45,667 nucleotides of DNA. Origin: Pseudonocardiaceae bacterium (GTDB lineage Bacteria > Actinomycetota > Actinomycetes > Mycobacteriales > Pseudonocardiaceae). The position numbers were made by a program, and so were the translations under genes. The DNA lies in contig JBOHFJ010000001.1 in the NCBI GenBank assembly GCA_050699655.1, forward strand, positions 1 through 45,667. The letters run 5' to 3'. Below the pieces are notes generated by a model, which had not been told where the DNA came from, searched no databases, and worked only from the letters and a program-made list of their open reading frames with translations. This document shows positions 1 through 45,667 of the stretch, piece by piece; the first letter of the stretch is position 1, and each line of letters opens with the position of its first letter.

Positions 1-187
1 ACAAAAACAGACGCCAACACCGGCGTGTCCGTTGACCAACAGAAGGGAGATCACCATGCTCACTAACCAGACCTGGCGGTCCCTAGGTCATGGCAAACCG
101 CTGGTCCCATCACGCTGGCAAGCGACAAGCAGGCAACAGATTCGACATCACCTGAAACATGACCACGACAGAAACTACCGCAAATTA

Positions 188-1555
188 TCAAGAAACCCAA
201 GTGGTTTGACCGAGGCGATCCAAAAACTTCAAGGGCTCACGCGCATCCTTCCCTTGGAACTTGAAGAGCCGCGCTGCATGATTTACAATATCCGTCGCGC
301 GGCCAGCCCTGCCAGACATATTTAAGATAATCCAAATTTGTGGGTGGAACTGACGAACTATCAGCTTCTTCAGCCAGGTGGACTGAGTTCCAGCCGCCGC
401 CTTGCCTGCCTTGATTAGTTCTGGGGGAATCATTGGGATAACTGGCCGAAGGCTGGCGCTAGCGATATCAACAGTTGCCGAAACCGCATCGGTGGCGGTT
501 TTCGTGAGTGACGCAATATTTCCCGAAAGTGCCGATATTCGACTTGAGAGTACCTTTTGGTCACCCAGGAAGATAGCTTCGTGAAATTCGGATCGATGTA
601 AACGGTATCTGGTAGCAGCCCGCCGAAACCCGGCCAACACCCTCGGGATCTCGGCAGGAGTTTTGACGCTAGCGAGCACCGCCTGGAGCCAGAATGGCGC
701 ACGAACCTGATGCGGTTCGGACCGAACTAGCTCGGCCCAAGCTTCCTGAAGCCACGCTTCTGGGGACGCTGAATTTAACATAGCAGCTCGGGCTCCTTGC
801 GCCCGGGCAAGCAACATTGGCGACCGTAAGCATCCTCCGACATAACGTATCTCAACCTCACGTTCTGAATCACTGAGCATTGCTTGCATTGTTTGAGCTA
901 GACGTTCATAGAATAGAGCCTTCAGGTCGTTTTCTAAAATGACCGGCCCAAGATCACGACCCGGCAGCCATCTCTCCTCGTTCGGCCGGAATATCGTCCT
1001 CCTATGTTCGTAGGCGGACGGGGAGTTGTAGCGCAACATTTTTTGATACCCATCCATAAAATCATGGGATGGAAAACTTGTTTGCGGAAGCAGGTGCTTC
1101 CAATGCCGCTTGAGTTCGGTTAACCAGAAGGGAGGGACGTCTGAGTTGCTCGCACGCGTCAACTCATCGATCGCCCATCGGTAGTGGCCTTCAAGCAACG
1201 TACTGAAGGAACTCGATGGGATACCACTGCCTTCGCCTTCATAAGGGATGCCTCGTATCACCTCTTCAAGGCCCAGCGTCTCAGCTATTCCTGTATCATT
1301 GGGTATCACCAGAATCCGGTCATAAAAGATCACCGCAGCAACGAGTGCGCCAAGATTGACAAGCGCCGTGAATGGCTCACGCACACCCCGGGAAGACGAC
1401 AACAAATCGACACTGCTTCGAACGGTTGTCCAATCGAGAATGGCGACCGAGATATACGACTTCTTCGGCAGGCCAACATATGAATTGAGGGCGCTGCGCA
1501 TCACCCGCAGGTCGTCCACAGTCGTTGGGGAAGCCGAATTTTTTGGTAAGTCCAC
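188..1555 (-). CDS. Hypothetical protein (455 aa), second gene of a low-GC two-gene cassette; function unknown
   Basis: Long ORF with a GTG start at 1555..1553, in a stretch visibly AT-richer than the rest of the window, so it is not a GC-driven shadow ORF. It is co-oriented with and 90 nt downstream of 1646..2398. I found no Walker, DEAD, GAGxS, HxH or other catalytic signature by eye. Confidence 0.55.
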   Translation of the reverse strand: MDLPKNSASPTTVDDLRVMRSALNSYVGLPKKSYISVAILDWTTVRSSVDLLSSSRGVREPFTALVNLGALVAAVIFYDRILVIPNDTGIAETLGLEEVIRGIPYEGEGSGIPSSSFSTLLEGHYRWAIDELTRASNSDVPPFWLTELKRHWKHLLPQTSFPSHDFMDGYQKMLRYNSPSAYEHRRTIFRPNEERWLPGRDLGPVILENDLKALFYERLAQTMQAMLSDSEREVEIRYVGGCLRSPMLLARAQGARAAMLNSASPEAWLQEAWAELVRSEPHQVRAPFWLQAVLASVKTPAEIPRVLAGFRRAATRYRLHRSEFHEAIFLGDQKVLSSRISALSGNIASLTKTATDAVSATVDIASASLRPVIPMIPPELIKAGKAAAGTQSTWLKKLIVRQFHPQIWIILNMSGRAGRATDIVNHAARLFKFQGKDAREPLKFLDRLGQTTWVS

Positions 1556-1645
1556 AACCCCGTCACAGCTTCGATTTTTTGTTCGACGAGAAGGGCTTCG
1601 GCGGTAGGCGGGCGCTCCGAGGGGTCGGCCGAAAAACGTGAAATG

Positions 1646-2398
1646 TCAAGTCGCGGTTTCATGATTTTCCTCTTCCGAAATGAGCCTGGCCATTAAATGG
1701 TACTCAGGAGAATCTGGCTCGAGACCCGCGAGATACACCAAGTCGGTCGCGTCTTCCCATGACAAGGACGCGTTAATCACCTCGATCGCAGAGGCTGGAG
1801 ATCGGAGCGATTTCAGGTACGTATCGAGCGACGATCCCAACACTCGCATATGCAGGCGAACAAGAGACTTAACCACCTCGCTTGGCTGACCGTCACCGGG
1901 ACACGGTATCTGCAAGAAATACTCGAAGCTTCTATCTTCTATAAGACCACAAGGAGGCGACAGTTGAGTTAATTGCCCCAGCTCAGGACTGGCGCAAAGG
2001 TAATCCAGATCTTCAACCACCAACAGAAACCGAGGGCGTCCCAGAGGCAGCGCTACGATAAAGCGCGCAAGTTGCACCAGTGAAAATGGAACAACCGTGG
2101 CACCGACGTGCAGTACCACCCAGTCCGCCGTTTCCGCTTTCTCCTTAACGGTATCTAATAGTATCGCAGCATCCGCGTTTGACCCGATGTAATTACTGAC
2201 GCGAATCATGGCCACATGCTCAGCCGACCGGTCCCCCACCTTGGTCAGCGAAGAACCTTGATCAGATAGAATTTTCGCAATGATCGACACGGGCTGGCCG
2301 TCCTCGATCACGATACTCGTCAGATTAGCGGCCCTGGGCAAGATTTCGCGACAAAATCGCTCACGCTGAACTGTGGCGAAACCCAACTTTAGAGCCAT
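1646..2398 (-). CDS. Hypothetical protein (250 aa), first gene of the low-GC cassette; function unknown
   Basis: ATG at 2398 is preceded by GAGAGGAG with a 6-nt spacer. That is a better start than the GTG at 2425 used in the ORF track. The sequence alternates hydrophobic-strand and helix segments and has a Walker-B-like FLLVVEDLD stretch, but no P-loop. Confidence 0.55.
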   Translation of the reverse strand: MALKLGFATVQRERFCREILPRAANLTSIVIEDGQPVSIIAKILSDQGSSLTKVGDRSAEHVAMIRVSNYIGSNADAAILLDTVKEKAETADWVVLHVGATVVPFSLVQLARFIVALPLGRPRFLLVVEDLDYLCASPELGQLTQLSPPCGLIEDRSFEYFLQIPCPGDGQPSEVVKSLVRLHMRVLGSSLDTYLKSLRSPASAIEVINASLSWEDATDLVYLAGLEPDSPEYHLMARLISEEENHETAT

Positions 2399-3610
2399 CG
2401 GATGCTCCTCTCTGTCACCAGCCACAGTAACGGGATCGAGCCAACAGTTGCCTAACTTGTAGCGACGCTTGGGCGCTACAAGTATGAAAGTTGAGTCAAG
2501 TTTCAGCCGGCCATCCGAGCCTAGTTGGTGTACTCAGTGACGTGCCGGTCGATCGCACGGAGGACTTGACGCAAGGTACAGCAGCAAGGCGGGCGGGTCG
2601 TGAGTTACAAGTAGAAGGGGCCACCGGGGCCGGTCAGTACGCATGGCGATCTCTCTTCTTTTGGTGACACACCGGTGCTGGTTGGATGCATTGCGTGACA
2701 AGGATATCAACATCCTGCGGGATTCTTAACATATAACAGGAACCTACCACTTGAGGCGGGCGACCGCCACATGATTATCTAGACGAGTGGCCACGTATAG
2801 ACTGCCATCCGATCGGTGCAGACGGTAAAGATTCCAGTGCGCGCTGCATGCGGACACTATGGCGAGAGCGTGCTGTTGCGCCGACGACCCCTTTCGATTG
2901 TGCAGTATCCGCTCTAGCGGGCCACAGCCACGCGGTTACTCACCGGGATCACATCCTGCATCATCGTTGGCGAAGCCGTCTGAGAATGCTCGGTGGGTCG
3001 GGATATGAGCCGGTTCTGCCGTTTCAGCTCACAGTCAGCGACACCACGCTAATGGCTCAACGCGCCGATCCACGACTTTCCGACCTTGATCCGAAACCTC
3101 AACCGCACAATCGGCACCGCACGTCGGGACGGTGGCGACAAGCTGCGCCACGGCACGCAAGACGTAGCAGACCAGGATCATGGTCTAAATCATTCAACTT
3201 TGATCAACACGCCAGGCACTCCCTTATCCGGATCCCTGCCACCGCCCCGCTCCGCTGAGGATGACGACGTAGTGCCGCTCGGCGCCGCTGAGCGTATAGA
3301 TCAAGTCCGGGCCTGGCGAGTTGGGTTGACCTTGCCGATCGGCGCCGCCACTGTGCCGGGGTCGGGCTAGGTCACGGCCTCCGCTGATTCTTGGGCGAAG
3401 TCGCGCGGGAGGGCCGTGGCCAAGCAGCGCGTGCAGCACCGCCATGAAGCGGCGCTTGCCCGAGCCGAACGAACCGGACAGAACGCGGCCCGGCTCTCCC
3501 CCGTGCCAGTCTCGGCAGTGGGGACGGCCACGATGATCATGTCCACGCGCCGCATGATCTGGATCTCAATGGCTTGTACTCCACGTGCGAGATCGAGCAG
3601 ATGCGCGGGC

Positions 3611-4045
3611 TCAGGCAATGGAATTCGCCAGCGTCACCAGGCGGTCATACGACTTGCACGGACAGAGCGGGATGAGCGACCTCTCCCTGATGTAGGCGGC
3701 GATCGTCGGAGAGTCGGACTCCGTGTACTCCGGCACGCGCCCAGCCTTGGTCACCTGCTGGAGGGCCTTCTTCGGCTGATCGATGAGCTCGACGTCTCGG
3801 GGTTGGCGCGGCAGCTTGCCCTTCCAGGCGCGAGGCCGGACCGCCTCGACCGCGTCGGGGAAAAGAAACCACCACGCCTCAATGGCCTGCACGGGTACCA
3901 CGGGCTGTCCGCCCATCGTGGTGAGCTGCCGCGCGAGGTTCGCGGCGACCGTGCCATCGGGATCATGGCCGTCCGCGTCGCGGTGCACGACCACCGCTGC
4001 GACGCGGCCATTGTTGGCCTCAAAGGCCTGTACTGTCCGCCGCAA
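3611..4045 (-). CDS. DUF4276-like (Toprim-related) protein, probably 5'-damaged; partner of the upstream ATPase
   Basis: VVVHRDADGHDPDG and QAIEAWWFLFPD resemble the acidic cluster and the hEFEaLLF-type motif I remember for DUF4276, and the gene sits directly downstream of an AAA_21-type ATPase. The only canonical in-frame start is TTG at 4045. An ATG at 4137..4135 overlaps the ATPase stop (ATGA) but is in another frame and stops after 15 codons. The N-terminal VEGxTE-type region is not recognisable. Confidence 0.4.
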   Translation of the reverse strand: MRRTVQAFEANNGRVAAVVVHRDADGHDPDGTVAANLARQLTTMGGQPVVPVQAIEAWWFLFPDAVEAVRPRAWKGKLPRQPRDVELIDQPKKALQQVTKAGRVPEYTESDSPTIAAYIRERSLIPLCPCKSYDRLVTLANSIA

Positions 4046-4133
4046 CTCGTCGACCCAATCGCGAACGGTGTCCGGCTTTGCCTCACGGGTCAGTGACGCC
4101 GGGCGGCGGAGGGGCTCTGACGGGCGCTGCTCG

Positions 4134-5302
4134 TCATGCCGGCACGCCGCGGATCACACCCGAGAACCACAACTCTCCCGGCCCCCAGTCGGAGGCCTGC
4201 ACGGCGCGGGCGATCTCGTCGGCCGAAGCGGCGGGAATGAGGGAGGCGCCGGTATCCGAGTCGCGGTCGCAGACGATGATCTCGTCCGGGCGTAACCGGT
4301 TCACCAACGTGGGCGAGTGTGTCGCCGCGAGGATCTGGGTCCGGCGGCTGGCGGCGCGCAACCGGTCGAGCAGAACGTCCATCGCATAGGGGTGCAGGCC
4401 GTGGTCGATTTCCTCAATCGCCATGAACGGAGGCGAATCCGGCTCATGCAGGGCTGCGAGCAGCGCGAGCAACCGCACGGTGCCGTACGAAGCGTCCGCA
4501 AGATCGATCGGTGCGGCCACACCGCGCTCACGAAGCTGCACGGACACAGCCTTCGCGGCTCCCCCGACCGGTACAAGCTGCACGCTCTGCAGGCCGGGGA
4601 GGCAACGAGCAAGCTCCTGCGTGAGCAGCTCCCACGAATCTGGGTCGCGCGTCCTGATGCGGTTCAACGCATCAGCCAGGTTGCTGGCGTCCTGGGCGAT
4701 CGTCGCTCCATATTCGCGGGCGGGCAGACGCGCCGCTGACACATCCGGTTCGAACACGAGGATCCGGGAAGGAACTCGGTGAAGCTCCGGATCCCCAACC
4801 CACCCTCGCTGTCGGACAACTTCGGGAGGGTCGCGAGCCCGGTTGTCTGGCTGCTCGCGAGGCTGCGGAAGAAGGTCTCCTGCTCGTCTTCGTAGAAGGT
4901 CACCCGATCACCGCTGACCGTGATGCGCCGACCACGGCCGCCCCTCCGCTTGAAAGTGAACTCCTCCTGGCGTGAGATCGACTTACCATGTCTTGCCAGC
5001 CGCAACTGGTACTGATCGGGTGCGTTCTCGCTGGAGTTAGCGGTGACGAGGCCCTGGATGGTGAGCTCGACGGCCCCAGGCCTGGCAGATTGGCGCTGGA
5101 TGTGGTCGAAACCGTTCCACTCTTGCAACGTGGCCGCCAGGTCGAAGCGCACCGTCGTGGCCAGGAAACGCAGCACGTTGAGCACGTTGGTCTTGCCGGA
5201 GCCGTTCGGCCCGATGAGAACATTCAGCGGGCCAAGCGGCAAGTCAACCGCAGCCAGCGAACAGAAGTTCCGCGCCTGGATGCGCGTGACAGGGAGCTTC
5301 AT
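4134..5302 (-). pseudogene. AAA_21 / SMC-like ABC-type ATPase (AbiL/PARIS-AriA-like), split by a frameshift
   Basis: The N-terminal ORF 4664..5302 has Walker A GPNGSGKTN and an RBS GAGGAGAGGGG before ATG 5302. The C-terminal ORF 4134..4757 has signature-like SYGTVRLLALL, Walker B FMAIEEIDHGLHP and ATHSP. The two ORFs overlap in different frames, and the total span of 1169 nt is not a multiple of 3. The frame switch is near 4758-4780. Confidence 0.75.
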
Positions 5303-5401
5303 GCTTGACCCCTCTCCTCGGTGTCGCTGCCATCATGTCGCGCGGCGGCGCACCCCGTGGCCTCGGCGTCGTGTTGCGAAGTGACGCTGTCGGTTTTGTG
5401 G

Positions 5402-6250
5402 CTAGACAAGGTGGGGGCGGGGTTGGCAGTGGGGGCAGGTGTAGGAGGAGCGGTTCATGAAGGACTCGCGCTGGATCGCGGTGCCGCAGCGGGGGCAGGG
5501 CCGGCCGGCCTGCCCGTAGGCGGCCAGTGAGCGGTCGAAGTAGCCGGAGGCGCCGTTGATGTTGACATACAGCGCGTCGAAGGAGGTGCCACCGGCGGCG
5601 AGCGCCTCGGTCAGCACGTCCGTGACGGCGCGCAGCAGGGTGCGTCCTTGCGCGGCGGTCAGCGTCGCGGTGGGCCGCGCCCCGTGCAGCCGAGCCCGCC
5701 AGAGCGCCTCGTCGGCGTAGATGTTGCCAATTCCGGACACCAGGGTCTGGTCCAGCAGCGCGCGTTTGAGGCCGGTGCGCCGCCGCCGAATCCGGGCGAG
5801 CACCGCATCCCGATCGAAACCCGGGTCCATCGGGTCACGGGCGATGTGCGCCACCGGGGTGGGCAGGCCATCGACCACATCCGCCACCGACAGCCCACCG
5901 AAGGTGCGCTGATCGATAAAGCGCAGCTCAGGGCCATCGTCGGCGAACCGCAACCGCACCCGCAGGTGCGTCTCGTCGGCGGCGCCGGGTGGCTGGATGC
6001 GCATCTGCCCGCTCATGCCCAGATGGGCCAGCAGCGCCTGCGCGTCACCCAGCTCCAGCCAGAGGTACTTGCCGCGGCGGCGGGCGGCACTGATCAACCG
6101 GCCACCGAGACGGGCGGCGAAATCAAGCTCACCGGCGAGGTGACGGCGCACCGCGCGGGGGTGGCGCACCTCGACATCGGCCACCGTGCGCCCGGCGATG
6201 TGTTCGGCGAGGCCGAGCCGGACGACCTCGACTTCGGGCAGCTCAGGCAA
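5402..6250 (-). CDS. mutM: Formamidopyrimidine-DNA glycosylase (Fpg/MutM)
   Basis: PELPEVE N-terminus, H2TH region and C-terminal zinc finger CPRCG...CPHCQ. I place the start at TTG 6250..6248, so the mature protein begins Pro-Glu-Leu-Pro-Glu-Val-Glu. The track ATG at 6292 would add 14 residues and overlap rnc. Confidence 0.95.
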
Positions 6251-6272
6251 GGGGCAACTCAGGCATGCAGCG

Positions 6273-7016
6273 CTACCCCGCAGGCGGGGCACTCCCGTTG
6301 GCCAGCTCGGACAGCGCGCGCCAGGCGGCCTCGGCGGCCCGCTGCTCGGCTTCCTTCTTGGTCCGGCCCTGCCCGGTGCCTCGCGCCACCCCGGCTATCA
6401 CGGCGGTCGCGGTGAACTCCTTGAGGTGGTCGGGCCCGTCCTCGGTGATCCGGTACTCGGGCACGCCCAGCTCGCGGCCAGCGGTGAGCTCCTGGAGGCT
6501 GGTCTTCCAGTCCAGGCCGGCGCCCAGCAGGGGTGCCGTCACCAGCAGCGGGTCGAACAGCCGGTGCACCACGCCGCGGGCGACGTCCATGCCGTGGCGC
6601 AGATACACCGCGCCGATCAGCGCCTCGACGGTGTCGGCCAGGATGCTGGACTTGTTGCGGCCCCCGGTGAGCTCCTCGCCCCGGCCCAGCAGCAAGTATT
6701 CGCCCAGACCACGGGCACCCAGGCCGCGGGCCACGCCGGCCAGCGCGTGCATGTTCACCACGCTGGCGCGCAGCTTGGCGAGCTGCCCCTCGGGCAGATC
6801 GGGATGGGTGCGGAACAGGTGGTCGGTGACGACCACGCCGAGCACGGCATCGCCGAGGAACTCCAAGCGCTCGTTGGGTTCGAGGCCACCGTTCTCGTAG
6901 GCGTAGGAGCGGTGGGTCAGGGCCAGGGTGAGAAGCTCGGTGTCAAGATCGACATCGAGCGCGGTGCGCAGAGGGCTCAGATCCAACAGGTGACCCCGCG
7001 ATGACCGGTTCCCCAA
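6273..7016 (-). CDS. rnc: Ribonuclease III
   Basis: [10 protein letters not shown] and [13 protein letters not shown] RNase III signature, plus a C-terminal dsRBD-like KKEAEQRAA segment. Confidence 0.95.
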
Positions 7017-7029
7017 GGGTTAAGTGGGG

Positions 7030-7212
7030 TCAGGCCGGCTGGACGACTTGGCGGCCAGCGTATTTCCCGCAATGCGGGCAGACGAGGTGCGGTGGCTTGG
7101 GCTGCCGGCAAGCCCGGTTCGAACACACCGCGAGCGTCGGCGCGCTCGCCTTCCACTGGGACCGCCGCGAGCGGGTGTTCGACCGCGACATCCTGCGCTT
7201 GGGGACGGCCAC
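7030..7212 (-). CDS. rpmF: 50S ribosomal protein L32
   Basis: [23 protein letters not shown]-terminus, a Cys pair (C...CPHCG), 60 aa, in the classic position after the DUF177 gene. Confidence 0.95.
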
Positions 7213-7213
7213 G

Positions 7214-7804
7214 TTACTTGTTCTCCTCTTCGTTTCCGGGCAAGCGCTGTGCCAGTTCTGTTGTCAGGGCGGCCCAGCGAGGATCAATTGTCTCATGCCG
7301 GTGATCTGTACCGAGTTCCGCCCACTTGTCGCCACAGTCGGGGCACAGCCCAGAGCAGTCCTCGGCGCAGAGCGGGGCGCTGGGCAGCGCGAGCAGCAGC
7401 GCATCGCGCACCACTGGCTCAAGATCGACCAAGCCGTCGACGACCCGGCTGACCTCATCGGGATCGGTACTGGCGTCGGTCGCCGAGTCCGGGTAGGCGA
7501 AAAGCTCGGTCAGCTCCACCCCGAGGGAGTCCACCAGAGGATCCAGGCACCGGGCGCACTGCCCGGTGATCGGCGCCGATGCCGTACCCGACACCAGCAC
7601 ACCCTCCATGACCGACTCCAGCCGCACGTCCACGGACACCTCGTCTCCGGCGGCAATCCCGATCACGTCCAGTCCCAGAGCGACCGGCAGGGGGGCGTCC
7701 CGATGGTAGCGGCGCATCGCCCCGGGGCGCCGGCCCAGGTCCCGAGTGTCGATCACCCAGGGGGCGGACGGGTCGGGTCGCGCGGGAGCGGTGTTTCGCG
7801 GCAT
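7214..7804 (-). CDS. YceD/DUF177 family protein
   Basis: CARCLDPL ... [13 protein letters not shown] motif pair and the conserved yceD-rpmF operon position. The ATG at 7804 is chosen because the upstream 74 codons of the track ORF are Cys/Pro/Arg-rich junk. Confidence 0.85.
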
Positions 7805-7907
7805 CAGGGTGCAGGGTAGGCGACGGTGCCTAGGAACGCACACAGGCGGGGCGCAGGCGGGCACAGGCGCGGACAAGCACAGGCGCAACGGTGGGCAGCC
7901 GCGGTGG

Positions 7908-8609
7908 CTAGCGAGGACGCTCACCGACCCCCGCGAGCACCGGTCCACCATGGTGGGCGCGACCGCGCCCGATAGTGTGCAGAGTGCGGTTGAGCAGATC
8001 CTCGAACTCCGCAAGGGTGCCGTCAACGTACGCGTCGCATTCCGCGCGCAGCCGGTGCACCTCGGTGCTCACCTCATCGTGGATTCGGGTGGCCTCCGCT
8101 CGGGCCGCCTGCACCACCTGGGTCTGCTCGACCAGCCGGGACTGCTCGGCGCGGCCGTCGGCGACGGCCCGTTCGTAGGCGGCCCGCCCGGCTGCGGTCA
8201 TCCGCTGCGCCTCGGCTTCCGCGCGCCCGGTGAGCTCCTGGTATTCCCGGCGCCCGGTAGCCGCGAGGCGCTCGGCCTCGGCTTGCGCCTCGGCGACCAT
8301 CGACTCGGCGTGGGCCCGCGCCTCGGTGGTCAGGCGGGTGGCCTCCTCGCGTGCCCCGGTCACCGTCTTCTCCGCATCCTGGCGCGCGGTCTCCACCAGC
8401 TCGTCCCGATGGTCCAGCACGTCCTGAGCGTCATCGAGCTCAGCGGGAATCGCGTCGCGGATGTCGTCGAGCAGCTCAAGCGCATCCCCGCGGGGCACCA
8501 CGCAGCTGGAGGTCATCGGTACGCCGCGGGCCTCCTCCAGGGTGGTCACGAGGTCATCAAGCGCCTCGAAAACCCGATACACCGGCCCTTTTCGTTCCTC
8601 ACTGTCCAC
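7908..8609 (-). CDS. DivIVA-domain coiled-coil protein (resembles the mycobacterial Rv2927c/SepIVA family as I remember it)
   Basis: N-terminal YRVFEALDDL...EEARGVPMTSSCVVPRGDALELLDDIRDAIPAELDDAQDVL, followed by a long A/E/R-rich coiled coil. It sits between coaD and DUF177, as in other actinobacteria. Confidence 0.7.
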   Translation of the reverse strand: MDSEERKGPVYRVFEALDDLVTTLEEARGVPMTSSCVVPRGDALELLDDIRDAIPAELDDAQDVLDHRDELVETARQDAEKTVTGAREEATRLTTEARAHAESMVAEAQAEAERLAATGRREYQELTGRAEAEAQRMTAAGRAAYERAVADGRAEQSRLVEQTQVVQAARAEATRIHDEVSTEVHRLRAECDAYVDGTLAEFEDLLNRTLHTIGRGRAHHGGPVLAGVGERPR

Positions 8610-8680
8610 AGTCGCTAGTCTGACCGGTCAGGCAGCCCGGATGCGGGAACTCGAGCCGCCTCGGCGTGTCCGCCCAGGGG

Positions 8681-9166
8681 TCATTGCCGCCGCCCCGAGA
8701 GCCGGGTGATCAGGCGCTGGTGCACCGTGGCCGGCAGCAGGTGGCCCACGTCACCGCCATAGGTGGCGACTTCTTTGATCACCGAGCTGGACAGGTAGCT
8801 GTAGTGCGGCTTGCTCGGCAGAAACATCGTGTCCACCCCGGAGAGCTGGTAGTTCAGCTGGGCCATCTGCAGCTCGTAGTCGAAGTCACTGACCGCGCGC
8901 AGGCCCTTCACGATCGTGGCGATCCCGTTGGTGGTGCAGTAGTCCACGAGCAGTCCGTGCCAGGAATCGATGCGCACACCAGCCAGGTGCTGGGTGATCT
9001 CCTTCAGCATCGCCATCCGGTCGGCGACCTCGAACAGGCAGCTCTTGGTCTTGTTGATCAGCACGGCGACCACGACCTCGTCGAACTGGCTCGCGGCCCG
9101 CTCAATGATGTCGAGGTGGCCCTTGGTCGCGGGGTCGTAAGAACCGGGACACACCGCACGCCTCAT
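8681..9166 (-). CDS. coaD: Phosphopantetheine adenylyltransferase
   Basis: AVCPGSYDPATKGHLDIIERA (the T/H-x-G-H nucleotidyltransferase motif), 161 aa. Confidence 0.95.
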   Translation of the reverse strand: MRRAVCPGSYDPATKGHLDIIERAASQFDEVVVAVLINKTKSCLFEVADRMAMLKEITQHLAGVRIDSWHGLLVDYCTTNGIATIVKGLRAVSDFDYELQMAQLNYQLSGVDTMFLPSKPHYSYLSSSVIKEVATYGGDVGHLLPATVHQRLITRLSGRRQ

Positions 9167-9726
9167 GCGCTACCGTAGTACACAACGGTGTCGCCATACC
9201 GCCGATGCGTGAGCGCAGTCACACCCACCGGCCAGGTCGGCGCGCGTGCCGCGACCGGGCGCTCCAGCGCCAGCAGCGCCGCTGGCGCCAGCCAGCCGCC
9301 ACCGGCCAGTGCGCTCAGCACACCGCCCAGAGCAACGTCATCGAGCGCATAGGGGGGGTCGGCGAGCACCACGTCGTAGGGCAGACCTGGGTCCTCGCGT
9401 AGCGCCGCGAGCACGTCCGCCGTGCTCACCAGCGCCGCGGCGCCTAGTCCGAGCGCCTCGACGTTACGGCGCAGCACGGCCGCCGCCCGCCGGTCGGATT
9501 CCACGAATCGGACGTGCGCCGCCCCCCGGGACAGCGCCTCCAGGCCCAGCGCACCGGATCCGGCGTAGAGGTCCAGCACCCGGGCCCCCTCAAGATCCCG
9601 GCGGGCTTGCACCGCGCTGAACACCGCCTCGCGGACCCGCTCCGACGTCGGCCGGGTGCCGCGCGGCGGAACAGCCAACCGACGCCCACCAGCGGTACCC
9701 GCCACGATCCGCACCATGACGCCCAT
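9163..9726 (-). CDS. rsmD: 16S rRNA (guanine966-N2)-methyltransferase RsmD
   Basis: RIVAGTAGGRRL..P....RPTSERVREAVFS and DPPY motifs; overlaps the coaD start. The start is uncertain: ATG at 9726 or ATG at 9717. The track start at 9795 adds a non-conserved extension. Confidence 0.9.
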   Translation of the reverse strand: MGVMVRIVAGTAGGRRLAVPPRGTRPTSERVREAVFSAVQARRDLEGARVLDLYAGSGALGLEALSRGAAHVRFVESDRRAAAVLRRNVEALGLGAAALVSTADVLAALREDPGLPYDVVLADPPYALDDVALGGVLSALAGGGWLAPAALLALERPVAARAPTWPVGVTALTHRRYGDTVVYYGSA

Positions 9727-9809
9727 GATGCCGCCACGGGGCGGATTCTCAGCGGCCCAGGGTGGCCTGCCGCACGCTGAACCTGGCCACTTCACGCGCG
9801 AAGGCTAGG

Positions 9810-10677
9810 CTACGTGTCACTCTCAGGGACGGTCCGTCCGAGGAGGATGCTGGCGCGTCGGCGTAAGGGGTCGGCCAGCGAGCGGTGGTCACCGCGGGTG
9901 GTGGCGTGCAGAAGCTCGGTAATGACGACCAGTTCGGCGAAGCGGCCGGCGGGTGTGTCCAGTATCTCCGCGAGTTCGGTGCGGATCCGAGCGGCGATGG
10001 GGGGCACCAGAAGGCTGCAGCTGTGGAGCGTCGCGGCGTCGTAGCCTGCTGGTGCCAGACCCCAGCCCTCGAAATCGAAGAGGCACAGGGTGGGCGAGCT
10101 GATATTGGCGAAGTGGAAGTCGCCGTGGGCGGTGGTCCAGGGGCTCGGCGCCGTGGTGTCGATGGGCGTGCCGAGCAGCCGAGGCATGGTGTGATCGAGA
10201 AAGCTCTGGTGGATGGTCAGGCGGCTGGTGCGGACCGAAGCGATGTCATTGAGGGTGACCCGTACGGCCGCCCACCATGCCGTCGGAAGGTCGGGCGCGG
10301 TCGTCAGGACTGTCGACGTCGCGGCGGGGCGGGCTAGCGCGTGGTCGTACAGTTCCGCGCGATACTCCCAGCATTGATCGTTCCAGTCGTGCCAGCGGCG
10401 CAGCCTGGGGCGTGGTACCGATGCGGGCATGGCGCTCTCGGCCTCGATCGAGCCGTCCCAGAACGTGCCGACGACTTGTCCGATCGGGGCGCAGGCGACG
10501 CGGAGCCATGCCGGACCGTGCAGGGTAGTGACGGGCTGGCTCAGTGTCCTGCCGTGCCAGCACCCAGGCTTCGTGGGTGTTCGCGACCGGCAGGACGTCT
10601 AGGGTGGCGCGGGCTACGGCGTGTGCGGTACGCATGCGTGCCACGACGTCGGTGTTGTCGGGTTCCGGCCACATCAC
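9810..10677 (-). pseudogene. Aminoglycoside-phosphotransferase-like (APH/kinase-fold) gene, frameshifted
   Basis: The C-terminal ORF has HGDFHFANI (Brenner-type HGDxHxxN) and FDFEGWG. The N-terminal part (GTG 10677, MWPEPDNTDVVARMRTAHAV...THEAWV) is in another frame and continues as ...GRTLSQPVTTLHGPAWLRV... in the frame of the C-terminal ORF. The 868-nt span is not a multiple of 3, and the switch is near 10550-10565. The start is adjacent to the stop of the upstream gene (TGAGTG). Confidence 0.7.
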
Positions 10678-11664
10678 TCACCACCAGCGGCGTAGGCGCC
10701 GGATGAAGGGTGCGGCTGGCCCAAAGAGGGTCTCGCGCGCCGCCCGCGCAAGGATGCTCTGGGTCCGGGCAGATATGCCGATCCGATTCCAGTGGAAGAT
10801 CACATGGTGCGCGAGGGTGTCGCGGACGCCTCGTTCCAGCGTTCCGTCGGCGGCTGCTGTCCCCAGAGCGCGTCCGGCTATGTCGAACGCGGTCAGCCAG
10901 TTGGCGGCGTACGCCAGTGGCCCGTCCGGGCCGAAGAGTGCTCCGGTGGGGTGCAGATCGGCGTTGATCAGCAGTCGAAGACCGTTGGTCATCCCCCGTA
11001 GCTGCTCGGTGTGCATCTCGGGGGGCAGGGGCCGTAGCTGGGCGACGCGATGCCAGACGTCGCCTTGCTCGTAGTAGTCCTGCCCTGCGCCACGCAGTAA
11101 CGCGCTGCACAAAAGGACGGACAGTTCCCGCCGCCCGAGGGTCGCCTCGTTGACTGCGGTGGGACGCGGTGCATGGTCGAGAATGCACCGGCTGTCGGCG
11201 TGGAAGAGCGCGTGGGAAACATCCATCGCCGCGGGTCCGTCGAACGCGGCCGACTCCGGTTCGTACCTGGTCTGCCACCACCGCTCGATCAGGCTCGCCT
11301 TGACGAGGCCATCGAGGACGGTGGTAACGGACGCCTTCATGTCGGCAGCGGACCCGGCGGGACCGGGAAGCAGTCGCAGCCGCCAGCAGGGTGCCTTGCG
11401 GATGAACCACCACGCCGCGACCATCTCCGCGTCCTCAAGGCGCCGCAAACGCGGGGCGAGCTCAGCGGCGGCGATGCGCTCGGCGGTGTCCCAGTGGGTG
11501 AACTGGATGCGGACCTGGTACCAGGATTGATCGTCCTGTGCCTGGAGCGCCGCGTAGCCCGCCGCGCGATACACCTCCACAGCATCGGCGAGATCCTCGG
11601 GCCGCATGCCGAGGTGGGCCGCGGCCTGATCCAGGGGTACGCCGGCGAGGGAGGACGGCCACAA
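10678..11664 (-). CDS. Stand-alone Lant_dehydr_C (SpaB_C, thiopeptide-type bacteriocin biosynthesis) domain protein
   Basis: WYQVRIQF...AAWWFIRKAPCWRLRL...RWWQTRYEPE matches the pattern of the LanB elimination domain (compare WWFLRYQDPEHHLLLRIRL in the LanB C-terminus here). The start is either TTG 11664 or ATG 11607. Confidence 0.8.
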   Translation of the reverse strand: MWPSSLAGVPLDQAAAHLGMRPEDLADAVEVYRAAGYAALQAQDDQSWYQVRIQFTHWDTAERIAAAELAPRLRRLEDAEMVAAWWFIRKAPCWRLRLLPGPAGSAADMKASVTTVLDGLVKASLIERWWQTRYEPESAAFDGPAAMDVSHALFHADSRCILDHAPRPTAVNEATLGRRELSVLLCSALLRGAGQDYYEQGDVWHRVAQLRPLPPEMHTEQLRGMTNGLRLLINADLHPTGALFGPDGPLAYAANWLTAFDIAGRALGTAAADGTLERGVRDTLAHHVIFHWNRIGISARTQSILARAARETLFGPAAPFIRRLRRWW

Positions 11665-11736
11665 CGCTGTCGGCTAACTCCCGCAGCGCGATGCTCGCGG
11701 ACACCGGGCCTGCGACGCGATGGGCACCCGCGCTGG

Positions 11737-12957
11737 TCAGTTGATCATCAGGCATGTGTCCCATCCGGAGATCGGCGGCGCGGTTCGGGCGGCGGTGTGC
11801 AGTGCGAGCGCGAGACCGGCATTGCCTTCCAGGAGCCCGGTGCTGTGGCTCGGCGGCCGGATGAGTAGCTCGGCCAGGTGCGGCAGAATCGCGGCCAGGG
11901 CAGGGGTGATCGCGTCGGCGGCGGCACGAACGGCGATCTGGTACAGCCCGGCCCAGCCGTGGCACAGGCTGGTGTCGATGATCTGGTCGAGCTGGGCGGG
12001 GTCGGACAGGCAGGCAGCGAGTGCATGCTCGGCCAGGTGCTGGCGGGTGATGTCGTCGGTGGCGATGGCGGCCAGTTGCTGGGCGCGGCTGAGTCCCGGC
12101 GTCCCGTAGCACCACGAGGGCCGCATCGGGCCCGGCTGGGCGGTTCGGCCCGTGCGCAGCTCGTCAAGGGTGAGCCATTGCGGCCACCACGCTCCCGCGT
12201 CACCATCTTGGCGCCAGGTATCCAGAAAGGCGCAGATACCTCTGATGGCGTCCGGCTGCCCGTCCACAGTGATCCCTGCCCGCAGGCGCTGGGAGAGTAG
12301 GGCGAGCGGCCCGCCGATGCCGTGCGCCACGCCGAGGTTCAGGTGCCCACTGGGGAAGCCGGCTGAGGTGGTGACGTTGGGGTCGTGGGCGGTCCACCAG
12401 CCGGGCAGGGTCTGGCCGTCGACGCGCGCTGGTTCGGTCAGGCGGACCAGGTACGTCAGGATCCGGCCGAGGGCGTCGTTGCCCGGGGCGTGGGCGAGCA
12501 AGTGCGCGCCGATCCCGGTCAGGCCGTGCAGCAGGTCGTATTCGGCGAAAGCCGGGTACTGGCCGCTGTCGGCGCGCTGCCCCGCGAGGTCGATCCTTCG
12601 GTGTGCCAGCGCGCTCACGTGGGCGTCGATCCCCGCCAGCATGGCACCGTAGCGTGCGATCCTGTCGGCACCGGCCGCGTGCAGAACGAAAGAGATCGCG
12701 GGCACCCCGAAGTACAGCCCGGCGGTGTCGGCGGCGCTGATCTCGTCACGGGTGGCCGCCTTCACCCAGCTGTGCGCGGTGCCCCAGCTTCCTGCGCCGC
12801 TGTGGGCGCGTTCGATGTGCAGCAGCGCGATCCCCGCAGCACCCTTGGCCAGCGACTGTGCCCGCGAGCGCAGTTCAGCGGTGAGCAGTTCCGGCACCGC
12901 TAGGCGCTGGGCGAGCGCTTCCGCGACTGCGGGCGCGGAGCGGGTTGAGGTGCTCAC
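11737..12957 (-). CDS. lanC: Lanthionine cyclase LanC
   Basis: GVAHGIGG, SWCYGTPG and SLCHGWAG zinc-ligand motifs. GTG at 12957 overlaps the lanB stop (GTGA). The 85 upstream codons of the track ORF lie inside lanB and are Arg/Pro-rich. Confidence 0.9.
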   Translation of the reverse strand: MSTSTRSAPAVAEALAQRLAVPELLTAELRSRAQSLAKGAAGIALLHIERAHSGAGSWGTAHSWVKAATRDEISAADTAGLYFGVPAISFVLHAAGADRIARYGAMLAGIDAHVSALAHRRIDLAGQRADSGQYPAFAEYDLLHGLTGIGAHLLAHAPGNDALGRILTYLVRLTEPARVDGQTLPGWWTAHDPNVTTSAGFPSGHLNLGVAHGIGGPLALLSQRLRAGITVDGQPDAIRGICAFLDTWRQDGDAGAWWPQWLTLDELRTGRTAQPGPMRPSWCYGTPGLSRAQQLAAIATDDITRQHLAEHALAACLSDPAQLDQIIDTSLCHGWAGLYQIAVRAAADAITPALAAILPHLAELLIRPPSHSTGLLEGNAGLALALHTAARTAPPISGWDTCLMIN

Positions 12958-15900
12958 GGCGCCTCCCTGGGTTCCTGGGCGATCCAACTCAGGGCGGCGG
13001 CGCGGGCGAGGTGGTGGCAGGCCCGTTCGGTCTCCGGGGCGATTCCGACCATCCGGATGCTGTGCAGGTGCAGCACAGCGGGCAGCACCAAGTCTGGGTC
13101 GATCTCGCCGGTAGTGGTGATCGTCTGGCGGTACGTGGTGAGCGCGGTGCGTCGTCGGGCCCACGTGGTTGCGATGTGTTCGCCACCGGGTACGGCGCGC
13201 AGCGCGGCCCACCGATCACGCGGGTTCGCCAGGTGGATCGCTTGGTCGTGGACCTCCCGGGCGGGCGCCTGGGCCGGGGTCTTGTCGACGTGGTCGATCA
13301 GCCAGCGCATGCCGTCACTCACGCTTCCGGTGAGGGACGTGGTCAGGTCGACCAGGCTTGCGGCGATGATGGCGTGCTGGTGCGGGGCGCCGCTGCCCCC
13401 GGTGTGTGTCAGCTGCGCGATCGCCGCCGCCGAGTCAGCGTCGAACACCGACTCGGCGGCGGCCATCGCCGCGCCACAGCCGAAGCGTCCAGTCTCCGGG
13501 TAGTAGGTGTCCACCTGCACTTGGCCGATGAGGCCGAGGCGCCGCAGACCGGTGGCCCAGGCACCGACACGCTGAGCGATCTCGCCGAACGCGTCGGCGC
13601 CAGACAGTCGGATTCGCAGGAGTAGATGGTGCTCGGGGTCCTGATACCGCAGGAACCACCACTGCGGCGGGTTGTCCCCTGTGGACAACAGGCATGGGAG
13701 ATGGGTGACGAGAATGGCGGTGTGCCGGTCCGGGTGCCCGTACAATTTCACGAACAGCCACTCGCTACTGCCGGGCAGGTGCCCGTGTTCGCGGCTGGTC
13801 GTGCGGATTGGGGAGGACCGTCGCGGGACGGGGGGCCACACAGGCTTGCTGGTGGACGCCAAGGGCACGACGATTTCGTGGGCACGCCCGTCGAGCCACC
13901 CGAACGCGTCGGTGTCCGGTGCTTCGCGCACGGTGACGTGCCCGGTACGGTCCAGGTCAGACCGCAACAGGTGCAGGTGTGCGGGCTCGTCCAGGTCCAG
14001 GCGTATGCGACGGTCGTCAGCACCGAGGTAGACCGCATCCGGGACGCGTGCCCGGTGCCGCCAGTCCGCCAGGCTTTGAACCCATTCCGGCCACGGGGCG
14101 CTGTGTCCCGGAAGGTTAGTGGCCGTCAGAGTCCAGCGAGCCGGGGACAAGGTCGTGCGCCGGTATCGGATTCTGGGCAGGAACGGCAACCGGTGAGCCG
14201 CTCCCCAGGAGAATGGCCCGCACGCGGCGGCCCGCGCCTTGGTGATCTCGCAGAGGAACCGTAGGAGTGGATGCGCGGCGTTGGTGAGCTCCACGGCGCT
14301 GAACACTGTGGGTTCCACCGGCTGCCCCCGCGACAATGACATCAGGTACAGCCGCTGGGCATCGGCGCTCACGGCGATGTCATCCAGCGGTATCACGCCG
14401 CCGCCGGTGTGGTGCTCGGCTAGGGAGACGAGGTGCGGCAGGACCGCAGGACTGCGGGTGACGTTCTCGGTCCGCGTGTAGAGCGGGGGACACGACACCT
14501 GTACCGACAGCGCGCCGTCGTTCACCGTGGGCAGCCGCGCGTACGCGCCGACCACGCGGTCACGGTCCCCGGGGTCGAAAAGGTCGAGAAACCGCCCGGT
14601 CATGGTTCCGACCGCACGGGACACGCCAACGACAGCGAGAGCGAACTCGCCCCGGTCGACTGCGCCCCGCGTCGGCGCATGAACGCAGAAAATCAATTCG
14701 GTGTGCGGCTGCGCCTGCGCCTTCGTGAAATCTTTAGCCATCAGATCCGCAATCAGCTGGTCATCGAAAACGACTTCGATTCTCTGATCCATCGCGGCCT
14801 GCTGCGCCAGAGCCAACAGCCGCATATCCCGCTCGGACAGACCCGACACAGACAGCTCAAGACGCGAGTCCCGATACCCGGCGGGAAACCCGAGCCCGGA
14901 GTCGGCGTTCAGGATTTCCAGGACGGGGACGACGGCGCCGATCCCATACCTTTCGAGGAACCGCAAATGGAAGTCCTTCCACCCGGGATAGCCGAACGGG
15001 TACGGCGTCAGGTGTGTGAGTGCCGCCGTTGCGGTTTCGGCTTCGCGCGCCACTGACTGCGGCAGTACCAGGGTGCAGTCGACTCGAAGGTCAACCACGA
15101 GCGGTCGCTCGGTCATGGAGACGGCCGCCATCCGCCGCGACGCAGAGCTTCGCAGGTCACGTCCCACGGCGGGCGACAACACACGGTTGTGGCGGGACAG
15201 TTCAGCGTGGACCTCGCGAAGCTCCTGGAGGAGGAGCGCCGCCCGGGGCACCTCCTCGGCGCCTATCACGGTCAACTTCCCGAGAACATAGGCCAGCGGA
15301 TCGGTCACCGTCATGGGGGGACGCAGGCTGGTGACCAGGATGCGCTGAGCCACCAGCTCGGCCAGCATCCCCTCTATCACCGACTCCGGTGTCCCGGGGA
15401 AGCCAGCCGTCAACTTTGCGGTCAGGTCACTGACGCGGATGGGCGACCGGGCGGCCTGCCTGACGGTCTCGACCGCCCTGGTGTGACGCACCGAAACCTC
15501 CGCCGGAGCGCTCTGGCCCGACCCGGCGGGCTGCTGTTGGCAACCCACCACTAGCCTCCCATCACGGACGAAAGCCAGGTTGTTCAACACGACCAGCAGC
15601 CGACCCCGCAGCTCTGGGCACGTCTCCAAGCGAGTGATCACACCCGCCAGCCACACGGCGTCAACCCGCGCTACAGCGTGGTGATCCTCCCCGTAGCGCA
15701 CCGCCAGTTCGGAACCGAAATGAGCTGGCGCCACCCCGGCGAACAGGCCGAATGGCGTCGCCCGGCTCGTCATCCGCAGCAGATACCGGATCACGGACAC
15801 CACAGCGCGCCGCACCTGGCGCGCCTGCTGACGGTGCCCGGTACACACCTCACGAACCCGGCGGGCCAGCACTGGGCTGGCCACCTCGACGGCCGCCGCG

Positions 15901-16061
15901 ATCGCCTCCTGTGCCCACACCTGGTCCAGCCAGCGGACCCACCGCGCCACCTGCTCATTCGTGCTGCCGGTCAGGTCCGGCCACGGCAGAACATCCAACC
16001 CGGACATACGGGTGGCCACCCGCACCATGGCCTCATCAACGACCCTGTACAACCGCAACAC
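12954..16061 (-). CDS. lanB: Class I lanthipeptide dehydratase LanB (full length: glutamylation plus elimination domains)
   Basis: 1035 aa. N-terminal Lant_dehydr_N-like region (ASPVLARRV..., RATPFGLFAGV) and a C-terminal SpaB_C region (WLFVKLYG...WWFLRYQDPEHHLLLRIRL). Confidence 0.93.
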   Translation of the reverse strand: MLRLYRVVDEAMVRVATRMSGLDVLPWPDLTGSTNEQVARWVRWLDQVWAQEAIAAAVEVASPVLARRVREVCTGHRQQARQVRRAVVSVIRYLLRMTSRATPFGLFAGVAPAHFGSELAVRYGEDHHAVARVDAVWLAGVITRLETCPELRGRLLVVLNNLAFVRDGRLVVGCQQQPAGSGQSAPAEVSVRHTRAVETVRQAARSPIRVSDLTAKLTAGFPGTPESVIEGMLAELVAQRILVTSLRPPMTVTDPLAYVLGKLTVIGAEEVPRAALLLQELREVHAELSRHNRVLSPAVGRDLRSSASRRMAAVSMTERPLVVDLRVDCTLVLPQSVAREAETATAALTHLTPYPFGYPGWKDFHLRFLERYGIGAVVPVLEILNADSGLGFPAGYRDSRLELSVSGLSERDMRLLALAQQAAMDQRIEVVFDDQLIADLMAKDFTKAQAQPHTELIFCVHAPTRGAVDRGEFALAVVGVSRAVGTMTGRFLDLFDPGDRDRVVGAYARLPTVNDGALSVQVSCPPLYTRTENVTRSPAVLPHLVSLAEHHTGGGVIPLDDIAVSADAQRLYLMSLSRGQPVEPTVFSAVELTNAAHPLLRFLCEITKARAAACGPFSWGAAHRLPFLPRIRYRRTTLSPARWTLTATNLPGHSAPWPEWVQSLADWRHRARVPDAVYLGADDRRIRLDLDEPAHLHLLRSDLDRTGHVTVREAPDTDAFGWLDGRAHEIVVPLASTSKPVWPPVPRRSSPIRTTSREHGHLPGSSEWLFVKLYGHPDRHTAILVTHLPCLLSTGDNPPQWWFLRYQDPEHHLLLRIRLSGADAFGEIAQRVGAWATGLRRLGLIGQVQVDTYYPETGRFGCGAAMAAAESVFDADSAAAIAQLTHTGGSGAPHQHAIIAASLVDLTTSLTGSVSDGMRWLIDHVDKTPAQAPAREVHDQAIHLANPRDRWAALRAVPGGEHIATTWARRRTALTTYRQTITTTGEIDPDLVLPAVLHLHSIRMVGIAPETERACHHLARAAALSWIAQEPREAP

Positions 16062-16076
16062 CCCCAGGGCCGCCAG

Positions 16077-16094
16077 GTCGGGCTGGTGCCCGAC
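16077..16094 (-). terminator. GC-rich stem-loop between lanA and lanB (possible partial terminator/attenuator)
   Basis: gtcgggc-tggt-gcccgac gives a perfect 7-bp stem and a 4-nt loop, about 20 nt after the lanA stop. There is no U-tract. Confidence 0.35.
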
Positions 16095-16115
16095 TGGTTA
16101 TCGGGATCAAGCAAC

Positions 16116-16298
16116 CTATTGGAAGCTGACGCAGGCGCTTTCGCAGGTATGGCCACAGTTGTCGCTGGTGCTTCGCATCAGCTCGGCGTCCACCGGAGCG
16201 GACTCGACGATGCTGACGTCGAGATCGAACTCCGGATCCACTGCTGTCGTGCTCGGTACTACAGTTTTCGCAACTACCGAGTGTGTCTGGATTGTCAT
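16116..16298 (-). CDS. lanA: FxLD-family class I lanthipeptide precursor (LanA)
   Basis: 60 aa. AGGAGG lies 6 nt upstream of the ATG. The leader contains EFDLDV (FxLD / FNLD-box). The C-terminal STSDNCGHTCESACVSFQ is rich in Ser/Thr with 3 Cys. The gene sits immediately upstream of lanB. Confidence 0.85.
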   Translation of the reverse strand: MTIQTHSVVAKTVVPSTTAVDPEFDLDVSIVESAPVDAELMRSTSDNCGHTCESACVSFQ

Positions 16299-16360
16299 AC
16301 GGATCCTCCTCGTTTGATGGTGGTGTTCCGAGTGGCCTGGCCTCGGTCAGGACGCCGCTG

Positions 16361-17569
16361 TCAGGGCCAGGAGATCACGACCCGGGTGTGCTTTTTGTCG
16401 ATGACACGACCGTCGGGGAGGTCCGCATCCGGGGTGGCTGCTGGGTGGGCCCCAATACGCGCGTTCAGGCTGCTGCCGTCCCAGGACTGGATATGCCGGA
16501 CCATCTGGTTAACGAGTTCCCGGGCGGCTGAGCCGTGCCCGTATGCCCCGAACTCGAATCGCTGCCTGTCGGGGGTGACCGGGCGCAAACCGAGGTAGGC
16601 GAGGTTCCCCCCCTCCACGGCCGTCGGGACACCCAAGGGCCACGCGTGAGCGACGATGCCGCAATCTACGGCCTCCCGCTGCGCGGTGAGGCGACCGAAA
16701 TTCGGCAGGGTGACGGCCAGCCACAGGTGAAGGCCATCGAACCGCTCGTCGCTACTGAGCATCACCTGCGACCATGCCTGCACCCTCGGCTGAAACAAAG
16801 TCTCCCGCAAAAGATCGGCGTCTACCTGCTGCCCGTCATCCACCCGAAGGCCGACCGCTTCCCCGTCGAGGAGGACCAGCCGCTCCCGGTACTCTCCGGC
16901 GCCTTGCATCGGCACAAAACCACACAGTTCGTAGGACCGGCTTGCCAGGTGCCCACCGTCGCGCTCGAACACGATCGAGCGGGTCAGGCCGCGCATCCGG
17001 AGGGGAACGACGAGCCTGCCGCCCTCGGCGAGCTGGTCAGACCATGCAGGGGGGATGTCCCAGGCCCCGGCGGTCACGATGATCCGGTCGTAGGGAGCAT
17101 AGTCAGGCACGCCGCCCTCAGCGTCAGCCAACACCACGGTGACCCGCCGGTAACCCGCCGCCGCGAGGCAACGCCGGGCCCGGTCCACCACGTCCGGGTC
17201 GATATCAACCGTGGTGACCTGCCCCTCCTCGCCGACCAGCTCCGCGATCAGTGCCGCGTTGTAACCACCCGATCCGATCTCCAGAACCCGCATGCCCGGG
17301 GCGAGCTGCGCCTGCTCCAGCATCATGGCCTGCAGCCACGGCGCGGATATCGAGCTGATGGTGATGCCGTGCTGGTCTCGCTTGGTGCGCACAGCATCTT
17401 GGGCATAGGACTGCTCCAGCGTTGCCCCGGGCGCGAACAGGTGCCGGGGCACCGTGCGGAACGCGGTCTCGACCTCGTTCGACACGATCGTGCCCTCGAC
17501 CACCATGTCGTCGGTGAGCCTGCTCCGAAGTTGCGCGGCACGGGCTGAATCCGCGATCACTTCTGGCAC
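16361..17569 (-). CDS. PIMT-like O-methyltransferase of the FxLD lanthipeptide system (LanS_A/OlvS_A-like)
   Basis: VPRHLFAP and VLEIGSGGYNAALIAEL, the protein-L-isoaspartate O-methyltransferase SAM motif, plus a roughly 190-aa C-terminal extension. GTG start with GAGAGGGGAA RBS. Directly upstream of lanA. Confidence 0.85.
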   Translation of the reverse strand: MPEVIADSARAAQLRSRLTDDMVVEGTIVSNEVETAFRTVPRHLFAPGATLEQSYAQDAVRTKRDQHGITISSISAPWLQAMMLEQAQLAPGMRVLEIGSGGYNAALIAELVGEEGQVTTVDIDPDVVDRARRCLAAAGYRRVTVVLADAEGGVPDYAPYDRIIVTAGAWDIPPAWSDQLAEGGRLVVPLRMRGLTRSIVFERDGGHLASRSYELCGFVPMQGAGEYRERLVLLDGEAVGLRVDDGQQVDADLLRETLFQPRVQAWSQVMLSSDERFDGLHLWLAVTLPNFGRLTAQREAVDCGIVAHAWPLGVPTAVEGGNLAYLGLRPVTPDRQRFEFGAYGHGSAARELVNQMVRHIQSWDGSSLNARIGAHPAATPDADLPDGRVIDKKHTRVVISWP

Positions 17570-17671
17570 GAGCTGTTCCCCTCTCGCGCTGCGCGTTGTC
17601 GGATATTCCGGCGAAGCCCAAACGCAGACTTTCGGGTCGCCTCAACAACCGGCCTGCGGACTGATCGTGGG

Positions 17672-19252
17672 TCACGCAGGCCGGTCCGGCGTAGGGTCTG
17701 GCTCCAGCTCTGTAGGGGTGGAAGCGGGATGGGTGCAGAACTCAGCCAGGTCATCCCGCAACGTGGTCATGGTGCAGGACGCGAGATCCGGCCGCCGGGC
17801 CAGCAGCGTGTGCAGAGACCGAGCCCGGCCAATCACCGGGAAAGTGCGGTATTCAGCTCCGGTGGAGTGCAGCACGGGGGCGAGGTGCTCACCGACGGCG
17901 TCTAACTCGCCTCGAGCCAAGTGGGCAAGCGCAAGATCGAAACGGGCGGAGGCGACATACATCACTTTGGGCCGGGACTCGGCGGAGAACTCGTCCAGGG
18001 CGGTACGCGCCCAGCCCAGGGCGGCCTCCAGATGCTCCGTGCCGCCAAGAGCGTAATGGGCCTCGCTAGCGTAATAAGCGGCCGTCCCGGCGTTGAAGCC
18101 GAAGATGCCCGGTTCATCGTCGGTGAGCTCAGTGGGGGCGCTCGCGGCGAGCGCCAGAGCCCGGCTGACCTCGCCGGGTTGACGACGAGCGGCGTTGGCC
18201 CGGGCCTGCTGGCTAGTCAACCTCAGCAGGGTGGTACCGCTGGTAGCGTCGGGCAGGGCGGACTCCATGAGCTGGGCAGCCTCGTCGTAGCAACCGTCCC
18301 AATAGGCGACGTTGGACTGGACCCAGCGGACGAAGACTCGTAGCGGGGTGTACCCGGACACCTCGGCGCAGTGCAGCGCGGTACGCGCATGGGTGTTCGA
18401 GGAGTGCGGATGCCCCAGGTTGAACGTGACGAGAGACAACAACCCGCAGACCTGCCCGGCGATCTTGTACAAGTCCGCGGTGTGGCGGGGCTGCTGGCGC
18501 CCGGCGATCAGGGTGAACACATCATCACGGGCACGGAGCAGACTCGCGAAGATGCTGGCGGGTGGGTCGATCTGCTCACGCCGGGCGATCTCAGCAACGT
18601 CGGCGGTCATCTGGTCGAGCACGTCGTCGTCAACGTTGGTGGTGGCGCTCCAGCGATGGAACTGGGCGGACTCCTCGGCGGCCATGATGACCTCCTCGCG
18701 GATCGGCGTACCGCGCGCGTCACAGCGCACGACGCGTCGGCTCCCCCAGGCCCCACCAGTGTCACCTCCCCCGCGCGCCACCACACGGCCGGGGTCAGCG
18801 TGCTCACCTACCGTAGCGCGGACAACGGGAACCAACGCCCCCGTCGTCACGGGTGCGGGTGGGTGACCGGTGGTGAGCAGGCTGCGGTCGGCTGGGGTGA
18901 GCTGCTCCAGATCATCAGCGTCGACCAGCTGGGACACCGTGCACCCATGCCCGAACGTCGCCGCGAGCTGAGCCAGGTAGCGCGGGCTGGGCGGGCTGCC
19001 GCCGTGCGGCCAGGCCTCGAACTCGCTGACCCGATTGTCCGACAGCTTCGCCCCCGGATGCGCGGTGTTGTACCGCTGCGCCACCTTCCACTGCGGCCAC
19101 CCCAACGCATGCCGCCACGCCACCCTCGGCCGCAAATTGAACCGCCGACCCAGCTCCCCGGCGATCTGGGACACCGAGCACCCCCACGCCCGCATCCGAT
19201 CCCGAAGCTGATCACGTTCGGCCTTCACCGAAGTCCCCGCCCTGCGCGGCAT
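17672..19252 (-). CDS. HTH (XRE-like) transcriptional regulator with a C-terminal TPR-like helical domain
   Basis: N-terminal CSVSQIAGELGRRFNLRPRVAWRHALGWPQWKVAQRYN...SEFEAWP HTH region, then a roughly 350-aa all-helical region. ATG 19252 is chosen; the upstream track extension looks non-coding. Confidence 0.75.
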   Translation of the reverse strand: MPRRAGTSVKAERDQLRDRMRAWGCSVSQIAGELGRRFNLRPRVAWRHALGWPQWKVAQRYNTAHPGAKLSDNRVSEFEAWPHGGSPPSPRYLAQLAATFGHGCTVSQLVDADDLEQLTPADRSLLTTGHPPAPVTTGALVPVVRATVGEHADPGRVVARGGGDTGGAWGSRRVVRCDARGTPIREEVIMAAEESAQFHRWSATTNVDDDVLDQMTADVAEIARREQIDPPASIFASLLRARDDVFTLIAGRQQPRHTADLYKIAGQVCGLLSLVTFNLGHPHSSNTHARTALHCAEVSGYTPLRVFVRWVQSNVAYWDGCYDEAAQLMESALPDATSGTTLLRLTSQQARANAARRQPGEVSRALALAASAPTELTDDEPGIFGFNAGTAAYYASEAHYALGGTEHLEAALGWARTALDEFSAESRPKVMYVASARFDLALAHLARGELDAVGEHLAPVLHSTGAEYRTFPVIGRARSLHTLLARRPDLASCTMTTLRDDLAEFCTHPASTPTELEPDPTPDRPA

Positions 19253-19517
19253 CGCCCACCCCCCAGCACTCATATGCAGGACCACACGGTAACCCCAGCC
19301 ACCGACAAAACGGGCCACCCCGCGACCTGATCGGCCGGGAAGATTCCCCGTCAGCGGCGGGTTCATCCAGCTCAGACAGGCCGAGCAGGTCGGGCGAATG
19401 TTCCCGGCCACCGATCCTGGCGGCTGGAGTCGTGCCACATGACCGACGCGACCACCAACCGAGAGTCGAGAGCTTCGTCCGCGACGAGGGCAATCCGATC
19501 ACAAGACGGTAGGAAGC

Positions 19518-20057
19518 TCAGCGATGGTACTGCGGCCGAGCCGCCCACCACGGCTCAAACGCGGTGGCGGCTGCCCAAGCGGCATCGCGGGCGGCGACAT
19601 AACGCGGTGTCTCCATCTCAGGTAGCGCCTCGCCACCGACGAACTGCCCGGCGGCGTCATAGTGCATCAACACGACCAGATCCTCATCGACCAGCCAGAA
19701 GTCGTGATCCACTAGGCTTGGCGGCTCGGGTGTGTCGGCGAGATCGAGGATGCGGACGTCCTCGCCCGCCTGCACGTTGTAGGCGTAGCCCCACTCGCAT
19801 TCGTAACGCAGGTACGGACCCAGTGGAGTGCGCAACACATGCACTCGGTGCCGGTAGTAACCGGAGTCCCGCTCGGCACGAAGCTCGTCCAGCCACGGCT
19901 GCTTGCGCTCCCACTTCGGTGCGGGCTCACCGTCGAGATAACGCCGGTAGTCCGAGCCATCGGAGGCCACCTCGTACACATCGAGAGTCTCCAGCCGAAA
20001 CAGCGAATGGCGACGGGCGTCCAACAACGCTCCCAGCGCATCAAGATCGGTGATCAT
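19518..20057 (-). CDS. DUF6879 family protein (paralogue 1)
   Basis: FRLETLDVYEV..., RVHVLRTPLGPYLRYECEWGYAYNVQAGEDVRILDL, DFWLVDEDLVVLMHYDAAGQF. This pattern is shared with the other two paralogues here. Confidence 0.75.
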   Translation of the reverse strand: MITDLDALGALLDARRHSLFRLETLDVYEVASDGSDYRRYLDGEPAPKWERKQPWLDELRAERDSGYYRHRVHVLRTPLGPYLRYECEWGYAYNVQAGEDVRILDLADTPEPPSLVDHDFWLVDEDLVVLMHYDAAGQFVGGEALPEMETPRYVAARDAAWAAATAFEPWWAARPQYHR

Positions 20058-20081
20058 GCCGGTTGGCTCCTGGCTGTTCGA

Positions 20082-20627
20082 TCAGACGACGCGGTGATGT
20101 TGCGCATGGCGGTCCCACCACTGGGTGAACGGCTCGGCCGCGTTCCATGCGGCGTCAGCGGCGAGCCGGTGTCGGTCCGCGTCCGCGACATCAAGGAGCT
20201 GTGCGCCGCGGAACTGGCCGTCGTGGTCATAGTGCATCTTCACCACATCGCGCCCGTCGATCAGCGTCCAGTCGCCGGGCACAGAGAGTAGCTCATCAGG
20301 CGGCGACTGCTCGGCGAGATCCAGAACACGGACGAGTTCCCCGGCTGCAACGTTGTGGCGGTAACCCCAGTCACAGGCGTACCGCTCGTAGTCGCTGGGG
20401 GGATCGTGGATGACTCGGACACGCCGCCGTGGGCGGCCCTCGTTCGCCCACCTCCGCAGGAGATCCAGCCACGGCCGGCGTGCCTCCCAGTCGGGCTCCA
20501 ACTCGCCATTGAGCCAACGACGGAAGTCACTGGTGGTGATCGCGGTGTCGTAGCTGGGCAACGTCTCGATCCGGAGCAGATCATGCCGCGTGGTCTCAAT
20601 GACTTCCGTGAGCTGCTCCAGCGTCAT
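20082..20627 (-). CDS. DUF6879 family protein (paralogue 2)
   Basis: LRIETLPSYD..., RVRVIHDPPSDYERYACDWGYRHNVAAGELVRVLDL, DWTLIDGRDVVKMHYDHDGQF. ATG 20627 aligns with the start of paralogue 1. Confidence 0.75.
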   Translation of the reverse strand: MTLEQLTEVIETTRHDLLRIETLPSYDTAITTSDFRRWLNGELEPDWEARRPWLDLLRRWANEGRPRRRVRVIHDPPSDYERYACDWGYRHNVAAGELVRVLDLAEQSPPDELLSVPGDWTLIDGRDVVKMHYDHDGQFRGAQLLDVADADRHRLAADAAWNAAEPFTQWWDRHAQHHRVV

Positions 20628-20845
20628 CAAGTTCACGGCTCCGCCCGGCTGAACGTGTCGGGCTATCGACGACGACCCCGACCTGGTCGACCCGGCCCTC
20701 GACCGGCCCTCCCACATCGGGTATCGGCCCAGGCCCATGGTCGCGGACGGCGCGAGCGGGCTGCCCGAGCACGGCCCTTCGATTGGATCAACGACCAGCA
20801 GCTCGGGCCTGATCCAGGCGAAGGCAACTCCGTTACCTTAGATTC

Positions 20846-20885
20846 TTGACTGCCACCCGGGTAGAAGGAATTCTATTGGGGTAGC
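20846..20885 (+). promoter_or_regulatory. Promoter/operator-like element: TTGACT-N7-GGGTAGA-N13-GGGTAGC
   Basis: An AT-richer patch upstream of 20912. TTGACT is at 20846-20851, with GGGTAGA at 20859 and GGGTAGC at 20879, exactly 20 nt apart. The same architecture recurs at 22519-22559. Confidence 0.3.
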
Positions 20886-20911
20886 TTAGACCTAACAGAT
20901 AAGGGGTCCTC

Positions 20912-21124
20912 ATGCGCCTGCTCAACCCAGACACCAGTTCCAAGGGTATGGACGGCTGCGACCGACTCTGGGATGAGGGCGAGGACGTGATGGTCCAGCT
21001 CCGTCCGGCCACCACCGCCGACCACCGGTCGATCCTGCCCAACTACGTTCCGGAGGGGGAGATCTTGGGCCGGGTGTCGAAGACGGCGCTACTTGAAGCG
21101 GCTCGCAACCTGGGGTTGGTATGA
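20912..21124 (+). CDS. Small hypothetical protein (70 aa)
   Basis: AAGGGG RBS lies 5 nt before the ATG, and the stop overlaps the next gene's start (ATGA at 21121). No recognisable motif. Confidence 0.4.
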   Translation: MRLLNPDTSSKGMDGCDRLWDEGEDVMVQLRPATTADHRSILPNYVPEGEILGRVSKTALLEAARNLGLV

Positions 21125-21642
21125 GCGACATCGACGTCATCGGCCTGTACCAGGGGGTCAGGCACCGAGCGCTGCGGCTGGAGACCCGGCAGCGGTACGC
21201 GGTTCCCTGGGAGGAGGAAGATCTCGCGGCGTGGCGGCGAGGTGAACCCGAGCCGACGACCCCGCAGACGGACAGCACGATGGAGACCCTCCGGCTGGTC
21301 ACCGAGTCCGGCCGGCGGATCGGCCGGGTCCGGTTCGTGGAGCTGCCGCTGACCGAGTACTCGCGGCACGAATTCGAGGTTGCCTACCCGAGGCTCACCG
21401 CGATCGGTGAAGAGATCCACATCCTGGACCGGGCCCTGCACCCGGAGTTCGACCACGTCCGCGAGGACTTCGTGGTCTTTGACGATAACTCTGTGATGTG
21501 GTATCGCTACACGACCGAGGACATCCTGACCGGCTATGACTACACCGAGGAGCCCGACGTGGTTTGCCGCTGCATGGCGCTGGCCGAGGAAGTGCGCGCC
21601 GCGGCGGTGCCCTACCGCGAGTTCCTGCCCCGCCTCAGTTGA
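21121..21642 (+). CDS. DUF6879 family protein (paralogue 3, more divergent)
   Basis: LRLETRQRYAVPWEEEDL..., RVRFVELPLTEYSRHEFEVAYPRLTAIGEEIHILDR, DFVVFDDNSVMWYRY. Confidence 0.75.
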   Translation: MSDIDVIGLYQGVRHRALRLETRQRYAVPWEEEDLAAWRRGEPEPTTPQTDSTMETLRLVTESGRRIGRVRFVELPLTEYSRHEFEVAYPRLTAIGEEIHILDRALHPEFDHVREDFVVFDDNSVMWYRYTTEDILTGYDYTEEPDVVCRCMALAEEVRAAAVPYREFLPRLS

Positions 21643-22505
21643 GTTCCGCATTCGGCAAGAGCACGGCCCGGCAGCGCCGGCTGGGCGGGCTGCTGCGCCG
21701 GCTGCGCAAGTCCGCCGATCTGTCCGGACCGGTCCTGGCCGGCCGGCTGGGCGTCTCCCAGTCACATCTGTCGCGGGTGGAGCTGGGTGAGGCGGTCGCC
21801 ACCGCCGAGCTGGTCGACCGCTGGACCCGCGAGACTCGGGCAAGTCACGTGGACCGACAAGCGGCTGCCGCCTTGGCGGAAGCGGTCGCGGCGGAGTTCA
21901 TCACCTGGCGGGAAGCGCTCTCCAGCGGCCTGGCGAAGTTGCAACGCGACGCCCTCGCTGCGGAGGCCGCCGCGACGACGAGAATCGCGTACGTGCCGGG
22001 TCTGATCCCGGGCCTGATGCAGACCGCCGAGTACACCGCCCATCTGGTAGCCGAAGACAACCCGGACCACGACGATGTCACCGAGGCGGTGGCGGCGCGG
22101 ATGCAGCGCCAAGTCGTCCTTTACAGCCGGGGCAAGACGCTGCGGTGGGTGATCGGGGAGGCCGGGCTGCGGTGGCGGGTTGGGCCGCCGGAGGTCATGG
22201 CCGCCCAACTGGACCGCCTCGCGACACTGGCGGTCGAGCCACATCTGGACGTCCGGGTGCTGCCGTTTGAGCGCACCGGGCCGGTGTGGCACGACCACGG
22301 TTTCACGATCCTGGCGGGCCGAACCGACGGCGAGCCAGACCTGGTCAATCTGGAGCTGCTGACCGGAATGGTCAACGTCACCGACCCGACGGATGTTGCG
22401 CAGTACCGTGCTGCCTACGAGCGGCTGGCGGACCTGGCGCTTCGCGGCGTCGAGGCCGTTCCGTTGATCCACCGGGTGAGAACCGAGTTGGTGACAGCAC
22501 ACTGA
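21639..22505 (+). CDS. XRE-type HTH regulator with DUF5753 domain (Scr1/WhiJ-like family)
   Basis: LRRLRKSADLSGPVLAGRLGVSQSHLSRVELG HTH, then YVPGLIPGLMQTAEYTAHLV, typical of DUF5753. The start is tentatively TTG 21639, overlapping the upstream stop (TTGA). ATG 21564 is the alternative. Confidence 0.8.
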   Translation: MSSAFGKSTARQRRLGGLLRRLRKSADLSGPVLAGRLGVSQSHLSRVELGEAVATAELVDRWTRETRASHVDRQAAAALAEAVAAEFITWREALSSGLAKLQRDALAAEAAATTRIAYVPGLIPGLMQTAEYTAHLVAEDNPDHDDVTEAVAARMQRQVVLYSRGKTLRWVIGEAGLRWRVGPPEVMAAQLDRLATLAVEPHLDVRVLPFERTGPVWHDHGFTILAGRTDGEPDLVNLELLTGMVNVTDPTDVAQYRAAYERLADLALRGVEAVPLIHRVRTELVTAH

Positions 22506-22518
22506 CTTACCCAGTATA

Positions 22519-22559
22519 TTGACTATATGCCAGGGTAGATGCGAAGATAGCCGGGTAAA
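22519..22559 (+). promoter_or_regulatory. Promoter/operator-like element: TTGACT-N8-GGGTAGA-N13-GGGTAAA
   Basis: An AT-richer patch right after the HTH gene stop. TTGACT is at 22519-22524, with GGGTAGA at 22533 and GGGTAAA at 22553, exactly 20 nt apart. It mirrors the element at 20846-20885. Confidence 0.3.
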
Positions 22560-22636
22560 CATGGCGTCAATCTAGCCACTGACGAGCGTGTCACCGAGGT
22601 CTCTCATCCCGCTGTCGTCTGCCGAGGAGCACTCCC

Positions 22637-22810
22637 ATGGTTAACCCCGCGCGCGTTGATGCTGGAGGGGTGTGGGGTGGGATCGGCCGAGTCCGCTGGC
22701 AGCGATGCCCCACTACCGCAGATCTGGCCGGGTGCCGGGAAATCGATGTCTTCGGCGCGGTCCACACCACGCTGCGGGCCACAGAGCACACCCAAAGTGA
22801 CAGAGTATGA
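22637..22810 (+). CDS. Small hypothetical ORF A (57 aa; below the ORF-track length cutoff)
   Basis: GAGGAG lies 7 nt upstream of ATG 22637. The stop overlaps the ATG of the next small ORF (ATGA at 22807). My hand translation is MVNPARVDAGGVWGGIGRVRWQRCPTTADLAGCREIDVFGAVHTTLRATEHTQSDRV. Third-position GC is only moderate. Confidence 0.3.
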   Translation: MVNPARVDAGGVWGGIGRVRWQRCPTTADLAGCREIDVFGAVHTTLRATEHTQSDRV

Positions 22811-23069
22811 GCCGCAGTGGAGCTGCGCCTAGGGGTGCGCCGATCGCGTGGGTGTACGTGGAAGGTGGGTACACGATCCGCTGGCGACGGGGCGACCCGG
22901 CGGCCCATGTGCTGCGGGGCAGGCAGATGGACGACTACGGGACGACTACGGCATGGCGGGCGTGCTGGAGTCGCTTCTAGTGTCGCCGTCGGGATGGACC
23001 GACCTCGCGGAGATCCGCCAGCTCGGGCAGCGGTGGCGAAGCCAGCGCCGCAACCAGCAGAGCGCATGA
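22807..23069 (+). pseudogene. Small ORF B, interrupted by an 11-nt tandem duplication (about 83 aa if one copy is removed)
   Basis: Starting at ATG 22807 the ORF reads MSRSGAAPRGAPIAWVYVEGGYTIRWRRGDPAAHVLRGRQMDDYG and then shifts frame. Removing one copy of GACGACTACGG joins it in frame to MAGVLESLLVSPSGWTDLAEIRQLGQRWRSQRRNQQSA (stop at 23067-23069). Confidence 0.3.
22930..22951. repeat. Perfect tandem duplication of the 11-mer GACGACTACGG
   Basis: Read directly: 22930-22940 equals 22941-22951. Confidence 0.95.
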
Positions 23070-23105
23070 CCGGCCCAGCTCACGAGACGAGAAAGGGTGA
23101 GTGAG

Positions 23106-23447
23106 ATGACCACAGCGTTCGATGATCCGTTGGCTCCAGCCGGGGAGCAGTTCCCGCTGGGGCGGCCGGACACCGCGCCGCCATGCTGGGACGAGCCGTC
23201 GCCGCCTGGCGTGCGCACGTGGGGGTTGCGGCGGATGGGGCCAGTGATGACACCGTGCAGGCAATGGCTGTCGTGGGGTTACGACCACCGGCGCCAGCTC
23301 GCCACCGGCCCCGGCGGTGTGGCCTTGCTCGAGGTGGAAGAGGAGCCACCGACCGCGCCCACCACCACGACGGTCGACGGTGAGGACCCGCCCTCGTCTG
23401 AGGACTGGAAGAACGACTACACCGCCGACGAGCCGTTTCAGCCATGA
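23106..23447 (+). CDS. Graspetide (ATP-grasp-modified RiPP) precursor peptide
   Basis: The stop overlaps the ATP-grasp start (ATGA at 23444). GAAAGGG RBS lies 9 nt before ATG 23106 (the track uses GTG 23097). The C-terminus PTAPTTTTVDGEDPPSSEDWKNDYTADEPFQP is rich in Thr/Ser donors and Asp/Glu acceptors. Confidence 0.75.
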   Translation: MTTAFDDPLAPAGEQFPLGRPDTAPPCWDEPSPPGVRTWGLRRMGPVMTPCRQWLSWGYDHRRQLATGPGGVALLEVEEEPPTAPTTTTVDGEDPPSSEDWKNDYTADEPFQP

Positions 23448-24406
23448 CGGTGCTGATCCTGGCCACTGAGCGCGACATCAGCGCCGACCGGATGGTGCGG
23501 GCGCTCGCCGAGCGCGACGTGCCAGTGTTCCGCGCGGACCTGAGCTGGTTTCCCCAACAGCTCAGTGTCGACGCCGAACTCCGGGACGGTCAGTGGACGG
23601 GGCGGCTGGTGACGCCGTACCGCGAGGTGGCGCTCGAAGAGCTGCGATCCATCTGGTACCGCAATCCCTCGAGTTTTCGCTTCCCGGCGGCGATGAGCAC
23701 GACCGAACGGCGGCACGCCCAGCACGAGGCCAAGCTCGGCTTGGGTGGTGTGCTGGGCGCGCTGCCGGTGCGGTGGGTCAACCACCCCAGCCGGCACGCT
23801 GACGCCGGTTACAAGCCGCGCCAACTGGTCGCGGCCGCCCGCGCCGGTTTGAGCGTGGCGCCGACACTGGTCACCAACAACCCTGGCGCGGCACTCCGGT
23901 TCGCCGCGCGATGCGGCCCCGGAGGGGTGGTGACCAAGATGCTCGGCGCGTCCGCGATCTGTGAGCGGGGCGGGCGCCGGGTCGCGCTGACCCAGCGGTT
24001 GACCGACGCCGACTTCGATGATCTGCGAGGTATCGAGCTGACCGCCCACCTCATGCAGCGGTGGGCATCGAAGCGCGAGGAAGCCCGCGTCATCGTGATC
24101 GGGCACCAGGTGTTCGCGGTGGCGATCCGTGCGCACAGCCACGCCTCCTACGTCGACTGGCGAGCCGACTACAACGCCCTGAGCTACGAACGGATCCCGC
24201 TGCCAGATGACGTGGAGCACGGCATCCGCGCGGTCATGCGCGAGCTGGACCTGGTCTACGGCGCGTTCGACTTCGTGATCACTCCGGAAGCGGAGTGGAT
24301 CTTCCTGGAAGTCAACCCGGGCGGCCAGTTCGGCTTCTTGGAAGACCGCACCGACGCGCCGTTGACTGCGGTCCTCGCCGATCTGCTCGCCCAGGAGGCG
24401 CGGTGA
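23444..24406 (+). CDS. ATP-grasp ribosomal peptide maturase (SAV_5884-type graspetide ligase)
   Basis: MTVLILATERDISADRMVRAL..., KPRQL..A...GL.VAPTLVTN, and C-terminal YGAFDFVITPEAEWIFLEVNPGGQFGFLE, the ATP-grasp fold signature of this RiPP family. Confidence 0.9.
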   Translation: MTVLILATERDISADRMVRALAERDVPVFRADLSWFPQQLSVDAELRDGQWTGRLVTPYREVALEELRSIWYRNPSSFRFPAAMSTTERRHAQHEAKLGLGGVLGALPVRWVNHPSRHADAGYKPRQLVAAARAGLSVAPTLVTNNPGAALRFAARCGPGGVVTKMLGASAICERGGRRVALTQRLTDADFDDLRGIELTAHLMQRWASKREEARVIVIGHQVFAVAIRAHSHASYVDWRADYNALSYERIPLPDDVEHGIRAVMRELDLVYGAFDFVITPEAEWIFLEVNPGGQFGFLEDRTDAPLTAVLADLLAQEAR

Positions 24407-25671
24407 ACGACTGGGCTGACCGGGCGGCGGGACTCGCCGAGGAACTGGTCACCGCGGGCAAGCTGCGCTCACCGGAGTGGATCGCCGCGGTCCGGGCGAT
24501 TCCCCGGCACGAGCTCGTCCCCGTCTTCTACGAGCAGGACCCCGGCACGAGCGCGTGGCTCACCCGGGATGCGACCGACCCGGCCTGGCGGGAGCTGGTC
24601 TACGCCAACCGGGGCCTGTTCACCAAGATCGGCGAGACTGCGGGCTCGTGGGGTACCAGCGTCATTGGCCTGTCTTCCAGCAGCACCCCAGGGCTGATGA
24701 CCCGCATGCTAGAGGCCCTGGACGTGCGCGAAGGACACGACGTGCTGGAAATCGGCAGCGGCACCGGCTACAACGCCGCGCTGCTGTGCCACCGTCTCGG
24801 CAGCGAGCATGTCTTCTCCGTCGACAGTGACCCCGAGCTGGTCGAGCTGGCGCGTGATCGGCTCGCCCGCATCGGGTACCGGCCCACGCTGGTGGCCGCG
24901 GACGGCGGGAACGGGCTGCCCGAGCACGCCCCTTACGATCGGATTGTCGCCACCTGCTCGGTGCCAGCCATACCCTGGGCGTGGCTGGATCAGACCCGCG
25001 TCGGCGGGCTGATCCTGGCTGACCTCAAACTGTCCGTCCACGCCGGCAACCTCGTGTTGCTCAGGCGGTTCGCCGACCGCGCCGAAGGACGCTTCGAGCG
25101 CGCCTGGGCCGGGTTCATGGCGCTGCGCCTAACCACTCCAGCGGCCAAGACGGCGACCACCGCTGGCCACCAGGTGACCCGCGACCGCGCTCAGGCGACA
25201 CCGCGCACCACCCAGCTCGACCAGCTTCGCCCCTGGGACAACCTCATCACCTGGTTCCTCGCCCAGCTCACCGTGCCCAGCGAGATCGGCTACGGGCACA
25301 CTGTCAGCGAAGGGCGCCCCGGGGACGTCTTCCTCACCAGCGCGGATGGCTCCTGGTGTGAAGTCAGCAACCACGCAGACAACGGCATGAGACAGGTGTG
25401 GGAAGCCGGGCCCACCGCGCTGTGGCGCGCCGTCGAGGACGCCGACCAGCTGTGGCACGCGCTCGGCCAGCCCGGATGGGATCGTTTCGGCCTCACCGTC
25501 ACCGCCGAGCGGCAGTGGATCTGGCTCGACTCCCCCGGTTCACGAAGGCTGTTGGAGGGTGGAGACGATATCGGTGGAGCCCGAGTCGGGCTGGTTGGTG
25601 ACCGCCTGGCTCTGGACCAGGACATTGGCGAGGACAACCAGCGCGCCGACCACGATGAACACAATCAGTAG
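24403..25671 (+). CDS. PIMT-like O-methyltransferase of the ATP-grasp peptide maturase system (ThfM-like)
   Basis: GTG 24403 overlaps the ATP-grasp stop (GTGA), with AGGAGG 4 nt upstream. IPRHELVP and VLEIGSGTGYNAALLCHRLG form the PIMT SAM motif. The C-terminal substrate-recognition-like domain ends around QWIWLDSP. The last 40 or so codons run antisense to the DUF4389 gene. Confidence 0.85.
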   Translation: MNDWADRAAGLAEELVTAGKLRSPEWIAAVRAIPRHELVPVFYEQDPGTSAWLTRDATDPAWRELVYANRGLFTKIGETAGSWGTSVIGLSSSSTPGLMTRMLEALDVREGHDVLEIGSGTGYNAALLCHRLGSEHVFSVDSDPELVELARDRLARIGYRPTLVAADGGNGLPEHAPYDRIVATCSVPAIPWAWLDQTRVGGLILADLKLSVHAGNLVLLRRFADRAEGRFERAWAGFMALRLTTPAAKTATTAGHQVTRDRAQATPRTTQLDQLRPWDNLITWFLAQLTVPSEIGYGHTVSEGRPGDVFLTSADGSWCEVSNHADNGMRQVWEAGPTALWRAVEDADQLWHALGQPGWDRFGLTVTAERQWIWLDSPGSRRLLEGGDDIGGARVGLVGDRLALDQDIGEDNQRADHDEHNQ

Positions 25672-26352
25672 CCCGCGCCCACCGCCGGAGAGCACCAGCG
25701 GCCGGGTGCTGAGGGGGGCCGGCCCACCGGGAGCGCCGTATCCAGGAGCGGACGCCTCGTCGCCGAACACATGCTTGGGGTAGGCCGACGTCAGCATCCA
25801 GTAGTACGCCTGGTACCGCATCGAGTAGCGCAACACCGCGGCGGTGGCCTCAGCCAGCGGACGCGGCATCCGCCCGAGGATCAGCACCGCCAGCCAGCAG
25901 AAGAACGCGCACACCGCCCACCCGTACATCAGGACCGTGCTGATGATGGCCGCCGGGATCAGCAGCAGCAGCCGGAACAGCACGGCCAGCCGGTTCAGCC
26001 GGCCCGGCTCGACGAACACCTGCACCGGGTAGTCGGGCGGGCTGAAGGCCACCGGCGGATAACGGTCGACCAGCAGGTAAGCGTAGGCCATCACCCGGAT
26101 GTTGTAGGCGAGCACGCCGGTCAGGAACTCCGCGACCCACCGTGGCAGCCGGCCGAGAACGAGCGCGGCGAACCAGCCGGCGATGCTCACCAGCGTGGCC
26201 ACGAAGAGGAGCACATACAAAATAATGAACTGCGGGATCAGCAGCACGATCCGCACCAGCACGGTGAGCCGCCGCTGAGTCACCGGAAAGTCGATCTCCA
26301 ACTCGGGCAGCACCTCGCCTCCGGTCGTTGCCGGGGTCGCGGTCGGCAACAT
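25540..26352 (-). CDS. DUF4389 domain membrane protein (two DUF4389 repeats)
   Basis: RRLTVLVRIVLLIPQFIIL...GRLPRWVAEF...DRYPP, repeated as NRLAVLFRLLLLIPAAII...GRMPRPLAEA...SAYP. There is a C-terminal TM helix. ATG 26352 follows AGGAG by 8 nt (the track uses GTG 26361). Confidence 0.8.
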   Translation of the reverse strand: MLPTATPATTGGEVLPELEIDFPVTQRRLTVLVRIVLLIPQFIILYVLLFVATLVSIAGWFAALVLGRLPRWVAEFLTGVLAYNIRVMAYAYLLVDRYPPVAFSPPDYPVQVFVEPGRLNRLAVLFRLLLLIPAAIISTVLMYGWAVCAFFCWLAVLILGRMPRPLAEATAAVLRYSMRYQAYYWMLTSAYPKHVFGDEASAPGYGAPGGPAPLSTRPLVLSGGGRGLLIVFIVVGALVVLANVLVQSQAVTNQPDSGSTDIVSTLQQPS

Positions 26353-26454
26353 GTCGATCACTCCTAGCGGTGGGTTGGAGCTGGCGTGTCACCCCGGATC
26401 TTCGCACTTTCTCTCGATCGCGTGGACCGAATTGTGCCCGTGGGGGTGAGCTGG

Positions 26455-29400
26455 TCACGGGGAACGCAGCTCCAGGATCAGGTCGCCGCCCTCTACCTGC
26501 TGTACGGCGTTGATGGCCAGCCGGGCCACCGTGCCGCTGATGGGAGCGGCGATCCCGGCTTCCATCTTCATCGCTTCGATGGTGGCCACCGGCGCTCCGG
26601 CGGCCACCGTGTCCCCCTCGGCCACTCGCAGGGTGACCACACCGGCGAACGGCGCCGCGATCTGGTTACCGTTGGACCGGTCGGCCTTCTCGGCGGCGGG
26701 GACCGTCGAGGCGACGGAGCGGTCCCGGACCTGCAACGGCCGCAGCTGCCCGTTGAGCGTGCACATCACCGTGCGCATACCGCGTTCGTCGACGTCCCCG
26801 ATCGCCTGCAGCTGAATCAGCAGGCGCACCCCCGGATCGAGATCCACCGCGTGTTCCTCACCGGGGCTCATCCCGTAGAAGAACTCCTTGCTGGGCAGCA
26901 CCGAGGTGTCCCCGTAGGCCTCGCGATGGTCCTCGAACTCCGCGGTCGGGCCGGCGAACAGCAGCCGGTTCAGCGTGCGCGCCCGGTCCTCGGCCAGCGC
27001 GAGGCGGTCCCGCGCGGACAACTCCACGATCCCCTTCGGCCCGCCGCGGCCCGCCAGCGCCTTGGTGCGCAGGGGTTCGGGCCAACCGCCGGGGGGAACC
27101 CCGAGCTCGCCGTGCAGAAAGCCGATCAGCGAGTCGGGAATGTCGAAGCGGGCGGGGTCAGCCTCGAATTCCTTCGGCTCCACGCCAGCGCCGACCAGGT
27201 GCAGCGCCAGATCCCCGACGACTTTGGACGACGGAGTCACCTTCACCAGCCGCCCAAGCATCCGGTCGGCCGCCGCGTAGGCGTCCTCGATCTGCTCGAA
27301 GCGGTCCGCCAGGCCCAGCGCCACGGCCTGCTGGCGCAGGTTGGACAGCTGGCCGCCGGGGATCTCATGGTGGTAGACCCGCCCGGTGGGCGCGGCCAGG
27401 CCGGACTCGAAGGGTGCATAGATCTTGCGCACCAGCTCCCAGTAGGGCTCCAGATCGCACACCGCCTGCAGGTCCAACCCGGTGCTGCGCTCGGTGTGAT
27501 CGGTCGCCGCGACCAGCGCGGACAGCGCCGGTTGCGAGGTGGAGCCCGCCATCGACGCGGTGGCCGCGTCCACCGCGTCCACCCCAGCGTCGATCGCGGC
27601 GAGCAGGGTGGCGAGCTGACCGCCGGCGGTGTCGTGCGTGTGCAGGTGCACCGGCAGGTCGAACCGGCTGCGCAGCGCCGCCACCAGCGTCCGGGCCGCT
27701 GGGGGTCGCAGCAGGCCGGCCATGTCCTTGATGGCCAGCACATGCGCGCCGGTCTGGACGATCCGATCCGCCAGGGCCAGGTAGTAGTCCAGCGTGTACA
27801 GCTTCTCCGCGGGATCGGACAGATCAGCGGTGTAGCACAGCGCCACCTCGGCGAGCGCCCGATCGGTCTCGCGCACCGCGTCGATGGCCGGGCGCATCTG
27901 GGACACGTCATTGAGCGCGTCGAAGATCCGGAAGATGTCCAGCCCGGTCTCGGCGGCCTGCTTGACGAAGGCGACGGTCACCTCAGTCGGGTAGGGCGTG
28001 TAACCGACGGTGTTGCGCCCGCGCAGCAGCATCTGCAGGCACACGTTCGGCACCGCCGCGCGCAACGCGGCCAGCCGCTCCCACGGGTCCTCGGCGAGGA
28101 AGCGCAGCGCCACGTCGTAGGTCGCGCCGCCCCAGCACTCCAGGGACAGCAGTTGCGGGGTCATCCGGGCGACGTGCGGCGCCACGGCGAGCAGGTCCCT
28201 GCTGCGCACTCGGGTCGCGAGCAGCGACTGGTGGGCGTCCCGGAAGGTGGTGTCGGTGACGCCGACGGGGACCGCGGCCCGCAACCAGCGCGCGAATCCC
28301 TCCGGGCCCAGCGACCGGAGCCGGCTCCGGGATCCGGTGGGCGGGCGGGCGCCCAGATCGATCGGCGGCAGCTTGCTCACCGGATCGAGCAGCTCGGGGG
28401 GAGCGCCGTGCGGCCGATTCACCGTCACGTCCCCGAGGTAGGCCAGCAACCGGGTGCCCCGGTCCGCGGGCTGCTGGGCGGCGAGCAGGTGCGGCCGCTG
28501 CTCGATGAAGGAGGTGGTGACCCGGCCCGCCACGAAGTCCGGCTCGTCGAGCAGCGCGAGCAGGAACGGGATGTTGGTGGCCACGCCGCGGATCCGGAAC
28601 TCAGCCAGCGCCCGGCGGGCCCGGCGCACCGCGGTGGGGAAGTCCCGCCCCCGGCAGGTGACCTTGACCAGCAGGGAGTCGAAGTACGCGCTGACCTGGG
28701 CGCCCGTTTGCAGGGTGCCGCCGTCCAGCCGGATCCCCGCACCCTGGGCCGAGCGGTACGCGGTGACCGTCCCGACGTCCGGGCGGAATTCGTTGGCCGG
28801 ATCCTCGGTGGTGATCCGGCACTGCAGCGCGGCACCGTGCGCCGCGATCGCGTCCTGGCGCAATCCGAGGTCGGCCAGCGTCTCCCCCGCCGCGATCAGC
28901 AGCTGGGCGCCGACCAGGTCGACGTCGGTGATCTCCTCGGTCACCGTGTGCTCGACCTGGATGCGCGGGTTCATCTCGATGAACACATGCCGACCGGCGC
29001 GGTCGACGAGGAACTCCACGGTGCCCGCGTTGACGTAGTCGATGTGCCGGGCGAAGGCCACCGCATCGGCACAGATCCGCTCCCGCAGCTCAGGGTCCAG
29101 GTTGGGCGCCGGGGCCACCTCCACGATCTTCTGGTGCCGGCGCTGAACCGAGCAGTCCCGCTCGTAGAGGTGGATGACATTGCCCGTCGAGTCGGCGAGG
29201 ATCTGCACCTCGATGTGCCGGGGGTCGATGACCGCCCGCTCCAGGAACACGGTCGGGTCACCGAAGGCCGACTCGGCTTCCCGGCTGGCCGCCTCCACCG
29301 CGGCACGCAGGCCGGCGGGCGCGGTGACCCGGCGCAGGCCGCGCCCACCGCCTCCGGCGACGGCCTTCACGAAGATCGGGAACCCGATCTCGCCGGCGGC

Positions 29401-29838
29401 GGCCAGCAGTTCGTCGATGTCGACCGAGGGTGCGCAGGACGCCAGCACCGGCACTCCGGCCTCACGCGCCGCGACCACCGCCCGCGACTTGTTGCCGGCC
29501 AGCGCCAGCACGGCGGGCGGCGGCCCGACGAAGGTGATGCCGGTCCGCTGGCAGGCCAGCGCCAGCTCCGGGTTCTCCGACAGGAACCCGTATCCGGGGT
29601 AGACGGCGTCGGCCCCGGCGTGCCGGGCGGCCCGGATGATCTCCGTCACCGAGAGGTAGGCCCGGACCGGATGGCCTTTCTCCCCGATCTGGTAGGCCTC
29701 AATGGCCTTGTGCCGATGCTCGGAGTTGCGATCCTCGTAGGGGAACACCGCTACCGTCTGGCAGCCCAGTTCGTAGGCGGCCCGAAACGCCCGGATCGCG
29801 ATCTCCCCGCGGTTGGCGACCAGCACCTTGCTGAACAT
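26455..29838 (-). CDS. pyc: Pyruvate carboxylase
   Basis: MFSKVLVANRGEIAIRAFRAA (biotin carboxylase N-terminus), a carboxyltransferase HxH region (HLHTHDTAG) and the biotinylation motif EAMKME near the C-terminus. ATG 29838 has AAGGAG 7 nt upstream. Confidence 0.95.
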   Translation of the reverse strand: MFSKVLVANRGEIAIRAFRAAYELGCQTVAVFPYEDRNSEHRHKAIEAYQIGEKGHPVRAYLSVTEIIRAARHAGADAVYPGYGFLSENPELALACQRTGITFVGPPPAVLALAGNKSRAVVAAREAGVPVLASCAPSVDIDELLAAAGEIGFPIFVKAVAGGGGRGLRRVTAPAGLRAAVEAASREAESAFGDPTVFLERAVIDPRHIEVQILADSTGNVIHLYERDCSVQRRHQKIVEVAPAPNLDPELRERICADAVAFARHIDYVNAGTVEFLVDRAGRHVFIEMNPRIQVEHTVTEEITDVDLVGAQLLIAAGETLADLGLRQDAIAAHGAALQCRITTEDPANEFRPDVGTVTAYRSAQGAGIRLDGGTLQTGAQVSAYFDSLLVKVTCRGRDFPTAVRRARRALAEFRIRGVATNIPFLLALLDEPDFVAGRVTTSFIEQRPHLLAAQQPADRGTRLLAYLGDVTVNRPHGAPPELLDPVSKLPPIDLGARPPTGSRSRLRSLGPEGFARWLRAAVPVGVTDTTFRDAHQSLLATRVRSRDLLAVAPHVARMTPQLLSLECWGGATYDVALRFLAEDPWERLAALRAAVPNVCLQMLLRGRNTVGYTPYPTEVTVAFVKQAAETGLDIFRIFDALNDVSQMRPAIDAVRETDRALAEVALCYTADLSDPAEKLYTLDYYLALADRIVQTGAHVLAIKDMAGLLRPPAARTLVAALRSRFDLPVHLHTHDTAGGQLATLLAAIDAGVDAVDAATASMAGSTSQPALSALVAATDHTERSTGLDLQAVCDLEPYWELVRKIYAPFESGLAAPTGRVYHHEIPGGQLSNLRQQAVALGLADRFEQIEDAYAAADRMLGRLVKVTPSSKVVGDLALHLVGAGVEPKEFEADPARFDIPDSLIGFLHGELGVPPGGWPEPLRTKALAGRGGPKGIVELSARDRLALAEDRARTLNRLLFAGPTAEFEDHREAYGDTSVLPSKEFFYGMSPGEEHAVDLDPGVRLLIQLQAIGDVDERGMRTVMCTLNGQLRPLQVRDRSVASTVPAAEKADRSNGNQIAAPFAGVVTLRVAEGDTVAAGAPVATIEAMKMEAGIAAPISGTVARLAINAVQQVEGGDLILELRSP

Positions 29839-30011
29839 GTGCCAGCTCCTTTTCCCCACGGCCGCTCGGCCAGGATCTCCCAGCGGCGGCTCCCAACGCA
29901 TCATCGCAGGTGATGATGGTTATCGGGGGAGCTGGGAGGAACCAGTTGCCCGCGCTCTCCCATGCGAGCGGCTGGAGGAGTATCAAGGATGGAGCACGAA
30001 AGGACGCGGCC

Positions 30012-30791
30012 ATGGGCAGATCGCGGTACCGCCGTTACCACCGCCGTTACCACCGCCGGGCTCTGGTGCGGCGGCCGGTCGGCCCGCTACTGGTGCTGCT
30101 GTGCGCGGTGGTGCTGGCCGCCGTCATCGCGATCGCCACGATCGTGGCCGCCGTGGCGCCACCCGTGCTGTTCGGAGTGGGTGCGGTCGTTGTGATGCGA
30201 CACCTGCGCCGGGGCCACCTCCGGGCGGCGGGCTGGCAGCGGCCGAGGCCCATGCCCCCGACGCCCACGACCCCGCCCATCGCGCCGGCCCCGGACTGGC
30301 CCGCTGCCCGGGCCCGGTTCGCCGAGCTGCGCGGGGAGTACGGCCAGTTCGAGTGCGACCCGCTCGCGGTGCTGCGGCTGCCCGCGCTGGCCGACGTCAC
30401 GGTGCCCTCCACCGGCCGGTTCGTGGACGCCTTCGCCGAGGCACAAGCACTGGACACCGACGGTGAACCGCCGCCCGCGCACCGCGCCCGCTTCGCCACC
30501 GCCGTGGATCAAGCCTGGCACGCCTGGCACGCCGCCCGCGACGCGGCCGAACGAATCCGCCTTGCTGGCATCCCCGAGCACGAGCGGGCCACCGTGCATC
30601 GGGCGATCAAGCTGCTCACCATGGCCCGCGACTCCGACCACGACGCCGAGCGTCTTGCCGCCTACGCCAAAGCCCGCGCGGAGCTGGCGAAACTGGACCG
30701 CGGCGGAACGCTTCGACTACCGCCCGCCGCCGCCGCGGCACTGGACGCCGCCGCCCGCGGTCAGCTCCCCGCTGGCGAGGCGGTGGGCTAG
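30012..30791 (+). CDS. Hypothetical membrane-anchored protein (259 aa)
   Basis: ATG 30012 follows GAAAGGA. The basic N-terminus RSRYRRYHRRYHRR is encoded by a 12-nt tandem duplication at 30031-30054. It is followed by two hydrophobic helices and then a soluble A/R-rich helical domain. No motif recognised. Confidence 0.6.
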   Translation: MGRSRYRRYHRRYHRRALVRRPVGPLLVLLCAVVLAAVIAIATIVAAVAPPVLFGVGAVVVMRHLRRGHLRAAGWQRPRPMPPTPTTPPIAPAPDWPAARARFAELRGEYGQFECDPLAVLRLPALADVTVPSTGRFVDAFAEAQALDTDGEPPPAHRARFATAVDQAWHAWHAARDAAERIRLAGIPEHERATVHRAIKLLTMARDSDHDAERLAAYAKARAELAKLDRGGTLRLPPAAAAALDAAARGQLPAGEAVG

Positions 30792-30796
30792 CAGGA

Positions 30797-33055
30797 TTAG
30801 CTGCCCACCGACGCGCCTGGGCCGATAGCGGCAGGCTCTGCGGCGGCTTCGGCGTCGAGGCGGGCACCGAGGCGGGTGAAGGCGGCTCGCGCGGCGACCC
30901 GTTCACGCCGGGCCGTGTCAGGTCGGCCCGCTCGGTCCAGCGCGGTGGCCAGCAGCACCCGGGCACGCGCTGTTTCGTAGGGCGATCCGGCTTCCCTCCA
31001 CAGCTCAACACCCCGGCGCAACGGCGGCAGCGGGTCGCCCTCGCCGGTGGCCAACGCCAGCTCACCGCGAGCGCACTCAGCCGCCGCGAGCAGCGCCTTG
31101 CTGCCATAGATCCGTGCTGACTCAGCCAGCTCAGCCGCGGCGGCACGGGCCGTATCGAGATCGTCGACAGCCAGCGCGATACTCACCTGGTCAGGAAGCA
31201 ACCGGGTACGCTCCAAACGATCCCCGTCCTCGCCGGCCATCGCCGAATTAATCAAAGCGGCCGCCTCGGCGGGGCGGCGGCGCAGTAGCCGCAGCCGGGC
31301 CAAGCCGGGCAGTGGGCTGGCCCCCAGCTCCTCAGCCTTGGCGAAGGCCTCCTCGGCACTTGCGAGGTCGCCAATCCGCAACCGGATCTCACCAATGCTG
31401 GCGAAGGCGAGGCCGGCGTGGGCCAGGTCGATGCACTGCGTGCGTGCGCAAGCCTGGCGGGCTTGCTGCTCAGCCAGCGCCCAGGCGCCTCGACTGATCA
31501 TCATCCCGATGCGGTGAGTCTCGCTGTCTCCGGGGAAGCCGCTCAGCCCGGTGCGCGCGAAGCAGTCCTCGATGGCCTCGGTCCACTCTTCGGCGCGGCG
31601 GTAGTCGCCCAGCTCGTAGCAGGTGGTGATAGCCATACAGAAGATCGTCACAGTGGCGGCCGGCGGGAGGTCCCCGCTGAGCGCCATCGTCATGCCCTCG
31701 TCCAGCAGGGCCAGTCCCTCCGCGACCTGCCCACAGTGGATGAGCACTGAGCCCTGGAAGACCAGCCCGATGGCGTGCAGCTCGATGACGCCGTGCCGCA
31801 CGCCCACCTCGTAGGTCGACCGGGCGGCGGCCAGAGCGGCCGCATGGTCTCCCCTGCTCATCGCGACGCGGGTAGCCACCCAGGACAGGTACCCTTGCTC
31901 CGCACAGTCGGGCTCGGCCTCGAGCAGTCGCTTCGCGCGCTGGAACCAGCCGCTAGTCAACGCGAACTGCCGAAGACCGCCATGCTGCCTCGCCAGCCTG
32001 GCTGCGGCCAGCGCGGCCCGGCGGTGGTCGCCTGCCTGCAGGAAGGCGTGGTGGGCGCGCTGCCGAGCGGACAGCGACTCCCGGTAACGCCCCAGCCAGC
32101 ACGCCGCCTCCGCCAGGCCGTCGAGATCCGGAGCAGCCAGCGGACCCACCCGGTCCGCGGCGGACAACAGCTCGAAGGCGCACCTCCAGTCATGCGCGGC
32201 CAGCGCGGCGTGGGCCTCTAGCAACCTTTTCTCCAGTGCTGGCATCACCGCCGGTGTGAACGTCTCGAGCGGGCGCTGAGGCCGCGGTGGGCGCCAGTCC
32301 AGGTCGGGACGCTGGGCAAGTACCGCCTCATGCAGCCGGACCAGCTCCGGGCTCGGGTCGATACCAAGCTGCTCGGCGAGCTGCGCACGCAGCCGCGCGT
32401 AGGCCCCCAGTGCCTCACCCTGGCGCCCACACCGGTACCACGCCCGGATCAGCTGGGACCACAAACGCTCACGCAGCGGGTGCTCGACCACCGCCCGGCT
32501 CACCTCATCACACAACGCCGCATGCCGACCCAACGCGAGGTCAGCCTCCACACGATCCTCCACCACAGCGGCCCGCAGCTCAGTCAACCGAGCGATCTCA
32601 GCCTGGGCGAACAGCTCGAAACCAAACTCGGCCAACGGCTCACCACGCCACAGCGCCAGCGCGCCACGCAAGGTTTCAGCCGCCCGCACCGGATCGGAGA
32701 ACAGCGCGTCATGCCCATCCCGGGCCAACCGCTCGAATCGCACAGCGTCGACCGCGCTAGGTTCAACAGCCAGCACATAGCCCGGCCCACAGGTACGGAG
32801 CACACCGTCCCGGGCCCGCGGCGCACGATCAGGCTCAAGCGCCCGGCGCAGGTGAGACACGTAGGTCTGCAACGTGTTCCCCGCCGTAGCGGGCGGCTCA
32901 GCACCCCAGAGCACCTCAACCAGCCGGTCGACCGACACCACCTCGCTCACCTGCACCACAACCACAGCCAGCAGCAACCGCTCCTTCGCGCTGGACACCT
33001 CGACCCGACGACGCTGATCCAGCACCTCCAACGGACCGAGAATCGCAAACTCCAC
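30797..33055 (-). CDS. SARP-family regulator (OmpR-type wHTH + BTAD + TPR-like C-terminus), paralogue 1
   Basis: VEFAILGPLEV...LWG..PP......LQTYVSHLRRAL (wHTH); DAVRFERL...ALALWRGEPLAEF...RERLW.QLIRA.YRCGRQGEALGAYARLR (BTAD). No NB-ARC P-loop seen. GTG 33055 has GGGAGG 5 nt upstream. Confidence 0.85.
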   Translation of the reverse strand: MEFAILGPLEVLDQRRRVEVSSAKERLLLAVVVVQVSEVVSVDRLVEVLWGAEPPATAGNTLQTYVSHLRRALEPDRAPRARDGVLRTCGPGYVLAVEPSAVDAVRFERLARDGHDALFSDPVRAAETLRGALALWRGEPLAEFGFELFAQAEIARLTELRAAVVEDRVEADLALGRHAALCDEVSRAVVEHPLRERLWSQLIRAWYRCGRQGEALGAYARLRAQLAEQLGIDPSPELVRLHEAVLAQRPDLDWRPPRPQRPLETFTPAVMPALEKRLLEAHAALAAHDWRCAFELLSAADRVGPLAAPDLDGLAEAACWLGRYRESLSARQRAHHAFLQAGDHRRAALAAARLARQHGGLRQFALTSGWFQRAKRLLEAEPDCAEQGYLSWVATRVAMSRGDHAAALAAARSTYEVGVRHGVIELHAIGLVFQGSVLIHCGQVAEGLALLDEGMTMALSGDLPPAATVTIFCMAITTCYELGDYRRAEEWTEAIEDCFARTGLSGFPGDSETHRIGMMISRGAWALAEQQARQACARTQCIDLAHAGLAFASIGEIRLRIGDLASAEEAFAKAEELGASPLPGLARLRLLRRRPAEAAALINSAMAGEDGDRLERTRLLPDQVSIALAVDDLDTARAAAAELAESARIYGSKALLAAAECARGELALATGEGDPLPPLRRGVELWREAGSPYETARARVLLATALDRAGRPDTARRERVAARAAFTRLGARLDAEAAAEPAAIGPGASVGS
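31027..31189. repeat. 163-nt tract identical to 41700-41862 (inside the two SARP paralogues)
   Basis: Aligned by eye base for base, with mismatches immediately outside both ends. It encodes ...LPDQVSIALAVDDLDTARAAAAELAESARIYGSKALLAAAECARGELALATGEGDPL in both genes. Confidence 0.85.
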
Positions 33056-33324
33056 CGGTGCCTCCCAGAACCCGTTCCAGTGGCGCTTCAGCTGTCCCCC
33101 ATGCCGCCTGCTCCAGATCTCTCCAAGGATGCGGGGGGCGATACGAGCAAGAGCATAGACGCCAGTGAGCGGCGGTAGCCGCAGCCGGCCGCTGGCCGTG
33201 AGCGCCGCAGCCCGCCAGCCGCACTTGCACCACGCTTGCACCCTGGCTCCTAACCTGATCATGACTCGGTCTCACCGGATATTAAGGAGCCCTCGCGCGC
33301 TGATCAAGTTAGGAGCTGGCCGGT

Positions 33325-36300
33325 TTGCGCGGCACAGGGGACATGGGCGGGTGTGTGGTCAGAATGTGCTTGAGTCACTGGGTGAAGCGTTTTATCACCC
33401 AGCCAGAGTCCTCTAGGCCCGTTGGTCGGACGCCGACAACGCCGGAGAGTTTTGTTCATAAAGAGACCTGTTTGTCCCCATTGAGCATGGAGCGGCTGCA
33501 CGCGGCGGCCAACCGGACTGGAGCGCATTGGCGCCACATCGCGATCGCAGCAGCGGCGGTCTATGCGCACCGCCTCACGGGCATGCGGGACGTGGTCGTC
33601 GGTTTACCAGTCACGGCCCGTCAGGATTTCGCGTTGAGACGGGTACCGGACATGGTGTCAGACATCTTACCACTACGGCTATCTGTACGACCGGACATGA
33701 CCACGTCCGACCTCCTGGGACACGTGGCGACAGAAGTCCGCGAGGCGGTAAGGAACCAACGCTACCGGCGCGAGGGTCCCCATCAGGACCCTGGCCTACC
33801 TGACCACATCAGAACATCTTTTACCCCAGTAATCAATATCTTTTTTTTGGACCATGGTCTGCATTTCGCCGAGCACCTCGCCGCGGTGCGCCATCCTTCT
33901 TCTGGGCTGATCAGCGACCTGTCCGTTGTTGTGCGGGACGGGCCAGCTGGCCCAGGATTGCAGGTCGGCTTGTACGCACACCAGGAAATCTGTGACACTG
34001 ACGATGTGGCCGCCCATCAACAACGTTTTATGAATTTGCTGGAAAAAATCACAGAAGCTGATCATGATCGGCCGGTCAGCCGTATCTCCATCCTGTCCAC
34101 CGAAGAACACAAACGACTGCTGGTCGACTACAACGACACTATCCATCCGGTTCCGGCCGCGAGCTTGCCCGCGTTGTTCGAGGCGCAGGTCGCTCGCACA
34201 CCAGATGCGGTGGCGGTGGTCTTCCGCGAGACCACGGTGACCTACGCGCAGTTGAACGCGCAAGCCAACCAGCTCGCGCACCTACTGATCACTCGGGGTG
34301 TGGGGCGGGAGAGCGCGGTGGCGTTGCTGCTGGAACGGTCGGTTGATCTGGTGGTGTCGATTCTGGCGGTGGTCAAGGCCGGGGGGACCTACGTGCCCCT
34401 AGACACCCGGTATCCGCTGACGCGGATGCGCATGGTTATGGAGGAGACCGGGGCGTCGGTGCTGGTGACCGACCAGGCGATGCGCGCTCGCGAATTCCCG
34501 CACAGCGCTCATGTCCTCGTCGTCGATGCTGATCCGTGTCGTGCGGAACAGCATCCTGGCGATCCGGGGGTTACCTGTGATCCTGAACAACTGGCCTATG
34601 TCATGTACACCTCGGGCTCGACCGGGACACCGAAAGGCATTGCGGTCACCCATCGTGACGTCGTCAGCTTTGCGTGGGACCCGTGTTGGCGCAGTGGGGC
34701 ACACGAGCGGGTGTTGGTGCATTCCCCGGCCGCGTTTGACCTGTCGACATACGAGCTGTGGGTGCCGTTGCTGAGCGGCGGGCGGCTCGTGGTGGCCCCA
34801 GCCGGAGAATTGGATCTCCACACGTTAGAGCGGGTGATCACCCAGAACAAGATCACAGGACTATGGCTGACGGCGGGCCTGTTCCACCTGGTGGCCGAGC
34901 AATGCCCCGGCTGTCTTACCGGTGTGCGCGAGGTGTGGACTGGAGGCGACGTGGTGTCGGTCGCCGCGGTACGGCGGGTGATGAAACGCTGCCCGCACAC
35001 GACGGTGGTCGACGGATATGGCCCGACTGAAACCACAACGTTCGTTACCTATCACGTGATGCGCCCGTCGTACCAGGTACAGCACACGGTGCCGATTGGT
35101 CAGCCGATGGCCAACACTCGGCTGTATGTGCTGGATGCCGGGTTACAGCCGGTGCCACCGGGGGTGGCGGGTGAGCTATATGTGGCTGGAGCGGGGCTGG
35201 CTCGTGGTTATGTGCACCGGCCAGGGCTGACTGTCACGCGGTTTGTGGCGAATCCGTTCGGTACGCCGGGCGAGCGGATGTATCGAACGGGGGACCTGGT
35301 CAGTTGGCGCCCGGATGGAAATTTGGAGTTTATTGGCCGGGCTGACGACCAAGTCAAGATCCGTGGTTTCCGGATCGAGCCTGGCGAGGTCGAGGCGGTG
35401 CTGGCTGACCACCCTGAGGTCGCGCAGGCCGCAGTCGTCACCCGTCAAGACCGGCCGGATGAGAAATGGCTGGTCGCCTATGTGGTGGCGGCCGGCGTCG
35501 GTTGTGACAAGGATATGGTGCGTGAGTTTCTGCGCCAGCGGCTACCGGAGTATCTGGTGCCCGCCGCGGTGGTCATGCTTGACACGTTGCCACTGACGCC
35601 GAACGGCAAGGTGGACCGGGCCGCGCTGCCCGCGCCGGAGTTCGAGTCGGCCAGCGCCGGTCGCGCACCGAGTACACCGCAAGAGCAAGTTTTGTGCGAG
35701 TTGTTCGCCGGGGTGCTGGGCTTGGCCCGAGTCGGTGTCGACGACGATTTCTTCGATCTTGGCGGACATTCGCTGCTGGCTACCCGTCTCATCGCACGGG
35801 TACGGGCCACATTAGGTGCCGAGCTGGAGCTGCGGGCACTGTTCGAGACGCCGACTCCGGCCGGTGTGGCCGCGCTTCTGGACGGCGCGGGGCCGGCTAG
35901 GCTGGCGTTAACACGTTGCGATCGCCCGGATATTGTGCCACTGTCGTTCGCACAACTCCGGTTGTGGTATTTGCATCAGATGGAAGGTCCCAGCGCCACC
36001 TATAACATCCCACTGGCGTTGCGCCTGACCGGTGAGTTGGATCGCCGGGCGTTGCAGGCCGCGTTGGGCGATGTGGTGGCCCGGCATGAGAGCCTGCGCA
36101 CGGTCTTCCCGGAAGCCCAGGATATGCCCTACCAGCGAGTCCTCGACGTCGATTCAGCCTGCCCGCCGCTGATGGTCACCCAGACTAGTGAGACCGAGTT
36201 GCCGCGGATGTTGGCTTCCGCGGCCCGGTACGGGTTCGACCTCGCTGTCGAGCCGCCGACGCGAGCCGAGTTGTTCGTGCTCTCACCCGACGAGCATGTG

Positions 36301-39300
36301 TTGCTGGTGCTGGTGCATCACATTGCTGGTGATGGCTGGTCACTGCATCCGCTGTCAGCCGACCTGACCCGGGCGTATGCGGCGCGGCGCCACGGTGAGC
36401 TGCCGGGGTGGGCGCCGTTGCCGGTGCAGTATGCCGACTACACGCTGTGGCAGCGCCGCCTGTTGGGTGATCAGGCTGATCCCGACAGCCTGTTCGCTGT
36501 TCAGATGGCTTATTGGACTCAGACGCTGGCCGGGTTGCCCGAGCAGCTGCGGTTGCCCACCGACCGGCCCCGCCCGGCAGTCGCCACCAACCGCGGCGAT
36601 CACCTGAATGTCCGGCTGGATCCGACGTTGCACCAAGGGCTGGTGGGTCTGGCCCGATGCAGCGGCGCCAGCCTGTTCATGGTCTTGCAGGCCGGGCTGG
36701 CCGCCCTGTTGTCCCGGCTCGGCGTCGGAAACGACATCCCCATAGGCAGCCCGATCGCCGGGCGGACCGATCAGGCGTTGGACGACCTGGTGGGGTTTTT
36801 CATCAACACTCTGGTTTTGCGCACCGACACCTCCGGGGATCCCACCTTCCGGCAGCTTCTGGCTCGGGTGCGGGAAACCGCGTTTGCCGCTTACGCACAC
36901 CAGGACGTGCCATTCGAGTATCTCGTCGAGGCTCTCAACCCGGCCCGGTCACTGGCCCACCACCCATTGTTTCAAATTGTGCTCGCCTTGCAAAACACCC
37001 CACAAGCCGATTTCGACCCGCCAGACCTGCGGGTCAACGCCGAGCCGGCACCGACCGGTACCGCCAAGTTCGACCTGAGCATTATCCTGTGGGAGCGGCG
37101 TGGTGCGGACGGCAGCCCCGAGGGCATCGACGGGTTCTTTGAGTACGCCAGGGATCTGTTCGACGTCGACTCGGTTGAGATGCTTTTCGAGCGGTGGGTG
37201 CGGTTTTTGCAAGTGGCGGTCACTGATCCGGATCAGCCAATCAGCGGGATCAACCTGCTCACCAGCGAGGAACACGCCCGGTTGCTAGCCGGCCACAACA
37301 ACACCACCCACTCAAGCCCCCCAACCAGCCTGCCCACGTTGTTCGAGGCTCAGGTCGCTCGGACACCAGATGCGGTAGCGGTGGTATGCGGCGATGTCAC
37401 GTTGTCCTACGCTCAGCTCAACACTCGCGCGAATCGGCTCGCGCATGCGTTGATCGCTCGTGGGGTGGGTCCGGAGCGGATCGTGGCGTTGGCGTTGCCT
37501 CGCTCGGCTGAGATGGTGGTCTCGATCCTGGCGGTGCTCAAGGCGGGTGCGGCTTATCTGCCCCTGGACGTGGATTACCCGGTAGCGCGGATCGTTTTCA
37601 TGCTCGGTGACGCGCAGCCGGTGTTGTTGCTGGTCAGCGAGGGGAATGCGGCGTGTGTGCCCGAGGATGCCGGCACGCCCCGGTTGGTGGTTGACGATCC
37701 CGGCACCGTGGTGGTGCTGGAGCGTTGTCCCGTCACCGATCCGACCGATCGCGAGCGCGTCACGGCGCTGCGGCCGGAGCATCCGGCGTATGTGATCTAC
37801 ACTTCGGGTTCCACGGGAGTGCCCAAGGGTGTGGTGGTCTGCCACGTCGGCGTGTCCGGCTTGGCTGCGACGCAGGTTGAGCGGTTCGGGCTCGATACAC
37901 ACAGCCGGGTGCTGCAGTTCGCCTCGCCGAGTTTCGACGCCTCGGTGATGGAGTTGTTGATGGCGTTCGCGGCGGGGGCCGCTCTGGTCGTTCCCGCCGG
38001 GGACCCGCTGGCGGGCGCGGCGCTGGTCGAGGTGCTGGCCGCGCGGGGTGTCAGCCACGCCGTGATCCCGCCGGCGGCTCTGATGGGTGTGCCGCCGGTC
38101 GGCGCAACGGGCTTGCGGACGCTGGTCGTGGGGGGTGAGGCGTGCCCGGCGGAGCTGGTCGAGACCTGGTCGCAGGGCCGGCGGATGATCAACGCCTATG
38201 GTCTCACCGAGACCACGGCGTGCGCCACCATGAGCGCTCCGCTGTCGGGCGCGGCGCGGATGCCGCCACCGATCGGCCGGCCGGTCACCAACACCCGGGT
38301 GTATGTGCTGGATGCCGGTTTGCGGCCGGCGCCCCCCGGTGTAGTGGGGGAGGTGTACGTGGCCGGGGCGGGGCTGGCGCGGGGTTATCTGCGCCGGGCG
38401 GGGCTAACCGCGCGGCGGTTCGTGGCGGATCCGTTCGGTGCGCTGGGGGCCCGGATGTACCGGACGGGGGACCTGGCCCGGTGGAACCCCGAGGGGGACC
38501 TGGAGTTCGCGAGCCGCGCGGATGATCAGGTCAAGGTCCGCGGTTTCCGGATCGAGCCGGGCGAGATCGAAACCGCGCTCACCGACCATCCCGACGTCGC
38601 GCAAGCCGCCGTCATCACCCGACAAGACCGACCCGACGACAAACGGCTGGTCGCCTACGTGGTGGCAGGCGCTGGCGGGGCCCGTGACGGACAGGCGGAA
38701 CAGGACCAGGTCGATGAGTGGCACCAGCTGTACGACTCGCTGTACGCGACGTCGGACTCGACGGTGTTCGGGGAGGACTTCGTCGGGTGGAACAGCAGCT
38801 ACGACGGTCAACCGATCCCCCTGACGCAGATGCGGGACTGGCGCGAGCGGACCGTCGCTCGGATCCTGGCACTGCACCCCCGACGGGTGCTGGAGGTCGG
38901 CGTCGGCACCGGGCTGCTGCTGTCCCAGCTTGCGCCGCGGTGTGAGTCCTACTGGGCCACCGACTTCTCGGCCCCCGTGATCGACGCCCTGACCGGTCAG
39001 CTCAGCCGGCATCCCGAGCTGGCCGACCGGGTGGTGCTGCGCGCCCAGCCCGCGCACGACACCACCGGGCTGCCCCTCAAGCTGTTCGACACCGTGATCC
39101 TCAACTCCGTGGTCCAATACTTTCCCCACGCCGAATACCTGCTCGACGTGCTGACCCGCATGATGGGACTGGTCGCCCCTGGCGGGAGAGTGTTCCTCGG
39201 CGATGTCCGCAACCCCCGGTTGCTGCGGGCCTTGGTCACGGCGGTTGCGCTGCACCGGGCCGAGGACCCAACCGACACCCAGACGCTGCGCCGGGCGGTC

Positions 39301-41472
39301 GAGCACGCCCTCCGTGGGGAAAAAGAACTGCTGGTCGACCCCGAGTTCTTCGCCGCACTGCACGACCGCGTCGCTGACCTCGGCGGGGTGGACATCCAGA
39401 TCAAACGCGGCCGGCATCACAACGAGTTGACCCGCTACCGCTATGACGTCGTGCTGCACAAACACCCGATCACCCCGCTACCGCTGGGCCAGGCCCCCCA
39501 GTTGGACTGGGCCCGCCAGGTTGGTGGGCTACCGGGGCTGAGCGAGCATCTGGCCGCCCAGCGCCCGGCACGGCTGCGTGTCACCGGTGTGCCCAACAAC
39601 CGGGTAACCCACGAGGCCGCCCTCGCGCACGCATTACAGGCCGGCAATCCCCTGACCGAGCTGTTGGAGCACCCGCACAACCCCAGCGGACCCGCCAGCC
39701 CGGAGGCGCTCGACCCCGAGGTGTTTTACGAACTCGGGCAGCGGTACGGCTACTGGGTGGCCCTCACCTGGTCAGCGACCGCGCCCGACGCCCTGGACAT
39801 CGTGTTCGCCGACGCGATCCAGACGACGTCGGCCGTTCCCGTCGACCTCTACACCCCCGCCAGCGCACCGGGGACGCCGCTGTCATCCCCGCTGTCACCA
39901 TGGACCAACAATCCCATGGCTGGGCCTGGAACGGGCACACTGACCGCCTCGCTGCGCGATTACCTGCGCCAGCGGCTGCCTGAGTACATGGTGCCCGCCG
40001 CGGTGGTGGTGTTGGATTCGTTCCCCTTGACGCCGAATGGAAAACTGGACCGCAAGGCCCTGCCCCCACCCGAATGTGACCGGGCCAGCACCGGCCGCGC
40101 ACCGAGAACACCACACGAGCAGCTCTTGTGCGAGCTGTTCGCCGACGTGTTGGGCGTGACCGGAGTCGGCATCGACGACGACTTCTTCGACCTCGGTGGA
40201 CACTCACTGCTCGCGACCCGCCTGGTCGCCCGGATACGCGCCACCCTCGGGAGCGAGCTCGGTGTCGAGGTGCCGCTCCGGGCGTTCCTGGACCAGCCCA
40301 CCGTCGCCGGGCTGTCTCGCGCGATCTCCCAGGCGCTGGACGCCAGGAGCCCGGTCGCCGCACCGGCGAACCCCGGCTGCGACAACGGCGCCGTCTCCGC
40401 CGAACAGGACGCCCAGCTGGCTCCTGATCTCGTGTTCCACTCAACGCCACCCACGGAGGAGACGCCCCGCCTGATCCTGCTCACCGGAGCCACGGGATTC
40501 GTCGGCGCGTTCCTGCTGGCCGCCCTCCTGCGGCAGACCGACGCCACCGTGCACTGCCTGGTGCGAGCCGCGCACGACGCGGCCGCCGACGAGCGGCTCC
40601 GCGCCGCGCTGCACCGGTTCAGGCTCGGCTACGACCCCGACCGCATCGTCGCGGTGCCAGCCGACCTGTCCCTACCCTCGCTCGGTATGGCCCCGCACCG
40701 GCTCGAGCGACTCGCCCGCCAGGCCGATACCATCGTCCACTGTGGAGCATCGGTCAACTCGATGCGCGGGTACCGGCACCTGCGCGTGACCAACGTGTTC
40801 GGCACCCACGAGCTGCTCCGCCTAGCCGCCGAGTGCGACATCCGCGTCTTCCACTACATCTCCTCAGCAAGCGCCGCCCAGCCGGGTGACGCCGGATACG
40901 GCTTGAGCAAGTGGGCTGCCGAACAGCTGGTCATGGCGGCGGCGCGGCGCGGGCTCACCGCGTCGGTGTATCGCCTACCGCGTGTCTTGGGGGCATCGGA
41001 CTCGGGCGTCTGGAACGAGTCGGACACGATGGCACGCATGATCCGAGGCAGCATCGCGCTCGGCGCGTTCCCCGCGCTCGGCACGCGTCTGGACGAGGTC
41101 TGGGTACCGGTCGACGCGGTGTCTGAGATCATCAGTGGCTTTGTGCACCGCTCGCGCGAACCGGCCGGACTGAGCATGTTGACCGGTGCCCCGGTCAAGT
41201 ACGCGGACGTCCTGGCCTGGACCCGCTCGTTCGGATACCGCTTCGAGATCCTCCCGGCGACAGACTGGTTGAGCAGCGTGGCGGAGGACCCGCGCAATCC
41301 CGCCCACCTGGTGGCCGACGAGGTGATCAACACCTCCGGCTCCTCGGCCGCGGACCGGCCGACCGATACCGTCGAAGCCGTTCCGGCGCCATCGGTGTCA
41401 CAGCACATGTTCCATCGGATCCTGCAGCGGATGATCCAGGACGGCTTGCTCCCGGCGCCAACGGGCAGGTAA
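33325..41472 (+). CDS. Dimodular NRPS: (truncated C)-A1-T1-C2-A2(interrupted by a methyltransferase)-T2-R
   Basis: A single 2715-aa ORF; domain motifs are listed in the sub-features. The start is uncertain: TTG 33325 (AGGAG 9 nt upstream), ATG 33343, ATG 33364 or ATG 33487. Confidence 0.95.
33460..34100 (+). other. NRPS N-terminal condensation-domain remnant (C-terminal subdomain only; no HHxxxDG)
   Basis: [42 protein letters not shown] resembles the post-His-motif part of a C domain. The C5-C7-like motifs are degenerate ([16 protein letters not shown]). No HHxxxDG occurs anywhere upstream of A1. Confidence 0.6.
34165..35625 (+). other. NRPS adenylation domain A1
   Basis: [105 protein letters not shown]. 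Confidence 0.9.
35677..35880 (+). other. NRPS thiolation (PCP) domain T1
   Basis: [17 protein letters not shown]; the phosphopantetheinyl Ser codon is at 35770-35772. Confidence 0.9.
35932..37250 (+). other. NRPS condensation domain C2 (intact)
   Basis: [23 protein letters not shown] (His motif, about 36314-36340), [27 protein letters not shown]. Confidence 0.9.
37335..40055 (+). other. NRPS adenylation domain A2, interrupted by an embedded methyltransferase
   Basis: [94 protein letters not shown] ... (MT insert) ... [10 protein letters not shown]. Confidence 0.9.
38690..39900 (+). other. Embedded SAM-dependent methyltransferase (M) domain between the late A2 core motifs
   Basis: [11 protein letters not shown]...[14 protein letters not shown]...MRDWRERT and the SAM motif [11 protein letters not shown] (about 38887-38920). 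The context looks like NRPS N-methyltransferase inserts, but the methylation type was not determined. Confidence 0.8.
40108..40340 (+). other. NRPS thiolation (PCP) domain T2
   Basis: [26 protein letters not shown]; Ser codon at 40204-40206. Confidence 0.9.
40465..41469 (+). other. NRPS terminal thioester reductase (R) domain
   Basis: [14 protein letters not shown] (NAD(P)H-binding TGxxGxxG), VHCLVRA, and [10 protein letters not shown] (YxxxK). Confidence 0.9.
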
Positions 41473-41490
41473 CGGCGCGCGCCGCACAAC

Positions 41491-43761
41491 TCAGTCGAGG
41501 GTGGCTCGCTCGGCGGCGGCTTCAGCGTCCAGACGAGCGCCGAGGCGGGCGAAGCAAGCATGGGCGTTTGCCCGCTCCAGCCGGGCCGCTTCGGGTTGGC
41601 CCACTCGGTCCAGCGCGGTGGCCAGCAGCACCCGGGCGCGGGCGCTCTCGTAGGGCGATCCGGCTTCGCGCCACAGCTCAACACCCCGGCGCAACGGTCG
41701 CAGCGGGTCGCCCTCGCCGGTGGCCAACGCCAGCTCACCGCGAGCGCACTCAGCCGCCGCGAGCAGCGCCTTGCTGCCATAGATCCGTGCTGACTCAGCC
41801 AGCTCAGCCGCGGCGGCACGGGCCGTATCGAGATCGTCGACAGCCAGCGCGATACTCACCTGATCGGGAAGTAGTCGAGTGCGGCCCAAGCGGTCCCAGC
41901 CCTCGCCCACCAGCGGCGCGTTGATCAACGCGGCGGCCTCAGCGGGGCGGCCGCGCAGCAGTCGCAGCCGGGCCAGACCGGGCAGCGGGCTGGCCCCTAG
42001 CTCCTCAGCCTTGGCGAAGGCCGCCTCGGCGCTGGCCAGGTCACCGAACCGCAGCCGGATCTCACCAATGCTGGCAATGGCAAGGCCGGCGTGGACCAGG
42101 TCAAAGCACTGCATGCTGACGCAGCCCCGGCGGGCCTCCTGCTCGGCCAGCGCCCAGGCACCGCGGCTGATCATGAGCTCGATGCCGTGGATCTCGCAGT
42201 CGCCAGGGAGCCTGGCCAGCCCGGTGCCCGCGAAGCGGTCCTCAATGGCCTCGGTCCACTCTTCGGCACGGCGGTAGTCACCCAGCTCGTAGCAGGTGAG
42301 GATGGTCCGGCAGAAGACGTCCATAGTATCGATCTTCGGGAGTTCCCCGCCGACGGCCATCGCCATTCCCTCGTCCAGCAGGGCCAGCCCCGCCTCGACC
42401 CGCCCGCAGTGGATGAGCAGTGAGCCCTCGAACGCCATCCCCATGGCCTGTAGCCCGGCGATGCCGTGTCGCACGCCCGCCTTATAGGTTGACCGGGCGG
42501 CGGCCAGGGCAGCCTTATGGTCACCGCTGCCCCACGCGAGGTAAGCGCTCACCCAGGACAGGTAGCCGTGCTCGGCGCAGTCGGGTTCCTGCTCGAGCAA
42601 CCGCTGGGCGCGCTGATACCAACCACTGGCCACCGCGGACTGCCGGCGACATGAGTAGAACAACCAGAGCATGACCGCGGCCAGCGCGGCCCGGCGGTGC
42701 TCGCCTGCCTGCAGGAAAGCGTAGTGCGCGCGCTGCCTGGCAGGCAGCGACTCCCGGTAACGCCCCAGCCAGAACGCCGCCTCAGCCAGTCCGTCGATGT
42801 CCTCCGCGACCAGCGGCGCCGCCTGGTCGGCGGCGGAGAACAGCTCGTAGGCACGCCGCCAGTCGCGTGCGGCCAACGCGGCGCGGGCCGCTGGCAGCCT
42901 TTCCTCCGGTGCTGGCAGCCTTTCCTCCGGTGCTGGCGGCCTTTCCTCCGGTGCTGGCGGCACCGCCGTCGTGAGCGAGCGCTGTGGTTGCGGCGGGCGC
43001 CAGTCCAGATCGGTGCGCTGCGCGAGCACCGCCTCCTGGAGCCGGACCAGCTCCGGGCTCGGGTCGATGCCAAGCTGCTCGGCGAGCTGCTCCCGCAGCC
43101 GCGCGTAGGCTCCCAGTGCCTCGCCTTGGCGCCCGCAGCGGTACAGCGCCCGGATGAGCTGGGCCCACAGCCGCTCCCGCAGCGGCAGCTCGAGCACCGC
43201 CTGGCTCAACTCGCCGCACAACGCCGCATGCCGCCCCAACGCGAGGTCAGCCTCCACCCGATCTTCCACCGCGGCGACGCGCAGCTCAGTCAGCCGGACG
43301 ATCTCGGCTTGGGCGAAGAGCTCGACACTGAACTCGGCCAGCGGCTCACCGCGCCACAGCGCCAGCGCACCGCGCAGGGTTTCGGCCGCCCGCACCGGAT
43401 CGGAGGACAGCGCGTCATGGCCATCCCGGGCCAACCGCTCGAACCGCACGGCGTCAACCGCCTCGGGGGTAACGCTCAGCACATACCCGGGACCGTGAGT
43501 CCGAAGCATGCCATTCTTGGCTCGCGGAACACGATCGGGCTCAAGTGCCCTGCGCAAGTGGGACACGTAGGTCTGCACCGTGTTCGCGGCGGTGGCCGGC
43601 GGCTCGGTGCCCCAGAGCACCTCGGCCAGCCGGTCAGCCGAGACCACCTTGTTGGCGTGCACCACGAGCACGGCCAGCAACAACCGCTCCTTGGCGCTGG
43701 AGACCTCGACCCGACGGTGCTGATCTAGCACCTCCAGCGGACCGAGAATCGCGAACTCCAC
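41491..43761 (-). CDS. SARP-family regulator (wHTH + BTAD + TPR-like), paralogue 2
   Basis: Collinear with 30797..33055 and roughly four-fifths identical by eye. GTG 43761 follows GGGGGGAAAG. The gene is convergent with the NRPS, with 18 nt between the two stops. Confidence 0.85.
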   Translation of the reverse strand: MEFAILGPLEVLDQHRRVEVSSAKERLLLAVLVVHANKVVSADRLAEVLWGTEPPATAANTVQTYVSHLRRALEPDRVPRAKNGMLRTHGPGYVLSVTPEAVDAVRFERLARDGHDALSSDPVRAAETLRGALALWRGEPLAEFSVELFAQAEIVRLTELRVAAVEDRVEADLALGRHAALCGELSQAVLELPLRERLWAQLIRALYRCGRQGEALGAYARLREQLAEQLGIDPSPELVRLQEAVLAQRTDLDWRPPQPQRSLTTAVPPAPEERPPAPEERLPAPEERLPAARAALAARDWRRAYELFSAADQAAPLVAEDIDGLAEAAFWLGRYRESLPARQRAHYAFLQAGEHRRAALAAVMLWLFYSCRRQSAVASGWYQRAQRLLEQEPDCAEHGYLSWVSAYLAWGSGDHKAALAAARSTYKAGVRHGIAGLQAMGMAFEGSLLIHCGRVEAGLALLDEGMAMAVGGELPKIDTMDVFCRTILTCYELGDYRRAEEWTEAIEDRFAGTGLARLPGDCEIHGIELMISRGAWALAEQEARRGCVSMQCFDLVHAGLAIASIGEIRLRFGDLASAEAAFAKAEELGASPLPGLARLRLLRGRPAEAAALINAPLVGEGWDRLGRTRLLPDQVSIALAVDDLDTARAAAAELAESARIYGSKALLAAAECARGELALATGEGDPLRPLRRGVELWREAGSPYESARARVLLATALDRVGQPEAARLERANAHACFARLGARLDAEAAAERATLD
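41700..41862. repeat. 163-nt tract identical to 31027-31189
   Basis: See the paired feature; aligned by eye. Confidence 0.85.
42890..42962. repeat. 21-nt tandem repeat, about 3.4 copies (GCTGGCAGCCTTTCCTCCGGT), inside SARP paralogue 2
   Basis: Units at 42890-42910, 42911-42931 and 42932-42952 (the third with one A>G change), plus a partial fourth. They encode PAPEERP/PAPEERL/PAPEERL. Paralogue 1 has a single related copy. Confidence 0.9.
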
Positions 43762-43951
43762 AGCTTTCCCCCCGGCCTGTTCCCCTAGCGCTTCAGTCGT
43801 TCTCCAGTGGCCCTGGACACACTTCGCAGCACAGGCTACCCAGGACACGGGAGCGACAATGGCCGAGAGCGTAGACGTCACGAGTGGCTGGTTAAACGCC
43901 TGTCCATCCTCGGCACACAACAATCATTCCCCAGGGGGGTGGCGCTGTCCG

Positions 43952-44287
43952 ATGAGTCACGCCGCACCTGCCGCCCGGGCGATCACAATCACCGCCGCGT
44001 TGGCTGATCTGGACCTGCGCTCCAATGATCGCGTACTGATCATGCTAGCCGATGGGGTCGGCTTCGTCGAGGCCTTCGTCGACGTCACCCGGTGGGGCGC
44101 GGTGCCACTGTCGGTGAATCCTCGGCTGGCAGCGGCCGACGTCGCGGCGATCGCCGCCAAGACAGGTGCTCGGCTGCTGCTGACTTCGACGAAACGGCTC
44201 CAGCACCTGGCCGAGCTGGACGCCGGGCCACCGGTCCTGGTGGATGGGCGTCGGGGCCTCTGGGCCATCCCGCTGCACCCACGCTGA
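43952..44287 (+). pseudogene. N-terminal stub (111 aa) of an AMP-dependent synthetase/ligase
   Basis: ITITAALADLDLRSNDRVLIMLADGVGFVEAFVDVTRWGAVPLSVNPRLAAADVAAIAAKTGARLLLTS matches the N-terminal subdomain of acyl/aryl-CoA ligases. The ORF stops before any TSGTTG/AMP-binding motif. Confidence 0.6.
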
Positions 44288-44293
44288 GCGGGT

Positions 44294-44332
44294 GACGGGG
44301 ACCCGCCGGTCAGGGGGCGGCGGGTCCCCGTC
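44294..44332. terminator. Bidirectional GC-rich hairpin between convergent genes
   Basis: GACGGGGACCCGCCG-(9 nt)-CGGCGGGTCCCCGTC gives a perfect 15-bp stem. It lies between the ligase stub stop (44287) and the recG stop (44352). Confidence 0.6.
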
Positions 44333-44351
44333 ATACCTTCGGAAGAAACTG

Positions 44352-45667
44352 TCACACCTTCTGGAGAAACTGGGCGTGCTGCTCGTCCAGCAGGTCAGCG
44401 GCTAGCCGGACCAGCCCGGGGTGGGCTCTGAGCTCGGGATCGGCCTGGACCAGCCGCTGGGCGGTCTCCCGCGCCTGGCCGATGAGGTCCACATCACCCA
44501 GCAGCGAGAGCAGCTTGAGCCCGGACCGGCGGCCGGACTGCACCGCGCCGAGCACGTCTCCCTCGCGGCGCAGCTCCAAGTCCCGCTGAGCCAGCTCGAA
44601 CCCGTCGGTGGTGGCGGCCACGGCGTCCAGCCGCTCCCGGGCGGCGCTGCCCGCCGGAAAGTCGGTCACCAGCAGGCACAGTCCGGGATTCGCACCCCGG
44701 CCGACCCGACCGCGCAGCTGATGCAGCTGGCTGACCCCGAACCGCTGCGCGTCCATGATCACCATGACGGTGGCGTTGGGCACGTCCACCCCGACCTCGA
44801 TGACGGTGGTGGCCACCAGCACATCGATTTCGCCCGCAGCGAAAGACCGCATCACGGCGTCCTTGTCGCCGCCCGGCAGGCGGCCGTGCAACACCCCCAG
44901 CCGCAGCCCGGCCAGCGGGCCTTCGTCGAGTTGCGGCACTAGGTCGAGCACCGCTAGCGGCGGGCGCTCGCCATCCTCGCTGGCGGTGACAGCGTCCTCG
45001 CCGGCCGCGTCCGCGCCGCCGATGCGCGGGCAGACCACGTAGGCCTGCCGGCCAGCGGCGACCTCCTCGGTGATCCGCCGCCACACCCGGTCCAGCCAGC
45101 TAGGTTTCTCCCCGACCGGCACCACCGTGGTCGAGATCGGTGACCGGCCGCTCGGGAGCTCGCGCAGCGCGGAGATCTCCAGGTCGCCGTAGACGGTCAT
45201 CGCGACGGTGCGCGGGATCGGCGTCGCGGTCATCACCAGCACGTGCGGGCTGGTACCCTCGGCCGCCCTGGCGCGCAGCGCGTCGCGCTGTTCAACGCCG
45301 AAGCGGTGCTGCTCATCGACCACCACCAGCCCCAGGTCGGCGAAGGACACCCGGTCCTGGATCAGGGCATGCGTGCCGATCACGATCCCGGCCGCGCCGC
45401 TGGCCGCGTCCAGCAGCGCCTGCTTGCGGGCCCGGGCCGGCAGCGAACCGGTGAGCAGCACGATCCGGGTGGCCTGCTCGGCGCAGCCCAGCTCACCGGC
45501 TCGGCCGTGCGCACCCAGCATGTCCCGCAGGGACCGGGCGTGCTGCGCGGCGAGCACCTCGGTAGGCGCCAGCAGCACCGCTTGTCGCCCCGCGTCGAGA
45601 ACCTGCAGCATCGCGCGCAGCGCCACCACGGTCTTGCCGGACCCGACCTCACCCTGCAGCAACCGGT
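44352..45667 (-). CDS. recG: ATP-dependent DNA helicase RecG (C-terminal helicase part; the N-terminus lies beyond the window edge)
   Basis: GSGKTVVAL (motif I), VVDEQHRFGV (DEQH), MTATPIPRT, and QLHQLRGRVGRG (motif VI). The ORF stays open to position 45667. Confidence 0.93.
   Translation of the reverse strand, partial: RLLQGEVGSGKTVVALRAMLQVLDAGRQAVLLAPTEVLAAQHARSLRDMLGAHGRAGELGCAEQATRIVLLTGSLPARARKQALLDAASGAAGIVIGTHALIQDRVSFADLGLVVVDEQHRFGVEQRDALRARAAEGTSPHVLVMTATPIPRTVAMTVYGDLEISALRELPSGRSPISTTVVPVGEKPSWLDRVWRRITEEVAAGRQAYVVCPRIGGADAAGEDAVTASEDGERPPLAVLDLVPQLDEGPLAGLRLGVLHGRLPGGDKDAVMRSFAAGEIDVLVATTVIEVGVDVPNATVMVIMDAQRFGVSQLHQLRGRVGRGANPGLCLLVTDFPAGSAARERLDAVAATTDGFELAQRDLELRREGDVLGAVQSGRRSGLKLLSLLGDVDLIGQARETAQRLVQADPELRAHPGLVRLAADLLDEQHAQFLQKV

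What the first reader, a model, noticed from the sequence alone, without database searches (positions are those of the whole stretch)
1..2800. Orphan low-GC two-gene cassette (250 aa + 455 aa) at the edge of a defence-island-like region
The first 2.8 kb or so is visibly AT-richer than everything to its right. Lines I sampled are about half G+C, while the rest is clearly GC-dominated. It carries two co-oriented ORFs with good translation signals (GAGGAG 6 nt before ATG 2398). I cannot place either protein in any family by motif. The 250-aa protein looks like an alpha/beta fold with a Walker-B-like FLLVVEDLD but no P-loop. The 455-aa protein is mostly helical in its C-terminal half. The cassette sits directly beside a frameshifted AAA_21 ATPase/DUF4276-like pair and a BrxC-like stub. 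Uncharacterised anti-phage systems typically accumulate in that kind of neighbourhood. The left border is outside the window.
Basis: partly seen in the sequence, partly recalled or inferred. Interest (0 to 1): 0.65.

Follow-up and report, generated by a model that had tools for sequence, protein, structure and literature searches.

The report
Foreign two-gene cassette, likely defence module
A horizontally acquired pair of overlapping genes (a dead AAA+-like protein plus a roughly 490-residue protein with no recognisable fold) sits in the wreck of a phage-defence island in a Pseudonocardiales genome; it is a plausible but unproven new defence module, and here its larger gene is broken by a one-base frameshift.

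Summary
Window 1-2500 has 53% G+C against 68.6% elsewhere (z about -5.4), and GC3 is 0.55 against 0.80-0.92.

Both ORFs lie on the minus strand: small 2398-1646 (250 aa) and large 1555-188 (455 aa). The 455-aa ORF is a mis-reading. The real gene starts at ATG 1662 and overlaps the small gene by 17 nt. A one-base deletion, best placed in an A6 run at 1539-1544, breaks it; adding one base restores 491 aa.

The pair is rare, not orphan. The large protein's family has 288 representative clusters among 1.84 billion proteins. It has one hit in 185,579 species genomes, none in plasmids, phages or IMG/VR, no Pfam, NCBIfam, PHROG or PADLOC match, and no fold match.

The small protein models as an AAA+-like fold without a Walker A motif. 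It occurs only in the closest clade, always directly upstream with the same overlap.

Both genes are under purifying selection. The cassette is repeatedly GC-poor relative to its flanks and lies beside transposases, toxin or defence genes.

Here it abuts a BrxC/PglY stub and a frameshifted HEC-01 pair. The best reading is a mobile conflict/defence module that is pseudogenised here. Function is untested.

The parts
1646..2398 (-). Small gene, 250 aa, intact. Its predicted fold is AAA+-like (alpha/beta core plus a helical lid) and it has no Walker A motif.
   Evidence: ORF. AF2 gave pLDDT 76 and pTM 0.73. Foldseek against the PDB hit NSF-D2, ClpA/C and NorQ/CbbQ at E 8e-5 to 1e-3 with TM up to 0.54. 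No G-x4-GK[ST] motif is present. Homologues at 30-38% identity lie directly upstream of large-family genes.
188..1662 (-). Large gene, frameshifted. The N-terminal frame runs 1662-1501 (a 53-codon ORF) and the main frame runs 1555-188 (455 aa). An intact version would be 491 aa. It belongs to a rare unannotated family.
   Evidence: The frame-2 translation MKPRLDISRFSADPSERPP... matches the N-termini of homologues. Inserting one base restores a 491-aa ORF scoring 670 bits against the family profile. AF2 gave pLDDT 73.7 and pTM 0.77. There was no fold match in the PDB or BFVD.
1539..1544 (-). A6 run (T6 on the + strand), the most likely site of the one-base deletion that breaks the large gene.
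   Evidence: Inserting one base anywhere in 1522-1563 restores the ORF. The profile score is highest in this run, by only 1-5 bits.
1646..1662 (-). 17-nt overlap between the stop codon of the small gene and the ATG of the large gene, suggesting translational coupling.
   Evidence: Sequence. The same 17-nt overlap occurs in L002, L004, L010, L011, L014 and L015; L005 has 8 nt.
2404..2409 (-). Shine-Dalgarno GAGGAG, 5 nt upstream of the small gene's ATG.
   Evidence: Sequence.
11..26 (-). Terminator-like hairpin followed by a T-run, about 160 nt downstream of the large gene's stop codon.
   Evidence: This is a consensus match only.
2399..3300 (.). About 0.9 kb of low-to-intermediate G+C (0.51-0.61) lying upstream of the cassette. 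It has no recognisable gene or RNA and is probably part of the imported segment.
   Evidence: Composition. ORF fragments gave no Pfam or PADLOC hit. No Rfam or tRNA hit. Not conserved in the homologous loci.
3386..3484 (-). BrxC/PglY stub covering profile positions 68-100 of 1240, including GSFGSGK. The rest of the gene is missing, and the break coincides with the drop in G+C.
   Evidence: PADLOC BrxC E 5.7e-9. Composition.
3611..4045 (-). HEC-01B, a DUF4276/TOPRIM-like protein, 144 aa.
   Evidence: PADLOC HEC-01B E 1.6e-18.
4134..5302 (-). HEC-01A, an ABC-type AAA_21 ATPase, split by a frameshift into ORFs 4664-5302 and 4134-4757.
   Evidence: PADLOC HEC-01A E 1.7e-40 (profile 5-190) and 6.2e-74 (profile 195-400) of one 402-position model. 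The shift is not in a homopolymer.

Best explanation
The first ~3.3 kb of the contig is horizontally acquired DNA carrying a bicistronic, translationally coupled operon.

**Gene 1 (250 aa).** It adopts an AAA+-like fold that has lost the Walker A P-loop. It therefore most likely acts without hydrolysing ATP, as a regulatory, sensor or scaffold subunit. This parallels the role proposed for the inactive STAND/AAA+ ('iSTAND') modules of BREX and MoxR-vWA systems.

**Gene 2 (491 aa when intact).** It is the conserved core of the module, with an N-terminal alpha/beta domain and a C-terminal helical domain.
- Family-wide invariant residues are Asp41, Asp79, Arg244, Arg311 and Arg318. Asn209 and Arg212 are nearly invariant.
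- It has no transmembrane segment.
- It is most likely a cytoplasmic effector or enzyme acting on a phosphate-bearing or nucleic-acid substrate.

**The module as a whole.** It behaves as mobile conflict (anti-phage or abortive-infection type) cargo. It is very rare and patchily distributed, repeatedly GC-poorer than its hosts, and sits next to transposases, toxin-antitoxin genes and defence genes. Here it sits where the body of a BREX/Pgl brxC gene should be, beside an 'Hma-embedded' HEC-01 pair.

**State in this genome.** A one-base deletion truncates the large gene. The copy is probably a recent pseudogene, like the neighbouring HEC-01A and BrxC.

**Shown:** foreign composition, operon structure, frameshift, conserved pairing, purifying selection, rarity, absence of any known family or fold for the large protein, and the P-loop-less AAA+-like model for the small protein.

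**Inferred:** the defence role, the sensor/effector division of labour, and the substrate type.
For: - **Foreign origin.** GC z is -5.3 to -5.5 and the tetranucleotide distance is 0.53 against 0.18 +/- 0.03. GC3 is 0.55 against 0.80-0.92.
- **Recurrent low G+C.** The homologous cassette is 9-15 G+C points below its flanks in L002, L004, L007, L011, L016 and L020.
- **Operon structure.** The 17-nt overlap is conserved in 7 loci. The small gene is always directly upstream in the close clade. In L008 only the last ~18 codons of the small gene survive, which indicates a secondary deletion.
- **Real genes.** dN/dS is 0.12-0.24 for unsaturated pairs.
- **Rarity.** There were 12 word-index hits in 5.8 billion proteins and 288 representative clusters in 1.84 billion. 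One genome in 185,579 species has it, a Sorangium. Plasmids, phages and IMG/VR gave nothing.
- **Not a known family or fold.**
- **Small protein.** Foldseek matched AAA+ ATPases. The motif E-D-G-Q-P occupies the P-loop position, and D33, G34 and Q35 are invariant.
- **Context in this window.** HEC-01 plus a BrxC stub.
- **Context in other loci.**
  - PDC-S02 in L010.
  - PemK toxin in L014/L015.
  - RiboL-PSP HEPN in L002.
  - CHAT-TPR proteins and IS110 in L011.
  - DDE and IS110 transposases in L004 and L007.
  - A BCS1-like AAA ATPase directly upstream and a STAND/HEAT NTPase downstream in L021.
- **Literature.** HEC-01 is described as a candidate embedded in BREX-like 'Hma' systems (10.1101/2024.01.29.577857). 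Inactive P-loop modules are proposed as sensors in defence systems (PMC12839542).
- **The frameshifts are probably genuine.** Nine long ORFs scanned elsewhere in the window (1035, 1149, 2715, 821, 810 aa and others) give full-length domain matches. An independent Logan assembly has the same sequence.
Against: - No phage-challenge or toxicity data exist, and no known defence model is hit.
- Four loci (L001, L008, L009, L024) show only metabolic or uninformative neighbours.
- Most contigs are short metagenome fragments, so the context statistics are weak and lack a background control.
- The AAA+ assignment rests on an AF2 model built from only 6 sequences. Its TM-scores are 0.35-0.54, and there is no sequence-profile support.
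- The large protein's catalytic or binding role is inferred only from conserved Asp and Arg residues. Foldseek and Pfam do not support any nuclease fold.
- The small partner is absent from the more distant clades.
- The copy studied here is broken.
- HEC-01 itself gave no protection in the one published test.
Confidence: 0.45

Rival explanations
1. A toxin-antitoxin or addiction module carried by a mobile element. The small upstream protein would neutralise a toxic large protein, and the pair would persist by post-segregational killing rather than by defending against phages.
For: - The bicistron has the smaller gene first and an overlapping stop/start.
- The large gene is the one disrupted in three loci: this window, L011 and L022. 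The small gene is never disrupted by a frameshift.
- Transposases and a PemK toxin gene lie nearby.
- The small gene evolves faster than the large one.
Against: - An apparently intact large gene persists without the small one in L008, where the small gene was deleted, and in all distant clades.
- Sizes of 250 + 490 aa and an AAA+-like 'antitoxin' are atypical for type II TA pairs.
- There is no DNA-binding domain for autoregulation.
- TA and abortive-infection defence are not mutually exclusive.
Confidence: 0.15
2. Passenger genes with a cellular role unrelated to conflict, such as a niche-specific enzyme with its chaperone-like partner, that happen to have been transferred into an island.
For: - No defence model is hit.
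- Several loci have metabolic or unrelated neighbours: L001, L009 and L024.
- The family is too rare and the contigs too short for statistics.
Against: - Recurrent low G+C relative to the flanks.
- Patchy distribution across Actinomycetota, Planctomycetota and Myxococcota.
- Frequent pseudogenisation.
- Repeated adjacency to transposases, toxins, STAND/AAA NTPases and defence candidates. These are the usual marks of conflict systems.
- No metabolic operon partner is conserved.
Confidence: 0.25
3. An accessory component of the neighbouring BREX/Pgl system itself (an 'embedded' gene pair). The remainder of that system would lie beyond the contig end.
For: - The cassette starts where the BrxC/PglY stub ends.
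- HEC-01 next door belongs to a class found embedded in BREX-like systems.
- BREX systems contain inactive P-loop (iSTAND) subunits.
Against: - None of the other 12 distinct loci with the family shows BREX genes.
- brxC is truncated to about 33 recognisable residues, so the host system is dead.
- The cassette's composition differs sharply from that of the BrxC stub and HEC-01.
- No BrxB model is hit.
Confidence: 0.07
4. An artefact. The low-GC end would be a chimeric mis-assembly of a MAG contig, and/or the ORFs would be non-coding and the frameshift a sequencing error.
For: - The segment lies at the very end of a metagenome-assembled contig.
- The frameshift falls in or near a homopolymer.
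- The Logan contig probably derives from the same reads.
Against: - An independent assembler joins window 99-5462 across the GC boundary into mutM.
- Both ORFs have homologues under purifying selection.
- An A6 run is short for an Illumina-type error.
- The rest of the contig has intact ORFs of up to 2715 aa.
- A sequencing error would affect only the 'pseudogene' statement.
Confidence: 0.05

Closest known systems
Inactive STAND/AAA+ ('iSTAND') modules of defence systems: BrxB/BrxF of BREX and the iSTAND of MoxR-vWA systems (PMC12839542)
   Same: - A small stand-alone P-loop-NTPase-fold protein that has lost the Walker motifs.
- It evolves fast.
- It is encoded next to an effector inside defence loci and is proposed to act as a non-enzymatic sensor or regulator.
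- Here the small protein models as AAA+-like, lacks a Walker A motif, evolves faster than its partner and lies in a BREX-derived island.
   Different: - No BrxB/DUF1788 or any PADLOC or Pfam model is hit.
- The model keeps a C-terminal helical bundle (helices at 158-249), which iSTANDs lack.
- It shows no three-stranded beta cap after strand 4.
- The partner is not PglZ or a vWA-peptidase but an unrelated protein of unknown fold.
Two-gene AAA+ ATPase + effector defence systems, e.g. IetAS, Dodola and TRIP13-type regulators (PADLOC models)
   Same: - An AAA+-fold protein is encoded immediately upstream of a larger partner.
- One distant relative of the large protein (L021) is preceded by a bona fide BCS1-like AAA ATPase. 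That ATPase weakly matches the IetA and TRIP13 models.
   Different: - The window's small protein has no Walker A motif and no AAA Pfam match.
- The large protein is not a protease or any other known effector.
- Neither protein hits an IetA/IetS or Dodola model.
HEC-01 (ABC ATPase + TOPRIM/DUF4276; Payne et al., bioRxiv 10.1101/2024.01.29.577857)
   Same: It is the immediate neighbour. It is likewise a two-gene candidate associated with BREX-like loci and is likewise frameshifted here.
   Different: The proteins are unrelated. HEC-01A and HEC-01B are host-like in composition (GC3 0.80-0.83), whereas the cassette is foreign (GC3 0.55).
Type II toxin-antitoxin operons
   Same: A bicistron with overlapping genes and the smaller product first, mobile and patchy in distribution, with the larger gene often inactivated.
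   Different: - The sizes are much larger than in typical pairs.
- There is no recognisable toxin or DNA-binding antitoxin fold.
- The large gene survives without the small one in several loci.

Membership tests
AAA+ ATPases (small protein) | ASCE-type alpha/beta core followed by a helical lid | tested here: met
   AF2 model with pLDDT 76. All 35 Foldseek PDB hits with E <= 1e-3 are P-loop NTPases, nearly all AAA+ (NSF D2, ClpA/C; one is the NLR NRC2), and NorQ/CbbQ follow just above that cut-off; TM-scores are 0.35-0.54. The model rests on only 6 sequences.
AAA+ ATPases (small protein) | Walker A motif G-x4-GK[ST] after strand 1 | tested here: not met
   The regex found none in 7 homologues. 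The loop after strand 1 reads (I/V)(E/D)DGQ(P/S)V, with D33, G34 and Q35 invariant.
AAA+ ATPases (small protein) | Walker B motif hhhhDE on strand 3 | tested here: inconclusive
   The motif RF(L/I)xVVE(D/R)LD has E129 and D132 invariant. In the model it lies on the fourth strand (123-129), and the third strand (93-98, WVVLHV) is followed by no acidic residue. No residue-level structural alignment was available.
AAA+ ATPases (small protein) | Match to a Pfam, NCBIfam or PDB sequence profile of AAA-type domains | tested here: not met
   No hit at E <= 1-10. hhalign against a BCS1-like AAA gave probability 0.06%.
BrxB-type iSTAND (BREX) | Match to a BrxB/DUF1788 model | tested here: not met
   No PADLOC or Pfam hit at E <= 1.
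BrxB-type iSTAND (BREX) | Eroded Walker motifs on a five-stranded alpha/beta/alpha core | tested here: met
BrxB-type iSTAND (BREX) | No C-terminal helical bundle, and a three-stranded beta cap after strand 4 (PMC12839542) | tested here: not met
   The model has six or more helices between residues 158 and 249 and no beta cap.
Known defence systems (PADLOC-DB 2.0) | Either protein matches a model of a known or candidate system | tested here: not met
   No families at E <= 1 for either protein. The distant member P0092 also gave none, at E <= 0.01. DefenseFinder and later releases were not available.
PIN-like nucleases (N-domain of the large protein; considered because of the hhhD(W/T)T motif at the end of strand 1) | PIN fold or profile match with 3-4 conserved acidic residues | tested here: not met
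   No PIN family appeared in Pfam scans of 63 members at E <= 1. No PIN structure appeared among the listed top Foldseek hits; the best E was 0.4. D41 and D79 are invariant and D60 and D67 nearly so, so a metal site is not excluded.
Integral membrane effectors (large protein) | At least one hydrophobic transmembrane segment | tested here: not met
   The highest Kyte-Doolittle 19-residue windows (1.2-2.2) lie mostly in the buried core helix and strand of the N-domain (DPFxALxDL..FYDR); in four members (P0019, P0036, P0045, P0058) the maximum lies in the C-terminal region. In the window protein the C-terminal region scores 0.4-0.6.
Type II toxin-antitoxin pair | Obligate co-occurrence of the two genes | tested here: not met
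   The large gene occurs without the small one in L001, L007, L009, L016, L021, L022 and L024. In L008 this follows deletion of the small gene.
Type II toxin-antitoxin pair | Toxicity of one product that the other product neutralises | not testable with these tools
   This needs expression experiments.
HEC-01 (neighbouring pair) | HEC-01A ABC ATPase plus HEC-01B TOPRIM-like protein, adjacent and co-oriented | tested here: met
   PADLOC E 6e-74 and 2e-40 for the two halves of HEC-01A, and 1.6e-18 for HEC-01B. The A gene is frameshifted.
BREX/Pgl BrxC (PglY) | A ~1200-aa ATPase | tested here: not met
   Only profile positions 68-100 of 1240 are recognisable, so this is a remnant.

The most novel reading that the evidence does not exclude
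The pair is a previously undescribed anti-phage (abortive-infection type) system. A Walker-motif-less AAA+-fold protein would sense infection and release or activate a ~490-aa effector that has a fold not represented in the PDB or BFVD. The effector family would be reused with other NTPase partners (BCS1-like AAA, STAND) in more distant lineages.
Probability: 0.35. Interest if true: 0.75.

Novelty: new variant of a known kind. Interest (0 to 1): 0.5.

Why it matters
If the defence reading is right, three things follow.
- It adds a new effector family, with no structural or sequence relatives, to the prokaryotic immune repertoire.
- It gives another case in which a catalytically dead P-loop NTPase fold serves as the regulatory partner. 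That theme has so far been proposed for BrxB-type iSTANDs but has little experimental support.
- The locus shows how defence islands turn over. A foreign cassette sits exactly at the breakpoint of a destroyed brxC gene, next to a decaying embedded HEC-01 pair, and has itself already acquired a frameshift.

If the defence reading is wrong, the result is still a cleanly delimited, rare two-protein family. It has a conserved 17-nt overlap and gives defined targets for structural genomics.

Tried and rejected
1. **Known families.** Pfam, NCBIfam, PHROGs and PADLOC scans of both proteins gave nothing. Pfam scans of 33 + 30 family members also gave nothing consistent.
2. **PDB sequence profiles.** Nothing was found.
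3. **Fold search with the large-protein model.** Foldseek against the PDB and BFVD gave a best E of 0.4 and TM of about 0.1. The ABC-exporter and MFS hits are long-helix noise.
4. **Membrane effector idea.** Rejected, because there is no TM-grade segment outside the buried core helix.
5. **PIN-like and HEPN-like readings of conserved motifs.** Neither fold nor profile searches support them. The His of the R..H-like stretch is not conserved in the distant clade.
6. **Programmed frameshift.** Rejected. All homologues are single ORFs, and the site is not a canonical X XXY YYZ heptamer.
7. **Phage or plasmid origin.** No match in INPHARED phages, PLSDB plasmids or IMG/VR for either clade or for the small protein.
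8. **Conserved upstream leader, RNA or mobile-element ends.**
   - No Rfam or tRNA hit.
   - No conserved non-coding block between loci.
   - Only chance-level repeats.
9. **Are upstream genes of distant family members (L016, L021, L024) diverged copies of the small protein?** No; hhalign probability is below 1%.
10. **Leftward extension.** Impossible, because the window is the whole contig and the Logan contig stops at position 99.

Full report
**1. The observation**

Composition:
- The left end of the window is strongly AT-shifted. G+C is 0.52-0.54 in 500-nt windows up to 2750 and 0.65-0.74 further right.
- In 1-kb windows the first 2.5 kb lies 5.3-5.5 SD below the remainder (0.686 +/- 0.028).
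- Its tetranucleotide profile is 0.53 L1 units from the rest. Other 3-kb chunks give 0.18 +/- 0.03.
- Third-position G+C is 0.56 and 0.54 in the two ORFs. It is 0.80-0.92 in HEC-01, mutM, rnc, coaD, pyc and the NRPS.
- At finer scale, an intermediate zone (0.51-0.61) runs from 2450 to about 3270, and host-like values resume at about 3300. The foreign segment is therefore about 3.3 kb, not 2.8 kb.

Genes:
- Both ORFs are on the minus strand: 2398-1646 (250 aa) and 1555-188 (455 aa).
- GAGGAG lies 5 nt upstream of ATG 2398.
- A terminator-like hairpin lies at 26-11.

Host: the contig belongs to a Pseudonocardiales/Pseudonocardiaceae MAG, judged from the L32 and CoaD clusters.

**2. The large gene is frameshifted**

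- Homologues are 482-494 aa and begin M-x-D-R-L-D-L-S-x-F.
- In the window that N-terminus (MKPRLDISRFSADPSERPPTAEALLVEQKIEAVTGLWTY) is encoded in another frame. It starts at ATG 1662 and runs into a stop at 1501-1503.
- The 455-aa ORF continues the alignment from about that point.
- Inserting one base anywhere in 1522-1563 restores a single 491-aa ORF. The profile score is highest, by a few bits only, in the A6 run at 1539-1544.
- ATG 1662 overlaps the small gene's stop codon (1648-1646) by 17 nt.
- The same 17-nt overlap is present in L002, L004, L010, L011, L014 and L015; L005 has 8 nt. This suggests translational coupling.
- The frameshift is probably real.
  - An independent Logan assembly spanning window 99-5462 has the same sequence.
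  - The nine long ORFs I scanned elsewhere in the window give full-length domain matches and show no internal break. They include a 2715-aa NRPS, a 1149-aa pyruvate carboxylase and a 1035-aa LanB-type dehydratase.
- Both assemblies probably derive from the same reads, so read-level confirmation is still needed.

**3. The pair is rare, not orphan, and the pairing is conserved**

Large protein:
- It has 12 word-index relatives among 5.8 billion proteins.
- An exhaustive profile search found 288 representative clusters among 1.84 billion (E <= 1e-3); 62 have E <= 1e-30.
- Two clades, the close 'DWT' clade and the distant 'DTTT' clade, are homologous over their full length (hhalign probability 99.95%).
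- Only one of 185,579 species-representative genomes carries it, Sorangium sp. So ce726.
- Plasmids, phage genomes and IMG/VR gave no match.

Small protein:
- It gave no word-index hit.
- The gene immediately upstream of the large homologue in L002 is 34% identical to it (E 1e-39).
- Profile searches recovered it upstream of the large gene in 8 further distinct places: L002, L004 (= L018), L005 (= L006, L019), L010/L017, L011, L014/L015, L020 and the P0017-P0006 contig; with the window that makes nine pairs.
- The one close-clade locus without it is L008. Its large protein is 61% identical to P0002. It still carries the last ~18 codons of the small gene up to the overlap, so this is a secondary deletion.
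- More distant members (L001, L007, L009, L016, L021, L022, L024) have no small-gene homologue.

Selection and decay:
- Both genes are under purifying selection. dN/dS is 0.12-0.24 where dS is unsaturated, and the small gene evolves faster.
- The large gene is also disrupted in L011 and L022.

**4. What the proteins look like**

Small protein:
- The AF2 model has pLDDT 76 and pTM 0.73, from a 6-sequence alignment. It is a five-stranded alpha/beta core followed by a helical bundle.
- Its Foldseek PDB matches with E <= 1e-3 are P-loop NTPases, nearly all AAA+ ATPases (NSF/Sec18 D2, ClpA/ClpC, Rubisco activase, ORC/Cdc6); NorQ/CbbQ follow at E 1.3-1.5e-3. E values run from 8e-5, with TM up to 0.54.
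- There is no Walker A motif. The loop after strand 1 is (I/V)(E/D)-D-G-Q-(P/S)-V, with D33, G34 and Q35 invariant.
In the model it lies on the fourth strand, so its equivalence to Walker B is unproven.
- No sequence profile links the protein to AAA domains.

Large protein:
- The AF2 model has pLDDT 73.7 and pTM 0.77. It has an N-terminal alpha/beta domain (to about residue 240) and a helical C-terminal half with a low-confidence stretch at 345-391.
- Foldseek found nothing in the PDB or BFVD (best E 0.4, TM about 0.1).
- No Pfam family recurs across 63 members.
- There is no transmembrane-grade segment.
- Residues invariant across 33 diverse members are A38, D41, F62, D79, W152, Y238, R244, P246, P287, W289, R311 and R318. 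Most of the corresponding positions, including D41, W152, R244, P246, P287, R311 and R318, are also invariant in the distant clade.
- An Asp/Arg-rich conserved set in a soluble protein suggests a phosphate-bearing or nucleic-acid ligand. This is inference only.
- One member fuses an N-terminal pentapeptide-repeat domain.

**5. Context**

In the window, the minus-strand order is:
rnc, mutM (core genes) -> HEC-01A (frameshifted) -> HEC-01B -> BrxC/PglY stub (33 recognisable residues including the P-loop) -> ~0.9 kb of non-coding low-GC DNA -> small -> large -> terminator -> contig end.

- The brxC breakpoint coincides with the G+C drop.
- HEC-01 was defined as a candidate embedded in BREX-like 'Hma' systems. 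It gave no protection in the published assay (10.1101/2024.01.29.577857).
- The island is therefore the wreck of a BREX/Pgl system with an embedded HEC-01. The foreign cassette landed in it, or replaced part of it.

Neighbours of the family elsewhere:
- PDC-S02 candidate, E 1e-52, in L010.
- PemK toxin in L014/L015.
- RiboL-PSP HEPN in L002.
- CHAT-TPR proteins, IS110 and a DDE fragment in L011.
- Two DDE transposases in L004.
- IS110 in L007.
- An AAA_22/STAND-like NTPase in Sorangium, L016.
- In L021, a BCS1-like AAA ATPase directly upstream and a STAND/HEAT NTPase downstream.

L001, L008, L009 and L024 are uninformative.

The cassette is 9-15 G+C points below its flanks in six other loci. 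That points to repeated recent transfer.

**6. Interpretation**

- The best-supported reading is a mobile conflict module. The large protein is the conserved core, and in this clade the Walker-less AAA+-like protein is its dedicated, translationally coupled partner.
- The closest functional analogue for the partner is the inactive STAND/AAA+ 'iSTAND' class (BrxB, BrxF, MoxR-vWA systems). These are proposed to be non-enzymatic sensors that switch on an adjacent effector (PMC12839542).
- Membership of that class fails. There is no model hit, the helical bundle is retained, and there is no beta cap.
- I put the defence/conflict reading at about 0.45. The rivals are a non-conflict passenger function (0.25), a TA/addiction module (0.15), a BREX accessory (0.07) and an artefact (0.05).
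- Whatever the function, this copy is probably inactive because of the frameshift.

**7. Novelty and score**

- Neither protein belongs to any described family or defence system that I could test, and the large protein has no detectable fold relative.
- The general architecture, a dead P-loop-fold partner plus an effector on a mobile island, is a known theme. I therefore rate it a new variant of a known kind.
- There is a 0.35 chance that it is a genuinely new defence system with a new effector fold.
- Interest is 0.5. It is a clean, testable candidate, but it is supported only by context and is pseudogenised in this genome.

Noticed in passing
window 4134-5302 (-): HEC-01A (an ABC-type AAA_21 ATPase) is split into two overlapping ORFs by a frameshift near 4750-4770. 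The shift is not in a homopolymer. Together with the BrxC stub and the broken large gene, three conflict-type genes within 5.3 kb are inactivated, while the long genes checked in the rest of the contig are intact.
   Followed up: partly
window 3370-3633 (-): The BrxC/PglY remnant appears to contain an internal frameshift as well. A second frame (RWRIPLPEPAHLLDLARGVQAIEIQ...) precedes the GSFGSGK frame. Only profile positions 68-100 of 1240 scored.
   Followed up: partly
window 12954-17569 (-) and 24295-25671 (+): A LanB-type lantibiotic dehydratase (1035 aa, PF04738 + PF14028) lies next to a PCMT-like protein O-methyltransferase, and a second PCMT-like gene lies further on. This looks like a class I lanthipeptide-type biosynthetic cluster. 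A 588-aa ORF at 17672-19438 has no Pfam match.
   Followed up: no
window 30797-43923: A bimodular NRPS (2715 aa: A-T-C-A-MT-T-reductase) lies at 33325-41472 (+). Two large SARP/BTAD-family regulators flank it at 30797-33262 and 41491-43923 (-). The NRPS region has the lowest G+C outside the island (0.615-0.64).
   Followed up: no
L021 924-6906: A distant member of the large-protein family is flanked by a BCS1-like AAA ATPase (PF08740 + PF00004) directly upstream and a 964-aa P-loop/HEAT-repeat (STAND-like) protein downstream. This suggests the family is reused with active NTPase partners.
   Followed up: partly
L008 2390-2460: A close-clade locus lacks the small gene but retains its last ~18 codons (..DSTVERLIEVVFDDGSH*) up to the conserved overlap with the large gene. 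The small gene was therefore deleted secondarily, while the large ORF stayed open.
   Followed up: yes
L011 10683-12180; L022 506-1997: The large gene is also split by frameshifts in two other loci. This could reflect recurrent pseudogenisation or long-read assembly errors; L011 comes from a 'contig_N'-style assembly.
   Followed up: partly
P0023 (849 aa, JGI metagenome): One family member carries an N-terminal pentapeptide-repeat domain of about 370 aa fused to the large-protein module.
   Followed up: no
window 1-99: The MAG contig and the independent Logan contig both end within 100 nt of each other on the left. This suggests a repeat, such as an IS element, just beyond the cassette, as seen next to homologues in L004, L007 and L011.
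   Followed up: no

Follow-up and report, generated by a model that had tools for sequence, protein, structure and literature searches.

The window, a 45,667-nt stretch of contig JBOHFJ010000001.1 from a Pseudonocardiaceae bacterium, carries a three-gene cluster on the forward strand (23106–25671), which we identified by ORF and sequence checks. It encodes a precursor peptide, an ATP-grasp ligase and a PIMT-like O-methyltransferase of 113, 320 and 422 aa, respectively, the last figure being the length of the ORF (Table 1). The genes are joined by two 4-nt overlaps, ATGA (23444–23447) at the precursor stop and ATP-grasp start and GTGA (24403–24406) at the ATP-grasp stop and methyltransferase start, just as a first-pass annotation of this DNA had read them. 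All three ORFs were full length, without stops or frameshifts. GC at the third codon position was 0.83, 0.87 and 0.87 in the three coding frames, and 0.60–0.67 when the precursor region was read in its other frames. Of 30 related loci, about 27 kept the cassette in the same order (A-B-M). Purifying selection was evident across all three genes (dN/dS 0.15–0.31), with values of 0.15–0.21 against intact relatives for the precursor, 0.18–0.23 for the ATP-grasp gene and 0.23–0.31 for the methyltransferase gene, which indicates function. No protease or transporter gene was found within or adjoining the cassette, an absence that is usual for graspimiditide clusters.

Table 1 Features of the three-gene cluster in the window.
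Feature	Position	Strand	Basis
Precursor peptide gene, 113 aa (leader ~80 aa, core ~33 aa)	23106..23447	+	ORF, 47 homologues
Leader motif F16-P-L-G-R20	23151..23165	+	Precursor alignments; also in ThfA (AFPLGR) and AmdA (HFPLGR)
Leader motif R37-T-W-G40, consensus RPWG	23214..23225	+	R, W, G, L invariant in family alignment
Core region P81-P113, PPTAPTTTTVDGEDPPSSEDWKNDYTADEPFQP	23346..23444	+	Residue counts, 62 family members
Asp91-Gly92, predicted methylation/aspartimide site in loop	23376..23381	+	Invariant in 62/62
ATP-grasp graspetide synthetase, 320 aa	23444..24406	+	TIGR04187, PF21068, full-length structure alignments
PIMT-like aspartyl O-methyltransferase, homologous part, residues 1-378	24403..25536	+	TIGR04188, PF01135, motifs
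Methyltransferase ORF tail, non-homologous, 45 codons	25537..25671	+	Read-through antisense to 3' end of DUF4389 gene

Graspimiditides, a RiPP class defined since 2021–2023, are encoded by a precursor, together with an ATP-grasp enzyme plus a PIMT-like O-methyltransferase (10.1101/2023.06.21.545981). More than 1,400 clusters have been catalogued, against only four characterised products, none of which has a known biological function. In the four characterised members, the ATP-grasp enzyme installs omega-ester cross-links and an aspartimide is then formed enzymatically on the cyclised peptide. All three gene types occur together in the window as overlapping genes, and we consider that the locus very probably directs the biosynthesis of a graspimiditide (group 13 graspetide), as a cluster of A-B-M type following the pathway proposed below.

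The ATP-grasp enzyme scored above the cut-off of the SAV_5884 subfamily model TIGR04187 (373.8 bits against 350, E = 6e-112, model positions 1–311 of 312) and contains the PF21068 MvdD pre-ATP-grasp domain. It aligned over its full length, including an FLEVNPGGQFG segment, with the structurally solved microviridin ligases MdnC (5IG9) and MdnB (5IG8) and with CdnC (E = 1e-42 to 1e-35), as well as with 9BOU and AMdnB. The microviridin-type MvdC/MvdD equivalog models were not reached (TIGR04184, 195 bits against 475; TIGR04185, 182 against 425). The MdnC, MdnB and CdnC systems use short PFFARFL-type leaders, lack a methyltransferase and give cage topologies that include an amide link. The first-pass annotation had placed the genes in the SAV_5884-type ATP-grasp RiPP family with a PIMT homologue, and this placement held, given the TIGR04187 score together with the shared leader motifs, the invariant Asp-Gly and the WxxxGxP motif described below. 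Its further likening of the architecture to ThfA/ThfB/ThfM of Thermobifida fusca was right for the protein families and wrong for gene order, which is B-A-M in thf and A-B-M here.

The methyltransferase aligned with the whole of TIGR04188, the model of the ATP-grasp maturase system (positions 1–361 of 363, E = 2e-111), at 372.9 bits against a cut-off of 380; intact relatives scored 354–364. It also matched PF01135 (95 bits) and the PCMT fold. RiPP-type PIMTs combine a GxGxG SAM site with an extra C-terminal domain bearing a WxxxGxP motif (PMC13001092), and the window protein has both, as G118-SGT-G122 (GSGTG, 24754–24768) and W351-HALGQ-P357 (WHALGQP, 25453–25473). The PCMT domain matched housekeeping PIMT models as well (83–101 bits), as would be expected if the enzyme were an ordinary protein-repair PIMT, the ATP-grasp enzyme had another substrate and the small ORF upstream of them were no substrate at all. 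Those matches fall far under the cut-offs of the repair models (159–359), whereas the ATP-grasp-system model gave 373 bits over its whole length; moreover, the genes overlap by 4 nt, and about 27 loci contain the precursor together with both enzymes. On family models and conserved synteny, the repair reading is effectively refuted and extremely improbable.

At the 3' end of the methyltransferase ORF, DNA homology with every relative ended at 25535–25538, the relatives' methyltransferases being 375–402 aa long and ending in ...WLDxPxSxHxWPL. GC by codon position in the remaining tail was 0.82, 0.38 and 0.64, unlike that of a native frame. By these comparisons, the last 45 codons are a non-homologous read-through into a convergent DUF4389 gene, standing in for the native last ~20 residues. 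A role in export or immunity was considered for the DUF4389 membrane protein itself (25540–26361, minus strand) and rejected, because the gene is convergent and L031 and L001, the closest relatives, lack it at this position.

For the precursor, the ORF ending at 23447 could start at 23097 (GTG) or 23106 (ATG). The latter, also the first-pass choice, was adopted because relatives begin with MTTAFDDPLAP, and AAAGGGTGAG lies upstream of this ATG; the previously reported C-terminus, ...PTAPTTTTVDGEDPPSSEDWKNDYTADEPFQP, matched exactly. A sequence search returned 47 homologues. The precursor scored 18.9 bits with TIGR04186 (ATP-grasp-modified RiPP), below the cut-off of 25, which is the threshold of an annotation model and no chemical criterion. 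Close relatives scored 19–24 and a short-type Lentzea precursor 33. Since close relatives also fall below the cut-offs, the shortfall in both TIGR04186 and TIGR04188 is a trait of the whole clade and no defect of the window; the TIGR04186 threshold accounts for the label 'hypothetical protein' on the precursor relatives.

The leader contains FPLGR, R-x-W-G and YDxxxQ, motifs common to the ThfA and AmdA leaders. RPFG is the key recognition sequence in the ThfA leader (PMC13003496), and an RPFG-type tetrapeptide is present here as R37-T-W-G40, the counterpart of the element that ThfB needs for recognition. Thr replaces the Pro of the family consensus RPWG (P38), while R, W and G are invariant across the family alignment. 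The leader of about 80 aa, previously regarded as unusually long, is normal for the class, with 67 aa in ThfA and, before a core of 29 aa, 85 aa in AmdA.

Alignment of 62 family members resolved the core into the three parts typical of the class: a Thr/Ser-rich N-terminal stem (T83, T86, T87), an Asp-Gly loop (D91-G92) and an Asp/Glu-rich C-terminal stem (E99, D100, D104, D108), all invariant or nearly so. T83, T86, T87, D91, G92, D100 and D104 were invariant when two Ser at position 83 were counted as conservative donor substitutions, giving the pattern T83-x3-T87-x3-DG-x7-D100-x3-D104. Asp91-Gly92, with no second Asp-Gly in the core, aligns with those of ThfA, AmdA, GsaA and SsfA. This pair, noted earlier as succinimide-prone, is invariant in every member. 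The four consecutive Thr and single Lys noted at the same time are present in the sequence and are not conserved features: conserved core Thr are limited to T83, T86 and T87, so that two of the four are variable, and K102, occurring in only 12 of 62 sequences, was ruled out as a conserved amide donor.

Comparison with characterised members suggested how this core may be cross-linked. Fuscimiditide is made by the same three protein families, and both leaders carry FPLGR, RP[FW]G and YDxxxQ (R-T-W-G in the window). Its mapped spacing, T3-x3-T7-x2-DG-x6-D18-x3-D22, parallels the T-x3-T-x3-DG-x7-D-x3-D of the window family, and on this parallel two nested Thr-Asp esters and an Asp91-Gly92 aspartimide are predicted, with T83 and T87 as donors and D100 and D104 as acceptors. 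Short-type relatives stop exactly at D104, and ThfA likewise stops at its outer acceptor. The two precursors share 27% identity. The fuscimiditide loop has 10 residues, that of the window 12, with an invariant acidic, Pro-rich DGEDPPSSE; compared with fuscimiditide, the window core adds invariant T86 and E99 and a 9-residue tail, YTADEPFQP, with conserved D108. Amycolimiditide (AmdA/B/M, Amycolatopsis cihanbeyliensis), albusimiditide (GsaA/B/M) and SsfA(BM) share the A-B-M order with the window, and their stem-loops of Thr-Asp esters with Asp-Gly in the loop resemble the one predicted here; Amycolatopsis, like the relatives of the window, belongs to Pseudonocardiaceae. Unlike the window, these three peptides carry four or five esters from T-x-T-x-T and D-x-D-x-D ladders, and their precursors (25–28% identity to that of the window) lack the DGEDPPSSEDW loop. 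Searching the PDB with the 40-aa core sequence returned no match even at E = 10, the fuscimiditide and amycolimiditide entries being too short or too different.

By analogy with these relatives, the chemistry and its order would be as follows. The ATP-grasp enzyme would bind the 113-aa precursor through its leader, probably docking at R37-T-W-G40. Side-chain carboxylates of the core would be phosphorylated with ATP and coupled to Thr hydroxyls, yielding nested omega-ester macrocycles in a stem-loop, with Thr87-Asp100 as the predicted inner ester and Thr83-Asp104 as the outer one around the 12-residue loop TTVDGEDPPSSE; a further link through invariant T86, E99 or D108 may also form. The PIMT homologue would then methylate Asp91 with SAM on the cross-linked peptide only. 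Finally, the Gly92 amide nitrogen would displace methanol to give the aspartimide, which may persist or open mainly to isoAsp.

This last step leaves room for a different end product from the same cluster and enzymes, namely a beta-linked isoaspartate peptide for which the aspartimide is merely a short-lived intermediate. SsfM of Streptomyces sp. F-3 turns Asp81 into a mixture of isoAsp and Asp by way of a methyl ester and an imide. According to a review, purification yielded SsfA(BM) as isoAsp/Asp and the other three characterised members as imides. In the window core, acidic E93 and D94 follow the Asp-Gly and the loop is larger than that of fuscimiditide, so imide stability cannot be assumed. 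However, the aspartimide was the form isolated for three of the four, and ThfM and AmdM methylate isoAsp again, so that what has hydrolysed is driven back to the imide. We regard an isoaspartate product as a serious minority possibility.

The two-ester map leaves invariant T86, E93, D94, E99 and D108 unexplained, and an alternative with three esters (T87-E99, T86-D100, T83-D104) is nearly as good a fit. A bolder proposal, which we put forward tentatively and think rather unlikely, is that the clade with the DGEDPPSSEDW core makes a structurally new graspimiditide: a fuscimiditide-like bicyclic hairpin in which T86, E99 and D108 would form a third link (a Thr-Glu ester or one that is not nested), and in which the invariant acidic, proline-rich 12-residue loop and the conserved C-terminal tail would serve as a target-binding epitope. 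Neither a Thr-Glu nor a non-nested ester has been seen so far in graspimiditides. Invariance of the DGEDPPS[SA]EDW loop across Pseudonocardiaceae genera suggests a specific binding role for it. If the proposal is true, the function of the peptide would bear on what aspartimidylated RiPPs are for.

Whether the organism still makes the product was considered in the light of losses among its relatives. One close relative (L031) lacks 80 precursor codons, the whole core included, and three others (L001, L002 and L007) lack 0.6–1.0 kb across the ATP-grasp and methyltransferase genes. These independent deletions in four close relatives indicate that the system is dispensable in the lineage. The replaced methyltransferase 3' end in the window and a neighbouring small ORF frameshifted by an 11-bp duplication would also suit a decaying remnant. 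Against decay, the window ORFs have neither stops nor frameshifts, their HMM-defined domains are complete, every invariant leader and core residue is present except P38 of RPWG, and dN/dS was 0.15–0.25 against the intact relatives L003–L006. A decaying remnant is accordingly improbable, and an intact cluster is the reading we retain.

Neighbouring genes were also examined. For the conserved small ORF just upstream (22807–23069), a role as partner protein or fourth gene of the cluster was considered and rejected: it belongs to a small-protein family of more than 330 members with several copies per genome, including copies away from any ATP-grasp gene and once beside DUF6879 and DUF5753 genes (L032), and it is absent from more distant graspimiditide loci. 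A functional link to the FxLD lanthipeptide cluster nearby, with a PIMT homologue of its own, was likewise rejected: in none of 30 related loci did such a neighbour lie within 6 kb. The methyltransferases of the two clusters share only 35% identity, over the SAM domain only.

The window core is identical to none of the four characterised graspimiditides, as had been surmised; a supplementary mining table (PMC10787088) already lists the same core, DGEDPPS[SA]EDW. The catalogued motif, PTAxTTxxxDGEDPPSSEDWxND, is given there for Lentzea, Saccharothrix and Pseudonocardia. Uncharacterised precursors with this core come from Lentzea terrae (WP_112273543.1), Lentzea albidocapillata (WP_030478080.1), Saccharothrix sp. 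ALI-22-I (WP_077009677.1) and Pseudonocardia sp. MH-G8 (WP_143517266.1). The listed PTAxTTxxxDGEDPPS[SA]EDWxND cores are identical to that of the window at every invariant position and belong to the same three-gene cassette. In the two precursors aligned over full length, identity to the window was 44% (Pseudonocardia sp. MH-G8) and 50% (Lentzea terrae). Relatives that pair a tail with a related core are also listed (Actinoalloteichus APU18742.1, Kibdelosporangium WP_052478492.1), and the Actinoalloteichus-type tail, ...DFVPDEPFPV, is shared with the window. Among the entries listed, those with DGEDPPS end at ...ND, whereas the window clade joins such a core to a Y-x-P-D-E-P tail; in the portion of the table that was covered, this combination was not found, with no match to SEDWINDY or DEPFQP. 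The core type is thus already in genome-mining catalogues, its product never made or solved. The window cluster leaves knowledge of the graspimiditide class unchanged, and it offers an intact, selection-maintained example of this so far unmade core type, a reasonable target for structural and functional work. Its peptide is also a test case for the equal-spacing rule of cross-link prediction proposed in 10.1101/2023.06.21.545981.

The sequence points to a new and apparently functional graspimiditide cluster at 23106-25671 (+), with a core of a catalogued type and an uncharacterised product. Three consecutive ORFs code for a precursor, for an enzyme of the ATP-grasp type and for a methyltransferase, and the description of them in the first-pass annotation, with linkage by ATGA and GTGA overlaps, was confirmed by ORF coordinates, start comparison and third-position GC. 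In relatives the precursor starts at the equivalent of ATG 23106 (MTTAFDDPLAP...), which AAAGGGTGAG precedes. Third-position GC was 0.83, 0.87 and 0.87 in the precursor, ligase and methyltransferase frames (window mean GC about 0.68; other frames of the precursor region 0.60-0.67).

Clusters that combine a precursor with an ATP-grasp enzyme as well as a PIMT homologue are termed graspimiditides, or group 13 graspetides (10.1101/2023.06.21.545981; PMC13001092). Four have been characterised, namely fuscimiditide, amycolimiditide, albusimiditide and SsfA(BM) (PMC13001092, a review of March 2026), and a full-text literature search found no later characterised member. In all four, the ATP-grasp enzyme acts first, shaping the peptide into a stem-loop through nested Thr-Asp omega-esters; methylation of one loop Asp by the PIMT homologue follows, on the cyclised peptide only, and ring closure by the nitrogen of the next Gly yields an aspartimide that is either retained or opened, mainly to isoAsp (PMC13001092). 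The proposed match to the thf cluster of Thermobifida fusca held for gene composition but not for gene order, which is precursor-ligase-methyltransferase in the window, as in the amycolimiditide, albusimiditide and Ssf clusters, and ligase-precursor-methyltransferase in thf. Pfam annotation of the surroundings revealed no protease or transporter gene accompanying the cassette, which is usual for graspimiditides (10.1101/2023.06.21.545981).

Features of the window, with coordinates and strand
Feature	Position	Strand	Remarks
Split elimination domain	10678-11664	-	FxLD cluster
LanC-like	11737-13212	-	FxLD cluster
LanB	12954-16061	-	FxLD cluster
FxLD precursor	16116-16298	-	60 aa; leader EFDLDV, core ...STSDNCGHTCESACVSFQ; TIGR04363 66 bits
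FxLD-cluster methyltransferase	16361-17569	-	TIGR04364 558 bits
NsdA-family TPR regulator	17672-19438	-	
DUF6879 paralogue	19518-20057	-	between the two RiPP clusters
DUF6879 paralogue	20082-20738	-	between the two RiPP clusters
DUF6879 paralogue	21121-21642	+	between the two RiPP clusters
HTH_31/DUF5753 regulator	21564-22505	+	between the two RiPP clusters, upstream of cassette
Conserved small ORF	22807-23069	+	about 83 aa; 37 nt upstream of precursor gene; no Pfam family
Precursor	GTG 23097, ATG 23106	+	113 codons; C-terminal end ...PTAPTTTTVDGEDPPSSEDWKNDYTADEPFQP
ATP-grasp enzyme	ATG 23444 within ATGA	+	320 aa; overlaps precursor stop
Methyltransferase	GTG 24403 within GTGA	+	422 aa; overlaps stop of second ORF
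DUF4389 membrane protein	25540-26361	-	3' end overlaps methyltransferase ORF by 132 bp
SARP/BTAD regulator	30797-33262	-	start of 30797-41472 locus
Two-module NRPS	33325-41472	+	2715 aa; embedded methyltransferase, terminal reductase domain

Assignment to this class, as proposed in the first-pass annotation, was supported by both enzymes and by the leader. The ATP-grasp enzyme contains the MvdD pre-ATP-grasp domain (PF21068), passed the NCBIfam subfamily model TIGR04187 'GRASP_SAV_5884' (373.8 bits, cut-off 350), lay far under the cut-offs of the microviridin equivalog models, and aligned over its full length, the FLEVNPGGQFG segment included, with the structurally solved ligases MdnC, MdnB, 9BOU, CdnC and AMdnB. 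The methyltransferase has a PCMT domain (PF01135, 95 bits) and matched positions 1-361 of 363 of TIGR04188, the 'ATP-grasp peptide maturase system methyltransferase', with 372.9 bits against a cut-off of 380; since intact relatives score 354-364 bits, falling short of the cut-off is characteristic of the clade. Residues 118-122 of the enzyme read GSGTG, and residues 351-357 read WHALGQP, an instance of the WxxxGxP motif in the additional C-terminal domain by which RiPP-associated PIMT homologues are distinguished (PMC13001092).

The precursor itself matched TIGR04186 weakly (18.9 bits, cut-off 25), and its 47 homologues in the protein collection, with a top identity of 87%, all came from Pseudonocardiaceae genomes or metagenomes. 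Aligned with the four characterised precursors (PMC10787088 supplementary table), it showed 25-28% overall identity and common leader motifs: F16-P-L-G-R20 aligned with AFPLGR of ThfA (fuscimiditide) and HFPLGR of AmdA (amycolimiditide), Y59-D-x3-Q64 with YDPDQQ and YDEDAQ, and R37-T-W-G40 with RPFG, the key recognition tetrapeptide of ThfB (PMC13003496). The R, W, G and L of the last motif are invariant in the precursor's own family. The leader had been called unusually long, but with 67 leader residues in ThfA (PMC13003496) and 85 residues ahead of the 29-residue core in AmdA, such length is normal for the class.

Conservation was counted over 62 cores, numbered from the ATG. A84, T86, T87, D91, G92, E93, D94, P96, S97, E99, D100, N103 and D104 were invariant, P95 occurred in 61, and position 83 was Thr in 60 and Ser in two. 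The four Thr and the Lys named earlier fared unequally: T86 and T87 are invariant, but T88 and T89 vary and K102 is Lys in only 12/62. Precursors fell into a short type, ending ...EDWxND exactly at D104, in parallel with ThfA, whose final residue is its outer acceptor, and a long type, including that of the window, which continues Y-x-P-D-E-P-x-x-P and retains D108 in 47 of 48 cores. The invariant pattern T83-x3-T87-x3-D91G92-x7-D100-x3-D104 mirrors that mapped experimentally in fuscimiditide, T3-x3-T7-x2-D10G11-x6-D18-x3-D22. By the proposed rule that donors and acceptors of highest conservation pair at equal interstitial spacing (Choi et al., 10.1101/2023.06.21.545981), the ATP-grasp enzyme would form the esters T87-D100 and T83-D104. 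These would enclose a 12-residue loop, TTVDGEDPPSSE, with the aspartimide at D91-G92. An imide is impossible at D94-P95, because Pro has no amide hydrogen. A three-ester map (T87-E99, T86-D100, T83-D104) fits almost as well, and the two-ester map leaves the invariant T86, E93, D94, E99 and D108 unaccounted for.

One family member, P0020, has Asp-Asp in place of the otherwise invariant Asp-Gly (...TVDDEDPPSSEDW...), which might reflect a sequencing error or might offer a natural test of what imide formation requires at n+1. Some more distant precursors of 142-164 aa (P0022, P0024, P0033, and those of loci L012 and L015) carry a degenerate core-like segment, ...TTGSxGSEDPxDEDWxPDFTP..., without Asp-Gly, ahead of the canonical PPTAPTT..DGEDPPSAEDW core; they may be two-core precursors.

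The core was expected to be distinct from known examples. It differs from those of all four characterised graspimiditides, and a PDB sequence search with it gave no match, but its motif is already catalogued and hence not new to the literature. Among the entries listed in the PMC10787088 table of PAMT-associated graspetides are Lentzea, Saccharothrix and Pseudonocardia sp. MH-G8 precursors with ...PTAxTTxxxDGEDPPS[SA]EDWxND, at least seven occurrences of DGEDPPS, and tailed relatives such as Actinoalloteichus ...DGDEGPSEDFSYDFVPDEPFPV; none of those listed combines the DGEDPPS core with a tail as in the window.

When GTDB species representatives were scanned with the precursor family alignment, 30 loci emerged, all in Pseudonocardiales, including cultured Saccharopolyspora, Lentzea, Saccharothrix, Actinokineospora, Actinosynnema, Allokutzneria, Tamaricihabitans and Pseudonocardia strains; in about 27 of the 30 the precursor gene is followed by ATP-grasp and methyltransferase genes. 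In pairwise comparison with L003-L006, which are intact relatives, dN/dS was 0.15-0.21 (precursor), 0.18-0.23 (ligase) and 0.23-0.24 (methyltransferase), indicating purifying selection on all three genes. Some related loci are damaged. In the closest relative, L031 (87-93% DNA identity), 80 precursor codons are deleted in frame (5252-5371), with loss of the recognition motif and the entire core and with both enzymes intact, and L001 (about 7183), L002 (about 5938) and L007 (about 6014-6035) each lack 0.6-1.0 kb across the ligase gene end and the methyltransferase gene start. Unless they are metagenome assembly artefacts, these independent deletions suggest repeated loss of the system in the clade.

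In the window, DNA homology to every relative ends at 25535-25538, downstream of both the HMM-defined methyltransferase domain and WxxxGxP. Relatives' methyltransferases total 375-402 aa and finish ...WLDxPxSxHxWPL; here a 45-codon read-through takes the place of that ending, with atypical codon-position GC (0.82/0.38/0.64) and antisense to the convergent DUF4389 gene, which is absent at the corresponding position in L031 and L001. At 25537-26361, the DUF4389 gene is an insertion relative to both loci, and its 3' end has taken the place of the native methyltransferase C-terminus.

The small ORF upstream of the precursor gene was rejected as a cluster gene because its family, which numbers over 330 members among metagenome genomes of Pseudonocardiaceae, is present in several copies per genome, including copies without any ATP-grasp gene. 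It is frameshifted in the window by an 11-bp tandem duplication at 22930-22951 (GACGACTACGG x2) and intact in L002, L003, L004, L006, L007 and L031. The pairing of DUF6879 with DUF5753 is found again upstream of the cassette in L001, L005, L006, L007, L020 and L031.

A class I lanthipeptide cluster of the FxLD type, complete and with a PIMT homologue of its own, lies at 10678-17569 (-), so that two PIMT-homologue-dependent RiPP clusters stand about 5.5 kb apart, the FxLD one upstream. Identity between the two methyltransferases is only 35% and is confined to the SAM domain. None of the 30 related loci showed this neighbourhood. The FxLD precursor core has Asn, not Gly, after Asp, and at least 31 entries in the listed part of the PMC10787088 table share its SDNCG type; the cluster is a candidate 'lanthimiditide'. 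The SARP/BTAD regulator and the NRPS make up a third biosynthetic locus.
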